From NCBI GenBank assembly GCA_963665815.1, contig OY762463.1, positions 1,472,001 to 1,536,000 on the forward strand: a stretch of DNA of 64,000 nucleotides, read 5' to 3'. Within the stretch, counting starts at the first letter, position 1. The number at the start of each line of letters is the position of its first letter. The translations under genes and the position numbers were made by a program. This stretch comes from Candidatus Cloacimonadales bacterium (GTDB taxonomy: Bacteria > Cloacimonadota > Cloacimonadia > Cloacimonadales > JAIOQZ01). Below, one piece after another: positions 1 to 64,000 of the stretch. The notes beneath the pieces are model-generated. The model was not told the origin of the DNA and searched no databases. It saw nothing but the letters and a program-made list of their open reading frames with translations.

Positions 1-46
1 TCCGGATATGAGACGATGATTAAAGCTAAGCTGAACGAGTTAAATT

Positions 47-637
47 ATGAATAAAATGATTTTTGAAATAGAGCAGTTCCTGCTGAATAATAAGCTTCAC
101 CCGAGAAAAATGGGTAACACTCTGAAAGTCTTCAATCAGAATGAAGGTATAAAATTTGTGTTCTCAGAACATCCTGACTTCAAGTTTCTTACTAATTCTC
201 TTAATCTTATTGATCAGGATACAGATGTCTATATTGTCGCATCAAATGCTTTTCCTCAGATAAACGAATTTTCAGAAATCTGCGGTAGACTCCGAGTAGG
301 ACTTATATTATACGATTCGGCATCAACAGGACAAAAAATCAGAATCATATATCATAGTAAGCGGGAATCATCAAAACTATTCTTAAACAAGCTTCAATTC
401 ATTACTCCCGGCACTGCTGACATCATTACAGATCTTCGTAGAGAATCAATAATCATTGCTAAGATATTGCTGAATTATGGAGCAGTAAAACCTGCAAAAC
501 TCAGGGCTGAAGGAGCAAAGGGAAATATACTTAAAATCCTTGCTAAAAACAGCTACGGATGGTTTGTGAGAACTACAGGTGACAAATATGCTCTTTCAGA
601 AAAAGGTAAGAAAGAAATTGATTTCTTTAAGGAATAG
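47..637 (+). CDS. Hypothetical protein with a DUF2161-like C-terminus
   Basis: C-terminal 'ILAKNSYGWFVRTTGDKYALSEKG' resembles the DUF2161 N.YGWF.R...G.Y.L motif; the N-terminus is divergent. Confidence 0.5.
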   Translation: MNKMIFEIEQFLLNNKLHPRKMGNTLKVFNQNEGIKFVFSEHPDFKFLTNSLNLIDQDTDVYIVASNAFPQINEFSEICGRLRVGLILYDSASTGQKIRIIYHSKRESSKLFLNKLQFITPGTADIITDLRRESIIIAKILLNYGAVKPAKLRAEGAKGNILKILAKNSYGWFVRTTGDKYALSEKGKKEIDFFKE

Positions 638-638
638 T

Positions 639-1400
639 CTAACTGAATCTTGCAATCAAAAGATCGAATGCACCAGCCAGCTTTAGTACAGCAACAACAA
701 TTGATACCATAATCACGTATTTAATGAACTTATCACCTTTCTTGATTGCAGAATGAACACCAATCTGTCCACCAATAATATTTCCTATTCCCAATGGAAT
801 TGCGTAAGTCCAGTTGATCTTCCCGGACACGATGAAAATTGAAAGTGCTATAACTGTATAAATCATGATAATATTAAGTTTTAAGGCGTTTATCTCCAGC
901 AGATCCATATCATCCATTATAAATTGCAGAACAGCAATAAGCAGTAAACCAACACCAAGTTGAATGAATCCACCATAGAATCCTGCGATAAAAAGCAGCA
1001 CATAATGCCAGAAACGAGATTTAGTATGATGAGACAGTTTCTTCTTATTTGGCATGAAGTTCATGATGATCACAAACACAAGAACAACTATCAGAACTTT
1101 ATCGAATACTGCAGCTGAAACATACTTTGCCAGCAGTGTACCACAGATACCTCCAATAATTACAGGGGCAACAATGTACTTCTTTTCCTTTATGGGGACT
1201 ATCCCATGTCTGTACAAAGAAAAGAGGCTTGTAATTTTGTGAGAGAATATTCCAACTCTGTTTGTTGCGTTTGCTATATTTGAAGGAAGCCCGAACATTA
1301 TCATAAATGTAAGAGAAAAAACAGAGCCTCCCCCGGACATTGTGTTAATAAATCCGGCAATACCTCCACCTATAACCAAAAGTATAAATTGTAATATCAT
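639..1400 (-). CDS. Sulfite exporter TauE/SafE family membrane protein
   Basis: Hydrophobic 253 aa with 'AGFINTMSGGG', 'ANATNR' and 'GFYGGFIQLGVG' motifs. Confidence 0.85.
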   Translation of the reverse strand: MILQFILLVIGGGIAGFINTMSGGGSVFSLTFMIMFGLPSNIANATNRVGIFSHKITSLFSLYRHGIVPIKEKKYIVAPVIIGGICGTLLAKYVSAAVFDKVLIVVLVFVIIMNFMPNKKKLSHHTKSRFWHYVLLFIAGFYGGFIQLGVGLLLIAVLQFIMDDMDLLEINALKLNIIMIYTVIALSIFIVSGKINWTYAIPLGIGNIIGGQIGVHSAIKKGDKFIKYVIMVSIVVAVLKLAGAFDLLIARFS

Positions 1401-3121
1401 GATTTTCCGTATAAATAATCTAAAGTTTTAAGCATCCCGGCTTTCTTCAAGGCTTCAATAACATATTTCTTGTTACCTTTCTTGTACCACTGCACCAATG
1501 CTTTCATTAAACGGATCTCGCGACCTTTAGGATTGTTGATTTTCCTTCCGGTCTCAAAATCCTGACCTGTGAAATACATGCAGGTACTAACAGTCATTGG
1601 AGTAGGAGTAAACTCCTGAACCTGTTCAATCTTCATTCTATTCTTCCTAAGGAACACTGCCAAATCAACAGTATCCTTAAGAGTCTCCCCCGGATGACCT
1701 ACAATGAGGTATGGAATAACAAACTGTTTTTTACCTGCCTGAAGAGAAAATTTAGTGAACAGTTCAGTGAACAGTTCATACTGACTAATCCCGGGTTTAT
1801 ACATGTATTTCAGAACCCTTCCCGCAACATGCTCGGGCGCAAGTTTGAGATATCCTCCCGTACACTCCGCAGCAAGCAATTTGATAAAATCGTATGATTT
1901 AAGCCCCAGATCAAATCTTACTCCGGAAGACACTCTCACGTGAACTCCTGTCCTGAGCAGAGATTTCAATAGCTTCACGTATGATCTGTGGTCAGTATTA
2001 AGGTACTGACAAACATCAGGATACAAGCATGACCGTCTGTTGCATTCTTGACTGTTTGTGCATCCGGTACCATACATATTAGCTGTTGGACCTCCGGCAT
2101 CTGTTATTGTCCCGGAAAATCCACTTCGATTTATCAGGTTGCGTGCTTCCTGCATAACTGAATCCATGGATCTGGATTGAATATGTTTTCCCTGATGTGC
2201 TCCGATAGCACAAAAATTACATCCCCCGTAACACCCTCTATGTACTGTCAGGGAGTCTTTTATCTGTTCAAAAGCTGTAATCTTACCCTTGTTTTCAGGG
2301 TGTGGTCTATATTGAAAAGGCAGGCCATACAATCGATCCATTTCTTTTATAGTCAAAGGTTTTGCAGGAGTATTATGTTTTAGGTAGCGTCCTGCAAAAG
2401 CGATATAGAACTCATGATGCAGATGATTCCTGTAGAACAACTCGGTCATTTTCAGGAAACCTGCTTTTGTTTTGCACACATCAAATTCAGGAAGAAGAAT
2501 TGCATTTTCCGGGATATCTTTCACAAATTCGACAGTTCCGGGAATTGAGCAAAGCATCTCTTCATTCTTTTTTTTCTCAGCTATTTCCAGAATCTGCCTC
2601 TCGCCCATGCCGTATACAAGAAGATCTGCTCTGGAATCAAGAAGGACAGAATTTCGGATTTTGTCACTCCAGTAATCATAATGAGGTATTCTTCGCAAGC
2701 TGGCTTCAATTCCACCTATAACAATACATGAATCTTTAAACAATGCCCTTATTTTCTGAGAGTACTTGATTAAAGCTCGGTCTGGTCTTGTGTATTTCTT
2801 TTTTTCCGGAGTATATGCATCAGATGAACGAATCTTTTTCTGTGCGGTATACTTGTTAATCATCGAATCCATGTTCCCGGACGATATTCCAAAGAAGAGT
2901 CGTGGTTTCCCCAGCTTAAGAAAATCGTCATCTCCGGCAACATCTGGTTGAGATATTATTCCTACAGAATAACCTTCTGCTTCCAGTAATCTTCCAAGAA
3001 GTGCTATACCGAAAGAGGGATGATCAATATATGCATCACCTGTTATCAGGATAATATCGAATTGCTTTTCAGCGTTCTTTTTAGTAGATAGAAATTTATC
3101 TGAAGTTCTTACCAGAGTCAT
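1397..3121 (-). CDS. YgiQ/UPF0313 family radical SAM protein
   Basis: 'GDAYIDHPSFG', 'GNMDSM', 'RGCYGGCNFC' (CxxxCxxC), 'GGPTANMY' and 'FTPTPMT'. Confidence 0.92.
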   Translation of the reverse strand: MTLVRTSDKFLSTKKNAEKQFDIILITGDAYIDHPSFGIALLGRLLEAEGYSVGIISQPDVAGDDDFLKLGKPRLFFGISSGNMDSMINKYTAQKKIRSSDAYTPEKKKYTRPDRALIKYSQKIRALFKDSCIVIGGIEASLRRIPHYDYWSDKIRNSVLLDSRADLLVYGMGERQILEIAEKKKNEEMLCSIPGTVEFVKDIPENAILLPEFDVCKTKAGFLKMTELFYRNHLHHEFYIAFAGRYLKHNTPAKPLTIKEMDRLYGLPFQYRPHPENKGKITAFEQIKDSLTVHRGCYGGCNFCAIGAHQGKHIQSRSMDSVMQEARNLINRSGFSGTITDAGGPTANMYGTGCTNSQECNRRSCLYPDVCQYLNTDHRSYVKLLKSLLRTGVHVRVSSGVRFDLGLKSYDFIKLLAAECTGGYLKLAPEHVAGRVLKYMYKPGISQYELFTELFTKFSLQAGKKQFVIPYLIVGHPGETLKDTVDLAVFLRKNRMKIEQVQEFTPTPMTVSTCMYFTGQDFETGRKINNPKGREIRLMKALVQWYKKGNKKYVIEALKKAGMLKTLDYLYGKS

Positions 3122-3348
3122 TAATATCTGTCATTAACAGGATTAAGCCTTATAATGTTTATAGCTTGAACGCCTTTTTCAGTATCTATGAGGTCAAATT
3201 CAACTTCTTCGTCCTGAACAAGTGTCTTGAGTTCGCTTGGAGACTGAGTTACAATTGATTTCCAGTGTACGAAGTATTCACTTTTTTCTTCAGTTATTAT
3301 AAAACCGTAGCCCTTGTTTGCATTAAACCATTTTACTTTTCCGTTCAT
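3121..3348 (-). CDS. Cold-shock domain protein
   Basis: 'GKVKWFNANKGYGFI' (RNP1) and 'YFVHWKSI' (RNP2). Confidence 0.92.
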   Translation of the reverse strand: MNGKVKWFNANKGYGFIITEEKSEYFVHWKSIVTQSPSELKTLVQDEEVEFDLIDTEKGVQAINIIRLNPVNDRY

Positions 3349-3369
3349 TTTATTCCTTTTGTTATGGTA

Positions 3370-3395
3370 GAACGGCTCTCGAACGAGAGCCGTTC
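3370..3395 (-). terminator. Perfect inverted repeat between ppdK and the cold-shock gene (terminator or mRNA-stabilising hairpin)
   Basis: gaacggctctcg-aa-cgagagccgttc; no U-tract follows on the minus strand. Confidence 0.5.
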
Positions 3396-3407
3396 AATTA
3401 AATAATT

Positions 3408-6128
3408 CTATAAAGCTGCTTGAGCTGCAGCAAGTCTTGCTATTGGTACTCTATAAGGAGAGCAGCTAACGTAGTTCATACCAACTTTGTGGCAGAATGT
3501 TACTGATTGTGGTTCTCCACCGTGCTCACCACAGATTCCGACTTTAAGGTTTTCGCGTGTTGAACGACCTTTTTTAGTTCCCATTTCAACGAGTTGACCA
3601 ACACCTGTTTGATCAAGAACCTGGAACGGATCGTTTTTAAGGATTCCTTTTTCGAGATAGATAGGAAGGAATTTTCCAGCATCATCTCTGGAGTATCCAA
3701 ATGTCATTTGAGTAAGGTCGTTTGTACCGAATGAGAAGAATTCTGCTTCTTCAGCTACTTCATCAGCTGTAAGCGCAGCTCTAGGAATCTCAATCATTGT
3801 TCCAACCATATAATCGATTTTATCATTTCTTTCCGCAAATACTTTGTTGACTTCTTCAACAATTATTTGTTTCTGCAAAACAAACTCAGCTTTTGTACCA
3901 ATAAGCGGAACCATAATTTCAGGTAATGCTTTAATGCCTTTTGCTTTTACATTAAGAGCTGCTTCGATAATAGCTCTTGCCTGCATTCTTGTAATTTCAG
4001 GATATGTATTACCAAGACGGCATCCTCTATGCCCAAGCATAGGATTGAATTCAGCAAGTGATTCAACTTTATCTTTTACCTGTTGAACTGTGATGTTAAG
4101 TTCATCAGCCATAATTTGCTGGTTTTCATCTTCGTGAGGTACAAATTCGTGAAGAGGAGGATCAAGAAGTCTTACTGTAACAGGAAGTCCGTTCATTGCT
4201 TCAAAGATACCTTCAAAGTCGCTTCTCTGCATTGGAAGAAGCTTTTCGAGAGCAACTTCTCTTCCTGCTAAATCATCAGCGAGAATCATTTCTCTAACAG
4301 CTTTGATTCTGTCACCTTCGAAGAACATGTGTTCTGTACGGCAAAGACCGATACCTTGAGCTCCAAAGTTTCTTGCAACTTGTGAATCGTGAGGAGTATC
4401 TGCATTAGTTCTTACATGCATTTTTGTATATTTGTCACAGATATCCATGAGTTTTCCGAAATCTCCACCAAGCTCAGGATCTTTTGTGTCGATTTTGCCT
4501 GAATAAACTTCACCGGTTGAACCGTTAAGTGAAATCCAGTCACCTTCGTTATATGTTTTACCATCACAAATCATAGTTCTGGTTTTGTAATTGATTTTTA
4601 CAGATCCAGCTCCTGAAACGCAACATTTGCCCATTCCACGTGCAACAACCGCTGCGTGAGATGTCATACCACCACGTGCGGTGAGGATACCCTTAGCTAC
4701 ATTCATTCCTTTCAAATCTTCAGGTGATGTTTCGATTCTTACGAGAACAACATCTTTATTATCAGCGACCCATTCTTCTGCTTCATCAGCGAAAAATACA
4801 ATCTGACCAGTAGCCGCACCAGGTGATGCAGGAAGACCCTTGGCAATAACATCTGCTTTCGCAAGAGCATCTGTGTCAAATACAGGGTGAAGAAGTTCAT
4901 CAAGTTTATTTGGTTCAACTCTTTTAAGAGCTGTTTTTTCGTCGATCATACCTTCATCAAGCATGTCCATAGCGATTGAAACCATAGCAGCACCGGTTCT
5001 TTTTCCGGTTCTTGTCTGGAGTAACCACAGTTTTCCATCCTGAATAGTAAACTCAAGATCCTGCATATCTTTATAGTGATCTTCAAGTTTTCTCTGGATT
5101 TCATCAAGTTCTTTATATGACTCAGGCATAACTTCTTCGAGTGAAGGGAAGTTTTTAGCTCTTTCTTCTTCAGAAACCTGTGCTAACACAGCCCATCTTT
5201 TGGCGCCTTCAAGAGTAATTTGTTGTGGAGTTCTGATACCTGCAACAACATCTTCACCCTGAGCGTTTATCAGAAATTCACCGTTGAAAAGATTTTCACC
5301 GGTTCCAGCGTCTCTTGTAAATGCAACACCGGTAGCACTGCTGTTACCCATGTTTCCGTAAACCATTGACTGAACGTTTACAGCTGTTCCCCACTCTCCG
5401 GGGATCTTGTTGATTAATCTGTAATATTCCGCTCTTTCATTATTCCAGCTTTCGAATACTGCGAAGACTGCTCCCCAGAGCTGATCCCAAGGTGATGACG
5501 GGAAGTCTGACCCTGTTTGTTCTTTAACAGCTTTCTTGAATCTCAGAACAAGTTCTTTTAGATCTTCTGTTGTGAGTTCAATATCTTCTTCAACATTCTT
5601 TTCTTCTTTAATGTTTTCAATAATTTCTTCAAATGGATCGATGTCTTCTTTTGACTCAGGTTTCATACCAAGTACAACATCTCCGTACATTTGAACAAAA
5701 CGTCTGTAGGAATCCCAGGCAAATCTTGGATTACCTGATTTTTCAGAAAGACCTTCAACAACTTCGTCGTTCATACCAAGATTAAGGACAGTGTCCATCA
5801 TTCCCGGCATTGATACTCTTGCACCGGAACGAACAGATACGAGTAAAGGATTAATTTTATCACCGAATTTTGCTCCCATTATTTCTTCAACATGAGCAAT
5901 AGCTTTTTCAACTTCAGGTTTTAAAAGTTCAGTAACTTTTTCTTTACCAATAGTATTAAACTCTGTACATACTTCTGTTGTAATTGTGAAACCTGCAGGT
6001 ACAGGAACCCCGATAAGGTTCATTTCCGCAAGATTTGCACCTTTACCACCGAGAAGATTCTTCATTTCTGTTTTACCTTCGGCTTTTCCGTTACCAAATA
6101 GATAAACTCTTTTTTGAGTTTCGTTCAT
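3408..6128 (-). CDS. ppdK: Pyruvate, phosphate dikinase
   Basis: 'LLGGKGANLAEM', 'SVRSGARVSMPGMMDT', phospho-His motif 'GGMTSHAAVVAR', 'GICGEHGG'; 906 aa. Confidence 0.98.
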   Translation of the reverse strand: MNETQKRVYLFGNGKAEGKTEMKNLLGGKGANLAEMNLIGVPVPAGFTITTEVCTEFNTIGKEKVTELLKPEVEKAIAHVEEIMGAKFGDKINPLLVSVRSGARVSMPGMMDTVLNLGMNDEVVEGLSEKSGNPRFAWDSYRRFVQMYGDVVLGMKPESKEDIDPFEEIIENIKEEKNVEEDIELTTEDLKELVLRFKKAVKEQTGSDFPSSPWDQLWGAVFAVFESWNNERAEYYRLINKIPGEWGTAVNVQSMVYGNMGNSSATGVAFTRDAGTGENLFNGEFLINAQGEDVVAGIRTPQQITLEGAKRWAVLAQVSEEERAKNFPSLEEVMPESYKELDEIQRKLEDHYKDMQDLEFTIQDGKLWLLQTRTGKRTGAAMVSIAMDMLDEGMIDEKTALKRVEPNKLDELLHPVFDTDALAKADVIAKGLPASPGAATGQIVFFADEAEEWVADNKDVVLVRIETSPEDLKGMNVAKGILTARGGMTSHAAVVARGMGKCCVSGAGSVKINYKTRTMICDGKTYNEGDWISLNGSTGEVYSGKIDTKDPELGGDFGKLMDICDKYTKMHVRTNADTPHDSQVARNFGAQGIGLCRTEHMFFEGDRIKAVREMILADDLAGREVALEKLLPMQRSDFEGIFEAMNGLPVTVRLLDPPLHEFVPHEDENQQIMADELNITVQQVKDKVESLAEFNPMLGHRGCRLGNTYPEITRMQARAIIEAALNVKAKGIKALPEIMVPLIGTKAEFVLQKQIIVEEVNKVFAERNDKIDYMVGTMIEIPRAALTADEVAEEAEFFSFGTNDLTQMTFGYSRDDAGKFLPIYLEKGILKNDPFQVLDQTGVGQLVEMGTKKGRSTRENLKVGICGEHGGEPQSVTFCHKVGMNYVSCSPYRVPIARLAAAQAAL

Positions 6129-6581
6129 TTTTCCTCCAAGTGATTATTTATTAAAACTTTAAATATCATTGTTTTTTGCACGGTTAAATTAAGTTTACCC
6201 TTTTCTGTGTCAAGGGAATATTTACCATCTGTTTATGTTTCAATAACTAAAAAAAACTATCACTTAATTCTTCAGTGCAATTTCATTTACGACATTCATT
6301 TATTTGAATAGCTAATAGTTATCTCTATGTATGATCACAAATTAAACGCTTATACAATGATAATATTACAAAATATTCGAATAACACAAATCAATTATTC
6401 TTTTAACACTGTTTTTTTGTTTATAATTAATATTTAGTTATTTTGGGGTTAATTTTGACATTCATACTTCCGGAACATACATTATAGATAAATGAAATTA
6501 GTTGACAAAATGTATCATTATGTTTAGTAAATGATAATTTTGTATAATTAGGATATAAACAAAAAATAGACAGGTCTTACA

Positions 6582-9500
6582 ATGACATTAAAAAAAACTA
6601 TCATAATATCTTTGTTTTTGATATTAATTGTTAGCTTGAACTGCAACATATCTCTGACAGACGAAGAAAAACTTTTTCTAAGTGAAAAACAGGAAATTGT
6701 TTTTGTCGGGCAAACAAATTATCCACCTTTTGAGTTCATTAATGAAAATAACATGTATGATGGAATGATTATAGAGCAAATCAGATGGATCAGTACAGAA
6801 CTGGGATTTAAAGCTGTTTTTACTCATAAATCATTCTCGGAAGCACAAGCTGATGTCCTTTCGGGAAAAGCAGATGTAATCTCAAGCTTTTTCTACAGCG
6901 AAAAGCGTGACGAGGATTTCGACTTCACAGAAACAATTTATGATGTTCCGGCAATCATTTTCGTCAAAAAAGAAAGAACAGACATAAAAGATATTGCAGA
7001 CTTGAACAATAAAATTATAGCCATTCAAAAAGGTGACTACGCTGAAGAATATCTTAACAGCATGAACGTTCAGCATCGAGTATTATGGACCGACGACTTT
7101 GAAGAAGCATTATTCAGCGTTATTGACGGAACTGCTGATGCAATAATAGGTGACGAACAGATTGTACTTTATGAAATCTATAAGCAAAGACTGACTGACA
7201 AAATCAAAACCGTTGGCAGCCCTCTTTACATTGGACAGGACTGTATGGCTGTTAAAGAAGGAAACACAATTTTAGTAGACATCCTGAAAAAGGGGATTAA
7301 GCATTCTAAAGATTCCGGAGTATATGCAAGAATCTATCAAAAATGGTTAGGTACTTCATTGAATCAGCAAAGTGACTTATGGGGCAAATATGCTAATACT
7401 ATAATTTACATCTCATTATTCATTATCTGTGTTTTCATTATAGCATTCATCTGGATAAAAAAACTGAAGATAGAAGTACATAAAAGAACTGTACAGTTAT
7501 CAACTGTTAACGAGGAGTTGAAACGAGAAATTGAAGAAAATTCAAAAGTTACTGAAAAGCTGTTTGAAAATGAGATGAAATTCAGAAACCTGAGTGAGCA
7601 AATGATGAATGGTGTTGCAGTTGTCAGAAATAACAGGTACATTTGGGTTAACAGCACATTTGAAACTGTAACAGGATTATCCAGAGATCAACTGATTGAC
7701 AACGAGCACAGAATATTCCGTTTCCCAAAAAACAGAATAGATTCCGACCTTGTTAAATGGAATGATATTGTGAAGCACCATGAAGGAAAAACTTTTGAGG
7801 CCGAAGTAATGACAAGAGATGAAAAAATTTATGTCGATATTTCAATGAAAACTATTACTTTTGGCAAAGAATCCGCAATACAGATAATTATATCAGACAT
7901 TACAGCCCGTAAAAATGCCGAGTTAAAATTAATAGACATTTCGGATAAGAACAAAGCACTGCTTGACTCAATTCCGGACCTTATGTTCGTACATGATATT
8001 GATGGAAAGATAATAGATTTTAATTCAAAGGGAAATACTGTACTGTTACTTCCAGAAAGAGATGTAATTAATACTGACTTATCTGATCTTCCGCTTTCAA
8101 ACGAAACAATTGAACTTGTAATAGAAAATATCAGAGAGGCATTAAGAACCGGAGAAACCCAAACCGTCCGATATAGTTTTTCTTTAAATAGCAATGAAAT
8201 GTACTATGAAGCAAAAATCAGCCGACTTAACGATACTCAGGCGTTATCGCTTGTTAGGGATGTTACTCAAACAATGGAGTTACTGGAAGCTGTTGAGAAA
8301 GACAGAGAGTTTCTTTCCGTTACATTAGATTCTATCGGTGATGCGGTTATAATATGCGATACAAACGGAAACATCCTTTTGCTGAATAAAGTAGCAGAAG
8401 ATCTTACAGGATTCTACCGAAGTGAATGTGAAGGATCAAATCTTGAAGAAGTATTTAAAGTCGTTAACAACAAAACAGGCAATACAATTATCAGTCCGGT
8501 CAGAAAAGTACTTGATACAGGCAAAATCCAAGGAGTTCAGGATAGCTCCATACTCATTTCACGAACTGGCAGAAAGTACTCAATATCTACTAATGCTGCT
8601 CCAATTGTTACAAAAGACGGTAATATTCTGGGAGTTGTACTGGTGTTCAGAGATGAAACCCAGAAAAGAAGAATAGAAGAAGAAGCCAGCAAGGCTCAGA
8701 AACTGGAATCTATTGGAATTCTTGCAGGCGGTATAGCCCACGACTTTAATAACATACTGACTGCTATTAATGGAAACATATCTCTGGCAAGACTCATTGA
8801 GGATGAAGAAAAAAAAGGGAAGTACCTTTCTCACGCAGAAAAAGCCGTTGAACAAGCCAAGAAACTGTCCATGCAGCTTCTTACATTTTCCAAAGGTGGG
8901 GATCCAATAAGAGAAACTGTTTCCATAAAAGAGATTATTGAAGATTCTGCCGGATTTGTTCTGCGAGGATCAAAAGTAAAATGCAATCTGACTTTTCAGG
9001 AAGATCTGAAACCGGCCTCACTCGATAAGGGACAGTTCAGTCAAGTTATACAGAACATTGTTCTCAATGCTAATCAAGCAATGCCTGATGGCGGATCCAT
9101 AGATATAAAAGCATCAAATGCAATCCTTTCAGATAGTAATGATTATGCTCTTGCCGGAGGTGACTACGTAAAAATAGAGATTCGTGATTCAGGAGGCGGT
9201 ATATCTCAAGAAAACCTGGAAAAGATATTCGATCCTTATTTCACTACAAAAACAGATGGACATGGACTCGGATTGGCAATTGTGTATTCAATTATAAAGA
9301 AACATCATGGTCTAATTACATTTGAATCCATAGTCGGACATGGAACAATCGTGACAATATTGCTCCCATCAGCAGACAAGAAATTTGAGAGAATCGATGA
9401 AGAACCTGACACAACGCCTGACGGGAAAGGACATATCCTTATTATGGATGATAATGATGACGTTCGGGCAATTATCGGAAGCTCTCTCAACTACTTAGGG

Positions 9501-9830
9501 TATACCTATTCTGAAGCTGACGATGGACTGGCAGCAATAGAAATCTATAAAAAAACATTGAATTCCTCTAAGAGATTCGATGCAGTATTGATGGACCTTA
9601 CTGTTCCTGGTGGCATGTCCGGAAAAGAAGCTGTTCAGGAGATACTTAAAATTGACCCCAATGCGCAAGTTATTGTTATAAGTGGCTATTCCCGCGATCC
9701 TATATTAGCCAATTACAGCGACTACGGTTTTGTGGGCAAACTGGTTAAACCTTTCCAGATGCAGGAGATGAAAGAAGTTCTGAATAAAGTTATTAAGAAG
9801 GATGAAATGCATCAAAATCCCCAGTTGTAA
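6582..9830 (+). CDS. Hybrid sensor histidine kinase (periplasmic substrate-binding, PAS x3, HisKA, HATPase, receiver)
   Basis: 'YPPFEF' binding domain, TM segment, 'GGIAHDFNNIL', 'FDPYFTTK..GHGLGL', receiver 'ILIMDD...MDLTVPG...KPF'. Confidence 0.93.
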   Translation: MTLKKTIIISLFLILIVSLNCNISLTDEEKLFLSEKQEIVFVGQTNYPPFEFINENNMYDGMIIEQIRWISTELGFKAVFTHKSFSEAQADVLSGKADVISSFFYSEKRDEDFDFTETIYDVPAIIFVKKERTDIKDIADLNNKIIAIQKGDYAEEYLNSMNVQHRVLWTDDFEEALFSVIDGTADAIIGDEQIVLYEIYKQRLTDKIKTVGSPLYIGQDCMAVKEGNTILVDILKKGIKHSKDSGVYARIYQKWLGTSLNQQSDLWGKYANTIIYISLFIICVFIIAFIWIKKLKIEVHKRTVQLSTVNEELKREIEENSKVTEKLFENEMKFRNLSEQMMNGVAVVRNNRYIWVNSTFETVTGLSRDQLIDNEHRIFRFPKNRIDSDLVKWNDIVKHHEGKTFEAEVMTRDEKIYVDISMKTITFGKESAIQIIISDITARKNAELKLIDISDKNKALLDSIPDLMFVHDIDGKIIDFNSKGNTVLLLPERDVINTDLSDLPLSNETIELVIENIREALRTGETQTVRYSFSLNSNEMYYEAKISRLNDTQALSLVRDVTQTMELLEAVEKDREFLSVTLDSIGDAVIICDTNGNILLLNKVAEDLTGFYRSECEGSNLEEVFKVVNNKTGNTIISPVRKVLDTGKIQGVQDSSILISRTGRKYSISTNAAPIVTKDGNILGVVLVFRDETQKRRIEEEASKAQKLESIGILAGGIAHDFNNILTAINGNISLARLIEDEEKKGKYLSHAEKAVEQAKKLSMQLLTFSKGGDPIRETVSIKEIIEDSAGFVLRGSKVKCNLTFQEDLKPASLDKGQFSQVIQNIVLNANQAMPDGGSIDIKASNAILSDSNDYALAGGDYVKIEIRDSGGGISQENLEKIFDPYFTTKTDGHGLGLAIVYSIIKKHHGLITFESIVGHGTIVTILLPSADKKFERIDEEPDTTPDGKGHILIMDDNDDVRAIIGSSLNYLGYTYSEADDGLAAIEIYKKTLNSSKRFDAVLMDLTVPGGMSGKEAVQEILKIDPNAQVIVISGYSRDPILANYSDYGFVGKLVKPFQMQEMKEVLNKVIKKDEMHQNPQL

Positions 9831-10049
9831 AGAAACGAAATATTGTGTCTCTACATTGGCGATGTGAAACATCTCTATTAATTCTCCTCCCATAGTGTTC
9901 TCGATCTATCGAGAATACCAGAAACAAGTGGAGGAGTACTCTGCTTGTGGTGGGAGGTAGTTTATATCACAATTTGATTATGTGTTACCTATGTCCCGTT
10001 TGCACACAAAATCATTGACACGACTAATCTAATTTATGAACTCATAAAC

Positions 10050-10265
10050 ATGAAACTATGGTATAATCCCGAACTTAAAGAAAAAGCAAAGATGTTGAGA
10101 AGTAATTCAACGTTGGCAGAAGTACTTTTCTGGAACCAGTTAAGGGACAAGAAATTATGGTATGATTTTCACCGACAGAAACCAATCGACTATTATATTG
10201 TGGATTTCTATTGCCCGAAGTTGAATCTTATAATCGAAATTGACGATTCCGATTACAAAGATTAA
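10050..10265 (+). pseudogene. Truncated DUF559 (Vsr-like endonuclease) gene, copy 1
   Basis: 'AKMLRSNSTLAEVLFWNQLR...FHRQKPIDYYIVDFYCPKLNLIIEID' stops just after IEID; the C-terminal third is missing. Confidence 0.75.
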
Positions 10266-10462
10266 AACCTTGCGAATGGTTGATAAACCTTCGCAATGGT
10301 TGCCAAGTGAAGCAGAATCTCACCATTCGCATGGTCAAAAGACCATTGCGAGGGTGGAAGAAAAAATCTTGCGTTTTTACACAGTCTGTCAGTCTATTTT
10401 GTTACCTGTGTCACGTTTGTACAAATCATTGACAAGTGTGCAAATATGACAAGAATATAAAC

Positions 10463-10532
10463 ATGAAACTATGGTATAATCCCGAACTTAAATCTTATAA
10501 TCGAAATTGATGATTCCGATTACAAAGATTAA
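10463..10532 (+). pseudogene. Internally deleted DUF559 copy
   Basis: Same start (atgaaactatggtataatcccgaactt) fused directly to the 3' end (aatcttataatcgaaattga). Confidence 0.75.
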
Positions 10533-11338
10533 GACCTTGCGAATGGTTGATAAACCTTCGCAATGGTTGCCAAGTGAAGCAGAACCTCACCATTCGCAAG
10601 GTCAAAAGACCATTGCGAAGGTGGAAAAAAACCTTGCGTTTTTTACACAGTTTGTCTGTCTACTTTGTTACCTATGTCCTGGGTTTGAGCATTGTATTGA
10701 TACACACCCCGTCCACCTTCGGTGTCCACCCCTCTTGATAGATGGGAGTTACGACGCTCATGCGTCGATTGGGATTTATGTAGTCCTTAAATCCTGTAGA
10801 TCATGGTTCATAATATTTATTGAGACAACCGTCCGGTTGCCTCTTAGCGATTGGCAGAGCTGCTGAGTATATGAACACCGTAGAGAGGTAGCATGCAACG
10901 TCTAAGGTTAGGAGACACAAAATATTGTGTCTCTACACAGCAGGTGATGCCTTACAGTTTTTGCAGACTATGTAAAAACGATTTATGATATGAAATTACT
11001 TTTTTGACGCAGGTTTTCCCGATTCTTCGTGACTCAACCAGCTTAAGCTACTGATAAAGATAGAGATGTATGCTCCCTGAGCGGAGTCGAAGGGGATTAG
11101 TTTTAAGTGAATGAGACGACAAAAATCAATTGCTCCCTGAGATACAAAACATTGCATTGCTAAAAAAATTCTCCTCCCCGTAGTGTTTCGATTTACCGAG
11201 AATACCAGAAACAAGTGGAGGAGTACTCTGCTTGTGGTGGGAGGTAATTGATATCACAATTTGATTATGTGTTACCCATATCCTCGGTTTGTGCACAAAA
11301 TCATTGACACGACTAATCTAATTTATGAACTCATAAAC

Positions 11339-11554
11339 ATGAAACTATGGTATAATCCCGAACTTAAAGAAAAAGCAAAGGTGTTGAGAAGTAATTCAAC
11401 GTTGGCAGAAGTACTTTTCTGGAATCAGTTAAGGGACAAGAAATTAGGGTATGATTTTCACCGACAGAAACCAATCGACTATTATATTGTGGATTTCTAT
11501 TGCCCAAAGCTGAATCTTATAATTGAAATTGACGATTCCGATTATAAAGATTAA
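11339..11554 (+). pseudogene. Truncated DUF559 gene, copy 2
   Basis: Near-identical to 10050-10265 with the same truncation point. Confidence 0.75.
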
Positions 11555-12035
11555 AACCTTGCGAATGGTTGATAAACCTTCGCAATGGTTGCCAAGTGAA
11601 GCAGAATCTCACCATTCGCAAGGTCAAAAGACCATTGCGAAGGTGGAAGAAAAAATCTTGCGTTTTTTACACAGTCTGTCAGTCTATTTTGTTACCCATG
11701 TCCTCGGTTGATACCGAGGCTTTTGCGTCGATTGGGGATCAGGAAATCCTTGAATCCTGTATATCATGGTTCATAATATTTATTGAGACAACCGTCCGGT
11801 TGTCTCTACGCGGTTGGCAGAGCTGCTGAGTATGTGAACACCGTAGAGAGGTAGCATGCAACGTCTGAGGTTAGGAGACACAAAATATTGTGTCTCTACA
11901 CAGCAGGTGATGCCTTACAGTTCTTCCAGACAGCAGATTGCTGACAGACAACAAACGAAAATATTTTTATATCTTGAGTTCAATAATTAAGTTGACAAAT
12001 ATTCTTATAACTGTATTTATTTACATGGAAATATG

Positions 12036-12221
12036 TTATTAGAAGCAACTCGATGTCGAGTACTCGACTTCTCCGTTTGGTTAAAGAAGATGACTATTGC
12101 ATTTCTTGTAATTAACTTGAACATTCAATTGAGCCTTAAACCAATTAAAAATGAAGGAGTTTCTATGATGAACAATACAAAAAAAGTTGAAGCATTAACG
12201 AAGTCGAGTCGCTTGTAGTAA
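12036..12221 (+). ncRNA. Candidate structured RNA / leader upstream of the DUF3800 gene
   Basis: Long-range stem 12036-12053/12204-12221 (16 of 18 paired), internal stems, and an alternative perfect 10-bp pairing; TTGACA at 11992. Confidence 0.45.
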
Positions 12222-12250
12222 TTAATAATTATAGAGAATGAGGTGTTTTA

Positions 12251-13468
12251 GTGAATCATCAGACAATTGAATCAGCAACTGAAAAGGCAAAACATATTTA
12301 TATTGATGAATTTGGGAACAATGGATTTGATTTCGAAAAGCAAGGAGTATCAACGCATTTTATTCTAACTTCAATAATTGTAAATCCTGAGGATGTGGAT
12401 GAGATTAGTCAATCTTCAGAAGAAATACGAGAAGGTCTACATCTTAAGGATGAACTGAAATTTAGTAGCTTTAAAAAGAAGTTTCACAATCAGCAAATTT
12501 TCAACGAAAAATTATTAGGCATATGTAATACTCTTAAACGGCTAAATCTGCAGATAATATGCTTTGTTTTTGACAAGAGAAAGATTTTTGAAGATTCTCC
12601 TATAAGGAACTATAAAAAAACGTTTTATAAGTTCTTGAACAGTAAATTGTATGATGAACTCTGGTCAAGGTTCCAGTCCTTGAGGATTGAAGCAGACGAG
12701 CATGGCTCTAGAGATTTCATGGATGAGTTTAAAAACTATTTCCATAAAAAGTCTGGAATTTCACAAGATGATCTTTTTTGTCCTTATGAGTTTAGATTCA
12801 GGAATAGTATAGATAGTCCTTTAGTACAATTAGCTGATTTCGTTGCAGGTTTGTTTTCTATTGGATTTGATGAGAAAGCAAAGCTTGATATTTATGAAAG
12901 CTGTTTTGCTTTGATTGAAGAAAAAGTGATTACAATTGAGGAATGGCCTTATAGTTATGAGAAACTTATTGATAAGAAAGTTAACTTATTAAATTCATCA
13001 GAAATTAACCGCACGATTTCTGTTGGAAGTATACGAAAATGCAGGAACTATATTTCTGATAATATTGAAAGCAATGAAGAATACTGTGTTGAAAGAATGA
13101 TTGTTCTGAAAAGATTGCTTTGGGAATTCAGAAATAACATAAAAGCAAAATACTTAACATCCAGTGATCTAATCGAGTGTATCGCCGAACAGACAGGCAA
13201 AAGGTTCACAAAACATGAGTTTATGCATTATATTATCGGTCATCTTAGGGATTCTGAAGTTATAATTTCTAGCAGCGAACAAGGATATAAAATTCCGACA
13301 AATGAAGCTGATATATATTCATATGTAAATAGATCATTTAGTAATATTGATCCAATGATGAATAGACTAAAAGTTTGTAGGAAAGAAATCCTTAAGCTTA
13401 CAGGTGGTGAATTAGATATACTTAGCCAAGAGAAATTTGATAATATCAGAAGGTATCTTAATTTGTAG
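12251..13468 (+). CDS. DUF3800 domain protein with a C-terminal putative winged-helix region
   Basis: 'IYIDEFG' N-terminal motif and 'DSPLVQLADFVAG' QxAD motif; extra ~170-aa C-terminus. Confidence 0.82.
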   Translation: MNHQTIESATEKAKHIYIDEFGNNGFDFEKQGVSTHFILTSIIVNPEDVDEISQSSEEIREGLHLKDELKFSSFKKKFHNQQIFNEKLLGICNTLKRLNLQIICFVFDKRKIFEDSPIRNYKKTFYKFLNSKLYDELWSRFQSLRIEADEHGSRDFMDEFKNYFHKKSGISQDDLFCPYEFRFRNSIDSPLVQLADFVAGLFSIGFDEKAKLDIYESCFALIEEKVITIEEWPYSYEKLIDKKVNLLNSSEINRTISVGSIRKCRNYISDNIESNEEYCVERMIVLKRLLWEFRNNIKAKYLTSSDLIECIAEQTGKRFTKHEFMHYIIGHLRDSEVIISSSEQGYKIPTNEADIYSYVNRSFSNIDPMMNRLKVCRKEILKLTGGELDILSQEKFDNIRRYLNL

Positions 13469-13658
13469 ACTCAGCCTCAAGTTACCCTCGGCTAACATTC
13501 AGCCCTTGTCTCAAGCCAAAATACAGCCATAACACACTTTATAATCACCATTGATTTATACCCCGAAAAAAGGTGCAAAAAAACTAATATTTAGCTTGAC
13601 TTTAAAATCGACCCAAAAATATTGATATAAAAATATTGAATTGGAAGGAACTGAATTA

Positions 13659-14303
13659 ATGATGAATGATTCTGTTTCATTGTATACTATACGTCGTTTA
13701 CCGTTATACCTTGAATTTTTAAAAGAACTCAAAGCAGCCGATGTGGAATTTACCTCGGCTTCAGAAATAGCACGCAATTTAAAAATATATCCTACTCAGG
13801 TCAGAAAAGACCTTACTATCGCAGGACTCACAGGAAAACCAAGAGTCGGTCACAAAGTTGACGAGTCAATCATTTTAATCGAAGAATTCTTAGGCTGGGA
13901 TCACTCTCTCAATACTGTCGTGGTTGGAGCAGGTAATCTTGCCAGAGCGCTGCTGCGTTATCACGATATGAATGTGACAGGCTTAAGTATCAAGGCTCTT
14001 ACAGATAACGATCCTGCTAAATTCGGAACTCACGTAAAAGGGCTCAAAGTCTATTCAAATGATGACCTCGCAAAAATCCGCGATGAATTTGATATTCAGG
14101 TGGGAATAATTGCTACTCCTGCATCCGAAGCACAGAATGCAGCGGATATGCTTATCGAAAACAAGATTACTACTCTGTGGAACTTCACTACCGTCCGCAT
14201 CAAAGTGCCGGAAAATGTATTTGTGGAGCAGACTTGTCTGTACTGCAACATGGCAGTGGTGACCTACCATCATAACAAAAGAAATTTGATAGAATACAAA
14301 TAA
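13659..14303 (+). CDS. rex: Redox-sensing transcriptional repressor Rex (divergent)
   Basis: 'TIRRLPLY', 'QVRKDL', 'VVGAGNL', 'LWNFT'; ATG 13659 follows GGAAGG (the ORF track starts at TTG 13641). Confidence 0.88.
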   Translation: MMNDSVSLYTIRRLPLYLEFLKELKAADVEFTSASEIARNLKIYPTQVRKDLTIAGLTGKPRVGHKVDESIILIEEFLGWDHSLNTVVVGAGNLARALLRYHDMNVTGLSIKALTDNDPAKFGTHVKGLKVYSNDDLAKIRDEFDIQVGIIATPASEAQNAADMLIENKITTLWNFTTVRIKVPENVFVEQTCLYCNMAVVTYHHNKRNLIEYK

Positions 14304-14336
14304 AAAAACAAAACCAAAATTATTTGGAGGAATTGG

Positions 14337-14699
14337 ATGAAAAAACTCGAAGAATTACGTAAGATCAGAGAAAAAGCTCAACAAAACATGGCTTTAAGAA
14401 ACGCTGATCACCGTGTAAAGATTGTTGTTTCCATGGGAACATCCGGAATCGCAATGGGTGCCCGTCAGGTAATGAAAGCATTCCTGGAAGCTATCCAGGC
14501 AAAAGGACTTACTGATGTTGTTGTAACACAGACAGGAGAAAAAGGAATTTCCTCAATGGAACCTGTAGTAGATGTATACGTAAAAGACATGCCTCAAGTC
14601 ACATACGGATACATGAACCCTGAAAAAGTTGCTGAAGTAATGGAAAAACACATCATCGGTGGAGAAGTTGTAGCAGAATATGTTGCTGCAGCAGAATAA
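14337..14699 (+). CDS. Thioredoxin-like small hydrogenase subunit (HndB/HydD-like), Cys-free
   Basis: 'IVVSMGTSGIAMGA...QTGEKGISSMEPVVDV...TYG' aligns to HndB-type ferredoxins but contains no Cys. Confidence 0.8.
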   Translation: MKKLEELRKIREKAQQNMALRNADHRVKIVVSMGTSGIAMGARQVMKAFLEAIQAKGLTDVVVTQTGEKGISSMEPVVDVYVKDMPQVTYGYMNPEKVAEVMEKHIIGGEVVAEYVAAAE

Positions 14700-14732
14700 G
14701 AAGGAACTCAAAAAATAATATAAGGAGAAATT

Positions 14733-15188
14733 ATGTACGATAAGATTTTCGAAAAGTACGAAGCTGTAAAATCTAATCTGATTTACATCCTGCATGATAT
14801 CCAGGATCAGCATCCTCAGCATTATATTTCAGAAGAAGCTGTTGCCGCTGTATCTAACTATCTCAATGTACCGGAAAGTCACATTTTCGGTGTTCTTACA
14901 TTCTACACAATGTACTCAACAAAACCAAGAGGAAAGAACATTATCCGTTTATGTGAATCTCCTCCATGCTGGCTTAAAGGTTCAGACGCTGTTCACAAAA
15001 CACTCAAAGATTATCTTGGAGTAAAAACAGGCGAAACAACTCAAGACGGTGAATTCACTCTTGAACTTTGCGCATGCCTCGGTGTTTGCGGTAACGCTCC
15101 TGTAATGATGGTGAACGAAGATGTTTACGGTGACCTTACTCCTGACAGAGTTAAAAAGATCATCGATGAAATCAGAGGAGGCGAATAA
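14733..15188 (+). CDS. hydC: NuoE-like [2Fe-2S] hydrogenase subunit (HydC/HndA)
   Basis: 'TFYTMY', 'CESPPC' and 'CLGVCGNAPVMMVN'. Confidence 0.9.
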   Translation: MYDKIFEKYEAVKSNLIYILHDIQDQHPQHYISEEAVAAVSNYLNVPESHIFGVLTFYTMYSTKPRGKNIIRLCESPPCWLKGSDAVHKTLKDYLGVKTGETTQDGEFTLELCACLGVCGNAPVMMVNEDVYGDLTPDRVKKIIDEIRGGE

Positions 15189-16750
15189 TGAAAACTACAC
15201 GCACTCACATTTTATTCGGTATGGACGATGCTAGTATTGCTGCAGGAACAAGTGCTGTTCAAGCTGCAATCAAAGCTGAAATAGAAAAAAACGGTCTTCA
15301 GGAAGAAGTAGAAGTACTTGAAACCGGTTCACTTAATTTCTTCGATAAAGGCGTGAACTGTGTTGTTTATCCTGACAACGTTACATATATTAACCTCAAA
15401 TTAGAAGATGCTGAAGAACTCGTAAGAGAGCACTTTGTAAAAGGTCGTCCTGTAAAAAGACTCCTTATGACAGCTCCTGAAAAAGTTCAGATTGACATGA
15501 ACTACGACACAAGAATCGTTCTCAAAAATTCAGGTATTATTGATCCTGAAAACATTGAAGAATATCTTGGAGCAGGCGGTTACATTGCATGGGAAAAAGC
15601 ACTTCTTAATATGAAGCCAATGGCTATCATTGATGAAGTTAAGAAATCAGGTCTGAGAGGACGTGGTGGAGCCGGATTCCCTGCGGGACTCAAATGGAGT
15701 TTCACAGCACCAATCGAAGCTGAACAAAAATTATTTGTTATCAATGCTGACGAAGGTGAACCGGGAACTTTCAAAGATCGTCTTATTATGGAAGGTGATC
15801 CTCATAAACTTCTTGAAGGTATTATGATCGGATCATATGCTGTTGGCGCAACCAAAGCTTACATATATATTCGCGGTGAATACAAATTATGTATAAACCG
15901 TTTGAATAAAGCGATCGAGCAGGCTCGCGAATATGGCCTCCTTGGAGAAAATATCTTCGAATCAGGATTTAATCTTGACATAGAAGTGATGATTGGCGCA
16001 GGTGCTTATGTATGCGGTGAAGAAACTGCATTGATTGAATCTATGGAAGGAAATCGTGGAAACCCACGTTCCAAGCCACCTTTCCCAGGCGTTAAAGGTG
16101 CTTGGCAAAAGCCTACAGTTGTCAACAACGTGGAAACTATAGCTAATGTTCCTGCGATCATTAACAATGGCGGCGAGTGGTATGCTAAACTCGGAACCGA
16201 AAAATCAACCGGTACAAAAGTATACACCATACTCGGTGATGTTGAAATGCCAGGTCTTACAGAAGTAGAAATGGGTACACCATTACGTAAGATCATCAAC
16301 GAGTACGGCGGTGGAATGAAAGACGGCAAGAAATTCAAAGCCGCTCTTATCGGTGGTAGTGCAGGCGTTATCCTTAACGAAGACCTTGTTAACGTTAAGA
16401 TGGACTATGAAAGTCTTGGAGACAACGCAGCTGTTCTTGGTTCCGGAGCTATTCTTGTAATGAATGAAGATGTTCCAATGGTAGAAATGCTTGCATCTAT
16501 TATTCATTTCTTCGAGCATGAGTCATGCGGTAAATGTCGTCCATGTGCACTCGGTACAAAACAGCTCGAAAAACTGATCAAGAAAGTTCAGAAAGGTGAA
16601 GCTACAGTTGAAGATTTAGACTACATGATTACTCTTTCAGAGATAATGCAGCAGTCTTCCTTCTGTGCATTAGGTCAATCATTAATCATGCCGGTAAAAA
16701 GCGCTATTGAGAACTTCCGGGATGAATTTTTAGCAAGAATTGAAAAATAG
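15188..16750 (+). CDS. hydB: NuoF-like FMN/NAD-binding hydrogenase subunit (HydB/HndC), short form
   Basis: 'SGLRGRGGAGFP', 'NADEGEPGTFKDR', 'GAYVCGEETAL', 'ESCGKCRPC...SFCALG'. Confidence 0.92.
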   Translation: MKTTRTHILFGMDDASIAAGTSAVQAAIKAEIEKNGLQEEVEVLETGSLNFFDKGVNCVVYPDNVTYINLKLEDAEELVREHFVKGRPVKRLLMTAPEKVQIDMNYDTRIVLKNSGIIDPENIEEYLGAGGYIAWEKALLNMKPMAIIDEVKKSGLRGRGGAGFPAGLKWSFTAPIEAEQKLFVINADEGEPGTFKDRLIMEGDPHKLLEGIMIGSYAVGATKAYIYIRGEYKLCINRLNKAIEQAREYGLLGENIFESGFNLDIEVMIGAGAYVCGEETALIESMEGNRGNPRSKPPFPGVKGAWQKPTVVNNVETIANVPAIINNGGEWYAKLGTEKSTGTKVYTILGDVEMPGLTEVEMGTPLRKIINEYGGGMKDGKKFKAALIGGSAGVILNEDLVNVKMDYESLGDNAAVLGSGAILVMNEDVPMVEMLASIIHFFEHESCGKCRPCALGTKQLEKLIKKVQKGEATVEDLDYMITLSEIMQQSSFCALGQSLIMPVKSAIENFRDEFLARIEK

Positions 16751-16766
16751 TAAACGGAGGTTATAA

Positions 16767-18560
16767 ATGAGTAATGTTAAACTTATGATTAACAACATTG
16801 AGGTAGAAGTACCTCAAGGTACAACGTTAATCCAGGCTGCGAAGAAAGCAGGTTACAAGGTTCCTACATTATGTTACCACCCAGACTGGAAACCGACTTC
16901 AGCATGTGGTGTTTGTATTGTAGATATCGAAGGCTCTCCAGTCCCAAAAAGAGCTTGTTCAACAGAAGTTTGGGAAGGAATGAAAGTAACCACAAACAGC
17001 AAAAAACTCCGTGAAGCAAGAAAAACTCTCATTGAACTTATACTTGCAAATCACGATGTTACATGTCCTACATGTGTTGCGAATGGTAAATGTGAATTAC
17101 AGGAAATCGCTTATACATTAGATATCGATCCTGAAGCTGTTCCTAGCATGCTTAAAAAAGTTCCTGTTGATCATTCTTCAGTTTCCATAATCAGAGACGT
17201 AAACAAATGTATCAACTGTGGACGCTGTGTTCAGGTTTGTTCAGATGGTCAGACAGTTAATGCACTGACATTCTCAAATCGTGGATTCGAAACAAAAATC
17301 GATACAGCTTTAAGCCTTGGTATGGCTAACTCTGTATGTGTTAATTGTGGTCAGTGTACAGTATACTGCCCAACAGGCGCATTACATGAAAAAGACGATA
17401 CAGCAAAAGTATGGGATGCTCTTCTTGATCCTACAAAACACGTTGTAGTACAGGAAGCTCCATCTATCCGTGCATCACTCGGTGAAGAATTCGGAATGGA
17501 ATTTGGTGAAGTAAATATTGGTAAAATGTATGCAGCACTTAAGAGACTTGGTTTCGACGGTGTATTCGATACAAACTTTACTGCTGACCTTACAATCATC
17601 GAAGAAGGTTCAGAAGTTGTTGATCGTGTTGTTAATGGTGGTCCATTACCATGTATAACATCATGTTCACCAGGCTGGGTAAAATTCATGGAAACATTCT
17701 TCCCTGATCTTGCACACCATGTATCAACTGCAAAGTCACCTCAGCAAATGATGGGTACTCTTGCAAAAACATACTATGCTGAACAAAAAAGTATTGATGC
17801 AAAAGATATAGTATCTGTATCAATCATGCCTTGTACAGCTAAGAAATTCGAAGCTCAAAGAGATGAAATGTCTGATTCTAAATATCAAGACGTAGATTAC
17901 GTTCTTACAACAAGAGAATTAATCAGAATGATTCACGAAGCAGGTATGGATTTCAAAAACCTTCCTGAAGAAGAACCATATTATGAACTTTCACATCACA
18001 CTGGTGCCGGAACTATTTTTGGTGCTACAGGTGGTGTTATGGAAGCTGCACTGCGTTCAGTATACTGGCTGGTAAATAAAAAAGACCTTGGTGATGTAGA
18101 AATAACACCTGTTCGTGGTCTTAAAGGTATCAAAGAAGCTGAAGTTGCTCTCACACCAGACCTTACTGTTAAAGTTGCAGTTGCTCACGGACTTGGAAAT
18201 GCAAGAAAACTCATGGAAAAAGTTCAAAAGCAAATCAAAGAAACAGGTAAGAGCGAATATACATTCATCGAAATCATGGCTTGCCCTGGTGGATGTGTTG
18301 GCGGTGGTGGACAACCATTCGGTAACTCAATGGCTGACCGTGCACGCCGTGGAGAAAGACTGTATGAAGATGATAGAAATCTTCCTGCAAGATGCTCACA
18401 CCATAACGAAGCTGTAATGGGACTCTATGGCGAAGGTAACTTCCTTCCTGAAGGTCCTGGTGGTCATAAAGCTCACCATCTGCTTCATACTCACTATTAC
18501 TCAAGAGAAAAATTCAAGGGTCAAATAGTTGAGCAAGTTACAGGTAAAGATCATCACTAA
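16767..18560 (+). CDS. hydA: [FeFe]-hydrogenase catalytic subunit, group A
   Basis: H-cluster motifs 'TSCSPGW', 'MPCTAKKFE', 'EIMACPGGCVGGGG'; N-terminal 2Fe-2S, His-ligated 4Fe-4S and 2x4Fe-4S motifs. Confidence 0.96.
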   Translation: MSNVKLMINNIEVEVPQGTTLIQAAKKAGYKVPTLCYHPDWKPTSACGVCIVDIEGSPVPKRACSTEVWEGMKVTTNSKKLREARKTLIELILANHDVTCPTCVANGKCELQEIAYTLDIDPEAVPSMLKKVPVDHSSVSIIRDVNKCINCGRCVQVCSDGQTVNALTFSNRGFETKIDTALSLGMANSVCVNCGQCTVYCPTGALHEKDDTAKVWDALLDPTKHVVVQEAPSIRASLGEEFGMEFGEVNIGKMYAALKRLGFDGVFDTNFTADLTIIEEGSEVVDRVVNGGPLPCITSCSPGWVKFMETFFPDLAHHVSTAKSPQQMMGTLAKTYYAEQKSIDAKDIVSVSIMPCTAKKFEAQRDEMSDSKYQDVDYVLTTRELIRMIHEAGMDFKNLPEEEPYYELSHHTGAGTIFGATGGVMEAALRSVYWLVNKKDLGDVEITPVRGLKGIKEAEVALTPDLTVKVAVAHGLGNARKLMEKVQKQIKETGKSEYTFIEIMACPGGCVGGGGQPFGNSMADRARRGERLYEDDRNLPARCSHHNEAVMGLYGEGNFLPEGPGGHKAHHLLHTHYYSREKFKGQIVEQVTGKDHH

Positions 18561-18614
18561 ATAAAAATTTTGCGAAGGACAAAATTTAATATTAAAAATT
18601 TATATAATTAAATG

Positions 18615-18642
18615 TTGTCTGACTGTAATAATTTAGTATAAT
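18615..18642 (+). promoter_or_regulatory. Putative sigma70-type promoter of the maturation operon
   Basis: TTGTCT-16 nt-TATAAT. Confidence 0.55.
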
Positions 18643-18663
18643 ATAGAAAAAGAATTTATTACT

Positions 18664-18755
18664 ATCCTGAGATGAAGGAGTAAATCTAACATTCAGGGAT
18701 GGGGAGATAGATACTATTATAACCTCCGTGTCCCTGTGTGGACCGGAGGTTTTTT
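18664..18755 (+). promoter_or_regulatory. Attenuator-like leader (5' hairpin / antiterminator / terminator covering the RBS)
   Basis: Terminator aacctccg-t-gtcc/ggac-cggaggtt-tttt (18721-18755); antiterminator 18694-18706/18724-18736; competing hairpin 18664-18700. Confidence 0.6.
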
Positions 18756-18756
18756 C

Positions 18757-19005
18757 GTGAAAAGAATACATAATATTTCTATAACAGTTTATGAACGTGA
18801 AACAGCGTACAAACAGGTAAATACTATTTTACACGACTACGCAGAGGAACTTTTACTGCGTGTGGGGTATCCGGTTAAAGACCGTGATATAGCAATTATT
18901 TTTCTCGTTGCAGAAATGACAACTGACGAACTCGGAGCACTGACAGGAAAATTGGGTCAGATTAAATCCGTGAAAGTCAAATCAACAACTTTAAAAACAA
19001 ATTAA
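18757..19005 (+). CDS. TM1266 family iron-only hydrogenase system regulator (ACT-like)
   Basis: 'VNTILHDYAE.LLLRVGYP...LGALTGKLGQI.SVKVKS'; GTG 18757 follows GGAGG; lies directly before hydG. Confidence 0.85.
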   Translation: MKRIHNISITVYERETAYKQVNTILHDYAEELLLRVGYPVKDRDIAIIFLVAEMTTDELGALTGKLGQIKSVKVKSTTLKTN

Positions 19006-19021
19006 AAATACAGAGGTAATT

Positions 19022-20428
19022 ATGGTACTTGACACAACAGGTCTTAAATCATTCATCCCGAATGACAAAATCTTTGAGGATCTTGCAAAAGCAAAGAATC
19101 CTGACAGATTACAAATCAAGGATATTATCCAGAAATCACTGGATAAAAACCGTCTTGATCCATTTGAAATGGCATGTCTGATAAACGCTACCGACGAAGA
19201 TCTTGTAGAAGAAATAAAACAGGGAGCACGTACACTTAAAGAAAGAGTATACGGCAACAGAATCGTCCTTTTTGCTCCTCTTTATGTTGGAAACGACTGT
19301 ATTAATGACTGTGTATACTGCGGATTCAGATCTTCAAATACTGAAGCTGAAAGAAACACTCTCACCATGCAGAAACTCGGTATGGAAGTTGAATCACTGG
19401 TGGATAATGGACACAAACGACTGATCATGGTATACGGTGAACACCCTAAGTACGATGCTCAATTCATTCATGACACAGTAATGAAAGTCTATGCTACTAA
19501 GAAAGGAAACGGGGAAATCCGTCGCGTTAATATCAACGCAGCTCCACTTGATGTAGAAGGCTACAAAATTGTTAAAAAAGCCGGAATTGGTACTTACCAG
19601 ATTTTCCAGGAAACATACCACGAAGAAACTTACAAACAAGTTCACCCTCGCGGACCTAAGAGCAACTATCTGTGGAGACTTCACGGTCTGGACAGAGCTA
19701 TGGAAGCAGGAATTGATGATCTTGGAATCGGTGCTCTCATGGGCTTGTATGACTGGCGTTTTGAAGTAATGGGACTGCTTTATCACACAATGCACCTTGA
19801 AGAACGCTTTAACATTGGACCTCATACCATTTCATTCCCAAGAATTGAACCTGCTTTTAATACCGATTTCACCAAACGACCACCTCATCTTGTATCAGAT
19901 GATGACTTCAAAAAACTGGTTGCTATTCTTCGACTTGCGGTTCCATACACCGGACTGATTCTCACTGCTCGTGAGCCGATTGACATCCGTAATGAAGTAA
20001 TCAATTATGGTGTATCCCAAATAGATGCAGGATCAGCTATCGGTATTGGAGATTACTCTTCAGAAGACCATACCAACAAGAAAGAGCAGTTCACACTATC
20101 AGATTCCAGAACACTTGATGAAGTAATCAAAGAACTTGCAGACCATAACTTTATTCCTAGTTTCTGCACAGGTTGTTACAGGCTTGGACGTACAGGTGAA
20201 CACTTCATGGAATTTGCCATTCCGGGATTCGTTAAACGATATTGCTCTCCTAATGCAATCCTTACATTCCTCGAATATGTTGAAGACTATGCTACTCCTG
20301 AATCAAGAGCTTCAGGAATCAAACTTATTGAAAGAGAACTTGAAAAGCTTGAAGACAGCAAAATGAAAGCTGAAGTTGAAAGCAGAATCCAGAGGATTAA
20401 AAACGGTGAAAGAGACTTATACTTCTAA
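19022..20428 (+). CDS. hydG: [FeFe]-hydrogenase maturase HydG
   Basis: 'LFAPLYVGNDCINDCVYCGF', 'GPHTISFPRIEP', C-terminal 'SFCTGCYRLGRTG...C.PNA'. Confidence 0.96.
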   Translation: MVLDTTGLKSFIPNDKIFEDLAKAKNPDRLQIKDIIQKSLDKNRLDPFEMACLINATDEDLVEEIKQGARTLKERVYGNRIVLFAPLYVGNDCINDCVYCGFRSSNTEAERNTLTMQKLGMEVESLVDNGHKRLIMVYGEHPKYDAQFIHDTVMKVYATKKGNGEIRRVNINAAPLDVEGYKIVKKAGIGTYQIFQETYHEETYKQVHPRGPKSNYLWRLHGLDRAMEAGIDDLGIGALMGLYDWRFEVMGLLYHTMHLEERFNIGPHTISFPRIEPAFNTDFTKRPPHLVSDDDFKKLVAILRLAVPYTGLILTAREPIDIRNEVINYGVSQIDAGSAIGIGDYSSEDHTNKKEQFTLSDSRTLDEVIKELADHNFIPSFCTGCYRLGRTGEHFMEFAIPGFVKRYCSPNAILTFLEYVEDYATPESRASGIKLIERELEKLEDSKMKAEVESRIQRIKNGERDLYF

Positions 20429-21830
20429 AGAGATAAGAACACAAAAAATGGATGATAGCGAAGTCCCGGCAAACTCAATGTACGGATCGCAGACCTGTAG
20501 AGCATTGGATAACTTTGGGGTATCTCCAGAGAAGATGTACACTATGTTCATCAAGGCTTTTGCTTATGTGAAACAGGCCTGTGTCAGAACAAACAGTCTG
20601 CTTGGCTATATGAATCAGGAAAAAGCTGATCTGATAGAAGCAGTTTGCAAAGAGATCATTGCGGGAGAACATCATGATGAATTTGTTGTCTCTCCTTTCC
20701 AGGGTGGAGCAGGAACTTCGACTAACATGAACTTCAATGAGGTTATAGCGAACTTAGCCAATGCGAAAGCTGGGCAAGCTAAAGGAGAATTCAGTTATAT
20801 ACATCCTCTGAAAGATGTTAATATGCATCAGTCAACGAACGATGTTTATCCTACATCACTGAAAGTCGCAATACTCCTGTATCTTAAAGAGTTGGAAAAG
20901 AGCATAACCTTTTTACAGGAAGCCTTGCAGGAGAAAGAGCGTGAGTTTCAGAATGTTGTTAAGACCGGCAGAACCCAACTCCAGGATGCAGTTCCCTTGA
21001 CTCTTGGAATGGAGTTCAGTGCATATTCAGATGCAATAGCCCGTGACAGGTGGCGTATCTTTAAATCGAGAGAAAGAATTAAAGTTGTGAATCTTGGTGG
21101 GACAGCTATTGGAACCGGACTTGGAGCACCACGAAAATACATCTTCAAAGTTACTGAAGTGTTGAGAAGACTTACTGGACTTAATCTTGCCAGAGGTGAA
21201 AATCTGGTTGATGCAACCCAGAATGTCGATGCTTTTGCAGAAGTTTCCGGAATGCTCAAGGCTTTTGCGGCAAACCTGTTCAAGATTGCGAATGACCTTC
21301 GACTGCTGAGCAGTGGACCTCAGGGAGGACTTGGAGAAATTAATCTACCCAAAGTGCAGAAGGGATCAACAATCATGCCGACAAAGGTAAATCCGGTAAT
21401 TCCGGAGTTTGTTGCTCAATCAGCCCTGCAGGTAATGGGAAATGATGCAGTTATAACTCAGGTAACTGCACTGGGAAATCTTGAGCTGAACCAGTTTCTG
21501 CCACTGCTTACACATAACATCATGCAGTCGCTGGAGCTGCTGAATACTGCTTCTATCAAATTCAGAACGCATTGTATTGACGGTATTACAGCCAATGAAG
21601 AAGTATGCAGGCAAAAATTGTATAATTCTCCTATAATTGCAACTGTTCTTGTCCCGGTTCTTGGATACGATAAAGTGGAAGAAATTGTAACGGAAGCAGG
21701 TAAGAATAAACAATCAATAAGCGAATATCTAACAGAAAACAAGATAATCAGTGAAGAAAAAATCCAGGAGATTCTGTCTCCTACAAAAATGTACAAATTA
21801 GGATATACGGATGATGAATTACGATTTTAA
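20406..21830 (+). CDS. aspA: Aspartate ammonia-lyase family protein
   Basis: 'QGGAGTSTNMN', 'QSTNDVYPT', 'GRTQLQDA', 'GSTIMPTKVNPVIPE'; start uncertain (GTG 20406 or TTG 20376). Confidence 0.85.
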   Translation: MKETYTSKEIRTQKMDDSEVPANSMYGSQTCRALDNFGVSPEKMYTMFIKAFAYVKQACVRTNSLLGYMNQEKADLIEAVCKEIIAGEHHDEFVVSPFQGGAGTSTNMNFNEVIANLANAKAGQAKGEFSYIHPLKDVNMHQSTNDVYPTSLKVAILLYLKELEKSITFLQEALQEKEREFQNVVKTGRTQLQDAVPLTLGMEFSAYSDAIARDRWRIFKSRERIKVVNLGGTAIGTGLGAPRKYIFKVTEVLRRLTGLNLARGENLVDATQNVDAFAEVSGMLKAFAANLFKIANDLRLLSSGPQGGLGEINLPKVQKGSTIMPTKVNPVIPEFVAQSALQVMGNDAVITQVTALGNLELNQFLPLLTHNIMQSLELLNTASIKFRTHCIDGITANEEVCRQKLYNSPIIATVLVPVLGYDKVEEIVTEAGKNKQSISEYLTENKIISEEKIQEILSPTKMYKLGYTDDELRF

Positions 21831-22890
21831 AAATCTATCAAAACAACAAATGATCGAGGTTTTTCAATCCGAAGATCAAGCTCTTATAGAGGAGCTTTAC
21901 AGGCAGGCTTATGCTGTAAAAGAACAGCATGTAGGCAAGAAAGTATATTTCAGAGGAATAATCGAGCTTAGTAATATCTGCGATAAGGACTGTTTTTATT
22001 GCGGTATCAGGAAAAGCAACAGCAAAGTAAACAGATATTTCATGAAGAAAGAAGAGATCCTGGAAGCAGCAGAATGGTCCTGGAAGATGAATTACGGGTC
22101 AGTAGTGCTGCAGTCCGGAGAACGTTGTGACAAAGAGTTTGTAGACTATATTGAAGACCTTCTGATCAACATCAAAAAGCTGTCCAATCAGGAGCTGGGA
22201 ATCACACTTTCTCTGGGTGAACAATCAAAAGAAACCTACAGAAGATGGTTCGAAGCCGGTGCAACAAGATACCTGCTGAGAATTGAGTCCAGCAATGAAG
22301 AACTGTACAAAAGTTTGCATCCTGCAACACACGATCATACAGAGAGACTTAGATGTCTGGAATACTTGCGTGAAACGGGTTATCAGGTTGGAACAGGAGT
22401 AATGATCGGACTGCCTAATCAGACTTACGAAGATCTGGTTAACGACATCATGTTCTTCAAGGAACACGATATTGATATGATTGGAATGGGACCTTATGTT
22501 GTGCATCAGGATACTCCTTTGGCGAATTCAATGCCTGATTATGACAAGAAAATTCAGCTTGGAAAAGCTCTGAAGATGATCTCCTTGACTCGTATGTTCC
22601 TGAAGGATGTCAATATTGCCTCCACAACAGCTTTGCAGGCACTTGATCCGCTAGGAAGAGAGTATGGGCTCAAAGCCGGGGCGAATATTATCATGCCCGT
22701 TCTTACAGATACTAAATACAGAGAAAAGTACCTTTTATATAATGACAAACCATGTGTTGATGAAAATGCAACCATGTGCAGAGCATGTCTGGAGAACAGA
22801 ATTGAATCTGTTGGTGAAACAATAGGCTATGGGGAACTTGGTGATTCTCCTCACTTTAAGGCAAGGAGTAAAGATGCCGGCAATACCTAA
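21811..22890 (+). CDS. hydE: [FeFe]-hydrogenase maturase HydE
   Basis: 'RGIIELSNICDKDCFYCGIR', 'YLLRIES', 'DMIGMGP', 'YLLYNDKPC'. Confidence 0.93.
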   Translation: MMNYDFKNLSKQQMIEVFQSEDQALIEELYRQAYAVKEQHVGKKVYFRGIIELSNICDKDCFYCGIRKSNSKVNRYFMKKEEILEAAEWSWKMNYGSVVLQSGERCDKEFVDYIEDLLINIKKLSNQELGITLSLGEQSKETYRRWFEAGATRYLLRIESSNEELYKSLHPATHDHTERLRCLEYLRETGYQVGTGVMIGLPNQTYEDLVNDIMFFKEHDIDMIGMGPYVVHQDTPLANSMPDYDKKIQLGKALKMISLTRMFLKDVNIASTTALQALDPLGREYGLKAGANIIMPVLTDTKYREKYLLYNDKPCVDENATMCRACLENRIESVGETIGYGELGDSPHFKARSKDAGNT

Positions 22891-24073
22891 AGGTGAACGT
22901 TGTAACATTGCTATCATTGGTAAACGTAACGCAGGGAAATCTTCTCTGATAAACGCCATGACAAGTCAGGATATATCTATTGTATCCAATACTCCCGGAA
23001 CAACAACTGATCCGGTTAAGAAGAATTATGAGCTGCTGCCCATTGGACCGGTTTCTATAATTGATACAGCAGGGATAGATGACCTTGGTGAGCTTGGGGA
23101 GAAGCGTGTGAAGTCAACACGTAAAGTACTCTGGCGAACAGATATTGCTCTTGTTGTAACAGATGAACACGGAATAACCGATGATGTAAAAGCAATCATT
23201 GAGGAAGTGCAAAATCTTAACATAACCACAATGGTTGTGTTTAACAAGAATGATATTGCAGATGTAGACAAGTCTAATAAAGACTACTGTAGATCACTTG
23301 GTTTGCCTTATATCTCAGTTTCCAGTATATCAGGAAAAAACATCCGAGATTTGAAAGAAAAAATGGCTGATCTGGTTCCGACGGAGTTTCTTGCTGAACG
23401 AGTTCTTGTCGGTGATCTGGTTAACCCCGGGGATCAGGTTGTGCTGGTTGTTCCCATTGACTTAGCTGCCCCTAAAGGCAGACTGATAATGCCGCAGGTT
23501 CAGGTATTGAGAGAAATCCTTGATAACGATGCAATAGGTATTATGGTTAAAGAACGTGAGCTGGAAGACTCTCTCATGAAGCTGAAAGATCCACCAGACT
23601 TGATTATTACTGACTCTCAGGTGATCCTTAAGGTTGACGGAGATGTACCGGAAGAGATTCCTCTGACAACATTCTCAACGCTTTTTGCACGCTATAAAGG
23701 AGAACTTAACATGCTTGTTGATGGTGCATCTGCAATTGATAAGCTGGAAGACGGAGACAAGGTTGTTATAGCTGAATCCTGTTCCCATCATGTTCAGGCT
23801 GATGATATTGGTAGAGTCAAGATTCCCCGGTGGTTGAGACAGTATACCGGTAAGGATATTAAGTTTGATGTATACTCAGGTCATGATTTCCCGGATAATC
23901 TGGAGGAGTATAAGCTTGTGCTTCATTGTGGTGCATGTATGACAAACAGAATGGAGATGATCCGCCGTATGCGCGAGTGTAACCGTCGAGGTGTCCCAAT
24001 AACCAATTACGGAGTTGCAATATCCAAGCTCCATGGAGTACTGGATAGAGTAATCAAACCATTTTATAAATAG
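22874..24073 (+). CDS. hydF: [FeFe]-hydrogenase maturation GTPase HydF
   Basis: 'GKRNAGKSS', 'DTAG', 'NKND', 'CSHH...HCGAC'; ATG 22874 follows AAGGAG. Confidence 0.96.
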   Translation: MPAIPKGERCNIAIIGKRNAGKSSLINAMTSQDISIVSNTPGTTTDPVKKNYELLPIGPVSIIDTAGIDDLGELGEKRVKSTRKVLWRTDIALVVTDEHGITDDVKAIIEEVQNLNITTMVVFNKNDIADVDKSNKDYCRSLGLPYISVSSISGKNIRDLKEKMADLVPTEFLAERVLVGDLVNPGDQVVLVVPIDLAAPKGRLIMPQVQVLREILDNDAIGIMVKERELEDSLMKLKDPPDLIITDSQVILKVDGDVPEEIPLTTFSTLFARYKGELNMLVDGASAIDKLEDGDKVVIAESCSHHVQADDIGRVKIPRWLRQYTGKDIKFDVYSGHDFPDNLEEYKLVLHCGACMTNRMEMIRRMRECNRRGVPITNYGVAISKLHGVLDRVIKPFYK

Positions 24074-24083
24074 ATATAGTATG

Positions 24084-24110
24084 GAAACCTGTCGGCAATG
24101 GCAGGTTTTC
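24084..24110 (+). terminator. Intrinsic terminator of the hyd maturation operon
   Basis: aaacctgtc-ggcaat-ggcaggtttt hairpin just after the hydF stop. Confidence 0.65.
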
Positions 24111-24120
24111 GTTACACAAT

Positions 24121-24154
24121 AAAAAAAACCAGCCCTCTGAATGAAGGCTGGTTT
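24121..24154 (-). terminator. Intrinsic terminator of the convergent minus-strand gene
   Basis: aaaccagcc...ggctggttt with an A8 tract (U-tract on the minus strand). Confidence 0.75.
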
Positions 24155-24199
24155 AATTTTTATGTTGTTAGACCATTTAGAAGGTCTGAAACATCTGAG

Positions 24200-27100
24200 T
24201 TATTTAAGCATCAGCATTTTCTTAGTTTGTGATACTTCAGAGGTTTGCAGTCTGTAGAAGTATACTCCACTTGATACTGAGTTTCCTCTGTCATCTTTAC
24301 CATTCCAGGTAACCTTGTGGTTATCTGCTTCCATTTCTTCACTTACAAGCGTTCTTACTTTCTGTCCGTTAATATTGTAGACAGCAAGTTCTACGTTTCC
24401 GGCTTTCTTAAGTGAGAATTCAATGTGTGTAGTAGGATTGAATGGGTTAGGATAGTTACCTTTAAGTTCTGTAACAAGATTTACATCATCAGGATCGTTT
24501 GCAACTTCTTCAAATGTGAAATCAAAATCTGGAGCTGCTGCGGTACCTGTTTCATATACTGCTGTGATTGTAGCAGTAAGTTGTTCTCCAATGTTAAATC
24601 CTGTCACTGTGAAGAATGTATCTGATGTTGTTTGATTAATAATATCAATTTCAACTCTGAAATACATGAATTGACGTTCGTCTTCTTCATTATCAGAATC
24701 TCTTTCAACATAAGATGATCCTTCAACAAGTGCTGATTCTCCATCTGTTCTTGTTCCGTACAGTCTGTCTCCATGCTGCCATACAAGGATACGATCATTA
24801 TTAAGCCATTGAACGTTTGTAGGAGCAATAAGGATTTCATCAAGAGTAACATCAACAGGAGTATTGTCACCATTTACAATAACAATATTCTGTTGTTCGT
24901 GAATGTTACAGTCCGGAAGTGAAGCTGTAAGATTGTATGTTCCCGGAAGAACTTCGCTGAGAAGAACAACACCGGTATCATCAGATGTCTCTGTATATGT
25001 GTTTGTTCCGTCAGTAAGTTCTACAACTGCACCGGCTGGTGAACTGAGATTGGTTGTGATGTTAACAGTAAAGTGACCGTATTCGTTGAGAATAATATCA
25101 AGATCAACTGTTGCATCCGCTGCGATAACTACGTTAGATTCAGTTTGATCAATATATCCGTCTTTAGTTGCATTAACAGTATATGTTCCCGGAGTAACCT
25201 GTACAAATGTGTAGTTACCCTGAGCATCTGTTGTTGTTGTAATAGCAAGTTGTTCGATTTCAACAAGAGCTCCGGCAACTTCAACATTAGCATGATCGTA
25301 AACAGTACCCATGAGGATTGCTCCCTGAGTCATAGTGAAGTCAACGTTTGTGAGGTTGTCCTGAGTTACTACGACATTAGTTTGTGTATTATTATCGTAG
25401 TTTGTAAGACTTGCAGTTACTGTGTAGGTCTCAACAGGAACATTGAGGAATTGATAGAATCCATTATTACCTGTATATTGTACAGTCTGAAGTTCTTCAA
25501 TCAGTACTTGAGCGTTAAACAGTGGGTTTCCATTGATATCACGTACATAACCTTGAATACCTGTTTGTGATGGCTGAACATCAACAGGAAGTGGAGCTGA
25601 ATTATCATTACCAGGACCTTCGTCGTTAGCAAGAACAACTTTACCGAAGATATTCTGATTACCTTCCATACCATTTTGTGGAGTCCAGGTGATCACGTAA
25701 TCAAGAATTTGATTGTTTGCAATTGTTGTACCTGCAACAGTTCCAAGTTCAGTATCCGGAGCAAGCATGAGTTTTACATCATATGTAGATTGAGTATTCA
25801 GACCGTTGTTTCTTACAGAGATTGTATAGTCAGAAGGTGATCCAACCATTGGAGTTGTGTTACCAACAACAGTGATTACTGTAAGATCATCGTTTGGTGG
25901 AGTTGTAATGTTAATACCGACATCATCAAGATACAAGTCAGGACCATATCCTGAGATACCATCAAACTTAACATAAATTGTCTGACCACTGTACTGATCA
26001 ATATTTATAGTTTCCTGTATAAATGTACCAGGAGTAGTGTTTCCTGCTCCGTCACTTGATTCGAACTGATCTCCCATTCTTGACCATACAACACTCCAGT
26101 TTGTCTGATCTGTAGAAATAGAAACTTCCATTGCATCATTCGGATAACTTGCATTATATGCATGAGACCATTTGAATACAAGATCAGCATTTCCTGTCAG
26201 AGCAATTGGAGGTGAGTAAAGTTCTGCATTACCAGTGCTCCAGCCCCAGAAGTTACAGTAAGCACTTCCTGAACCGCTATGTTCCGCCCATTGTTGAGTT
26301 CCACCCATATACCAGCCTCTTGTGTCAAGTGGCCATACGCTGAAATCTTCAGTCCATGGGAAGTTAACTACTGATGGGTCAGGTCTTGTTGTGTAAGACC
26401 AGACAGGGCAGCCAGTTGCATCACCGAGAGTGTTGTAAGGTACGATAGTCCAGTAGTATGTAGTTGCGAATGACAGATTGTTGTAATCATAAGTTAATAC
26501 ATTACCAATATCTGTTCCATCTTCAATATTTGTTGGTGGATTATCTGTTCCGAAGTAGATTTTATAACCTGTAGCTCCTGGAGCTCCACGCCAGCTCATT
26601 GTTCCACCTTCCATTACCGGATTTTCAGCATCCATTGGTGAATTTGGAATTGTGCATGAAGGTGCTACGTTATTATCGAATATTGTGAAATCATCTACAG
26701 ATATATCACTATAGAAGCTTGAAGAACCGATAGCTCTGAATCTGAATTGCAGGTCTGTTGAGCTATAAGTTGTAAGATCAATAGATCCTAAAGTCCAGGC
26801 AGGGCTGTAAGTGTAGCTTGCAACTCCCATGTTCCATGAACCGTTACTGTAAATGTCTATGTAGAATGTTGACTGTTCCTGAGCAGATTGGTCAGGATGT
26901 CCAATCCAGTAGTTAAATTCAACTACAGGATTTGTAAGAGCTGTGATATCATAAATCGTTGATGTTGCCCACGCTGAATCAACTCCGGTTCCACTATCTG
27001 TGAAATGAATGAAGTATCCTGTACCGGAAGTGTTATCAAATGTTGCACCATATGTTGATGATGTTGCAAGAGACCAGTTATCATTATCAAGATAGATTTC

Positions 27101-29758
27101 ATTATGCCAGTCTGCAAGCAATGTTGTATCTTCAAAAGCCATTACGTATGGGAATGTTGTGACAGTGGGATCACTTCTTGTTGTGAATGACCATACAGGA
27201 CAACCTGTTGCATCACCTATTGTATTATAAGGCACTACAGTCCAGTAATATGTTGTGCTGTAACTTAATCCTTCATATGAGTAATAGTATGAGGCACCGA
27301 GGTCTAAACCATCTTCAATATTTGTTGGAGGATTGTCAGTACCAACATATATTTTGTAACCTGTTGCTCCCTGTGCTCCCATCCAGCCAATACGACCGTA
27401 CTCAAGTAAATCATTTTCTGCATCTTGTGGATACTGAAGAGATGTACATGCCGGAGGAATGTTGTTGTCATATATAGCAAGATCATCAATACATATGTCA
27501 CTGTAAAAATCACTTCCTGTTGTTCCAACAAACTCTATCATAAATGGGTTAGCATTATAAGGAGTAAGGTCAACAGTTACATTATACCAGACATCTCCCT
27601 GATCCCCGGATATAGGTTGAATAACATCAGCAGTCACAGTTCCTGTAACTATGTCAATTACATTAACCTGTAATGTTCCCATTGTTTGACCATACATGTG
27701 ATACCAGAATTCAAATGTAGGAGCTGAAAGCCCTGACACGTTAAATGGGTTTGTTTTCATTTTGAAAAGCTGATTGTTGTTACCGGATGCTTCAGTATAC
27801 ATGAAGTAACCGGCTCCTGTTGTGTGGTCACCGGATTGTGGACCAGTAGCAGTAGATGATGTTGAAGTACCGTATGACCATGGATCCATATTAGTCGGAT
27901 CATCAATCCAGTTCATTGGTATTGCACCGGTTTCAAAGTCTTCAGAATATGGGAATGCAGAAATAATTGGATCTGCTCTTGTTGTGAATGACCATACAGG
28001 ACATGCAGTGGCGTCTCCATTTACATTATATGGTGTTACCATCCAGTAGTATGTTGTTCCGAATGAAAGACCTGAATAGTCGTAAGAAAGGGCTGCACCA
28101 ACATCAAAATGATCAACAATATTAGTTGGCGGGTTATCTGTACCAAGTGAAATTTTGTAATCTGTAGCACCTTGTGCACCACCCCACATCAATGTTCCAG
28201 TTTCAAGAACATCAACTGACATATCAGCAGGTATTGCAGCATTTGAACATCCCGGAGCGGTTGTATTGTCGTAGATTCCTACATCATCAATACTGATATC
28301 ACTGTAATAATCTGAACCTGTAGTTCCAATAAATTCAACCTGAAATTCCCCTGTATATGAAGATAAGTCGATAGATGCGCTATTCCATACATCTCCCTGA
28401 TCACCACTGATAGGTGTAATAACATCTGCATGTAATGTTGCTGTTGCAGGTTCATAAACATTTACCTGAAGAGATCCCATTGTTTGTCCATACATGTGAT
28501 ACCAGAATTCGAATACAGGAGCTGTAAGAGCTGATGTATTATAAGTTGGAGATGTCACTTTAAATACCTGATTTGTATTACCGGATGCTTCAGTATACAT
28601 GAAGTAACCGGCTCCTGTTGTGTGGTCACCGGATTGTGGACCAGTAGCAGTAGATGATGTTGAAGTACCGAATGACCATGGATCCAAATTTGCTGCATCT
28701 TCAACCCAGCAAGATGGAAGTACTCCACCTTCAAAATCTTCTGCCCATGGGAATGTTACGATTGTTCCACATTGAGTCTCAAATGTCCAGATTGCACCTG
28801 TAGTTGAAAGCCTTGTGGTTGAATTGTGAGTATCTACTCTCCATTCATAGTCAGTTAGTGTATTAAGACCATTATATGTATATGATCCTGTAGCCCCTGC
28901 TGCTGCACCTGTTACAACCTGAGTCATATTGCCGGCAGGACCAAACCACAAATCATAAGTCTCTGTGTCTGCTCCGAAATCCCATGTTAATGTACCATCC
29001 ACAAGTATACCTGTTGAACCTGATGGCGGATTAGGATTCTGAGCAAATTCAGGGTAACCTGCTTCTACCGTGTAGTATTTTATTGCGAGTTGATCTGAAA
29101 GATTTGATGCATCGTTAAAACAGTATTCAAGACCGATTGTTCCGTCACTGTTCTCGATACCTACTGTACATCCTGCCATATCGATTCCACCATTGAAAGA
29201 ATCATACTGCATGATGATTTGTCCATTGTCACGCATGATTACCTGAGCTTCGACAAATCCTGTACCTTCACCTGAGTATTCATGATAATTCATGAAAGAG
29301 ATTAAAAGAGCGTTTGTACCTTCAAAAGTGATATTTTCATAGTAGATTCCTGCATTATTTGCAGGTGTGGTAGTACTTACAGGATCTAAGTCATCCCAGA
29401 ACCAGGCAATCATATTATTTGGAACACCGGCAGTTGGGATTGTGTAGTTCGAAAGACTGTTTGAGTCATTTGAAAATGAAATAAATCCGTTTGAACTTAA
29501 ATAGAAATCCGTGTAAGATTGATCGTAAAACGGGAAACTGAATCCAATTGAGTAAGGTCCGTCAATTGAATCATCACTTAATGTTGTTATTGTGTTTGCA
29601 TTTACAGTATCTGGAGTTATCCAGCTGAATGCAGGACCGCTTGGGTCATTACTGTTTATCCATGAGTATCCATACGCATCAGGTCCCCCTGAAGTCTGCG
29701 CATACATAAACATAATGGATAACAGAAAAAATAAGACTACAACTAGTTTCTTATTCAT
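24200..29758 (-). CDS. Large secreted multidomain protein (MAM-like and FN3-like repeats, CARDB, carboxypeptidase-regulatory repeats, FlgD-Ig/T9SS-type CTD)
   Basis: Signal peptide; 'TGPQSGDHTTG.GYFMYTEAS...FWYHMYG' MAM repeats; 'TTYYW.V.PYN..G.ATGCPVWSFTT' repeats; C-terminal 'NYPNPFNP...GVYFYRL'. Confidence 0.88.
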   Translation of the reverse strand: MNKKLVVVLFFLLSIMFMYAQTSGGPDAYGYSWINSNDPSGPAFSWITPDTVNANTITTLSDDSIDGPYSIGFSFPFYDQSYTDFYLSSNGFISFSNDSNSLSNYTIPTAGVPNNMIAWFWDDLDPVSTTTPANNAGIYYENITFEGTNALLISFMNYHEYSGEGTGFVEAQVIMRDNGQIIMQYDSFNGGIDMAGCTVGIENSDGTIGLEYCFNDASNLSDQLAIKYYTVEAGYPEFAQNPNPPSGSTGILVDGTLTWDFGADTETYDLWFGPAGNMTQVVTGAAAGATGSYTYNGLNTLTDYEWRVDTHNSTTRLSTTGAIWTFETQCGTIVTFPWAEDFEGGVLPSCWVEDAANLDPWSFGTSTSSTATGPQSGDHTTGAGYFMYTEASGNTNQVFKVTSPTYNTSALTAPVFEFWYHMYGQTMGSLQVNVYEPATATLHADVITPISGDQGDVWNSASIDLSSYTGEFQVEFIGTTGSDYYSDISIDDVGIYDNTTAPGCSNAAIPADMSVDVLETGTLMWGGAQGATDYKISLGTDNPPTNIVDHFDVGAALSYDYSGLSFGTTYYWMVTPYNVNGDATACPVWSFTTRADPIISAFPYSEDFETGAIPMNWIDDPTNMDPWSYGTSTSSTATGPQSGDHTTGAGYFMYTEASGNNNQLFKMKTNPFNVSGLSAPTFEFWYHMYGQTMGTLQVNVIDIVTGTVTADVIQPISGDQGDVWYNVTVDLTPYNANPFMIEFVGTTGSDFYSDICIDDLAIYDNNIPPACTSLQYPQDAENDLLEYGRIGWMGAQGATGYKIYVGTDNPPTNIEDGLDLGASYYYSYEGLSYSTTYYWTVVPYNTIGDATGCPVWSFTTRSDPTVTTFPYVMAFEDTTLLADWHNEIYLDNDNWSLATSSTYGATFDNTSGTGYFIHFTDSGTGVDSAWATSTIYDITALTNPVVEFNYWIGHPDQSAQEQSTFYIDIYSNGSWNMGVASYTYSPAWTLGSIDLTTYSSTDLQFRFRAIGSSSFYSDISVDDFTIFDNNVAPSCTIPNSPMDAENPVMEGGTMSWRGAPGATGYKIYFGTDNPPTNIEDGTDIGNVLTYDYNNLSFATTYYWTIVPYNTLGDATGCPVWSYTTRPDPSVVNFPWTEDFSVWPLDTRGWYMGGTQQWAEHSGSGSAYCNFWGWSTGNAELYSPPIALTGNADLVFKWSHAYNASYPNDAMEVSISTDQTNWSVVWSRMGDQFESSDGAGNTTPGTFIQETINIDQYSGQTIYVKFDGISGYGPDLYLDDVGINITTPPNDDLTVITVVGNTTPMVGSPSDYTISVRNNGLNTQSTYDVKLMLAPDTELGTVAGTTIANNQILDYVITWTPQNGMEGNQNIFGKVVLANDEGPGNDNSAPLPVDVQPSQTGIQGYVRDINGNPLFNAQVLIEELQTVQYTGNNGFYQFLNVPVETYTVTASLTNYDNNTQTNVVVTQDNLTNVDFTMTQGAILMGTVYDHANVEVAGALVEIEQLAITTTTDAQGNYTFVQVTPGTYTVNATKDGYIDQTESNVVIAADATVDLDIILNEYGHFTVNITTNLSSPAGAVVELTDGTNTYTETSDDTGVVLLSEVLPGTYNLTASLPDCNIHEQQNIVIVNGDNTPVDVTLDEILIAPTNVQWLNNDRILVWQHGDRLYGTRTDGESALVEGSSYVERDSDNEEDERQFMYFRVEIDIINQTTSDTFFTVTGFNIGEQLTATITAVYETGTAAAPDFDFTFEEVANDPDDVNLVTELKGNYPNPFNPTTHIEFSLKKAGNVELAVYNINGQKVRTLVSEEMEADNHKVTWNGKDDRGNSVSSGVYFYRLQTSEVSQTKKMLMLK

Positions 29759-30077
29759 ACTTTTCTCCTTCTGTTATATAGTATTAGCGATATTACTTAA
29801 ATTCTTTCCTTTTGTGTAAAAATAATGTTGTTTTCCATTAATAGTCAAATAAAAAATTCCATTTATTGTTCTGTATTTAATACATAACATCAAAAGTTGA
29901 CACTTTACTTATCTTACCGAGACTACTTCAATCAACTTTCCTGACACTAATTTTTTTGAAACATTGCACCAGATATTGAGAAAAAAGTCCCATAAAGGCA
30001 CCGTCCCCCCATAAATGCTTCTCAAAAGGGAAGTCGAGCCCTCAAAGCTTAATTTAAAACTCAATTCCCCAATAATT

Positions 30078-30108
30078 AAAAAACAGCCTCCCAAGATGAG
30101 AGGCTGTT
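30078..30108 (-). terminator. Intrinsic terminator
   Basis: aacagcctc...gaggctgtt with an upstream A-tract, ~20 nt after the stop at 30129. Confidence 0.7.
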
Positions 30109-30128
30109 GTATATTTTTGGACTTCTTA

Positions 30129-33100
30129 CTATTTAAGAAGTATCATCTTTCTTGTAAGTTGTTTGTTTTCTGTTTTAAGTTTGTAGAAGTAAACACCAGA
30201 GCCAACTTTTTTGTCACGGCTATCAACACCTTCCCAGATTATTGTATGAGGTCCACTGGTAAGACGATCTTTTACAAGATCTTTAACTTTCTGACCCTTG
30301 ATGTTATAAACAGCAAGCTCAACATTCTGGTCTCTGGCAATTGAGAACTCAATCTTTGTTTCAGGATTGAATGGATTTGGATAATTCTGATTCAGATAAG
30401 TTGTCGGCGCAAAATCAGGCACTTCATTTCCAACAAACTCTCTTGTTACAATTATTTTACCTGTTGAGTTCACATTAATCGGCTGAATCACAGGATTGCT
30501 TCTCGCAAGATTATAAAGTTCATCTCTATATTCAAGATAAATATAAACATCATCCGGGAAGTTCTCTGTATCAAGAGAAAATTCAATATCATTCAAATCA
30601 TCAATATCAAGATTGAATGTCCATTCTATTCTTGCATCTTCCTCATCTGAAAGAAGTCCTCTGATATCCTGATTCAGCACATTGTAATCAGCGAAAGATT
30701 CATCTTTATGTATATACATGGAGATATTTCTTGAGAATGGTTTTACAGGTGGTTCAATCAGATCGAAATGTTCTTCAAAGTCATCTGAACAATATTCTGA
30801 TGTACCTATAATAATTCCATCTTTGTCCATATTATTTTGTGTCACACTGATTTTTGCTGTATAATCAATCTCATTGGTAAACATTTGATCCGGATTATCT
30901 ATAAACGGAACAAAAACAACCTCAACATTATTTTTGAGACTGTAAATCCAGAATCCTGATCCTTCATTAATTACATCAGCCATTAAATACTCATTATCGT
31001 ATGTGTAGCATACATTCATGATGAGCTTATACTGAACAGCTTCTGTATACCTGTAAATAGTACCATTATAATTGAATCTCAGATCATCCATCGTATAATC
31101 GCTGATATGTGGATTAGGCACAAGATTCCAACCGTAATCAAGATCGTGATATACAGGATTCAATTCAAATGTAGCATCCTGAATAGTAACATTACCATTA
31201 CTGATATCAGCCCAGTAAGCCATACCTGAATCAAATGATGCCTGAGTCTGGTATGCACTGTCTACATAACTGTGCAGAGTAAGATTACTGCCAAATACAG
31301 TATTTATATCATTTATATCTGTAACCGGATTAGACAAAATCTTTCTTCCCGGAAGATAACTGAATTGATATTGCTGCGGTACAGTTCCAACCTGCCAGCC
31401 ACTTAAATACTCAACATATTCACCATTTGTAAGAGTTGCACCTATTACAAGATTAGCTTCTTCCATGAATAAATTTTCGGGGACTGTCCAGTTTACTGAT
31501 GAAACATAGTAAATCTGATCTTGAGCTAACATGATTTCATCTGTTTCTGATCTTAAGAATACATCAAAATGATCAATCAGGAATGAGTAATCAATACTCC
31601 ATGAGAATGTCAGTTCATCACCTTCTTCAAAATAACGGTGATTTGTGTAAGCAAAATCAACTTCCGGCAATGCATTTCCAAGATAGACTACAAATGTTCT
31701 ATAATCATTATCCGCTGCCTGGAATGCATAATTATCTACAGCAAGATCAGTCTGAATTCCTGATGAATTATCAATAACCCAGAGTTTCCTTCCGTCTCTG
31801 AAACCAACATTTGGGCAGCTCACTGTAAGATCTTCATTATTAATAGATGTTTTTACCCTCATAACCCATGTTTTAAGGGATGTATCAATATCATAGTAAC
31901 TTTTGATATGTCTCGAAAGCTCTTTGTTAGATTGCCAGTATCTTTCATAGAACTGAGCTTTAATATATGTGCCTGTTGCTATCTGATTATCCGTAGCATC
32001 AATCCCATTGTTGAAATAGTCTGATGCAGCATAGTTGTATCCAAATTCTACTGAATCAACTACTGATCCGTCTCCGTTTGATATCATAATCTTGTAGATA
32101 ACTTCAGGTGTAACGGTTCTTACAAAATTGCTTACATATTCATTGTTATCATTTCCCATCGTTGCAATTTTATAATAGTAAGTTGTACCATTCTGGACTG
32201 AGTAATCATTATAATAGTAATTAACATAGTTTGAAATTGATGGACCAAGTTCAGGATTTGAATTCCAATCTGCTATAGTCTGATATGGACCTTCAACATC
32301 TGTTGCTCTTTTCACCATGAATCCCTGATTATCTCTTTGAGAAGCTACTGTCCAGAACAATTCAACCAGACCATCTCTCGGAGTTGCACTGAATATATTG
32401 TTGTAGAATAATCCAGGTGTTGCAATTACTTCATCTGAAAGCTCTGAAACGTTATCATTGAGATCAACAGCTCTCACTCTGAAATAGTAAGGACCATCAC
32501 CTAAACCATTGATTGTATACATTGTTGTAGCCTGAGATCCCAGAGCAGGACTGAGACTTTTATCATATGTAAAATAGTTATCTGTTCCAATTGGTTCATC
32601 GGCAACAAGGACTTCATAAGTACTGAAATCAAAGTCAGACGCCTGAGTCCATTGCAGAGTGACAAAACCCTGAGATTCATCGTAAACTTCCAGGTCTGAT
32701 GGGGCAACCGGTGGTTGACCATTATCCATCGCTGTCATCTCAGTAATAACTTCACCCATTGCAGTAATAAAAGGTTGGTAAAAAGCTATACAATTATCCC
32801 AAACCTTATCCATATCATACTTACCTGTGTCCGGATTCCAACCCCAGAACCATTTCTTGTTAAGAGTGTCCTGAGGATAGCAATTCGGAAGTTCATCAAA
32901 TTCTACATGGAAAAATGGTTCCCATACATCATAATCATTCATTCCGGCATTTGTATATTCCATTTGCTTATTATATGTATAACCTGGAAGATCCATGTGA
33001 CCATTTACCGGAAGGAGAGTATCTCCGTACTGATATGTAAAGTCATATGTGCCCCAGTTAAATGCGTAATAATCGAAGTAAGTCACATCATCATGAATAC

Positions 33101-34040
33101 CTACAGTATTAGCTGGAACTGCAATGTAAGGTGTTCTATTTACAACATCTATCTTCTCAAAAGATAAATCTCTTATTGGTAAGTTAGGATTACTTTTTCC
33201 ATTTCCTGCAGAAATCTGACATGGAGCATATCCAATATGAGACTCTGTATCATAAGTGTGAATCTGAACGGATAGCTCTTTTCTGCCAAAATCATCTCTT
33301 ATATCATCACAGAAAGCCTGATAAGCAACATTAAACGGGTGATCAGCCACACGGCTTGGGTCACACAAGGTTTTTGAGTTTGAATAATCACCCTGATGTG
33401 TCCATAATACTTCACGTCCAGTTCCGCTTACACACCAGTATGCAGCATCCCACTCAATGAAAGCTTTATATGACATAACAGTTGTTGGATAGTCATCATT
33501 TATGTGTGGAGTTGTGATTATCACAGGATTTGCAGCATTAGGACTGTAAATATACAATCCCCAACCATATGTAAATGCTCCTGATTCATCATCAGTTGAA
33601 TCAGCAGGAGTTCCGTTATCATCATAAAATGTTGTATCTGGTATTTCTCTGAGCATAAAAAATTGTCTACCTGAATCGGTATCGTTAAATTCAACAACTT
33701 CGTAAGGAAAACCATATTCAGCAATTGCTGAATCAGCTCTTGTAAGCTCTCCGTTTACACAGAAATCCACAATTGTCTGCCAGTTACCGGACTCTGTTCC
33801 ATCAAATGTATTATAAGATCCGAAACCATCAGTTTGTCTGTCAAAAGCAGCATAAACATTATATCCGGGATCAGCAATACCTTCTGCTACGTGACTGAGC
33901 CAATTATCATAGGCACAGTCATCAGTCTGTCCGAACAGGAAGTCATAAAGACTTGCATTCTCAACAGTAACTGCTGAAAGCATCAGTACTGACATCAAGG
34001 AAATCAGCAAAAATATATATTTCTTCATTGTACACTCCAT
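30129..34040 (-). CDS. Secreted protein with an uncharacterised N-terminal domain, FN3 domains and FlgD-Ig/T9SS-type CTD
   Basis: Signal peptide; FN3 'YYFRVRAVD...S.LS'; 'NYPNPFNP...GVYFYKL'. Confidence 0.85.
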   Translation of the reverse strand: MECTMKKYIFLLISLMSVLMLSAVTVENASLYDFLFGQTDDCAYDNWLSHVAEGIADPGYNVYAAFDRQTDGFGSYNTFDGTESGNWQTIVDFCVNGELTRADSAIAEYGFPYEVVEFNDTDSGRQFFMLREIPDTTFYDDNGTPADSTDDESGAFTYGWGLYIYSPNAANPVIITTPHINDDYPTTVMSYKAFIEWDAAYWCVSGTGREVLWTHQGDYSNSKTLCDPSRVADHPFNVAYQAFCDDIRDDFGRKELSVQIHTYDTESHIGYAPCQISAGNGKSNPNLPIRDLSFEKIDVVNRTPYIAVPANTVGIHDDVTYFDYYAFNWGTYDFTYQYGDTLLPVNGHMDLPGYTYNKQMEYTNAGMNDYDVWEPFFHVEFDELPNCYPQDTLNKKWFWGWNPDTGKYDMDKVWDNCIAFYQPFITAMGEVITEMTAMDNGQPPVAPSDLEVYDESQGFVTLQWTQASDFDFSTYEVLVADEPIGTDNYFTYDKSLSPALGSQATTMYTINGLGDGPYYFRVRAVDLNDNVSELSDEVIATPGLFYNNIFSATPRDGLVELFWTVASQRDNQGFMVKRATDVEGPYQTIADWNSNPELGPSISNYVNYYYNDYSVQNGTTYYYKIATMGNDNNEYVSNFVRTVTPEVIYKIMISNGDGSVVDSVEFGYNYAASDYFNNGIDATDNQIATGTYIKAQFYERYWQSNKELSRHIKSYYDIDTSLKTWVMRVKTSINNEDLTVSCPNVGFRDGRKLWVIDNSSGIQTDLAVDNYAFQAADNDYRTFVVYLGNALPEVDFAYTNHRYFEEGDELTFSWSIDYSFLIDHFDVFLRSETDEIMLAQDQIYYVSSVNWTVPENLFMEEANLVIGATLTNGEYVEYLSGWQVGTVPQQYQFSYLPGRKILSNPVTDINDINTVFGSNLTLHSYVDSAYQTQASFDSGMAYWADISNGNVTIQDATFELNPVYHDLDYGWNLVPNPHISDYTMDDLRFNYNGTIYRYTEAVQYKLIMNVCYTYDNEYLMADVINEGSGFWIYSLKNNVEVVFVPFIDNPDQMFTNEIDYTAKISVTQNNMDKDGIIIGTSEYCSDDFEEHFDLIEPPVKPFSRNISMYIHKDESFADYNVLNQDIRGLLSDEEDARIEWTFNLDIDDLNDIEFSLDTENFPDDVYIYLEYRDELYNLARSNPVIQPINVNSTGKIIVTREFVGNEVPDFAPTTYLNQNYPNPFNPETKIEFSIARDQNVELAVYNIKGQKVKDLVKDRLTSGPHTIIWEGVDSRDKKVGSGVYFYKLKTENKQLTRKMILLK

Positions 34041-35966
34041 TTATTTCATTAACAGCATTTTTCCGGATGCTGTTCTACCATTAGATCTAAGTCTGTAGAA
34101 ATACACACCTGTAGAGACATCAATACCTGATGAGTCTTTACCATTCCATGTGATCGTGTGTTTCCCTTCGTTTAAATACTTATCAACCAGTTTTATTACT
34201 TTCTGTCCTTTGACATTATAAACTGTTAATTCTGCATTTGAAGATTCAGACAGTGAAAATGAGATGTTTGTTTCAGGATTAAAAGGATTAGGGTAGTTTC
34301 CAATAATCTCTGTAGCATATCTAACATCTTCCACATCGTCATTTGCAACAAGCCCAAGATTTACATCTACAGATACAAGTTGACCAAGTGTAACCTGAAT
34401 ACCTTGTTCTGTATATTCTTCATAACCCTCTGCCCAGTAAGTTACATCATGTGTTCCTTCAGGGATATTGCGCAGAATGTAATACCCAGCTTCATTTGTT
34501 AAAGCAAGTCGTTCTGAATTAGCTCCAACCACGTTTACTGTAGCACCTTCAATTGGATTATCATTTTCGTCATAAACAAAACCATCAATATCACCACCTG
34601 TAAAATCAGTAGAAAAAATAGCGAAATCGGCATACATATCCATAAGAATTCCACCGTTAATTCCTTGATTAAGATCAATTTCTGTAGCACTGTAAAGAAC
34701 TCTTGATCTGTCTTCATATTGTGGCATAGTATTGCAATAGAACTTGTTATTCTGACTGTATGCTTCAGTTGTATAAGATCTGATAACAGTTACAACAAGA
34801 TTCCCCAGTCTCTGTGAATAAGGTGTATTAAGAGCGATATTAACCAGATGGTTACCACTCATAAAGCTAACGGGTCCTTCATATACAAGCTGCTGATCAT
34901 AAAGCTGAACCCACCCTTCTGTAAGGTCATCTTCTTCAGTTTCACCCATGTAAATCTTTACCGGAACATTCTCAACATCATAAACAAAGTTGTTATAAAA
35001 ACATAACTCAAAGATGTTACCTGAGAAACCAATAATCTGATTGGAATTTATTATTGTCTGATAAACACTCATGTTATTGGTCAAATCGAAAGGAATCTGA
35101 TTGTATTGTATTGATGCATTGTTATCAACAAACATATCTGTTTCGTCTGTATTAACAAACTTAACATCAATAAGATCAGTTGCATTATTAGATTCATTTT
35201 CATCATTCTGATATGTAATTTTTCCGAAAATATTTGTATTTTCTGATACTATCTGGTCCGGTGTATTCCAGGTAAGAAGATTAATTACATCTGCACCAGC
35301 CACAAGTGGTGAAGGAACGTCAAATGAATGAAGAAGAGTATCATCTTCTTTATACAATCCTATTGTATAACCTGTAACATCATTAGTCCCAACATTCTCT
35401 ACATGAAAATTGAACTGGTATGTTTCTGATGGTTCGAAAATTCTTGCCGGGAAATCAACAGCTGCTAACTGAAGATCGTTAGCTGATTGTACATTCATTT
35501 CAGGGAAGGTGATATTATCAATATATCCTGCATCGTCTCCCCCATCAGCATTTCTGTCTTTCTCATATTTCCATGAAATTGTGTGCTGTCCGGGAGGTAT
35601 TGGTACTTCAAACAATGACCAGTTAGTATCTCCGCTAATTTGAGCAATCTGCCCACCATCAATTGAGAATATCAGATAATCATAATCAGCCTCGCTGCTT
35701 ACTCTCCAGTAAAATGATAATGTATCAAGCCTGGAAACATCAATTGTGATGAATAATTCTGAGTTCTCGTAATGTGTAACGTCTCCTGATTTTGCACAAT
35801 ATGTGCCTTCCTGTGGATTAGATGTAACAATCGTCCAGTCTGCATTTCCTCCATTTTGCCAGTTGTTGGCTGAAAAGTCTCCGGATTCGAAACCTTCCTG
35901 AGCAAAAACCGGAATACAGAAAAGAACGAAAGTCATGAATAAAAAAAGTTGCTTTTTCATTTTCAT
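34041..35966 (-). CDS. Secreted protein with CARDB and carboxypeptidase-regulatory domains and CTD
   Basis: Signal peptide; 'WRVSSEADYDYL...WKYEKD'; 'NYPNPFNP' tail. Confidence 0.85.
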   Translation of the reverse strand: MKMKKQLFLFMTFVLFCIPVFAQEGFESGDFSANNWQNGGNADWTIVTSNPQEGTYCAKSGDVTHYENSELFITIDVSRLDTLSFYWRVSSEADYDYLIFSIDGGQIAQISGDTNWSLFEVPIPPGQHTISWKYEKDRNADGGDDAGYIDNITFPEMNVQSANDLQLAAVDFPARIFEPSETYQFNFHVENVGTNDVTGYTIGLYKEDDTLLHSFDVPSPLVAGADVINLLTWNTPDQIVSENTNIFGKITYQNDENESNNATDLIDVKFVNTDETDMFVDNNASIQYNQIPFDLTNNMSVYQTIINSNQIIGFSGNIFELCFYNNFVYDVENVPVKIYMGETEEDDLTEGWVQLYDQQLVYEGPVSFMSGNHLVNIALNTPYSQRLGNLVVTVIRSYTTEAYSQNNKFYCNTMPQYEDRSRVLYSATEIDLNQGINGGILMDMYADFAIFSTDFTGGDIDGFVYDENDNPIEGATVNVVGANSERLALTNEAGYYILRNIPEGTHDVTYWAEGYEEYTEQGIQVTLGQLVSVDVNLGLVANDDVEDVRYATEIIGNYPNPFNPETNISFSLSESSNAELTVYNVKGQKVIKLVDKYLNEGKHTITWNGKDSSGIDVSTGVYFYRLRSNGRTASGKMLLMK

Positions 35967-36205
35967 AATCGCTCCTGTTATATATGTTTAATTTTGTTAG
36001 AACTTCCTTAATAATTGTCTTTTATACTGCTTTTGTAAAATTTATCGTCAAGTTATTTGTAAACATTCTAAGTATATCTCAATAATCATTTAAAAAAATA
36101 AATAAATGAAAATATTCTCATTCACGATTTACAATGCATTTATCTCATTGATCTACTTTATATTGGCAAACTTTTACAGTGTTTACTGTCTGAGTTTTCA
36201 ACAAC

Positions 36206-37291
36206 TTATTTTAAGAGTATAAGTTTTTCTGTTTTTAACTCTTTTCCGCAATTTACTCTGAACAAGTAGACTCCTGAAGATACTCCAGCACCTGAGTTAT
36301 CAAGTCCATTCCATGTAATTGTATGATTACCTGAGGATAATATTTTTGAAATCATATTCTTAACAAGCTGACCCTTAGCATTGTAGATTGATGCATTAAC
36401 AAAACTTTCCCTTCTAAGGTTAAACTCTATAGTTGTTTTCGGATTAAACGGATTAGGATAAACTTTGATTTTCTCTATTCTTGCTTCAACTGATTCTTTG
36501 ATAGGAGAATTGTCGGTGACAACAACATGCCATACAGTTTCTCTACTATAATCAGTATTATCTATGCTGTTTGTCAGAACACACTTAACAACATGATTAC
36601 CAATAGAGCTGAATACAGGGAATACCATATCTGCTACCAGCTCAGATTGTTCAATTTCATCAATGAACCAACTGTATGTATATGGCTGCTCAGTAAATAC
36701 TGCAAACATGGTTTCAGATGTGATTTCGCATTCAACAGAATCTGCTTCCGGAAATTTGCTGTAGATTTGAGGAGTTAAAACACGAATACTGTCAATATTA
36801 ACCGGAGTAATCGGTCTGTCATTAACATCTGTTGGGGTCGCCCCAATTGCATATACAACATCCATACCTTCAATAATCTCTCCGAATACTGCATGGTGAT
36901 TATCAAGTTGTGATTGAGCAGTCAATGTGATAAAGTACTGTGACCCACCCGTATTAGCCCCTGCATTTGCCATTGACAGAACTCCGGGACCATCATGAAG
37001 TAATTCAGGATGAAATTCGTCAGGAATTGTATACCCAGGTCCACCTGTTCCCGTACCATTGGGACACCCGTCCTGAATCATAAAACCATCAATTACTCTG
37101 TGGAAAATCAAGCCATCATAAAAGTTATCCATAGATAATCCAATAAAATTTCCTGCTGTTATCGGAACGAGATCTTCACGTAATTCAGCTTTGAAATTGC
37201 CCATTGAAGTATACCACTGCACAATAGTTTGAGAATACAAAGCTGATATTGTAAATACAACAAACATAGTAAATATAAGTTTCCTTATCAT
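36206..37291 (-). CDS. Cyclophilin-type peptidyl-prolyl isomerase fused to a FlgD-Ig/T9SS-type CTD
   Basis: 'FHRVIDGFMIQDG', 'LSMANAG.NTGGSQYFI', 'HAVFG'; C-terminal 'YPNPFNP'. Confidence 0.9.
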   Translation of the reverse strand: MIRKLIFTMFVVFTISALYSQTIVQWYTSMGNFKAELREDLVPITAGNFIGLSMDNFYDGLIFHRVIDGFMIQDGCPNGTGTGGPGYTIPDEFHPELLHDGPGVLSMANAGANTGGSQYFITLTAQSQLDNHHAVFGEIIEGMDVVYAIGATPTDVNDRPITPVNIDSIRVLTPQIYSKFPEADSVECEITSETMFAVFTEQPYTYSWFIDEIEQSELVADMVFPVFSSIGNHVVKCVLTNSIDNTDYSRETVWHVVVTDNSPIKESVEARIEKIKVYPNPFNPKTTIEFNLRRESFVNASIYNAKGQLVKNMISKILSSGNHTITWNGLDNSGAGVSSGVYLFRVNCGKELKTEKLILLK

Positions 37292-37581
37292 CCTTCTCTC
37301 CTGCTTCTTTTTCTAAAAAAATATAATATGTATTATTAGTGTCAAGACTTTACTGATTATTCAAGTATGCACAAATATTTAAAGTATTGACTCCATAAAA
37401 ACTATTAGTAATCTTAGTTGATTTTTGAGAGTGTTAATATTCTGGCATATTAATCTTATGTGTTAATCCATACTTTCAGATCATTCATAAAAAAACATCA
37501 CAAAGTACTAAATATAAATTTGGCAAAATTATAGTAATCCTTAATTTATCTGGGAATATATATGTTAAAAGGAGTATAGAA

Positions 37582-37800
37582 ATGGCAGATTGTCAATGTT
37601 TACCAAAATGTCCATTCTTTAATGATAGAATGAAAAATATGCCTTCAATGGCGAATGTTTACAAGAAAAATTATTGTCGGGGCAACAATTCCGAATGTGC
37701 AAGGTTCATGATTTTTAAAGCATTTGGCAGTGATAAAGTACCTATTACACTATTCCCGAACATGGTTGATGAAGCAAAGAGAATTATAGCTAAAGGTTAA
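37582..37800 (+). CDS. Small Cys-rich hypothetical protein
   Basis: AAGGAG RBS; 'C..LPKCPFF...YC.G...CAR...LFPN'. Confidence 0.7.
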   Translation: MADCQCLPKCPFFNDRMKNMPSMANVYKKNYCRGNNSECARFMIFKAFGSDKVPITLFPNMVDEAKRIIAKG

Positions 37801-37833
37801 CAGGAAATCTTTTCGAAACTAAGAGTGTTAGAT

Positions 37834-38763
37834 TCATTTCAGGCTATATTTATAGAGTTTAGCTTCGTGTGTTGCAACAAACAGTTCAGTACCGTCGACA
37901 GCAGATGTAAGTATAGCCTCATTTTCGGGCATAACCAGTGTGTAATTCTTAATAATTTTCCCTACTCTATCACAAAGTAATGCAAAATTAGTAGTCTTCG
38001 ATCTTTCCATATTATGATAGAAGCCCAATATCAGTAAGTTTCCATTGTATGAATGTATTGTTCGAAATTGAATTGTTTCCTGATTAAAACTATCAGGGAA
38101 ATCAATTAAGATTCGCAAAGCTGTTTCACCGTTTAGCCTCTGCAATCCAACAGGCTTTGCATAAACAATATAGTATTCTTTTCCAAGTTTTGTAGCATTT
38201 ACAAGCGGAACAGCTCTTCTATCCTTTTTAGTATTCATTTGTGAAAGAACATCTTTAAACATCTCTATCCTGTTCTTTCCTGCCGTTACATCAAATATCT
38301 GTACTTCAGGAAATCTTAGATCTCCTAAGGCATATATAACATTATTATTCTTTAAAATACAACTGTAAATCTGTTCAATAGATGTTTCCCGGTATTCCTT
38401 TGTAACCTTGTTAAACTTCACGAGTTTTCTGTTTATTTTATCCAAGACAATCAGGGAATCCTCTTTCTGCTCAATATGGGTTGGAAACATCAGTTCTCCG
38501 GGACCTTTCCCCTCCCTTCCGAGAGATTCAGTATATTCTAGAGTTGTTCTTTTAAAGACCATTATATTTCGTTCCGTATCATCAATACAATATATATTAT
38601 TATTATCCATGCATATTCCACTGATACCTCCAAGTTGATAATCTTCATCCATCTCCTGATTGAGAGAATCTACCGGATTCAAAAAAACTGCTTTGGGGAC
38701 GTTACTGCATCCTGAAAATATCATCAGAGATAAAAACAATAACAGATATGGCAATCTCATCAA
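37834..38763 (-). CDS. Lipoprotein, 6-bladed beta-propeller/NHL-like
   Basis: Lipobox 'FSGC'; 'GREGKGPGEL.FP' motif. Confidence 0.75.
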   Translation of the reverse strand: MMRLPYLLLFLSLMIFSGCSNVPKAVFLNPVDSLNQEMDEDYQLGGISGICMDNNNIYCIDDTERNIMVFKRTTLEYTESLGREGKGPGELMFPTHIEQKEDSLIVLDKINRKLVKFNKVTKEYRETSIEQIYSCILKNNNVIYALGDLRFPEVQIFDVTAGKNRIEMFKDVLSQMNTKKDRRAVPLVNATKLGKEYYIVYAKPVGLQRLNGETALRILIDFPDSFNQETIQFRTIHSYNGNLLILGFYHNMERSKTTNFALLCDRVGKIIKNYTLVMPENEAILTSAVDGTELFVATHEAKLYKYSLK

Positions 38764-38979
38764 GCCTCCATCTTTATCTGCAAGAGTATTACTTGCTCAT
38801 TAAAAAAAATAACCAAAAACAAATTATGAGACCTTTGTATAATTGGGACGTTGATTTTATTTTGCTTTTAGCAAAGTTCTCATCATAATTCATGGTTTAC
38901 AAATCTTTTATTTCTTGTCCAGACGAAAAAATCCTCAGTATTTGATTTGACACAGATAAGGATTGATATTTCGTTTCCC

Positions 38980-39032
38980 TCAAGGTGATGGAGTTCACCT
39001 TTAACCGCCTTTGTGCTGATGACTCCTGCAAT
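38980..39032 (+). ncRNA. Fluoride riboswitch (crcB motif)
   Basis: aggtGATGGAGTTCacct-ttaaccgc...GCTGATGACTCCTgc matches the crcB consensus, including the GGAGT/ACTCC pseudoknot. Confidence 0.92.
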
Positions 39033-39059
39033 AAAAAAATCTATGTACAGGAGATTTAT

Positions 39060-40250
39060 ATGATTACTTTCGGAATGATAACCACTATTATCCTGCTTGG
39101 CGGATGGATATTCTCAAAACTGTTTTCAAAAATGCAATTACCCTCTGTTCTCGGTATGGTTGTATTCGGAATCCTGCTTAGTATTTTCATTAAACAGTAC
39201 ACAACAGAGGTTCTATGGCAGATTGCCCCATTCGCAAAATCAATGGCACTTATAGTAATTCTTCTCCGTGCAGGTCTGGGCATAAAAAAAGAGACTCTGG
39301 CAAAAACGGGCAAAACATCAATACTGATGGCCTTTCTTCCATGCATTATTGAAGGATCTGCACTTACATTCGCCTTTCATTTATTCTTTGGATTTAGCTG
39401 GGCTGTATCCGGATTAACAGCATTCCTGCTGGCAGCAGTTTCACCAGCCGTAATAGTTCCGTCGATGCTGACATTCATTGAGTCAGGATTAGGCAGGAAA
39501 AGAGAAGTCCCCACAATAATTCTTGCAGGAGCTTCAATAGATGATGTTTTCGCCATAACTATATTTTCAGCTTTTCTGGGAATTGCTGCAGGTAACAATA
39601 TAAATCTTGGTAAATCCTTATTAATGATTCCCTTTTCAATTTTAAGCGGAATTCTGGCTGGTCTTATTCTTGGACTGTTTCTCGTAAACTTCTTCAAATT
39701 CAAATTAAAGATACGTGATACGGAGAAAATTCTGATAATTTTATCTCTTTCCCTTGTCATTGTGGAAATAGGCAGATTAACTCATGTTGCAGCCCTCCTT
39801 GGAGTAATGACAACAGGCTTCATTCTGCTTGAAAAAAAAGAAGACACTGCCCATAATGTAGCAAAAAAACTCAGTAAAATCTGGGTGTTTGCTGAAATAG
39901 TTCTGTTTGTACTGATTGGATTTTCAGTTGATCCTCACGTTGCATTGAAAGCAGGATCAAAGGGAATAGCCGTAATCTTGATCGGCTTGTTGTTTCGATC
40001 AGCAGGAGTATTTCTCGCAACACTTAAGTCCGGACTTAACAGAAATGAAAGAATATTCTGTATAATCGCCTATCTGCCCAAAGCAACAGTTCAGGCTGCT
40101 CTGGGATCAGTAGCTCTCAGTAATGGAATTGCAGAAGGAGAGCAGATTCTGGCAATCGCAGTTCTTTCTATAATCCTGACAGCACCATTGGGATTAATCC
40201 TTATTAATACATTCGGGAAAAAACTTCTTAAGGCTGATTTAAGCCTTTAA
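39060..40250 (+). CDS. Cation:proton antiporter (NHA2/CPA1-like)
   Basis: 'ILLRAGL', 'AVSPAVIVP', 'ASIDDVFAI', 'PKATVQAA'; real start ATG 39060 follows CAGGAG. Confidence 0.88.
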   Translation: MITFGMITTIILLGGWIFSKLFSKMQLPSVLGMVVFGILLSIFIKQYTTEVLWQIAPFAKSMALIVILLRAGLGIKKETLAKTGKTSILMAFLPCIIEGSALTFAFHLFFGFSWAVSGLTAFLLAAVSPAVIVPSMLTFIESGLGRKREVPTIILAGASIDDVFAITIFSAFLGIAAGNNINLGKSLLMIPFSILSGILAGLILGLFLVNFFKFKLKIRDTEKILIILSLSLVIVEIGRLTHVAALLGVMTTGFILLEKKEDTAHNVAKKLSKIWVFAEIVLFVLIGFSVDPHVALKAGSKGIAVILIGLLFRSAGVFLATLKSGLNRNERIFCIIAYLPKATVQAALGSVALSNGIAEGEQILAIAVLSIILTAPLGLILINTFGKKLLKADLSL

Positions 40251-40384
40251 TGCAGCTATCCGATATTCGAAAAAAATTCCTCTTCCACAGGAAAATCATA
40301 CCATTTTTCCCATCCCGGAAAAACTGTCATAATGTTCAACTTTCCTAATCCCTTATAAATTCATCATATAAGCACGAAACACCT

Positions 40385-40403
40385 TTTGGCATAAGCATTG
40401 CAT
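40385..40403 (+). promoter_or_regulatory. Sigma54 (-24/-12) promoter of the flagellar operon
   Basis: TTTGGCATAAGCATTGCA: GG-N10-GC, ~32 nt before fliJ. Confidence 0.78.
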
Positions 40404-40434
40404 AAATTGTTGTAATAAAAAAATAAGGTGAATC

Positions 40435-40890
40435 ATGAAAAAATTTGAGTTTTCGCTGCAAAAAGTGCTGGATGTACGTGAAACTGAAGAAAAGATTCTT
40501 CAAAAAAATCTGCTCCTTATTCAGAATGATATTCTTGAAACAGAAAGAGAGCAAAATAATATAACATCTCGTATTGCTCAGGAAAATACGAAGCACGAAA
40601 AGAATCTTAGAAAAGAAACAAATTCTGCCAAAATCATGCTTCATCACAATTATGTTTCAACCCTTCAGGATAAACTCGAAGATATCAGAGACAGAATTGA
40701 AAAGCTGTTGGAAGATGAATCCAGAGCTAAGCACGAGTTGCTCGAAAAAGTAAGAGAAAAGAAAACCATCGAAAAGCTCAGAGAAATGAAATTCGACGAA
40801 TATAAAACACTGGAAAAGAAAGAAGAACAAGCTTTTCTGGATGAACTTAATACCCAGAAAAAGAAAGATTCAAAATTTGAGAGTCACTAA
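40435..40890 (+). CDS. fliJ: Flagellar export chaperone FliJ
   Basis: 'MKKFEFSLQKVLDVR...EKLRE...EQAFLDE'. Confidence 0.85.
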   Translation: MKKFEFSLQKVLDVRETEEKILQKNLLLIQNDILETEREQNNITSRIAQENTKHEKNLRKETNSAKIMLHHNYVSTLQDKLEDIRDRIEKLLEDESRAKHELLEKVREKKTIEKLREMKFDEYKTLEKKEEQAFLDELNTQKKKDSKFESH

Positions 40891-41600
40891 TGAAGAAGAA
40901 TTTAGTCCAATACATCATTGTGTTCCTGCTTTCCTTTATTGCAGCTAACATTGTGTTGTTCTTTTTGATAAGAAATAAAGTCAGAGATGCAAGAGAGAAT
41001 ATAGAGATAATTGCGGATTCACTCGGAGTAATCGACTCTCTTGCTGTCCTTGAGCAAGATTCAGTTTTTGTGCTGGGAGATAGAATCCCCGATAAGCTTG
41101 ATGAATACAGAAGATTAACAATACTAAAAGAAGAACTCGAAAAGTACTACGCATTTGAGAGCATGCAGAATATGTCCTTTGAAGATGCTGATTCTCTAGT
41201 TGAAAGACACACAAAGATAATAGAAAGCCTTATTGAGCGTCAGCAGGCATATATAAGCAAAATTGAAGATCTGAGAAAACTACTGTCTGAGAAGAATGTA
41301 AAAATAACTAGTCTTGAGGAAAAAATTTCCAAAATGGAAGAAAAATTTACTTCTCTTGAGTCAAATTACTCCAAAGAAAAAGAGCAGGCAGAAGAAACTG
41401 AGAAGCAAAATTCCATTAAATATCTCGCAGATACATACAGTACTATGGATGCAAAGAAAGTGGCTCAGCTTATGCTTCCGTTAACAGATGAAAAAATAAT
41501 AGAAATTCTGAGAAAAATGAATCAGAGAAAATCGGGGAAAGTACTCAGTTACCTACCTCCAAAACGATCCGCATCAATCGTTGCTCTGATGGCAGAATAA
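40890..41600 (+). CDS. MotE/FlbB-like flagellar protein (TM, coiled coil, MgtE N-terminal-like)
   Basis: 'LADTYSTMDAKKVAQLM...ILRKM..RKSGKVLS.L.PKRSA'; position between fliJ and fliK. Confidence 0.75.
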   Translation: MKKNLVQYIIVFLLSFIAANIVLFFLIRNKVRDARENIEIIADSLGVIDSLAVLEQDSVFVLGDRIPDKLDEYRRLTILKEELEKYYAFESMQNMSFEDADSLVERHTKIIESLIERQQAYISKIEDLRKLLSEKNVKITSLEEKISKMEEKFTSLESNYSKEKEQAEETEKQNSIKYLADTYSTMDAKKVAQLMLPLTDEKIIEILRKMNQRKSGKVLSYLPPKRSASIVALMAE

Positions 41601-41610
41601 GGAAAGAAAT

Positions 41611-44600
41611 ATGAAACAGCAAAATCCGGTTATCCTGTTTAACAACCTTGCAGCATCCATTGGCAAAAAAGGTCTGTTCAAGAATAACAAAAGCGGATTG
41701 AGCTCAAATTCACAACAATTTGCTTCCTTATTCAATCAATTGAAAAACAGTATCAATTCCGGATCATATTCTGACAAGAAATCAACTTCCGAAAATGTTA
41801 TCAGTAACCTGAAAGAATTGAATTTTATAACTGAATCCGGAAATGTGAATGAGAAATTGGTTTCCCTGCTGCCTATAGATAATACAGCAAAAGAGAAAAT
41901 ATCTCAGTATCTGCGTAAAATTGCTGATGCATTCAATGATACATCAATAACGAGAAATTTTAATTCTAACATCAGATCTCTGAGCTCATCCTACGCGCAG
42001 ATGAGCTCAGAATCTGTTCCCCAAAACACAACAGCCCGAACACTCAAAAATGCTTCGAGCAAATCCAAACAACATTCTGTTCATGAAACAGAAAGAAAAA
42101 GCACTTCAAGTGAAACCAAATCCGGGAAAACTGCTTCTGTTATTGTTGGTGATTCAGAAACTACTTTAACAAGAGTCAATAATGTTAATCCACAGATTAT
42201 AAATGATGCCATACTCCCGGAAGAAAAAGCAAAAAAGCATGTGACAGAAGAGAACAAATCTTCCATAATGGAGAACAGCTCTACTGAAAAATCAAAAAAT
42301 GCACCTTATTTCTCATTAACAAAATCAAAATCACAAAAAAAAGTTAATTCAAACATATCTTCAGATAGATTAAAGACCAGCATTGAAAAGCCTGTCTTTG
42401 AAAACAGTGAAAAAGCAAAAAACATAAAGGGATCAATATCAAAAGAGAGCAGTACACCGGAAAATGAAAAATTTGAAGATAAAAACATTGATACTGCTAA
42501 AAAATTAAGACCTGACAATAGCACTTTCCAGAAGAATTCTGTAACAAAAGAGAAATCTGTAAAAACTGAATCAACACAAAACAGAGACGAAATCAAAGAG
42601 CAGTTGAAATCCAATATTGGATTGAATAGTGGTACAAGGAAGAGTACTGAAACTATCGATAATAATTATGCAGCAGTATCAGATAAAGTGAATTCTGATC
42701 GTTCAAAATCATTTAATGCTAAAGCAAAAAAAGAATCTACTGTCAAAGCACAAGCTCCAAATTATCACATTGATGAAAGTGCGAATTCTACAAAAGTAAT
42801 ATCTGAAAACTACAATAAAACTTCAATTGATAAGCCAACCCAATCTGCAGTTACCGGAAAATCAACAGGAAATCCAAAATCATCGTCTAAATCATCAGTT
42901 ATCGAAAATTCTGAGACATTTAAAACAAAAGCTGCTTTTGAAACAAATAAGGCATCAAAAATTGTAGAGAATACCGTTGACTCTAAAACAAGTACAATTC
43001 TGAAAACTGAGGATGTTGCTGAAGATAAGGTTGAGCCCAAAAAGAAAGCTACCATTGAAAGAAATCGATATACAAGAAAGATTAAATCAAATAATCTAAC
43101 AAAAGCAAATCACAGAACTTCGGTTTCATCTTACTTGAAATCTAAGAGCACAAACAATCATAGCATAACAGTGGAGAACAGATCTACTGAGAATGTATAC
43201 ACAAGAATAATTTCGAAATCAGCTCTTTCACGAGTTCAGTTTAAGAATTCATCAGATAGAAATGTTAATCAATCAGAATCCTATTCCGGATATCTGAATT
43301 CAAGTTCGAAAGTTACAGTTTCAGACAATCATAATAAAACAAGGTTATCTAAAACGGTAGCTCCAAAGCAAAAGACTGAAAAGAATACTAACAGAGTTCC
43401 TGTAAAGACACTCAGACAAAAAGCTTCAGTCAAGTCTGAATTCATTGCAGAAGCCGATTCACATAGGCCATCTGAAAACTCAACAATCAGAAACTCAATT
43501 GTTAAAACAGTTCTGATGAGAAAGGCCAAAACTGCTTCTTATACCCAAAACACATCAAAATATGAGCTTGGAGCAAGAAAAACTGATCAACAGAATAAAA
43601 TTTTCACAGGAGCAACCCAGAGAGTTTTCTCAAATGTCAAAAATCTGTCAGGCAATACAACTTCAAAGTTAAGCAATGTTAATATGCAGGCAATATCAAA
43701 CGGAATTCAAAATAAACCTGACAATCAGAGTTTACAGAAAGAATCAACCGGAACAGTAAAATCCACATTTAGGCATGCAGAAAGAGAAGTTTCGAAACAT
43801 GATGAATCAACTCGCAAAACCAATTTTGTTCAGGAAAATTCACGTAGCAATTCAGAATCAAAAAATATTAATAATCCGGTAAATCAAAACATCAACATTG
43901 ATAGAAAAGATAATAAGAAGTCTTCTGCTGAAAAGATTACACAAGATTTCTCACTTAAACAAACAAATGCAGGAAAAACACATACCCTGAATAGAGAACC
44001 TGTAATCAGCAATGCAAAAGACTCGAATTATACTAAAGCCTTAAACACCGAGAACATTGAGATTAACACTAAACATAAAGGTGTAGATGCGCCTCAGAAC
44101 TTCAGCAAGGAAAGTAAATATAGTTTTGACGATTCTGAGGTAGTCTCTCCTTTAGAAAATAAAAAATCATTCACTGCAACCCCAAAAGCAACGTCCAATA
44201 CCACAATGATAGGTATTAACAAGCCACAACAGGAAAGAGCCGTTTCAAATCCTGAGACTTATACAAAATCGGAATATTCTTCAAAAGCTCAATCGATTAA
44301 GCATAACCAGGAACTCAAAGGCCAGATGTCCCAACCTGTTAACCCTAAGGTAATCAAAACAGAGACAGTTAAAAGTGCTGAAACACCAAAAAATTCAGAA
44401 CAAGCCAATGTTAAAGAAAACACTTCTGAACCAGTTGCTGTTAAGACTAACCATGCAAAGGAAAATATCAGCAATACCACAGCAGAAAGCAAGACTGCAC
44501 CCAAAACGGAAGTTTTGACAAAGCAAGAGACTATAAAAAACAACACAGAGGTTAAAACAGAACAACCTAAAACTCAGAATGTTAAGGTTGTAAAAACTGA

Positions 44601-47280
44601 AACAGCAAAGTTTGTTGAGACTCCAAAGAATTCAGAACAAGTTAATGTTAAAGAAAACACATCTGAACCGGTTGCTGTTAAGACTAACTATGCAAAGGAA
44701 AATATCAGCAATACCACAGCAGAAAGCAAGACTGCACCAAAACCGGTAGTTTTGACAAAGCAAGAGACTATAAAAAACAACACTGAGGTTAAAACAGAAC
44801 AAATTCAAACTCAGAATGTTAAAGCTGTAAAAACAGAGACAGTTAAAAGTGTTGAGACTCCAAAGAATACAGAACAAGCCAATGTTAAAGAAAACACTTC
44901 TGAACCAGTTGCTGTTAAGAGTGAACTTATAAACGAAAAAGTTAGCAATACTACAGCAGAAAGCAAGACTGCACCAAAAACGGAAGTTTTGACAAAGCAA
45001 GAGACTATAAAAAACAACACTGAGATTAAAACAGAACAAATTCAAACTCAGGATGTTAAGGTTGTAAAAACTGAAACAGCAAAGTTTGTTGAGACCCCAA
45101 AGAATACAGAACAAGCCAATGTTAAAGAAAACACTTCTGAACCAGTTGCTGTTAAGACTAACCCCGAAAAGGAAAATGTCAGCAATACCACAGAAGAAAG
45201 CAAGACTGCGCCAAAAACGGAAGTTTTGACAAAGCAAGAGACTATAAAAAACAACACAGAGGTTAAAACAGAACAACCTCAAACTCAGAATGTTAAAGCT
45301 GTAAAAACAGAGACAGTTAAAAGTGTTGAGACTCCAAAGAATACAGAACAAGCCAATGTTAAAGAAAACACTTCTGAACCAGTTGCTGTTAAGAGTGAAC
45401 TTATAAACGAAAAAGTTAGCAATACTACAGCAGAAAGCAAGACTGCACCAAAAACGGAAGTTTTGACAAAGCAAGAGACTATAAAAAACAACACTGAGAT
45501 TAAAACAGAACAACCTCAAACTCAGAATGTTAAGGTTGTGAAAACTGAAACAGCAAAGTTTGTTGAAACTCCAAAGAATTCAGAACAAGCTAATTTTAAA
45601 GAAAATACATCTGAATCTGTTGTTGTTAAGAATAACCATGCAAATGAAAAGTTCAGCAATACCACAGCAGCCAACAAGACTGCACCAAAACCTGAAGTAT
45701 TAACAGAACAGGAAACTATTAGAAACAACACCGAGGTTAAGGCAGAACAACCTAAAACTCAGAATGTTAAAGCTGTAAAAACTGAAACAGCACAGTTTGT
45801 CGAGACTCCAAAGAATTCAGAACAAGCCAATGTTAAAGAAAACACTTCTGAATCTGTTATTGTTAAGAGTAACAATGTAAATGAAAAGCTCAGCAATACT
45901 ACAGCAGAAAGCAAGACTGCTCCAAAACCGGAAGTATTATCAAAACAAGAGACTATAAAAAACAACACTGAGATTAAAACAGAACAACCTCAAACTCAGG
46001 ATGTTAAAGCTGTAAAAACTGAAACAGCACAGTTTGTTGAGACCACAAAGAATACAGGACAAGCTAATGTTAAAGAAAATACTTCTGAACCGGTTGCTGT
46101 TAAGAGTAAACTTGTAAATGAAAAGATTGTTAATACCACAGCAGAAAGCAAGACTGCACCAAAGCAGAAAGTTATAGCAACACAAGAGACAATTAAGAAT
46201 AACACTGAGATCAAAACAGAAAAATCAGAAGAAGTTTCACTAAAAAATGAAGCTGCGATAAGTGATAGAAAGCCGGAATCTGATAAAGATTTTCAGGAGA
46301 GTGTAATGGTTGATAAAAAAGCAGATAATGGATATTCTCTAAAAGCTAATTCAGAGGAAAAGGCAGTTAGTAAAGCTAATCCAGAAAAAAACAATCATGA
46401 AACTACTGTTCAAGAGAAGTATACACATAAAGATTACGAAGCCATTTCTGATAAAAGACTTTTTTATAACATCCGTAATTCATTCCATAAGAGTAATCCA
46501 ACTGAAGAAAAGGCAAACAGAACAATTTTGAAATTGGATGATGAAGAATCTATTACAAAATTCCTTAACAGTATCAAGATGCCTGATCTTGAGAAACTGC
46601 ATGCTCAGAAAACTCAGAATACAGAACCGACACAAAATAATTACGTCAGACGCCCTGAAGCAAAAAACGAATCTATGAATAACTCTTCAGACAATAAAAA
46701 TGAAAACTACAATGGCAGACAGGGTAATTCCGAAAATTTCAGTAAAAATGAAAATGAAGTTTTCAGAGCTACTCTTCAGGATCAGCAGTTTGACACAGCA
46801 TACAGCTCAGCTGCAGCAAAGTCACAAACCACAGTTCCATCATACAATGGAACATCAATAAATCAGATATATGACAAAATTTTTAATGAACTGAAATCTT
46901 TCGAAATTAATAGTAAATCATCATTATTTAAAGAAGCAGACTTTAAATTACGCACTGATGATTTTGGTGAAATCACAGCAAATCTCGTAAAAGAAAACAA
47001 TAACCTGCAGGTGACAATTTCAGTCAAAAACGAAGCTCATTTACAAACACTTAGAGATCAACTCTCTGATATGAACAAGTCACTCGAAAAACTGGGATTT
47101 GATGAAGTTGAAGTAAACTACAGGTTCGACAACGAAGAACATCACAATCAACACTCGCATAACAGACAAAGAAATATCTTAAACAGGCAGAATGCTTTCC
47201 ACACACTTAAAGAGGAAAGTGATACTCAACAATTAATGTCAATGAAACGTGAAAATACAACGATCGAATACATAATTTAA
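41611..47280 (+). CDS. fliK: Flagellar hook-length control protein FliK, very long (1889 aa)
   Basis: Directly precedes flgD; low-complexity S/T/K/E/N body; C-terminal T3S4-like 'FKLRTDDFGEITANL...LQVTI...LEKLGF'. Confidence 0.75.
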   Translation: MKQQNPVILFNNLAASIGKKGLFKNNKSGLSSNSQQFASLFNQLKNSINSGSYSDKKSTSENVISNLKELNFITESGNVNEKLVSLLPIDNTAKEKISQYLRKIADAFNDTSITRNFNSNIRSLSSSYAQMSSESVPQNTTARTLKNASSKSKQHSVHETERKSTSSETKSGKTASVIVGDSETTLTRVNNVNPQIINDAILPEEKAKKHVTEENKSSIMENSSTEKSKNAPYFSLTKSKSQKKVNSNISSDRLKTSIEKPVFENSEKAKNIKGSISKESSTPENEKFEDKNIDTAKKLRPDNSTFQKNSVTKEKSVKTESTQNRDEIKEQLKSNIGLNSGTRKSTETIDNNYAAVSDKVNSDRSKSFNAKAKKESTVKAQAPNYHIDESANSTKVISENYNKTSIDKPTQSAVTGKSTGNPKSSSKSSVIENSETFKTKAAFETNKASKIVENTVDSKTSTILKTEDVAEDKVEPKKKATIERNRYTRKIKSNNLTKANHRTSVSSYLKSKSTNNHSITVENRSTENVYTRIISKSALSRVQFKNSSDRNVNQSESYSGYLNSSSKVTVSDNHNKTRLSKTVAPKQKTEKNTNRVPVKTLRQKASVKSEFIAEADSHRPSENSTIRNSIVKTVLMRKAKTASYTQNTSKYELGARKTDQQNKIFTGATQRVFSNVKNLSGNTTSKLSNVNMQAISNGIQNKPDNQSLQKESTGTVKSTFRHAEREVSKHDESTRKTNFVQENSRSNSESKNINNPVNQNINIDRKDNKKSSAEKITQDFSLKQTNAGKTHTLNREPVISNAKDSNYTKALNTENIEINTKHKGVDAPQNFSKESKYSFDDSEVVSPLENKKSFTATPKATSNTTMIGINKPQQERAVSNPETYTKSEYSSKAQSIKHNQELKGQMSQPVNPKVIKTETVKSAETPKNSEQANVKENTSEPVAVKTNHAKENISNTTAESKTAPKTEVLTKQETIKNNTEVKTEQPKTQNVKVVKTETAKFVETPKNSEQVNVKENTSEPVAVKTNYAKENISNTTAESKTAPKPVVLTKQETIKNNTEVKTEQIQTQNVKAVKTETVKSVETPKNTEQANVKENTSEPVAVKSELINEKVSNTTAESKTAPKTEVLTKQETIKNNTEIKTEQIQTQDVKVVKTETAKFVETPKNTEQANVKENTSEPVAVKTNPEKENVSNTTEESKTAPKTEVLTKQETIKNNTEVKTEQPQTQNVKAVKTETVKSVETPKNTEQANVKENTSEPVAVKSELINEKVSNTTAESKTAPKTEVLTKQETIKNNTEIKTEQPQTQNVKVVKTETAKFVETPKNSEQANFKENTSESVVVKNNHANEKFSNTTAANKTAPKPEVLTEQETIRNNTEVKAEQPKTQNVKAVKTETAQFVETPKNSEQANVKENTSESVIVKSNNVNEKLSNTTAESKTAPKPEVLSKQETIKNNTEIKTEQPQTQDVKAVKTETAQFVETTKNTGQANVKENTSEPVAVKSKLVNEKIVNTTAESKTAPKQKVIATQETIKNNTEIKTEKSEEVSLKNEAAISDRKPESDKDFQESVMVDKKADNGYSLKANSEEKAVSKANPEKNNHETTVQEKYTHKDYEAISDKRLFYNIRNSFHKSNPTEEKANRTILKLDDEESITKFLNSIKMPDLEKLHAQKTQNTEPTQNNYVRRPEAKNESMNNSSDNKNENYNGRQGNSENFSKNENEVFRATLQDQQFDTAYSSAAAKSQTTVPSYNGTSINQIYDKIFNELKSFEINSKSSLFKEADFKLRTDDFGEITANLVKENNNLQVTISVKNEAHLQTLRDQLSDMNKSLEKLGFDEVEVNYRFDNEEHHNQHSHNRQRNILNRQNAFHTLKEESDTQQLMSMKRENTTIEYII
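44350..46220 (+). repeat. About 8 in-frame tandem repeats of 237 nt (79 aa) in fliK
   Basis: Unit marker gttaaagaaaacac at 44410, 44647, 44884, 45121, 45358, 45595 (variant), 45832 and 46069 (variant). Confidence 0.95.
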
Positions 47281-47294
47281 GATCGGAGGAAATA

Positions 47295-47954
47295 ATGGAT
47301 ATAGTTGGTATTACTACAGCAACATCAAACGCCTATAAGACAGATGTCATAGACGACGGATCTATGGCTAAAGATGACTTTCTGCAATTGATGATAGCAC
47401 AAATGAAATATCAGGATCCGCTTGAACCAATGAGCAATACGGATATGTCATCACAGCTTGCACAGTTCAGTTCACTTGAGTCTCTGAACAACATCTATGA
47501 TACAATGACAGATAACGTATTACTTACTCAATCTCTGAATAACTCATACATGACATCCCTTATAGGCAAGAACGTGAAAGCTTACGGGAACACAGTTGAT
47601 TATCAGGGAGAGAAAACGGAAATTTCCTATAATCTCTCAGCAACGTCAAATGTAACAGTTAATGTATACGACGAAGACGGTGATCTTGTAACAACAATCA
47701 ATCCTTACAACCAGAGAGCCGGTGACAACACCATAACCTGGGATGGCACTGATTCTAATGGTGAGCAGGTTGATAATGGGATTTACACTTTCGAAGTAGT
47801 TGCAACTGATTCCGAAGGCAACACAGTTACTGCAGACGGTTATGTTAACGGATACATTGAAGGTATAACTTACGAATCCGGTTCTCCATTCCTTGTTGTT
47901 CATGGAACAAGCCTTGGACTTGGAGCTGTAATTTCCATTCTGGATGGAGAGTGA
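47295..47954 (+). CDS. flgD: Flagellar hook capping protein
   Basis: 'DDFLQLMIAQMKYQDPLEPM...QLAQFSSLE'. Confidence 0.95.
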   Translation: MDIVGITTATSNAYKTDVIDDGSMAKDDFLQLMIAQMKYQDPLEPMSNTDMSSQLAQFSSLESLNNIYDTMTDNVLLTQSLNNSYMTSLIGKNVKAYGNTVDYQGEKTEISYNLSATSNVTVNVYDEDGDLVTTINPYNQRAGDNTITWDGTDSNGEQVDNGIYTFEVVATDSEGNTVTADGYVNGYIEGITYESGSPFLVVHGTSLGLGAVISILDGE

Positions 47955-47961
47955 GGAAGCA

Positions 47962-48339
47962 ATGATTAACAGAGTTTTCCAGAATCCTCCTATACCAATT
48001 GGAAATGAGCAGAACAAAATAAACAGGACTGCTGATCCAAGGATTCAGAGTAATCCATTCCGAGATATTTTACAGGAAAAACTGAACACTAACAAACTGT
48101 CTTTCTCAGCCCATGCGACCCAGCGTATGAATCAGAGAAACATAGATTTAGACAGTTCAGAATTACAGAGATTAGAAGAGGCAGTTGATAAACTCGCCAG
48201 TAAAGGCGGTAAAGAATCACTGATAACAATGGATAACGTCGCATATGTTGTAAATGTTACTAACCGAACAGTTATTACAGCAGTAGATAAACCAAACGAG
48301 AATGTTTTCACCAATATAGACAGTGCAGCTTTTGCATAA
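47962..48339 (+). CDS. TIGR02530 family flagellar operon protein
   Basis: 'FSAHATQRMNQRNI...KGGKESL...NRTVITA...VFTNIDSA'. Confidence 0.9.
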   Translation: MINRVFQNPPIPIGNEQNKINRTADPRIQSNPFRDILQEKLNTNKLSFSAHATQRMNQRNIDLDSSELQRLEEAVDKLASKGGKESLITMDNVAYVVNVTNRTVITAVDKPNENVFTNIDSAAFA

Positions 48340-48426
48340 ATAATAAAAAAACGGGCTGGACCTCACGGAGGAGGCCCTTGTCAGCACTGACTGATTGATG
48401 TGCTGAACCTATACAAGGAGTAAAAA

Positions 48427-50490
48427 ATGTTAAGATCATTATACGCAGGAATATCTGGAATCACAGGCCAACAAGCATTCATGGATGTAATCTCCAATAA
48501 TATTGCAAACGTAAACACAACAGGATACAAAGCAGGAAGAATCACATTTGCAGATACATTATCAGAAACAATCGCTGATGCACGTGGATCACTTGGTAAC
48601 TTTGGTGGTGTTAATCCCATCCAGATAGGATTAGGAACAAAAATAAACAGTATAGATACAAACTTCAAACAAGGAAGTATGGAAGCCACAGGAATGACTA
48701 CTGACCTCGCTATCAATGGTAACGATTTCTTTATCGTTTCTGACGGTTCAAACAGATACTTTACAAGATCAGGTGCATTCCAGGTAGACAATAACGGTTA
48801 TCTTCTCGGACCTGGTGGATCAACATTCGTACAAGGTCGTATGGCTGATGAAGATGGACAACTGACATCATCCACAGCAGTAGAAAACATCCAACTTCCA
48901 TTCGGAAAGAAAGATCCGGCTAAAGCAACAGAAAATGTTTCACTTTATTGTAACCTTGATCAAACTGCTGCTAAATTTGAAGAGTGGCTCGGTGAAAGAA
49001 AACTTGAAACTAAAGATGGAACTGATATTTCAACATCAACATCACTGGCAAACATCGAAGGGTTCGAAATTGTTGACGGTGATACAATAGAAATCAATGG
49101 AACAGACAGAGATGGTGCAGCATTAACCGGAAACTTCACTTACGGTCTGGCTAATGACGGAATCACACTTGGTGAACTTCTGGCTACAATCAACACGACA
49201 TTCTCTTCCGGTACAGACGATGGTGCATCAATTAAGCTTGATGAAAACGGCTTCCTCAGATTCAAAGCAAATCAAGCAGGAGAAAATGATTTCTCAATAG
49301 CTATTGTTCCTCCGGATACTGTAGATGCTGTTTATGAAACACATACAACTTCAGCTGTATTCCAGACTAGTGGTGTTGCTACTCAAGCAACCGATGACCT
49401 TACAAACATCGATGGTGTTGGAGGTACAGGTGGTGGTGGTGAACTTGTTGCAGGTGATACTTTCACAATTTCCGGAACTAACGCTGCAGGAGCTGTTGTT
49501 AATGCTACATTCACTTATGGTGCGGCAAATGACGGTACAACAATGCAGGATCTGGTTTCATTCATCAGTTCTCAGTTTGCTGGATCTACCGCATCACTCG
49601 ACACTAATGGTAACATAGTTCTTACTGATGACTCCCCTGGTGTAAGCGCAACCACATTTGCCATCACAGATGGTACAGGAACAGGTTTCACAAGAGCTAC
49701 TTCAGCAGTAGAGGGTAGAGATACAACTAACGTAATCATTCCTTCATTTGCCCAGGAAGTTGTTGGAGCAACAGGTAAGCACACTACTACTATCACAGTA
49801 TATGACAGTCAGGGTGATACTCATGAACTCGAATTCGAATTCCTTCAGGATCCAACTCCGGGAAGTAACCTCTGGACATGGAGCATCAGTATCGACGAAG
49901 GTGATATTGTTCCTACTGAAGGTTCAACAGGAACAGTTGAATTCAACGCTGACGGTTCAATGAAAGAATTTGCTTATGACAACAACGCAGAAGCACTCAG
50001 ATTCAGCAGTACAGGTATTAAAGAAATGGTAATTGATTTCAACGCCGGTACATCAGGTGGATTTGATGGTATCACACAATTCTCATCAGCAAGCACAACA
50101 ATTGCAATTGAGCAGGACGGATACTCACTTGGAGTTCTTGACAGTATCTCTGTAGATGATCAGGGTATTGTAAACGGATTCTATTCAAACGGACAAAGCC
50201 GTACACTTGCACAAATTGCTCTTGCTAATTTCACAAACCGTGGTGGTTTGAAAAAAGAAGGAAGCAGTCTTTTCTCAGCTAATACAGCCTCAGGTAATCC
50301 GATCATCAGCTGGGCAGGATCAAACACATCTTCACAAATTCAGGCAGGATATCTTGAATCATCTAATGTTGACCTGACAAATGAGCTTTCTCAAATGATT
50401 ATAGCTCAAAGAGGTATTCAGGCAAATTCAAAAGTAATATCAACATCAGACACAATCCTGACAACAATAATCGATAGAATGAAGAGATAA
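48427..50490 (+). CDS. flgE: Flagellar hook protein with large insertions
   Basis: 'DVISNNIANVNTTGYK', 'DLAINGNDFF', 'LESSNVDL..E...MIIAQRG.QANSKVI'. Confidence 0.93.
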   Translation: MLRSLYAGISGITGQQAFMDVISNNIANVNTTGYKAGRITFADTLSETIADARGSLGNFGGVNPIQIGLGTKINSIDTNFKQGSMEATGMTTDLAINGNDFFIVSDGSNRYFTRSGAFQVDNNGYLLGPGGSTFVQGRMADEDGQLTSSTAVENIQLPFGKKDPAKATENVSLYCNLDQTAAKFEEWLGERKLETKDGTDISTSTSLANIEGFEIVDGDTIEINGTDRDGAALTGNFTYGLANDGITLGELLATINTTFSSGTDDGASIKLDENGFLRFKANQAGENDFSIAIVPPDTVDAVYETHTTSAVFQTSGVATQATDDLTNIDGVGGTGGGGELVAGDTFTISGTNAAGAVVNATFTYGAANDGTTMQDLVSFISSQFAGSTASLDTNGNIVLTDDSPGVSATTFAITDGTGTGFTRATSAVEGRDTTNVIIPSFAQEVVGATGKHTTTITVYDSQGDTHELEFEFLQDPTPGSNLWTWSISIDEGDIVPTEGSTGTVEFNADGSMKEFAYDNNAEALRFSSTGIKEMVIDFNAGTSGGFDGITQFSSASTTIAIEQDGYSLGVLDSISVDDQGIVNGFYSNGQSRTLAQIALANFTNRGGLKKEGSSLFSANTASGNPIISWAGSNTSSQIQAGYLESSNVDLTNELSQMIIAQRGIQANSKVISTSDTILTTIIDRMKR

Positions 50491-50514
50491 TAAATAGTCT
50501 CTGAAAATATTAAA

Positions 50515-50544
50515 CAGGTGAAGCAGGTTTTCCTGCTTTGCCTG
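50515..50544 (+). terminator. Hairpin after flgE
   Basis: caggtgaagcagg-tttt-cctgctttgcctg, 13 bp including G-U pairs; weak U-tract. Confidence 0.6.
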
Positions 50545-50729
50545 GCTTATTCAAAGCAGATAAAAGCAATAATATGCTTCAGATCGATCATTCAAAAATG
50601 CATAGCGTGATTTGTCCTGATAAGCTGAAAAAACAGTCTCAAAAAAAATCTGAAGAATTATCTGGTACAAAAAATGAATGTTTGTTGACTTTATTCTCAT
50701 CATTAATTGTCTTGACAAGGAGATATTAA

Positions 50730-50933
50730 ATGGTTAGATTAACAAAAATAAACAAAAAAGAAATCTACATTAATGCAGATTTAATGGAATTCATTGAATC
50801 TACGCCAGATACGCTGATTACACTGACAACCGGAAAGAAAATTCTGGTGTCTGAATCCGTTGATGAAGTTATAGAAGGAATCATTGAATTCAGAAGACGC
50901 ATTATGAACCCCGATAATCTGAAAAAGAAATAA
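50730..50933 (+). CDS. flbD: Flagellar FlbD family protein
   Basis: 'INADLMEFIESTPDTLITLTTGKKILVSES'. Confidence 0.92.
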   Translation: MVRLTKINKKEIYINADLMEFIESTPDTLITLTTGKKILVSESVDEVIEGIIEFRRRIMNPDNLKKK

Positions 50934-50943
50934 AGGATTTTAT

Positions 50944-51711
50944 ATGGATCTTGCAACAGTCATTGGTCTGAGTCTTGGTTTAATGCTTGTTTTTGTTCCA
51001 ATCCTCATTTCCGGAATGATAGCATCATTTATTGATGTCGGTTCCATTATGATTGTGATTGGCGGAGCTATTTCAGCTGTAATAACATCATATCCGCTTA
51101 ATGACTTTCTTGCAATGGGCAAAATTATGAAAAACGCTTTTTTCACATCACAGGAAGACATCACAAAAAAAGTTGATCTTCTTACCGATCTTGGCGAAAA
51201 AGCCAGACGAGAAGGTATACTCGCTCTGGAAAGAGAGCTGAAAGGTATTGATGATGATTTTATGAAAAAAGCTATTCAACTTGCTGTTGACGGAAATGAA
51301 GTGGAAGTTATTGAAACTGTGATGGGAACTGAAATCGAATATATTGAGGCGAGGCACAAAACAGGGAAAGAAATGATGGATGCTATGGGCTTTTTTGCTC
51401 CTGCATTCGGTATGATAGGTACACTCGTTGGACTTATTCAAATGCTTCAAGCACTTGATGATCCATCAAACATTGGTGCCGGTATGTCAGTCGCACTCAT
51501 TACAACTTTCTATGGATCACTTGTTGCCAATGTGATTTTTATACCCCTTGCAAATAAACTTGATTTCAGATCAAAAGAAGAAGTACTCATGAAGAACCTC
51601 ATTATTGTAGGTATTCTTTCGATACAGTCGGGAGACAACCCCAGAGTACTGAGAGATAAGCTTGAAACATTCATAGCTCCTAAACTCAGGAAAGGTTCAG
51701 AATCTCAATAA
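50944..51711 (+). CDS. motA: Flagellar stator subunit A
   Basis: 'ARREGILALE', 'APAFGMIGTLVGLI', 'ALITTFYG'. Confidence 0.95.
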   Translation: MDLATVIGLSLGLMLVFVPILISGMIASFIDVGSIMIVIGGAISAVITSYPLNDFLAMGKIMKNAFFTSQEDITKKVDLLTDLGEKARREGILALERELKGIDDDFMKKAIQLAVDGNEVEVIETVMGTEIEYIEARHKTGKEMMDAMGFFAPAFGMIGTLVGLIQMLQALDDPSNIGAGMSVALITTFYGSLVANVIFIPLANKLDFRSKEEVLMKNLIIVGILSIQSGDNPRVLRDKLETFIAPKLRKGSESQ

Positions 51712-51721
51712 AGGATAAATA

Positions 51722-52477
51722 ATGGCTAAGAAAAAGAAATGTCCGGAATGCCCACCAGAAGGTGCTCCATCGTATATGCTTACGTATGGAGACATGATGA
51801 CACTTCTTGTTACATTCTTCGTACTGCTTATTTCTTACTCATCGATGAATGAGGTTAAGTTCAAAAAAGCCATGACATCCCTTAAAGGAGCTCTTGGAGT
51901 ACTCAAAGCAGAACAGGGTGCCAGAGTTATTTCTGACCCGGTTCCAATGTATGAGTTTCGTCCTAATGATTTCAACTTCAAGGTTGAACAGCTGATCAAA
52001 CAGATTGAGGAAATCACTGAAAAATCCGGAACCCACGAAATGATCCGTGTCGAAAGATCCAAAGATCAGATAAGATTCAGTATATCGAATCCAATGCTTT
52101 ATAACTCAGGTTCTTCTTCTTTGAAGAGCCAGTCTGATGAAGTTCTTGAACAGATTGCCAAAATACTTGCAATGGTTCCATTTGATGTGAGGGTAGAAGG
52201 TCATACGGATAATATTCCGATACATACTGCCAAGTATCCATCAAACTGGGAATTGTCAAATGCCAGAGCACTTGCAGTTGTGAAGAAATTCATCCAACTA
52301 GGAATAAATCCAAGTCGTTTTCAGGCAATTGGTTTTGCTGAATTCAGACCGGTTGCAACAAACAGCACTTCTGCCGGTCGATCACAGAACAGACGGGTTG
52401 AGATTTATGTAAACCTCAAACAGGAAACTACTGATTCTTCCATAGACCTGAATTTACCAGATTTTTTAAAAGAATAA
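51722..52477 (+). CDS. motB: Flagellar stator subunit B
   Basis: 'TYGDMMTLLVTFFVLL'; OmpA-like 'EGHTD...NWELS..RA...NRRVEI'. Confidence 0.95.
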   Translation: MAKKKKCPECPPEGAPSYMLTYGDMMTLLVTFFVLLISYSSMNEVKFKKAMTSLKGALGVLKAEQGARVISDPVPMYEFRPNDFNFKVEQLIKQIEEITEKSGTHEMIRVERSKDQIRFSISNPMLYNSGSSSLKSQSDEVLEQIAKILAMVPFDVRVEGHTDNIPIHTAKYPSNWELSNARALAVVKKFIQLGINPSRFQAIGFAEFRPVATNSTSAGRSQNRRVEIYVNLKQETTDSSIDLNLPDFLKE

Positions 52478-52488
52478 ATGGAGATTTT

Positions 52489-53034
52489 ATGACTCAGAAA
52501 GGAAATGTACAAAATATTATTATCATTGCTTTAACAATCATTGTATCTGTTTTATTAACCTATATTCTCATGACTCAGGTTTTCTTCAAGAAAGAGTTAA
52601 ACCATATTAAAGAAATTAACTCAAAGATTGAAGATAAACAGAAGAAAGAGGAAGAAAAAGACAAAAAAGACGGAGAAACAGGCGACCCTACCGGTAATGA
52701 GAACTATGAAGAGACCTATGCTGTTCTCAACCTTGAAGCCTTTACAGACATGATTGTAAATCCTGTTTCAAATGATGGTCCAAATCGATTGTTAATGATA
52801 TCTATTGCATTTGAGTATAAATTAGAAGATAAAAAACTTCCGGCTGAAATAGATCTTAAGATTCCTATAATGAAGAGTGAAGTCAACACAATACTTGCTT
52901 CCCAAAGCTTTGATGTGCTGGGTAATGCAGCGTTCAGACCTAAACTTCAGAAAATGGTGAAAGATAAGATTAATAAAATGCTTACCAAAGGACAGATTAC
53001 ACGTGTATTTTTCACTCAATTCGTTCTTCAATAA
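52489..53034 (+). CDS. fliL: Flagellar basal-body associated protein FliL
   Basis: N-terminal TM; C-terminal 'ITRVFFTQFVLQ'; position in the operon. Confidence 0.85.
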   Translation: MTQKGNVQNIIIIALTIIVSVLLTYILMTQVFFKKELNHIKEINSKIEDKQKKEEEKDKKDGETGDPTGNENYEETYAVLNLEAFTDMIVNPVSNDGPNRLLMISIAFEYKLEDKKLPAEIDLKIPIMKSEVNTILASQSFDVLGNAAFRPKLQKMVKDKINKMLTKGQITRVFFTQFVLQ

Positions 53035-53062
53035 GAGCGTATTGAAAAGGTACATAGAATAA

Positions 53063-54061
53063 ATGAGTAAACTACTTACACAAGAAGAAATTGATGCCCT
53101 GTTATCGCAGGAACACGGTGAAGAGAAACAGCCGAAGAATGTCCTTCAGCAGAAAGAACTGAGACTCTATGATTTTAGACGACCTGAACGGGTCTCTAAA
53201 GATCAGATAAAAATCTTAAGGAATATCCATGAGATTTTTGCCAGACTGCTTTCTCCCTACCTTTCCAATACACTGCGTACAATGGTAGATGTCAAAAGTC
53301 CGGTAATTGATCAGGTAACATATCTTGAATTCACAATGTCCGCTTCAGATTATACTAATATGTATATTTTCGAAGTTGAAAAACTCGATGGACAGGCGAT
53401 TCTTGACATTGATCCTGACCTCACCTACTTCGTTGTCGACAGGCTTTTCGGGGGAACCGGAGCAACTCTTGTCAGACGAAATGACATTCAGGATCTCAGC
53501 GAGATAGAAAGATCAGTTCTCAAATCTATAGCAGAGAAAATTCTTGAGCATTTCAGAGAAGCCTGGCAGCAGATTGACGATCTTAAATGCAGCATCAATA
53601 CTTTTGAGACAAACCCTCAGCTTGTGACAATTGCACCATCCAGTGAAACAATGATTGTTCTGAATTTTCCTGTAGCCGCAAGAAGCTTTGAATTCACTAT
53701 TCTTCTCTGTTTCCCTTACTTCATGCTTGAGCCTGTTTTGAAAAAACTTCTCAGCCAGAATTACATGGCCCTTCTTAAAAAGGAAACAACAGAAGAAGAC
53801 TACCTCAGTATTCAACATACTATTGAACAAACTTCTGTTACATGCAATGTTAATCTCGGGGAAAGTGAGATTTCAGTAAATGACTTTCTGGAACTTCAGG
53901 AAGGAAACATCATTTTGTTGAATAAGAATATAAACGATAGTATCACTGCTTATGTCGAAGGAAAACCCAGATTTTCCGGTACTATAGGTAAACATAAAAA
54001 ATCAATGGCATTTCAGATCCAAAACATAACTGATCAAGAGGGAGAAATTATCCATGAGTAA
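53063..54061 (+). CDS. fliM: Flagellar motor switch protein FliM
   Basis: 'LLTQEEIDALL', 'YDFRRPERVSKDQI', 'ETNPQ'. Confidence 0.95.
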   Translation: MSKLLTQEEIDALLSQEHGEEKQPKNVLQQKELRLYDFRRPERVSKDQIKILRNIHEIFARLLSPYLSNTLRTMVDVKSPVIDQVTYLEFTMSASDYTNMYIFEVEKLDGQAILDIDPDLTYFVVDRLFGGTGATLVRRNDIQDLSEIERSVLKSIAEKILEHFREAWQQIDDLKCSINTFETNPQLVTIAPSSETMIVLNFPVAARSFEFTILLCFPYFMLEPVLKKLLSQNYMALLKKETTEEDYLSIQHTIEQTSVTCNVNLGESEISVNDFLELQEGNIILLNKNINDSITAYVEGKPRFSGTIGKHKKSMAFQIQNITDQEGEIIHE

Positions 54062-55043
54062 TCCAACTAATATAAACAAACTTATAGACATGTTCATTGG
54101 TAATGCAAATGGTGTATTGACCACAATTACCAACACTGAACTAAATATAGAACGACAGAACATTGAAAGTTTTAACTTTGACAATATTTCTTCCGCTTTT
54201 GAACTTCCCGGAGTGCTGTTAACAATAAATTTCTCCGGAGATCAAAACTTTCAGGTTCTGTATATTATGCCTAAAAAACTTGCTGCTGTTCTTTCAGATC
54301 TTATGATGCTGGGAGATGGACAAGTTGATTATAATCCTGAAGAGCATAATGATGCTATCCAGGAAATGTATAACCAGATCTTGGGCAGTATGGCTTCAGA
54401 AATTTCCGGAATTGGTGTCAGCCTTACCGGAACAATCACTCAAGTAGAATTGACAGATATGGAGATTCAGAAAGATTTTCTCGAAGACAATCAAATGATG
54501 AGGCTGAATATCAGTATTATCGGTGAATCTTTCCCAATGTTTGTATTCTTTGACAACTTTGCAGGAGACTCTATTGATAATCTGTTCCAGAATGATGGAG
54601 CAGGAAGTCAAGGAGAAGCTGAGTTTAATATGGCTGATATTGGATTAACAGCTGCCCCTCAGCAAACAGAGCAAATGAACAATTTTTCCGCCCCACCGGC
54701 TCAGGAACAACCTGCAATTCCGGTTTCCAGAGCTTCTTTCTCAACTTTGGAAGACACAAAACTTTCACCTAATGCTGCAGTTAACATAGACATGCTCTAT
54801 GATATCATGCTTCCAATAACAGTAGAACTGGGACGCAAGGATATGAAAATCAAGGAAATTCTTGAAATGGGTCAGGGATCCGTTATCGAGCTTGATAAAA
54901 CTGCCGGAGATTATGTTGATCTGATAGTTAACGGTAAGAAATTTGCTATTGGTGAAGTAATGGTTGCTGATGAAAATTATGCTGTAAGAATTGTAAGTCT
55001 GGTATCTCGTAAGGACAGAATAAAAACTCTGGGTAGACAATGA
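54054..55043 (+). CDS. fliY: Flagellar switch protein FliY/FliN (CheC-like N-terminus plus SpoA domain)
   Basis: 'AIQEMYNQILGS'; C-terminal 'ITVELGR...GQGSVIELDK...GEVMV.DENYAVRI'. Confidence 0.8.
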   Translation: MSNPTNINKLIDMFIGNANGVLTTITNTELNIERQNIESFNFDNISSAFELPGVLLTINFSGDQNFQVLYIMPKKLAAVLSDLMMLGDGQVDYNPEEHNDAIQEMYNQILGSMASEISGIGVSLTGTITQVELTDMEIQKDFLEDNQMMRLNISIIGESFPMFVFFDNFAGDSIDNLFQNDGAGSQGEAEFNMADIGLTAAPQQTEQMNNFSAPPAQEQPAIPVSRASFSTLEDTKLSPNAAVNIDMLYDIMLPITVELGRKDMKIKEILEMGQGSVIELDKTAGDYVDLIVNGKKFAIGEVMVADENYAVRIVSLVSRKDRIKTLGRQ

Positions 55044-55549
55044 GAAAACTACTGTTAATTGCTGTTCTCTTCAGTGCTTTTACTCATTTGACATGTGTGA
55101 ATCTTGAAGACTCAACACAATTTAACAGAATATTTGAAATTTCAGACAGTTCTGATACCGGAAAGTCTCAGGATATTCCCGAAGTTCACGGTTTGAATGC
55201 CATGCAGTATGTTGGTGCTCTATTTATTATCGCCTTGTTAATTTACATTTTTTATAAAGTTTCCAGAAAGATGTCTTTAACTGGCAAAGCACTGTCAAAT
55301 CTTGATAAAAACGCAAAAGTAATTGACATTATTCATATAGGAAATAAACAATATATTTATCTGGTTTACCTTCTGGATGAGATAAGCGTTCTTGGTGTTT
55401 CCACCGGTAACATTCAACTTCTGTATCAGATTAAGGATGAAACAAAAATCAGGGAAATACTTGATAAGAAAAAAGAAACCGCTGAAAATTCATTCAGCTA
55501 TAAATTATCAGAAAAACTGATTAAAAGAAAGAATAATGAAAAAAGTTAG
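55040..55549 (+). CDS. fliO: Flagellar biogenesis protein FliO
   Basis: TM segment plus 'VIDIIHIG.KQYIYLV...VLGVS.GNIQLL'; located before fliP. Confidence 0.75.
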   Translation: MRKLLLIAVLFSAFTHLTCVNLEDSTQFNRIFEISDSSDTGKSQDIPEVHGLNAMQYVGALFIIALLIYIFYKVSRKMSLTGKALSNLDKNAKVIDIIHIGNKQYIYLVYLLDEISVLGVSTGNIQLLYQIKDETKIREILDKKKETAENSFSYKLSEKLIKRKNNEKS

Positions 55550-56279
55550 TAGACTGTTAATAATATTATTTCTATTGTCTCTTGTATGTCTGATCAACGC
55601 TCAGACAGTTCCGTCGATAACTCTTGGAGTGGAAGAAGCAAGTAACCCTAAAGATGTCGCTGTATCACTACAGATACTTTTACTTATAACCGTACTGTCT
55701 CTTGCACCGTCTATTCTGATTTTAATGACGTCTTTCACAAGAATAACTATTGTTCTCAGTATGGTAAGAAAAGCAGTTGGTACTCAGAGCACTCCATCGA
55801 ATCAGATTATTGTAGCTCTTTCCCTGTTTCTGACATTTTTTGTTATGGCTCCAGTCTTTAAGAATATCAATGATACCGCACTTCAACCATATCTGAAGTC
55901 TGAACTTACTCATCAGGAAGCATTTGAGAAAGGGGTTAAACCTCTGAGAGAATTCATGCTAAAGCAGACCAGAGAGAAAGACCTTGCATTAATGGTAAAT
56001 AATGCCAGACTGGAAAAGCCGGAATCGCCTGATGATCTGCCACTGCATGTAATCGTACCTGCTTTTGCAATCAGTGAAATACGCCTTGCGTTTCAAATGG
56101 GTTTCCTTCTTTATCTTCCTTTCCTTATGATTGATATGATTATTGCAAGTATTCTCATGTCCATGGGTATGATGATGCTGCCGCCACCAATGATTTCAGC
56201 CCCATTCAAGATCCTTCTCTTCGTTTTAGTTGATGGCTGGTATATTGTCATTGAATCACTTATAAGAAGTTTTTACTAA
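55536..56279 (+). CDS. fliP: Flagellar export gate FliP
   Basis: 'MTSFTRI', 'PAFAISE', 'MGMMMLPP..IS.PFK.LLFVLVDGW'. Confidence 0.97.
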   Translation: MKKVSRLLIILFLLSLVCLINAQTVPSITLGVEEASNPKDVAVSLQILLLITVLSLAPSILILMTSFTRITIVLSMVRKAVGTQSTPSNQIIVALSLFLTFFVMAPVFKNINDTALQPYLKSELTHQEAFEKGVKPLREFMLKQTREKDLALMVNNARLEKPESPDDLPLHVIVPAFAISEIRLAFQMGFLLYLPFLMIDMIIASILMSMGMMMLPPPMISAPFKILLFVLVDGWYIVIESLIRSFY

Positions 56280-56288
56280 GGATTTGTT

Positions 56289-56555
56289 ATGACTCAGGAA
56301 TTAGTTATTGAAGTAGCAGCAAGAACACTATATTATACAGGCATTATTGCCGCTCCCATCCTTATAACAGGACTTGTAGTCGGTCTTCTTGTTTCTATTT
56401 TTCAAACTGTAACCCAGATCAGGGAAATGACTCTTACATTCATTCCCAAAATAACAGCAGTTATGTTGATTGTACTGTTAACAATCCCCTGGATGGTAAA
56501 TAAGTTCATTGAATACGTAAACTATATCAGAAGCATTCTGGAATCACTAAGTTAA
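56289..56555 (+). CDS. fliQ: Flagellar export gate FliQ
   Basis: 'VSIFQTVTQIREMTLTFIPK'. Confidence 0.96.
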   Translation: MTQELVIEVAARTLYYTGIIAAPILITGLVVGLLVSIFQTVTQIREMTLTFIPKITAVMLIVLLTIPWMVNKFIEYVNYIRSILESLS

Positions 56556-56557
56556 AA

Positions 56558-57346
56558 ATGTTTGAGTTCCTTGGCTTTACAACTGTTGAGTTTGAACACC
56601 TCTTACTTATTGGAGTTAGAATTTCTGCACTTCTCCTTACACTTCCCCTGTTTTCTGCTCCTTTGGTTACACCCAGGATCAGAATTGTAATCAGTATTTG
56701 TCTTGCAATTATTGTATTCCAGATTGTTCCTGCCCCCGATAATCTCCCCGTAGATATTATGTTGCTGGGGTTCTTTGCTGCTCAGGAACTTATGATTGGA
56801 CTTCTGATGGGTTTTACTGCTACAATACTGTTTGAATCTCTCAAACTATCCGGCTTCATGATAGGTCGTATGATGAGTCTTTCCATGATGACACTCATAG
56901 ACCCGACAACATCTGAAAATTCTCAGTTGATTGGTCAGTTAAAATACTATGTAGCTATGCTGCTTCTTTTCACATTTTATGGGCATCACTTCTTCCTACA
57001 GACAATTTTTGACAGTTTCTACTTCATGCCTGTAACAAAAATCCATTACAGTGCAAGTTTCCTGCCTGAATTTCTGAAGATGTTTTCCTACATCTTTGTA
57101 GCAGGGATAAAAATAGGTGCTCCTATATTTGCTGCATTGTTTCTTGAGAGAGTTCTACTGGCATTGTTTGCCAAAGTCACTCCTGAAATCCAGATTTTAA
57201 TTGTAGCAATGCCTCTCGCTATTTTGATAGGTTTCTACTTCCTTTCAATATACTGGCCGTACTTCTCCTATATATTCCTCAAAATTTTTAACAGTTTTAA
57301 ACTGGACTATCTGGAATTATTCAAATTACTTGGTACTCAGAGGTAA
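56558..57346 (+). CDS. fliR: Flagellar export gate FliR
   Basis: Hydrophobic; 'R.SA...P.FS', 'ELMIG..MG', 'DP', 'GHH'. Confidence 0.9.
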   Translation: MFEFLGFTTVEFEHLLLIGVRISALLLTLPLFSAPLVTPRIRIVISICLAIIVFQIVPAPDNLPVDIMLLGFFAAQELMIGLLMGFTATILFESLKLSGFMIGRMMSLSMMTLIDPTTSENSQLIGQLKYYVAMLLLFTFYGHHFFLQTIFDSFYFMPVTKIHYSASFLPEFLKMFSYIFVAGIKIGAPIFAALFLERVLLALFAKVTPEIQILIVAMPLAILIGFYFLSIYWPYFSYIFLKIFNSFKLDYLELFKLLGTQR

Positions 57347-57348
57347 CT

Positions 57349-57603
57349 ATGAAAAGATTTGGACGATTTGAGCTAATCATAATAGGATTACTTGTATTGT
57401 TTATTGTATTCAAGTTCATAAGTCTTGTAATAGGCTTATCTTTCGGAATATTAAGTTTAGCTTTCAGATATTGGTATATAACTATTCCGGTAATACTAAT
57501 ATTTTACTACTTCAGCAGAAAAAATAAAAGAATTTCACACTCCGGAAACAAACCGGAAAGCCGGGATGAAATTATTGTTGAACTAAAAAAAGATAAGGAA
57601 TAA
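57349..57603 (+). CDS. Small membrane hypothetical protein
   Basis: 84 aa with a hydrophobic N-terminus, tightly spaced after fliR, GAGG RBS. Confidence 0.6.
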   Translation: MKRFGRFELIIIGLLVLFIVFKFISLVIGLSFGILSLAFRYWYITIPVILIFYYFSRKNKRISHSGNKPESRDEIIVELKKDKE

Positions 57604-57616
57604 CTAAGGGTAGGAG

Positions 57617-57952
57617 ATGAGGATTATTTCACTCATAATACTCGCTGCTGTTTTTCTTGTTGAAAACATTCTTGATGCACATTCAACATATCTTGTTGTT
57701 AGTAACACATCAATAAAATCTGAGAAAAATCCAGTTGCCAGATTCCTTTTCTGTAGATTCGGACTTATTAAAGGAATGATAATTCTGAAATCAATTATCG
57801 TAATTGTGCTGATACTTATATTCTTTGTATATCCCTTTACTAATCTTGAGCTTCACATTATCCTCAGTATAAGTATTTTCCTGTATCTGCTCGTTGTACT
57901 TAACAACTACCGAATTTATATAAAACTAAAAAAGCAGAAGATTAGCAAATAA
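57617..57952 (+). CDS. Membrane hypothetical protein (DUF5658-like)
   Basis: 'D..ST...E.NP.AR' pattern with TM helices; AGGAG RBS. Confidence 0.55.
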   Translation: MRIISLIILAAVFLVENILDAHSTYLVVSNTSIKSEKNPVARFLFCRFGLIKGMIILKSIIVIVLILIFFVYPFTNLELHIILSISIFLYLLVVLNNYRIYIKLKKQKISK

Positions 57953-58012
57953 TGCTGGACATATTTACTGTTAAGGCATCATTGACTAAAATACTTCCTA
58001 TGGAGATTTCTG

Positions 58013-58804
58013 ATGTACGATAAACTGCTGAACAGCAAAAACTTTTTCCTGATCGCCGGTCCATGTGTTGTTGAAGACGAATCTTTAATGATGCACACTG
58101 CTGAAACACTTAAAAAAACTTGTAATGATCGTGACATTACACTCATTTTTAAAGCATCCTACCTTAAAGCAAACAGAACTTCTGTGACATCATTTTCAGG
58201 TCCCGGATTGCAGGATGGTTTGAAACTTCTTGATAAAATCAAGCATGAATTCCAATTACCAATACTGACTGATGTACATGAATCAAATGAAGTTCAATCT
58301 GTCAGTCAAGTGGCTGATATTATTCAGATTCCTGCATTTCTCAGCAGACAGACTATTCTTATCCGTGAAGCAGCGAAAAGCGGAAAAATCATTAACATTA
58401 AAAAGGGGCAGTTTATGGCTCCTGAAAATATGAAAGCAGCAACAGAAAAAGTAACCGCAGAAAACAATTATAAAATCCTCGTTACTGAAAGAGGAACAAT
58501 GTTTGGCTATCAAAATCTGATTGTTGACTTTCGAAGTTTTGCATCTCTGCATAGCTTGAGATTTCCAGTTGTTTTTGATGTTACTCACAGTTTGCAGAAA
58601 CCATCTATAAATCAGATTTCCGGTGGATCTCCCGAATATGCACCCATGATGGCAAAAGCGGCTCTGGCAACAGGTTATGTTAATGGATTGTTTATTGAGA
58701 CTCATCCTGCACCTATGGATGCTCTCAGTGATTCCGCAAGTATGATACAGTTAGGTACTCTTCCGGACCTGCTTGATCAATGTATACGAGTATATCAGAA
58801 ATAG
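58013..58804 (+). CDS. kdsA: KDO 8-phosphate synthase
   Basis: 'IAGPCVVE', 'KASYLKANRTS', 'QIPAFLSRQT', 'KKGQF', 'FDVTHS'. Confidence 0.96.
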   Translation: MYDKLLNSKNFFLIAGPCVVEDESLMMHTAETLKKTCNDRDITLIFKASYLKANRTSVTSFSGPGLQDGLKLLDKIKHEFQLPILTDVHESNEVQSVSQVADIIQIPAFLSRQTILIREAAKSGKIINIKKGQFMAPENMKAATEKVTAENNYKILVTERGTMFGYQNLIVDFRSFASLHSLRFPVVFDVTHSLQKPSINQISGGSPEYAPMMAKAALATGYVNGLFIETHPAPMDALSDSASMIQLGTLPDLLDQCIRVYQK

Positions 58805-59061
58805 TGAACATTCATATTAGCAATGATTAAGAAAACCGAATGATTTATTATGAATTTGTTATTTAACAAAGAGGTTAATACATCTCTATGTGATATAATT
58901 TTTGCGGTAAAAATGATGCTTTCAGGATAATATATTATTATTACTAATACAATTCTTCCATTTTGATATCCTGGAACGTAGATGTTGCATTGTTAAACGA
59001 TGTTATTTTACAAGTAAAAACTTGACATTGGATTGACATTTTTTGTGTATGAAAATAAAAA

Positions 59062-59478
59062 ATGATTGAATTTATAAAAAAAAATAAAGAGTTGGTCGTT
59101 CAAGCGTTAAAATATTTTATAGCAAGTTTTGTTGCTTTGGGTTTTGATGCTGGTGGGTTATATATACTCACGGAGTGGATTAATCTTTACTACCTTATTG
59201 CAGCCGTAATCTCTTTCACCATAGGTCTTGTAGTAATATACTTTATATCAATTTTCTGGGTTTTTCCTCGGAATTGTGATGTAAACAGAGCAAAAGAGTT
59301 TTTAATATTTTGTATTATTGGTGTAATGGGATTAGGTGTGAATATTGCAGTATTGTGGTTATTCACTAGCGTTTTTGGATTTTATTATATGATTTCCAAA
59401 GGCTTTGCTGCAATAATAGGATTCATGTGGAACTTCATATTAAGAAAATTTATTTTATTTTCTAAAGGAACCAGGTAA
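59062..59478 (+). CDS. GtrA family flippase-like protein
   Basis: Four TM segments; 'KYFI', 'WVF', '[11 protein letters not shown]'. Confidence 0.85.
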
Positions 59479-59480
59479 TA

Positions 59481-61046
59481 ATGAAGAAGAAGATAGTTGT
59501 CATCGGAGCAGGTCCTGCAGGACTGACTGCAGCTCATGAATTGCAAAACAAAGGTGATTATGATATTGTTATTCTTGAGGCTACCAATAAAATTGGGGGG
59601 ATCAGTCAAACTGCTAAGCATAAAGGCAACAGAATGGATATTGGAGGACATCGTTTTTTTACAAAGTCTGACAGAGTGATGAAGTGGTGGTTAGATAAAT
59701 TTCCTATTCAGGGAAAACCTGCATATGATGATATTAAACTAAACAGAGATATCCCACTTTCGAAAGCTGAAGATGCACCTGATCCTGCTGTTGATGACCG
59801 TGTAATGCTGTATAGAAACAGAATATCCAGAATTTATTTCATGAAAACCTTTTTTAACTATCCAATAACACTGAATATGGACACAATCAAGAAGCTTGGA
59901 ATAGTTAAAATGATGAAAATCGGGTTCTCTTATTTCTGGATCAAACTTTTTCCTAAAAAAGAAATATCTCTTGAAGAGTTTTTTATCAACAGGTTTGGCA
60001 AGGAACTTTATCTTACATTTTTCAAAAATTACACCGAAAAAGTTTGGGGAATTCCATGTTCTGAAATAGAACCAAGCTGGGGATCTCAGCGTATTAAAGG
60101 ACTATCAATAACTAAGCTTATATCCCATTTCTTCAGACAAAAATTCACCACCCGAAAAAACATTGAGCAAAAAGACACTGAAACAAGCTTAATAGAACAG
60201 TTTCTATACCCTAAACATGGTCCCGGAAGCCTTTGGGAGGCAGTAGCTGAAGACATTGAAAATGAAGGAGCAAAAATTATCATGGAAAGTCAGGTTACCG
60301 GACTTTCTCTGGAGAACGGTGATATTAAGAAAATTCGATACAAAAAATCTGATGGCTCTGAATCTGAAATTGAAGCGGATATTGTAGTATCATCAATGCC
60401 AGTGCGTGACCTCATTGATTCCCTCGGTTCAGTTGTGCCTGAAGATGTTAAAAAAGTATCTGATGGAATCTTGTATCGCGATTTCATGACTTGCGGTATT
60501 TTGCTCAAAAAACTTAAAATAAAAAATGAATCAGGTATAAATACTATAAATAATCTGGTTCCAGATAACTGGATATATATTCAAGAACCAGAAGTAAAAA
60601 TCGGCAGATTGCAGATATTCAATAATTGGAGTCCTTATATGCCTGAAGATATAAACAATGTTTGGATAGGAACCGAATATTTCTGTGAAGAAGGTGATGA
60701 GCTCTGGTCTAAGTCAGATAATGATTTTGCTGAGTTTGCAATTAGTGAGTGCAAGAAGATAAACGTAATTGCCCCCGAAGATGTTATTGACCATTGTGTT
60801 ATTAGAGTAAAAAAAGCTTATCCAGCGTACTTCGGTACATATAAGTCTTTTCATGTCATCAGAGAATACCTTGACACAATAAAGAATCTGTATCCCGTAG
60901 GAAGAAATGGGATGCACAGATACAATAATCAGGATCACTCTATGCTTACTTCCATGAATGCAGCTGACTTGATAAGTATCGGGTCATATGACAAAACCAG
61001 TCTTTGGGAAGTGAACGCAGAAGAAGACTACCACGAAAGTAAATAA
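59481..61046 (+). CDS. FAD-dependent oxidoreductase (UDP-galactopyranose mutase/HemY-like superfamily)
   Basis: 'VIGAGPAGL', 'DIGGHRFF', 'AYP.Y', '[15 protein letters not shown]'. Confidence 0.88.
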
Positions 61047-61090
61047 ATGCATATTATTCCTGATTCCCTTGAACTGCATCTGGAGACTGA

Positions 61091-62365
61091 ATGAATATTC
61101 TTAACAATGCCAGATCCCATATAGAGTACTACTTTTTTGTATCAGCAAATATAATATATGTTCTAATCAATAAAACAGCAGTACCCAGTCCGGATACAAC
61201 CGGATATTTGTCATTTGATCCCGGAAGATCTTCAGTTTATCCGATATTCATCAATGCTGTAAAAGCTCTCAGTGGTAATTTTTTCCCTCATATTCTCCTG
61301 ATTTTACAGACAGGTTTCTATTTGTGGGCATGTGTTCTCTTTGTCAGAAAATTTTCAGCAATGTTCAAAATGCAGAGGATTTACACAATATCAATGCTTC
61401 TGTATTTCACATATATTCTATTCATCATGAATAGACCGAGAGTTATGTATACTGAATCATTAGCGTATCCACTGTTCCTTGTCCTGTTGATATCATGTTT
61501 TAAATGGATTAGTTCCTTAAAACTTAAAGACTTACTTGCTGTTTCAGGTTTACTTTTATTTTTGTTGCAACTTCGCGGTCAGTTCCTGTTTATGATTCCA
61601 TTGTTGATAGTATTCGTGATCCTCTTATACTGGAGAAAATTGAGAACTACAATATTGCTATGCTCATTGATTGTTGCCGTATTTCTAACTAACAGCCTGA
61701 TTGACAGATCATACCATGCAATTGTCCATGGGTATTTCCATCCAACTCCATTTACTGGACATACAATCTCGGCTCTTCCTCTTTATATTTCGAAAGCTGA
61801 AGACGTAGAACATATAGCGGATCCTGAGGAGAAAATCGTATTCGAGACAATTCATAGATCACTACAAGAAAAAGGGATGTTGGCAGAGTCATTCGGTGAA
61901 TTCCGAAAGTTTGAATTTTCGAAAGCTTATAATGAGATTATCTGGCATACTGTTTGTCCAGTATTCCAAGAAGAAAGTCGAGGAGATGGTGATCTCGATT
62001 TTGATGATTATAAATTCATGAACTCGACAATGATCTCAATTTCCATGCAGCTGATAAAATGTAACCCGGGTCGCTACTTCAAAGCTTTGTTACATAACTT
62101 TGCAACAGGGATAAGTAAAATAAACATTGCTCCCTTCTTTCTGACTCTATTCATATTGATTTATTTTTCAATAAAGAAGTTTTTAAAAATATACATTTTT
62201 ATACTCTTTAACTTGTTTGGAGCACTTTTAAACTATGTTTTAATAACAATATCAGTATTCAGCTATCCCAGAATTTCGTGGTATTCTTCAGTTATGATTT
62301 TTACATCAATACTAATTCTCATTTCAGAAATAACAAACAAGCAAAGTTCTACTCAAAATATGTAA
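61091..62365 (+). CDS. Polytopic membrane protein, possible GT-C glycosyltransferase
   Basis: 'PDT.GY...R...YP.F', 'TESL', ~10 TM segments; next to gtrA. Confidence 0.55.
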   Translation: MNILNNARSHIEYYFFVSANIIYVLINKTAVPSPDTTGYLSFDPGRSSVYPIFINAVKALSGNFFPHILLILQTGFYLWACVLFVRKFSAMFKMQRIYTISMLLYFTYILFIMNRPRVMYTESLAYPLFLVLLISCFKWISSLKLKDLLAVSGLLLFLLQLRGQFLFMIPLLIVFVILLYWRKLRTTILLCSLIVAVFLTNSLIDRSYHAIVHGYFHPTPFTGHTISALPLYISKAEDVEHIADPEEKIVFETIHRSLQEKGMLAESFGEFRKFEFSKAYNEIIWHTVCPVFQEESRGDGDLDFDDYKFMNSTMISISMQLIKCNPGRYFKALLHNFATGISKINIAPFFLTLFILIYFSIKKFLKIYIFILFNLFGALLNYVLITISVFSYPRISWYSSVMIFTSILILISEITNKQSSTQNM

Positions 62366-62436
62366 TAAAAAAGCTGTAAAGATACTCTATGTTGTCAATA
62401 ACCTTTAAAAAAAAATGAGTTTAATCCTGTAAACAA

Positions 62437-62601
62437 TCAGATAAAAACCTTTTTTATAAGATGAAGCGGTAAAAGAAGAATTGATACAAGACAACCCAAT
62501 TCTTTTCCAAAAATTGTATTATCTGTGACACTGTCACTGCGATCCATTAAATTCTTCATTCTTCTTTGTCTTCGATATTCTCTTTCCTGTGAGTCACTCA
62601 T
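62437..62601 (-). CDS. Small hypothetical protein
   Basis: ATG 62601 preceded by GAAGGA; 54 aa with a hydrophobic C-terminus. Confidence 0.45.
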   Translation of the reverse strand: MSDSQEREYRRQRRMKNLMDRSDSVTDNTIFGKELGCLVSILLLPLHLIKKVFI

Positions 62602-63002
62602 AATCGTATCCTTCCGAGATAATATTATATATAATAACAGTTTTTCATGGATTAGCACAAAAAAAAATCAGGAATAATCCAGCATAATATCTTACTCACT
62701 ATATATCAGGGATTTAATCCAAAAAAAACCCATATTAAATTCCTTTAAATACTAACTGTATTTATCTGTCAATAAAAGAATTAAAAAACAATACAGATAT
62801 TATGAAAATTCATGATTTATACATCGTAGATAAAACCCCGCACATCAACCTTAGTTCTAAGGAATATCATTTGCTTTAAATCCACTTCAATACATATTCC
62901 TCCCATTTTAACTATAATTATTTCAGCTTTACAATATTTCTAATTCAAAATTTATAAGAGTTGAGTATGATTGTGTCATCAAAATAAAAGGAGTTACGTA
63001 TC

Positions 63003-64000
63003 ATGAGGATTTCGAAACAAAAGCCAACTTTATCAGGAGCAAAACAGATACAAAATTTTAACTCTGAAGTCAACTATAACAGTAAACTTGCAAAACTGAA
63101 TCGAAAAACATTATTGTCAATCCTGATTCTTTCTATGTTAATTCCTCTTATTACAAGTATAAACATAATATCCAAATTTTCCTTACTGTACAATCCATCC
63201 AACTTTGCCAGTAAATCTGCAGCATTATCATATACCCTCTTCTTGATGAGCAATGCACTAATTAGATTAGGTTTTAACATTGCAATGTTATTCATAACAC
63301 TGTTTGTTAATTTTTCAGTTAGAGACAGAGACTTCTTTTTCAGACTAATCATCAACATCATTATATTGGCCATTTTCTCTCTTTCACAATACAAGCTCTT
63401 TCTATACCAGAATATTTCTCTAGCGTCGGAGGGAATATTAATAATGTCTGTATATTCCGGTTTAGGATACCTGATTATGTCTGCAATTTCTCTGATTGTC
63501 ATCCAGAGGTACAGAAACAAGAAGAGCAATCTGAAAATTGATTTCCTGATTTCACAAAAGACAGAAATTGAACTGACACAACTGAAAGAGCAAATCAGTC
63601 CCCACTTCTTTTTTAACACACTTAGTTCATTAAGCTCAATAATCAGAAAGAATGATATTGAACAATCACTGGCACTTGTAGACAATATGACTAAAGTTTA
63701 CAGATACATTCTGGATAACAGCAAAAAAGATACCATTGAGCTTGCAGAAGAAATTATTTTTTCTCAAGCATATTCCCATATTCTTGAGAAGAGATTCGGA
63801 AGAAAGCTCAGTATAACATACAATATTGAAAATACCGACATTTTTTTTATTCCTCCACTCGCAATTCAAACCTGTTTGGAAAATGCTGTTACACATAACA
63901 TTGTGGCTGATCAGGATACTCTGAAAATAACAGTAAAGCAAGAAAGTGATTTCATTATTGTTACAAACAACAGAATATTATCAAAAAGTAACTCAGGCTT
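63003..64000 (+). CDS. LytS/YehU-type sensor histidine kinase (runs off the window end; missing from the ORF track)
   Basis: AAAGGAG RBS; in-frame 'LKEQISPHFFFNTLSS', 'PPLAIQTCLENAVTHN'. Confidence 0.88.
   Translation, partial: MRISKQKPTLSGAKQIQNFNSEVNYNSKLAKLNRKTLLSILILSMLIPLITSINIISKFSLLYNPSNFASKSAALSYTLFLMSNALIRLGFNIAMLFITLFVNFSVRDRDFFFRLIINIIILAIFSLSQYKLFLYQNISLASEGILIMSVYSGLGYLIMSAISLIVIQRYRNKKSNLKIDFLISQKTEIELTQLKEQISPHFFFNTLSSLSSIIRKNDIEQSLALVDNMTKVYRYILDNSKKDTIELAEEIIFSQAYSHILEKRFGRKLSITYNIENTDIFFIPPLAIQTCLENAVTHNIVADQDTLKITVKQESDFIIVTNNRILSKSNSG

Follow-up and report, generated by a model that had tools for sequence, protein, structure and literature searches.

The pyr operons are attenuated by PyrR (RF00515) through competition between an anti-antiterminator, an antiterminator and a terminator, and PyrR represses an operon whose first gene is its own; the pyr operon of B. 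subtilis contains three PyrR sites. In the trp and hut leaders of Bacillus, TRAP and HutP, small oligomeric proteins that sense amino acids, bind the leader and decide termination. The HMP-PP/thiS riboswitches are small hairpins that overlap a terminator. A riboswitch candidate linked exclusively to one gene of unknown function, the yjdF motif, is described in the available text of PMC4793209, and an autoregulatory ribosomal-protein leader that is bound by S6:S18, the rpsF leader, in that of PMC3895269.

Here we describe a leader RNA in a 64,000-nt stretch of DNA from a Candidatus Cloacimonadales bacterium (assembly GCA_963665815.1, contig OY762463.1, positions 1,472,001–1,536,000 of the forward strand), which we refer to as the window. 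The leader resembles that of pyr in the competition between its helices, and our proposal resembles PyrR control in that the putative regulator, a protein of the TM1266 family, comes from the first gene in the repressed operon and is assumed to be loaded with a ligand. The leader shows no homology to RF00515, PyrR has a PRTase fold and TM1266 an ACT/NikR-C fold, and there is one site per genome here as opposed to the three of B. subtilis pyr. TRAP and HutP, whose folds are also unrelated to that of TM1266, read repeated single-stranded triplets, whereas here one structured hairpin whose internal loops are conserved is the candidate site and TM1266 is proposed to be autoregulated in cis. With the yjdF motif and the HMP-PP/thiS riboswitches the leader shares a small conserved hairpin, a terminator that serves as an OFF platform and a near-exclusive link to a single gene of unknown function, but its constant neighbour encodes a regulatory-domain-like protein and it has no sequence or structure match in Rfam 15. 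As with the rpsF leader, which is always found next to the gene encoding its binding protein, a structured leader lies next to a gene whose product has a comparable fold (S6 is ferredoxin-like, TM 0.63–0.70 to TM1266), although TM1266 is not a ribosomal protein. On our analysis, TM1266 or a small molecule probably acts through this RNA to turn off the genes for [FeFe]-hydrogenase assembly.

A conserved hairpin upstream of TM1266 and hydG

The genes 3′ of the leader are arranged in the order TM1266-hydG-aspA-hydE-hydF (Table 1); the start codon of aspA is uncertain because its listed open reading frame overlaps hydG. The promoter named in the original prediction is present and implies a leader of ~108 nt. 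It is kept only in a genome of the same genus, and since the leader region contains fewer promoter-like sites than expected from shuffling (18 observed, 26.9 expected), it does not rise above chance and is weak evidence. The leader itself folds with a minimum free energy (MFE) of -37.7 kcal/mol (z = -3.75), a value that none of 200 shuffled sequences equalled.

Table 1 Features of the leader and of the genes downstream of it (positions are those of the window).
Feature	Position	Strand	Details
Promoter-like site TTGTCT-16-TATAAT	18615–18642	+	10/12 matches; TTGTCT 18615–18620, TATAAT 18637–18642
Three-helix hairpin, family core	18666–18698	+	CM R1 55.6 bits, E 1.1e-10; covariation
Antiterminator 5′ strand	18694–18706	+	Overlaps P1 3′ strand; pairs 12/13 with 18724–18736
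Antiterminator 3′ strand = terminator 5′ arm	18724–18736	+	12/13 pairing, two G-U
Intrinsic terminator	18721–18755	+	Hairpin 18721–18749, UUUUUU 18750–18755; MFE
TM1266-like gene	18757–19005	+	GTG start, 82 aa, ACT/NikR-C-like fold; PF21699, TIGR03959
hydG	19022–20428	+	TIGR03955 505.9 bits
Aspartate ammonia-lyase gene (aspA)	20376–21830	+	NF008909 606 bits; Lyase_1, FumaraseC_C
hydE-like radical SAM gene	21811–22890	+	Radical_SAM 82 bits; hydE name from cluster position
hydF	22829–24073	+	HydF_tetramer 169.9 bits, HydF_dimer 141.1 bits

At the core of the leader lies a 33-nt hairpin in which purine-rich internal loops separate three short stacked helices. P1 pairs CCU (18666–18668) with AGG (18695–18697) or, in a second possible register, with GGG (18696–18698); a GA bulge separates it from P2 (GAUG 18671–18674 with CAUU 18690–18693), and an AA/AA internal loop separates P2 from P3 (GGA 18677–18679 with UCU 18685–18687), which closes the loop GUAAA. 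Covariation supports both P2 and P3. In an alignment of 100 hits (A5; 94 distinct sequences), 98.8% of cells are paired and five of the ten hairpin pairs show both-sided, compensatory changes, values that 0 of 500 shuffles reached and from which pairings slid along the alignment fall far away (24–56% paired). An independent set (A6; 36 distinct sequences) gives 98.9% pairing and both-sided changes at three of ten pairs. Shifting P3 by one column lowers its pairing from 99.6% to 88.6%, and a potential leader peptide within the hairpin (AUG-AAG-GAG-UAA) is not kept among relatives; both were rejected.

The outer hairpin of the original prediction (atcctg 18664–18669 with cagggat 18694–18700) lies where it had been drawn. 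The inner agat/atct stem, said to close a purine-rich GAAGGAGUAA loop, can also be drawn in this sequence, but it is not kept in relatives, which have P2 and P3 in its place; given the covariation of these two helices, the claimed GAAGGAGUAA "loop" is half helix. Thus the expectation of conservation upstream of TM1266 relatives holds for the structure, which covaries in A5 and A6, and fails for the purine loop, which is not a conserved structure.

The leader also bore out the suggestion that it is of no recognised RNA family, as the covariance-model search against Rfam 15 returned no family at gathering score for it; the sole above-threshold family in the window is a fluoride riboswitch at 38975–39035. 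A relaxed search (E up to 10, 18500–19100) brought up, overlapping the leader, GibS (21.1 bits, gathering score 115), RF00515, the PyrR binding site (19.1 bits, gathering score 54), and ncr952 (12.4 bits, gathering score 100). The best overlapping matches, GibS and PyrR, are at chance level, and among the downstream genes of the operon there is neither a PRTase-fold PyrR nor another pyr gene. A literature comparison, with the supplementary motif lists of RNA-discovery papers outside its scope, found the motif nowhere in print.

Could the helices be chance pairings in an AT-rich intergenic region? The lack of enrichment for promoter-like sites would fit, but we regard this as practically out of the question: it is refuted by covariance-model (CM) matches with E-values of 1e-10 in hundreds of genomes, by covariation, and by the fixed position of the hairpin relative to one gene. 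The leader represents an undescribed family of conserved cis-acting RNA.

Mutually exclusive pairings in the leader

Two further helices had been predicted, and both are present: an antiterminator that pairs 12 of 13 positions and overlaps the other two helices, and a terminator that, in the MFE structure of the leader, buries the GGAGG ribosome-binding site. The terminator consists of a GC-rich hairpin followed by a U-run, and was missed by a simple scan, probably because its stem has a bulge. Its 3′ arm contains the Shine-Dalgarno sequence (18745–18749), which lies 7 nt before the GTG at 18757. The hairpin, the antiterminator and the terminator are mutually exclusive, as in attenuators. In a transcript cut at 18739 the antiterminator is the MFE structure (-23.8 kcal/mol, compared with -18.6 kcal/mol for the alternative), whereas in the full leader the combination of hairpin and terminator is preferred (-37.7 vs -29.3 kcal/mol). 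These alternative-fold energies, together with conservation across relatives, bear out the predicted terminator/antiterminator layout.

Among 96 distinct leaders, 24 have a terminator hairpin whose U-run abuts the start codon and 72 do not. When the hairpin was forced to form, the accessibility of the Shine-Dalgarno sequence decreased in 48 and increased in 6 of the 72 leaders that have no terminator, and decreased in 10 and increased in none of 23 leaders with one. Covarying helices are thus combined with a variable expression platform, as in riboswitches. The 3′ strand of the hairpin is complementary to the terminator or anti-Shine-Dalgarno strand in leaders of four phyla, with different sequences. 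Folding of the hairpin makes available the strand that forms the terminator or covers the Shine-Dalgarno sequence, so that a bound hairpin corresponds to the OFF state, and by energy calculation the alternative pairings follow OFF logic.

We propose that the 3′ strand of the hairpin (AAGGG and ~6 nt) would pair alternatively with the 5′ arm of the downstream terminator or, where there is no terminator, with the anti-Shine-Dalgarno strand. If the hairpin were held shut, the terminator would form and bury the ribosome-binding site, and TM1266-hydG-aspA-hydE-hydF would be OFF; if not, the antiterminator would win during transcription and the operon would be ON. TM1266, which the first gene encodes, would most likely be the factor that holds the hairpin shut, probably in a form that carries a small ligand or metal. 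The outcome would be a ligand-tuned negative feedback of the PyrR/TRAP/HutP type. We consider a leader switch with TM1266 as its putative effector to be the best explanation of our findings, with odds that we put slightly above even.

The same structures could be read differently. The hairpin might be bound by another trans-acting factor (a small RNA or a GGA binder like CsrA, for example), or it might be a constitutive stability or processing element that does not switch. Two conserved elements of the form AGG(A/G) look like possible GGA-type sites for proteins, and the leader could simply terminate constitutively, since the MFE structure in the window holds both hairpin and terminator. We think this unlikely: complementarity that recurs with different sequences in four phyla would not be expected if the element were static, the RNA co-occurs with no other gene, and a global regulator would have many sites whereas the RNA occurs once per genome. 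Specifically, CM R1 has a single strong match in the 3.96-Mb genome to which the window belongs, and within the order 85 of 151 genomes have the RNA, as do 15 of 121 from Ignavibacteriales, with practically one match in each.

Association of the RNA with TM1266

The RNA occurs in hundreds of anaerobic bacteria (CM matches, E ~1e-10). Independently of any protein, a DNA pattern scan of 185,579 species genomes returned 101 stretches, 80 of which were listed and come from four FCB-group phyla; metagenomes were searched with a single TM1266 protein. Among the 80 listed loci TM1266 lies just downstream of the RNA in 79. Its open reading frame was found by HMM at 78 of them; in L161 it is present too, across an N gap, and the stretch of L154 stops at a contig edge. 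The strong CM matches that we checked lie 40–116 nt upstream of the TM1266 start, except in L095, where a TM1266 remnant is left. In 151 genomes of the order, both RNA and TM1266 are found in 83, the RNA only in 2, TM1266 only in 4 and neither in 62. All 15 RNA-positive Ignavibacteriales genomes have TM1266, which is the next gene after the RNA in 14 of 15 matches, and two further Ignavibacteriales genomes with TM1266 have weaker copies of the RNA directly upstream of it (28 and 16.4 bits). A candidate cognate regulatory protein thus co-occurs with the RNA, as in protein-dependent attenuators.

Three cases depart from this adjacency. In G299 the RNA and a terminator precede hydG with no TM1266 between them, and the TM1266 gene lies on another contig beside EamA and without the RNA, so that a trans arrangement exists. 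In G105, a 99%-complete MAG, an intact RNA (37 bits) precedes hydG, ~12 codons of TM1266 are left there, and no TM1266 gene was found elsewhere in the genome. The third, L162, is an orphan copy with a DUF362 gene running convergently towards it, and was rejected as a new regulon, as were an extra motif copy in L228, where the motif is duplicated around an AbiEi/AbiEii cassette insertion, and L103 (33.5 bits), which lies in coding-looking DNA without TM1266.

Divergent TM1266 genes have divergent hairpins. By eye, three sequences bear a divergent version of the same leader architecture, namely the leader of L258, whose TM1266 is 46% identical, and those of the G091 and G092 paralogues, which lie before a TonB receptor; this is what would be expected of co-evolving RNA-protein pairs. 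That second paralogue before a TonB receptor was found in only 2 of 151 genomes in Cloacimonadota, a number that does not allow statistics. In a divergent TM1266 subfamily (L001–L003) each leader has a terminator, and no shared leader motif was seen among the three sequences.

The RNA+TM1266 pair precedes hydG at most loci. In Ignavibacteriales a TonB-dependent receptor gene follows it in 14 of 15 loci, an EamA transporter gene was seen in both loci that were extended further, and HydF was found in none of five RNA+TM1266 genomes tested. The absence of HydF from these five, together with the TonB/EamA context, means that the module is not specific to hydrogenase. The proposed control of [FeFe]-hydrogenase maturation therefore stands in so far as the leader precedes TM1266-hydG-aspA-hydE-hydF, and needs widening in so far as the pair also precedes TonB/EamA genes in Ignavibacteriales. 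The pair moves as a unit in which TM1266 is the only constant neighbour of the RNA.

These data bear on whether the hairpin could instead be the aptamer of a new OFF riboswitch for a small molecule or ion, with TM1266 merely the first regulated gene, whose product might, for instance, bind or carry that ligand too. The RNAs of G299 and G105 fit such a riboswitch, as do conserved internal loops between covarying helices, a core that is nearly invariant across four phyla, and a platform that varies between terminator and Shine-Dalgarno sequestration, a hallmark layout. A small molecule could plausibly find its pocket in a simple hairpin of this kind, between its internal loops, and orphan candidates tied to a single gene exist, as the available text on the yjdF motif shows (PMC4793209). 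Against a riboswitch, TM1266 is the next gene in 79 of the 80 listed scan loci, whatever comes after it, and in two cross-tabulations no strong RNA match lacks at least a TM1266 remnant. Riboswitch aptamers normally sit directly before varied genes of one pathway, and we did not find the RNA before varied genes independently of one protein. Furthermore, a ligand pocket should stay fixed, whereas here hairpin and protein diverge together, and in Cloacimonadaceae the alternative fold is 10–15 kcal/mol more stable than the hairpin, a large difference for the binding of a small ligand to make up at equilibrium. We regard a riboswitch as possible but rather doubtful. Another point, against TM1266 as the effector, is that no single obvious signal readily accounts for one OFF logic acting on both an uptake receptor and maturases.

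TM1266 as a candidate RNA-binding regulator

The 82-aa protein belongs to the TM1266 family: it scores 93.5 bits with PF21699 (cut-off 27) and 88.4 bits with TIGR03959 (cut-off 60.8), its A3 profile matches 2NZC (E 2e-34), and its AF2 model (pLDDT 95.1) superimposes on 2nzc_A with TM 0.94. The family is labelled a "putative regulator" with no target given, or an "iron-only hydrogenase system regulator", and 2NZC, released in 2006, was deposited as an uncharacterised/hypothetical protein. Beyond 2NZC, NikR C-domains and ACT domains come closest in fold (TM about 0.7–0.85), whereas the RNA-binding S6 and RRM folds reach only TM 0.57–0.70. TM1266 carries no known RNA-binding motif, and we know of no rRNA mimicry for its leader.

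The nearest structural relative after 2NZC is the metal-sensing C-terminal domain of NikR (TM ~0.8). TM1266 differs in having no ribbon-helix-helix DNA-binding domain, identity is 6–18%, and in comparison with the nickel ligands of NikR only one TM1266 histidine, H26, is invariant (18-sequence alignment). NikR represses genes for TonB-dependent receptors in Helicobacter, a link that parallels the position of TM1266 before a TonB receptor in Ignavibacteriales.

We put at about even the chances of a broader reading, in which TM1266-like proteins, with their ACT/NikR-C fold, would be RNA-binding attenuation proteins of a new class that senses ligands, each matched to a hairpin of its own, and RNA and protein together would be a portable sensor cassette placed before different operons in several phyla ([FeFe]-hydrogenase maturases; a heme/iron-type TonB receptor and EamA). 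Our literature searches found nothing in print on the bacterial regulation of hydG/E/F. If the sensor-cassette reading is true, it would supply the first function for the 2NZC structure, and H-cluster assembly would gain its first dedicated regulator. For genomes in which HydF was not found (0 of 5 tested), the annotation "iron-only hydrogenase system regulator" is corrected.

The RNA supplies TM1266 with a concrete candidate target, consisting of one protein, one 33-nt hairpin and one terminator. If TM1266 binds it, the ACT-type fold would join the RNA-binding attenuation proteins; if TM1266 does not bind, the RNA would represent a new class of riboswitch, with a ligand that connects H-cluster assembly to TonB-dependent uptake. 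Either reading would offer a handle on hydrogenase maturation for engineered H2 production.

Conservation and structure of the leader RNA

The gap between hydA and the TM1266-like gene lies upstream of an array that begins with the latter and continues with hydG, the gene for an aspartate ammonia-lyase, an hydE-like radical SAM gene, and hydF. The original prediction placed a promoter, a 5′ hairpin, an antiterminator, and a terminator in this gap, and all four are found where they had been placed: a promoter-like site scores 10/12, the outer hairpin pairs, the antiterminator pairs at 12 of 13 positions, and the terminator carries GGAGG inside its 3′ arm. The leader fold beats 200 of 200 shuffles (z = −3.75); promoter-like sites are not enriched (18 observed vs 26.9 expected).

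Coordinates of features in the window and at other loci (L, locus; G, genome)
Sequence	Feature	Position (strand)	Remarks
Window	hydA	16767–18560	last gene of NuoE/NuoF/HydA trimeric hydrogenase cluster
Window	hydA–TM1266 gap	18561–18756	196 nt
Window	outer hairpin	18664–18669/18694–18700
Window	P1	18666–18668/18695–18697
Window	P2	18671–18674/18690–18693
Window	P3	18677–18679/18685–18687
Window	antiterminator	18694–18706/18724–18736
Window	terminator	18721–18755
Window	TM1266-like gene	18757 (GTG start)	82 aa; PF21699 93.5 bits, TIGR03959 88.4 bits
Window	strong hairpin terminator	24126–24154	between hydF and convergent ORF
Window	1852-aa ORF	24200–29758 (−)	convergent with hydF
Window	fluoride riboswitch RF01734	38975–39035 (+)	56.1 bits vs gathering score 34
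L095 (G105)	RNA, TM1266 remnant	157–310 (+)
L103	isolated R1 match	155–200 (+)	33.5 bits
L228	two RNA copies, toxin–antitoxin cassette	299–2436 (+)
L276	Ignavibacteriales receptor locus	6306–9760 (−)
L277	Ignavibacteriales receptor locus	1420–4892 (+)
L278 (G299)	RNA, terminator, hydG	3949–4349 (−)
L279 (G299)	TM1266, EamA gene	1489–2648 (+)
L284	second TM1266, TonB receptor	1217–3291 (+)	G091/G092 pair
L285	second TM1266, TonB receptor	1700–3780 (+)	G091/G092 pair

We searched 41 related genomes with PF21699 and inspected the upstream DNA of every match. The predicted conservation upstream of TM1266 homologues is borne out by a shared motif (CCTGAGATGARGG, a short loop, and TCTGACATCAAGGG, as DNA) that is present at 22 of the 25 loci matching the window's protein, with a 23rd copy positioned further upstream at L026. 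The motif is absent from the two remaining loci, L001 and L003, which encode a divergent TM1266 subfamily. Genes of this subfamily (L001, L002, and L003; ~34% identity, Pfam scores of 112–117 bits) lack the motif in the ~200 nt upstream and are each preceded by their own terminator-like hairpin and U-run; no common motif was seen among these three leaders. In the 3.96-Mb genome that contains the window, a covariance model built from the 22 copies (R1) finds one strong match (55.6 bits, E 1.1e-10; runner-up 18.5 bits, E 0.56). It matches 85 of the 151 genomes sampled from the order, almost always with a single copy, and 94 of 151 genomes of the "phylum" sample.

The structure was scored on 100 matches (94 distinct rows). 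A first register for P3, one column off, paired 88.6% of cells and was abandoned after the rows were read. The 33-nt core comprises P1 (CCU with AGG, then a GM bulge opposite a single A), P2 (GAUG with CAUC, then a 2×2 purine loop), and P3 (GGA with UCY, closed by a variable loop of 3–14 nt); because its letters are invariant, P1 could pair CCU with either AGG or GGG. Under the corrected register 98.8% of cells pair, and both sides change in 5 of the 10 pairs (e.g. GGUG/CACC, GAUU/AAUC, GAAG/CUUC, and U-A for A-U in P3), bearing out the covariation looked for. None of 500 shuffles reaches the observed values and slid controls pair at 24–56%; these pairing counts come from alignments fitted to a model of similar structure, and kinship among the sequences inflates the shuffle tests. 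An independent set of 36 distinct rows, drawn from metagenomes and Ignavibacteriales, is 98.9% paired, with compensatory changes in 3 of 10 pairs that include new types (GAUA/UAUC and AGUG/CACU). Since the covarying P2 and P3 occupy the positions concerned, the inner agat/atct stem and purine "loop" proposed at first are not the conserved fold.

As had been suspected, the leader fits no Rfam 15 family at gathering thresholds; the sole family over threshold in the window is the fluoride riboswitch. A permissive scan of 18500–19100 gave chance-level matches only (GibS, 21.1 bits vs 115; PyrR, 19.1 vs 54). Among the literature matches listed for TM1266, nothing on RNA appears in the titles and abstract openings, and the portion of PMC3543383 available makes no hydG–riboswitch connection. 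The words "hydrogenase" and "hydG" do not occur in the main text of the RNA-discovery papers PMC11109978, PMC8632094, and PMC6429828. In the accessible part of Pagnier et al. 2024 (PMC11736057), aspA in hyd operons is read as an ammonium source, and the word "regulator" is absent.

Association with TM1266 and downstream genes

The strong R1 matches that we fetched sit 40–116 nt 5′ of a TM1266 start, with the single exception of L095 (37.2 bits), which precedes only a TM1266 remnant. Separately, the match at L103 is in DNA that looks coding, has no TM1266 close by, and may be chance or a relic. To avoid choosing loci by protein, we scanned 185,579 species genomes with a stringent DNA pattern describing the RNA, which returned 101 stretches, fewer than 10 of them expected by chance on a rough estimate. 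The 80 loci among the matches listed come from Cloacimonadota, Ignavibacteriales, Marinimicrobia (Neomarinimicrobiota), and Fidelibacterota; in 78 of them an HMM finds a TM1266 ORF no more than 400 nt downstream. TM1266 also lies downstream at L161, across a run of N; L154 stops at a contig end, and L162 is an orphan copy with a DUF362 gene converging on it. Conversely, metagenome TM1266 loci carry the RNA in 31 of 35 cases, the upstream DNA being cut off in 3; at the metagenome locus L258 (46% identity) the hairpin has diverged but keeps the architecture, and it is accompanied by an antiterminator and a terminator of its own.

Across the order sample (151 genomes), 83 genomes have both RNA and TM1266, 2 the RNA only (G105 and the borderline G014, E 0.0099), 4 TM1266 only, all of the divergent subfamily, and 62 neither. 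The corresponding counts for 121 Ignavibacteriales genomes are 15, 0, 2, and 104, and the two with TM1266 only have weaker RNA copies directly upstream (28 and 16.4 bits, filters off).

The proposal that the leader controls [FeFe]-hydrogenase maturation genes fits most loci, with hydG next after TM1266 at 72 of the 78 scored, but not as an exclusive role. The six others comprise three Ignavibacteriales loci and three where a contig end limits what can be read. In Ignavibacteriales, 14 of 15 matches are followed by TM1266 and then a TonB-dependent receptor gene. At two extended loci (L276 and L277) the receptor (~770 aa) is followed by an EamA-family transporter (~290 aa); L133, annotated separately, is a third receptor locus. 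In NCBIfam the receptor scores best against a heme/hemoglobin receptor family (213 bits, under the cut-off of 317). HydF (PF18133) was found in none of five such genomes, three of which have contigs >3.7 Mb, which argues that the pair is a portable module and not a hydrogenase-only regulator.

Two further arrangements were observed. At L228, two RNA copies flank an AbiEi/AbiEii cassette inserted in the leader of a TM1266-hydE-hydG operon. G091 and G092, both Cloacimonadota and the only 2 of 151 genomes to do so, encode a second TM1266 (39–42% identity) before a TonB receptor, with a leader hairpin that by eye appears diverged (CUGAGA ... UCAAGG; R1 score only 10.9 bits).

Computed switch logic

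Among 96 distinct leaders, 24 have a terminator like that of the window, made of a GC hairpin and a run of 5 or more U that directly adjoins the start codon, with the Shine-Dalgarno sequence in the 3′ arm; the other 72 do not. In both kinds, and visibly in Ignavibacteriales leaders, the hairpin's 3′ strand, together with ~6 nt, can base-pair with the terminator 5′ arm or the anti-Shine-Dalgarno strand. Forcing the hairpin lowers computed Shine-Dalgarno accessibility in 48 of the 72 leaders without a terminator (raising it in 6) and in 10 of 23 terminator leaders (raising it in none); one further leader defied parsing. When the window transcript is cut at 18739 the antiterminator is favored (−23.8 kcal/mol vs −18.6 with the hairpin forced); in the full leader the hairpin and terminator are favored (−37.7 vs −29.3 with the antiterminator forced). 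Together, these energy-model results suggest that a factor stabilizing the hairpin while transcription proceeds would turn the operon OFF.

The candidate effector of the hairpin

We lean towards TM1266 itself, probably ligand-loaded, as the candidate effector that holds the hairpin, since it is the sole constant partner across different operons, its co-occurrence with the RNA is near-perfect, and diverged proteins accompany diverged hairpins. A trans arrangement also favors it: in G299 the RNA and terminator are followed by ~290 nt without a credible gene and then hydG, and TM1266 adjoins an EamA gene on a separate contig with no RNA found upstream even with filters off, so that the RNA acts on the genes that follow it and TM1266 can be provided in trans. 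A protein-free riboswitch is a serious rival, if a distinctly less probable one. The layout is riboswitch-like, single-gene association is known among riboswitch candidates, and G105 (99% complete, 190 contigs) keeps the RNA before hydG with TM1266 reduced to its last ~12 codons and none found elsewhere in that assembly; the explanation could be recent loss, faulty assembly, or an RNA that works alone.

The predicted model of TM1266 (pLDDT 95.1; beta-alpha-beta-beta-alpha-beta) matches Thermotoga maritima TM1266 (2NZC, TM-score 0.94), NikR C-domains (about 0.8), the ACT domains of IlvN and Rel (0.7–0.76), and ribosomal protein S6 and an RRM (0.57–0.70). A profile of the window's subfamily matches 2NZC at E 2e-34, with LRVGYP and SGKLGQI signatures in common. 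Candidate signals are an amino acid that HydG uses (Tyr or Cys), a metal such as iron, or a maturation by-product, and one signal must suit repression of both the maturases and the uptake receptor.

Taken together, the leader is a genuine cis-regulatory RNA, conserved and hitherto undescribed, with a computed OFF logic and a tie to TM1266 in at least four FCB-group phyla. The RNA family is new and its mechanism of a known kind; it may also bring to light an RNA-binding regulator of a new kind.
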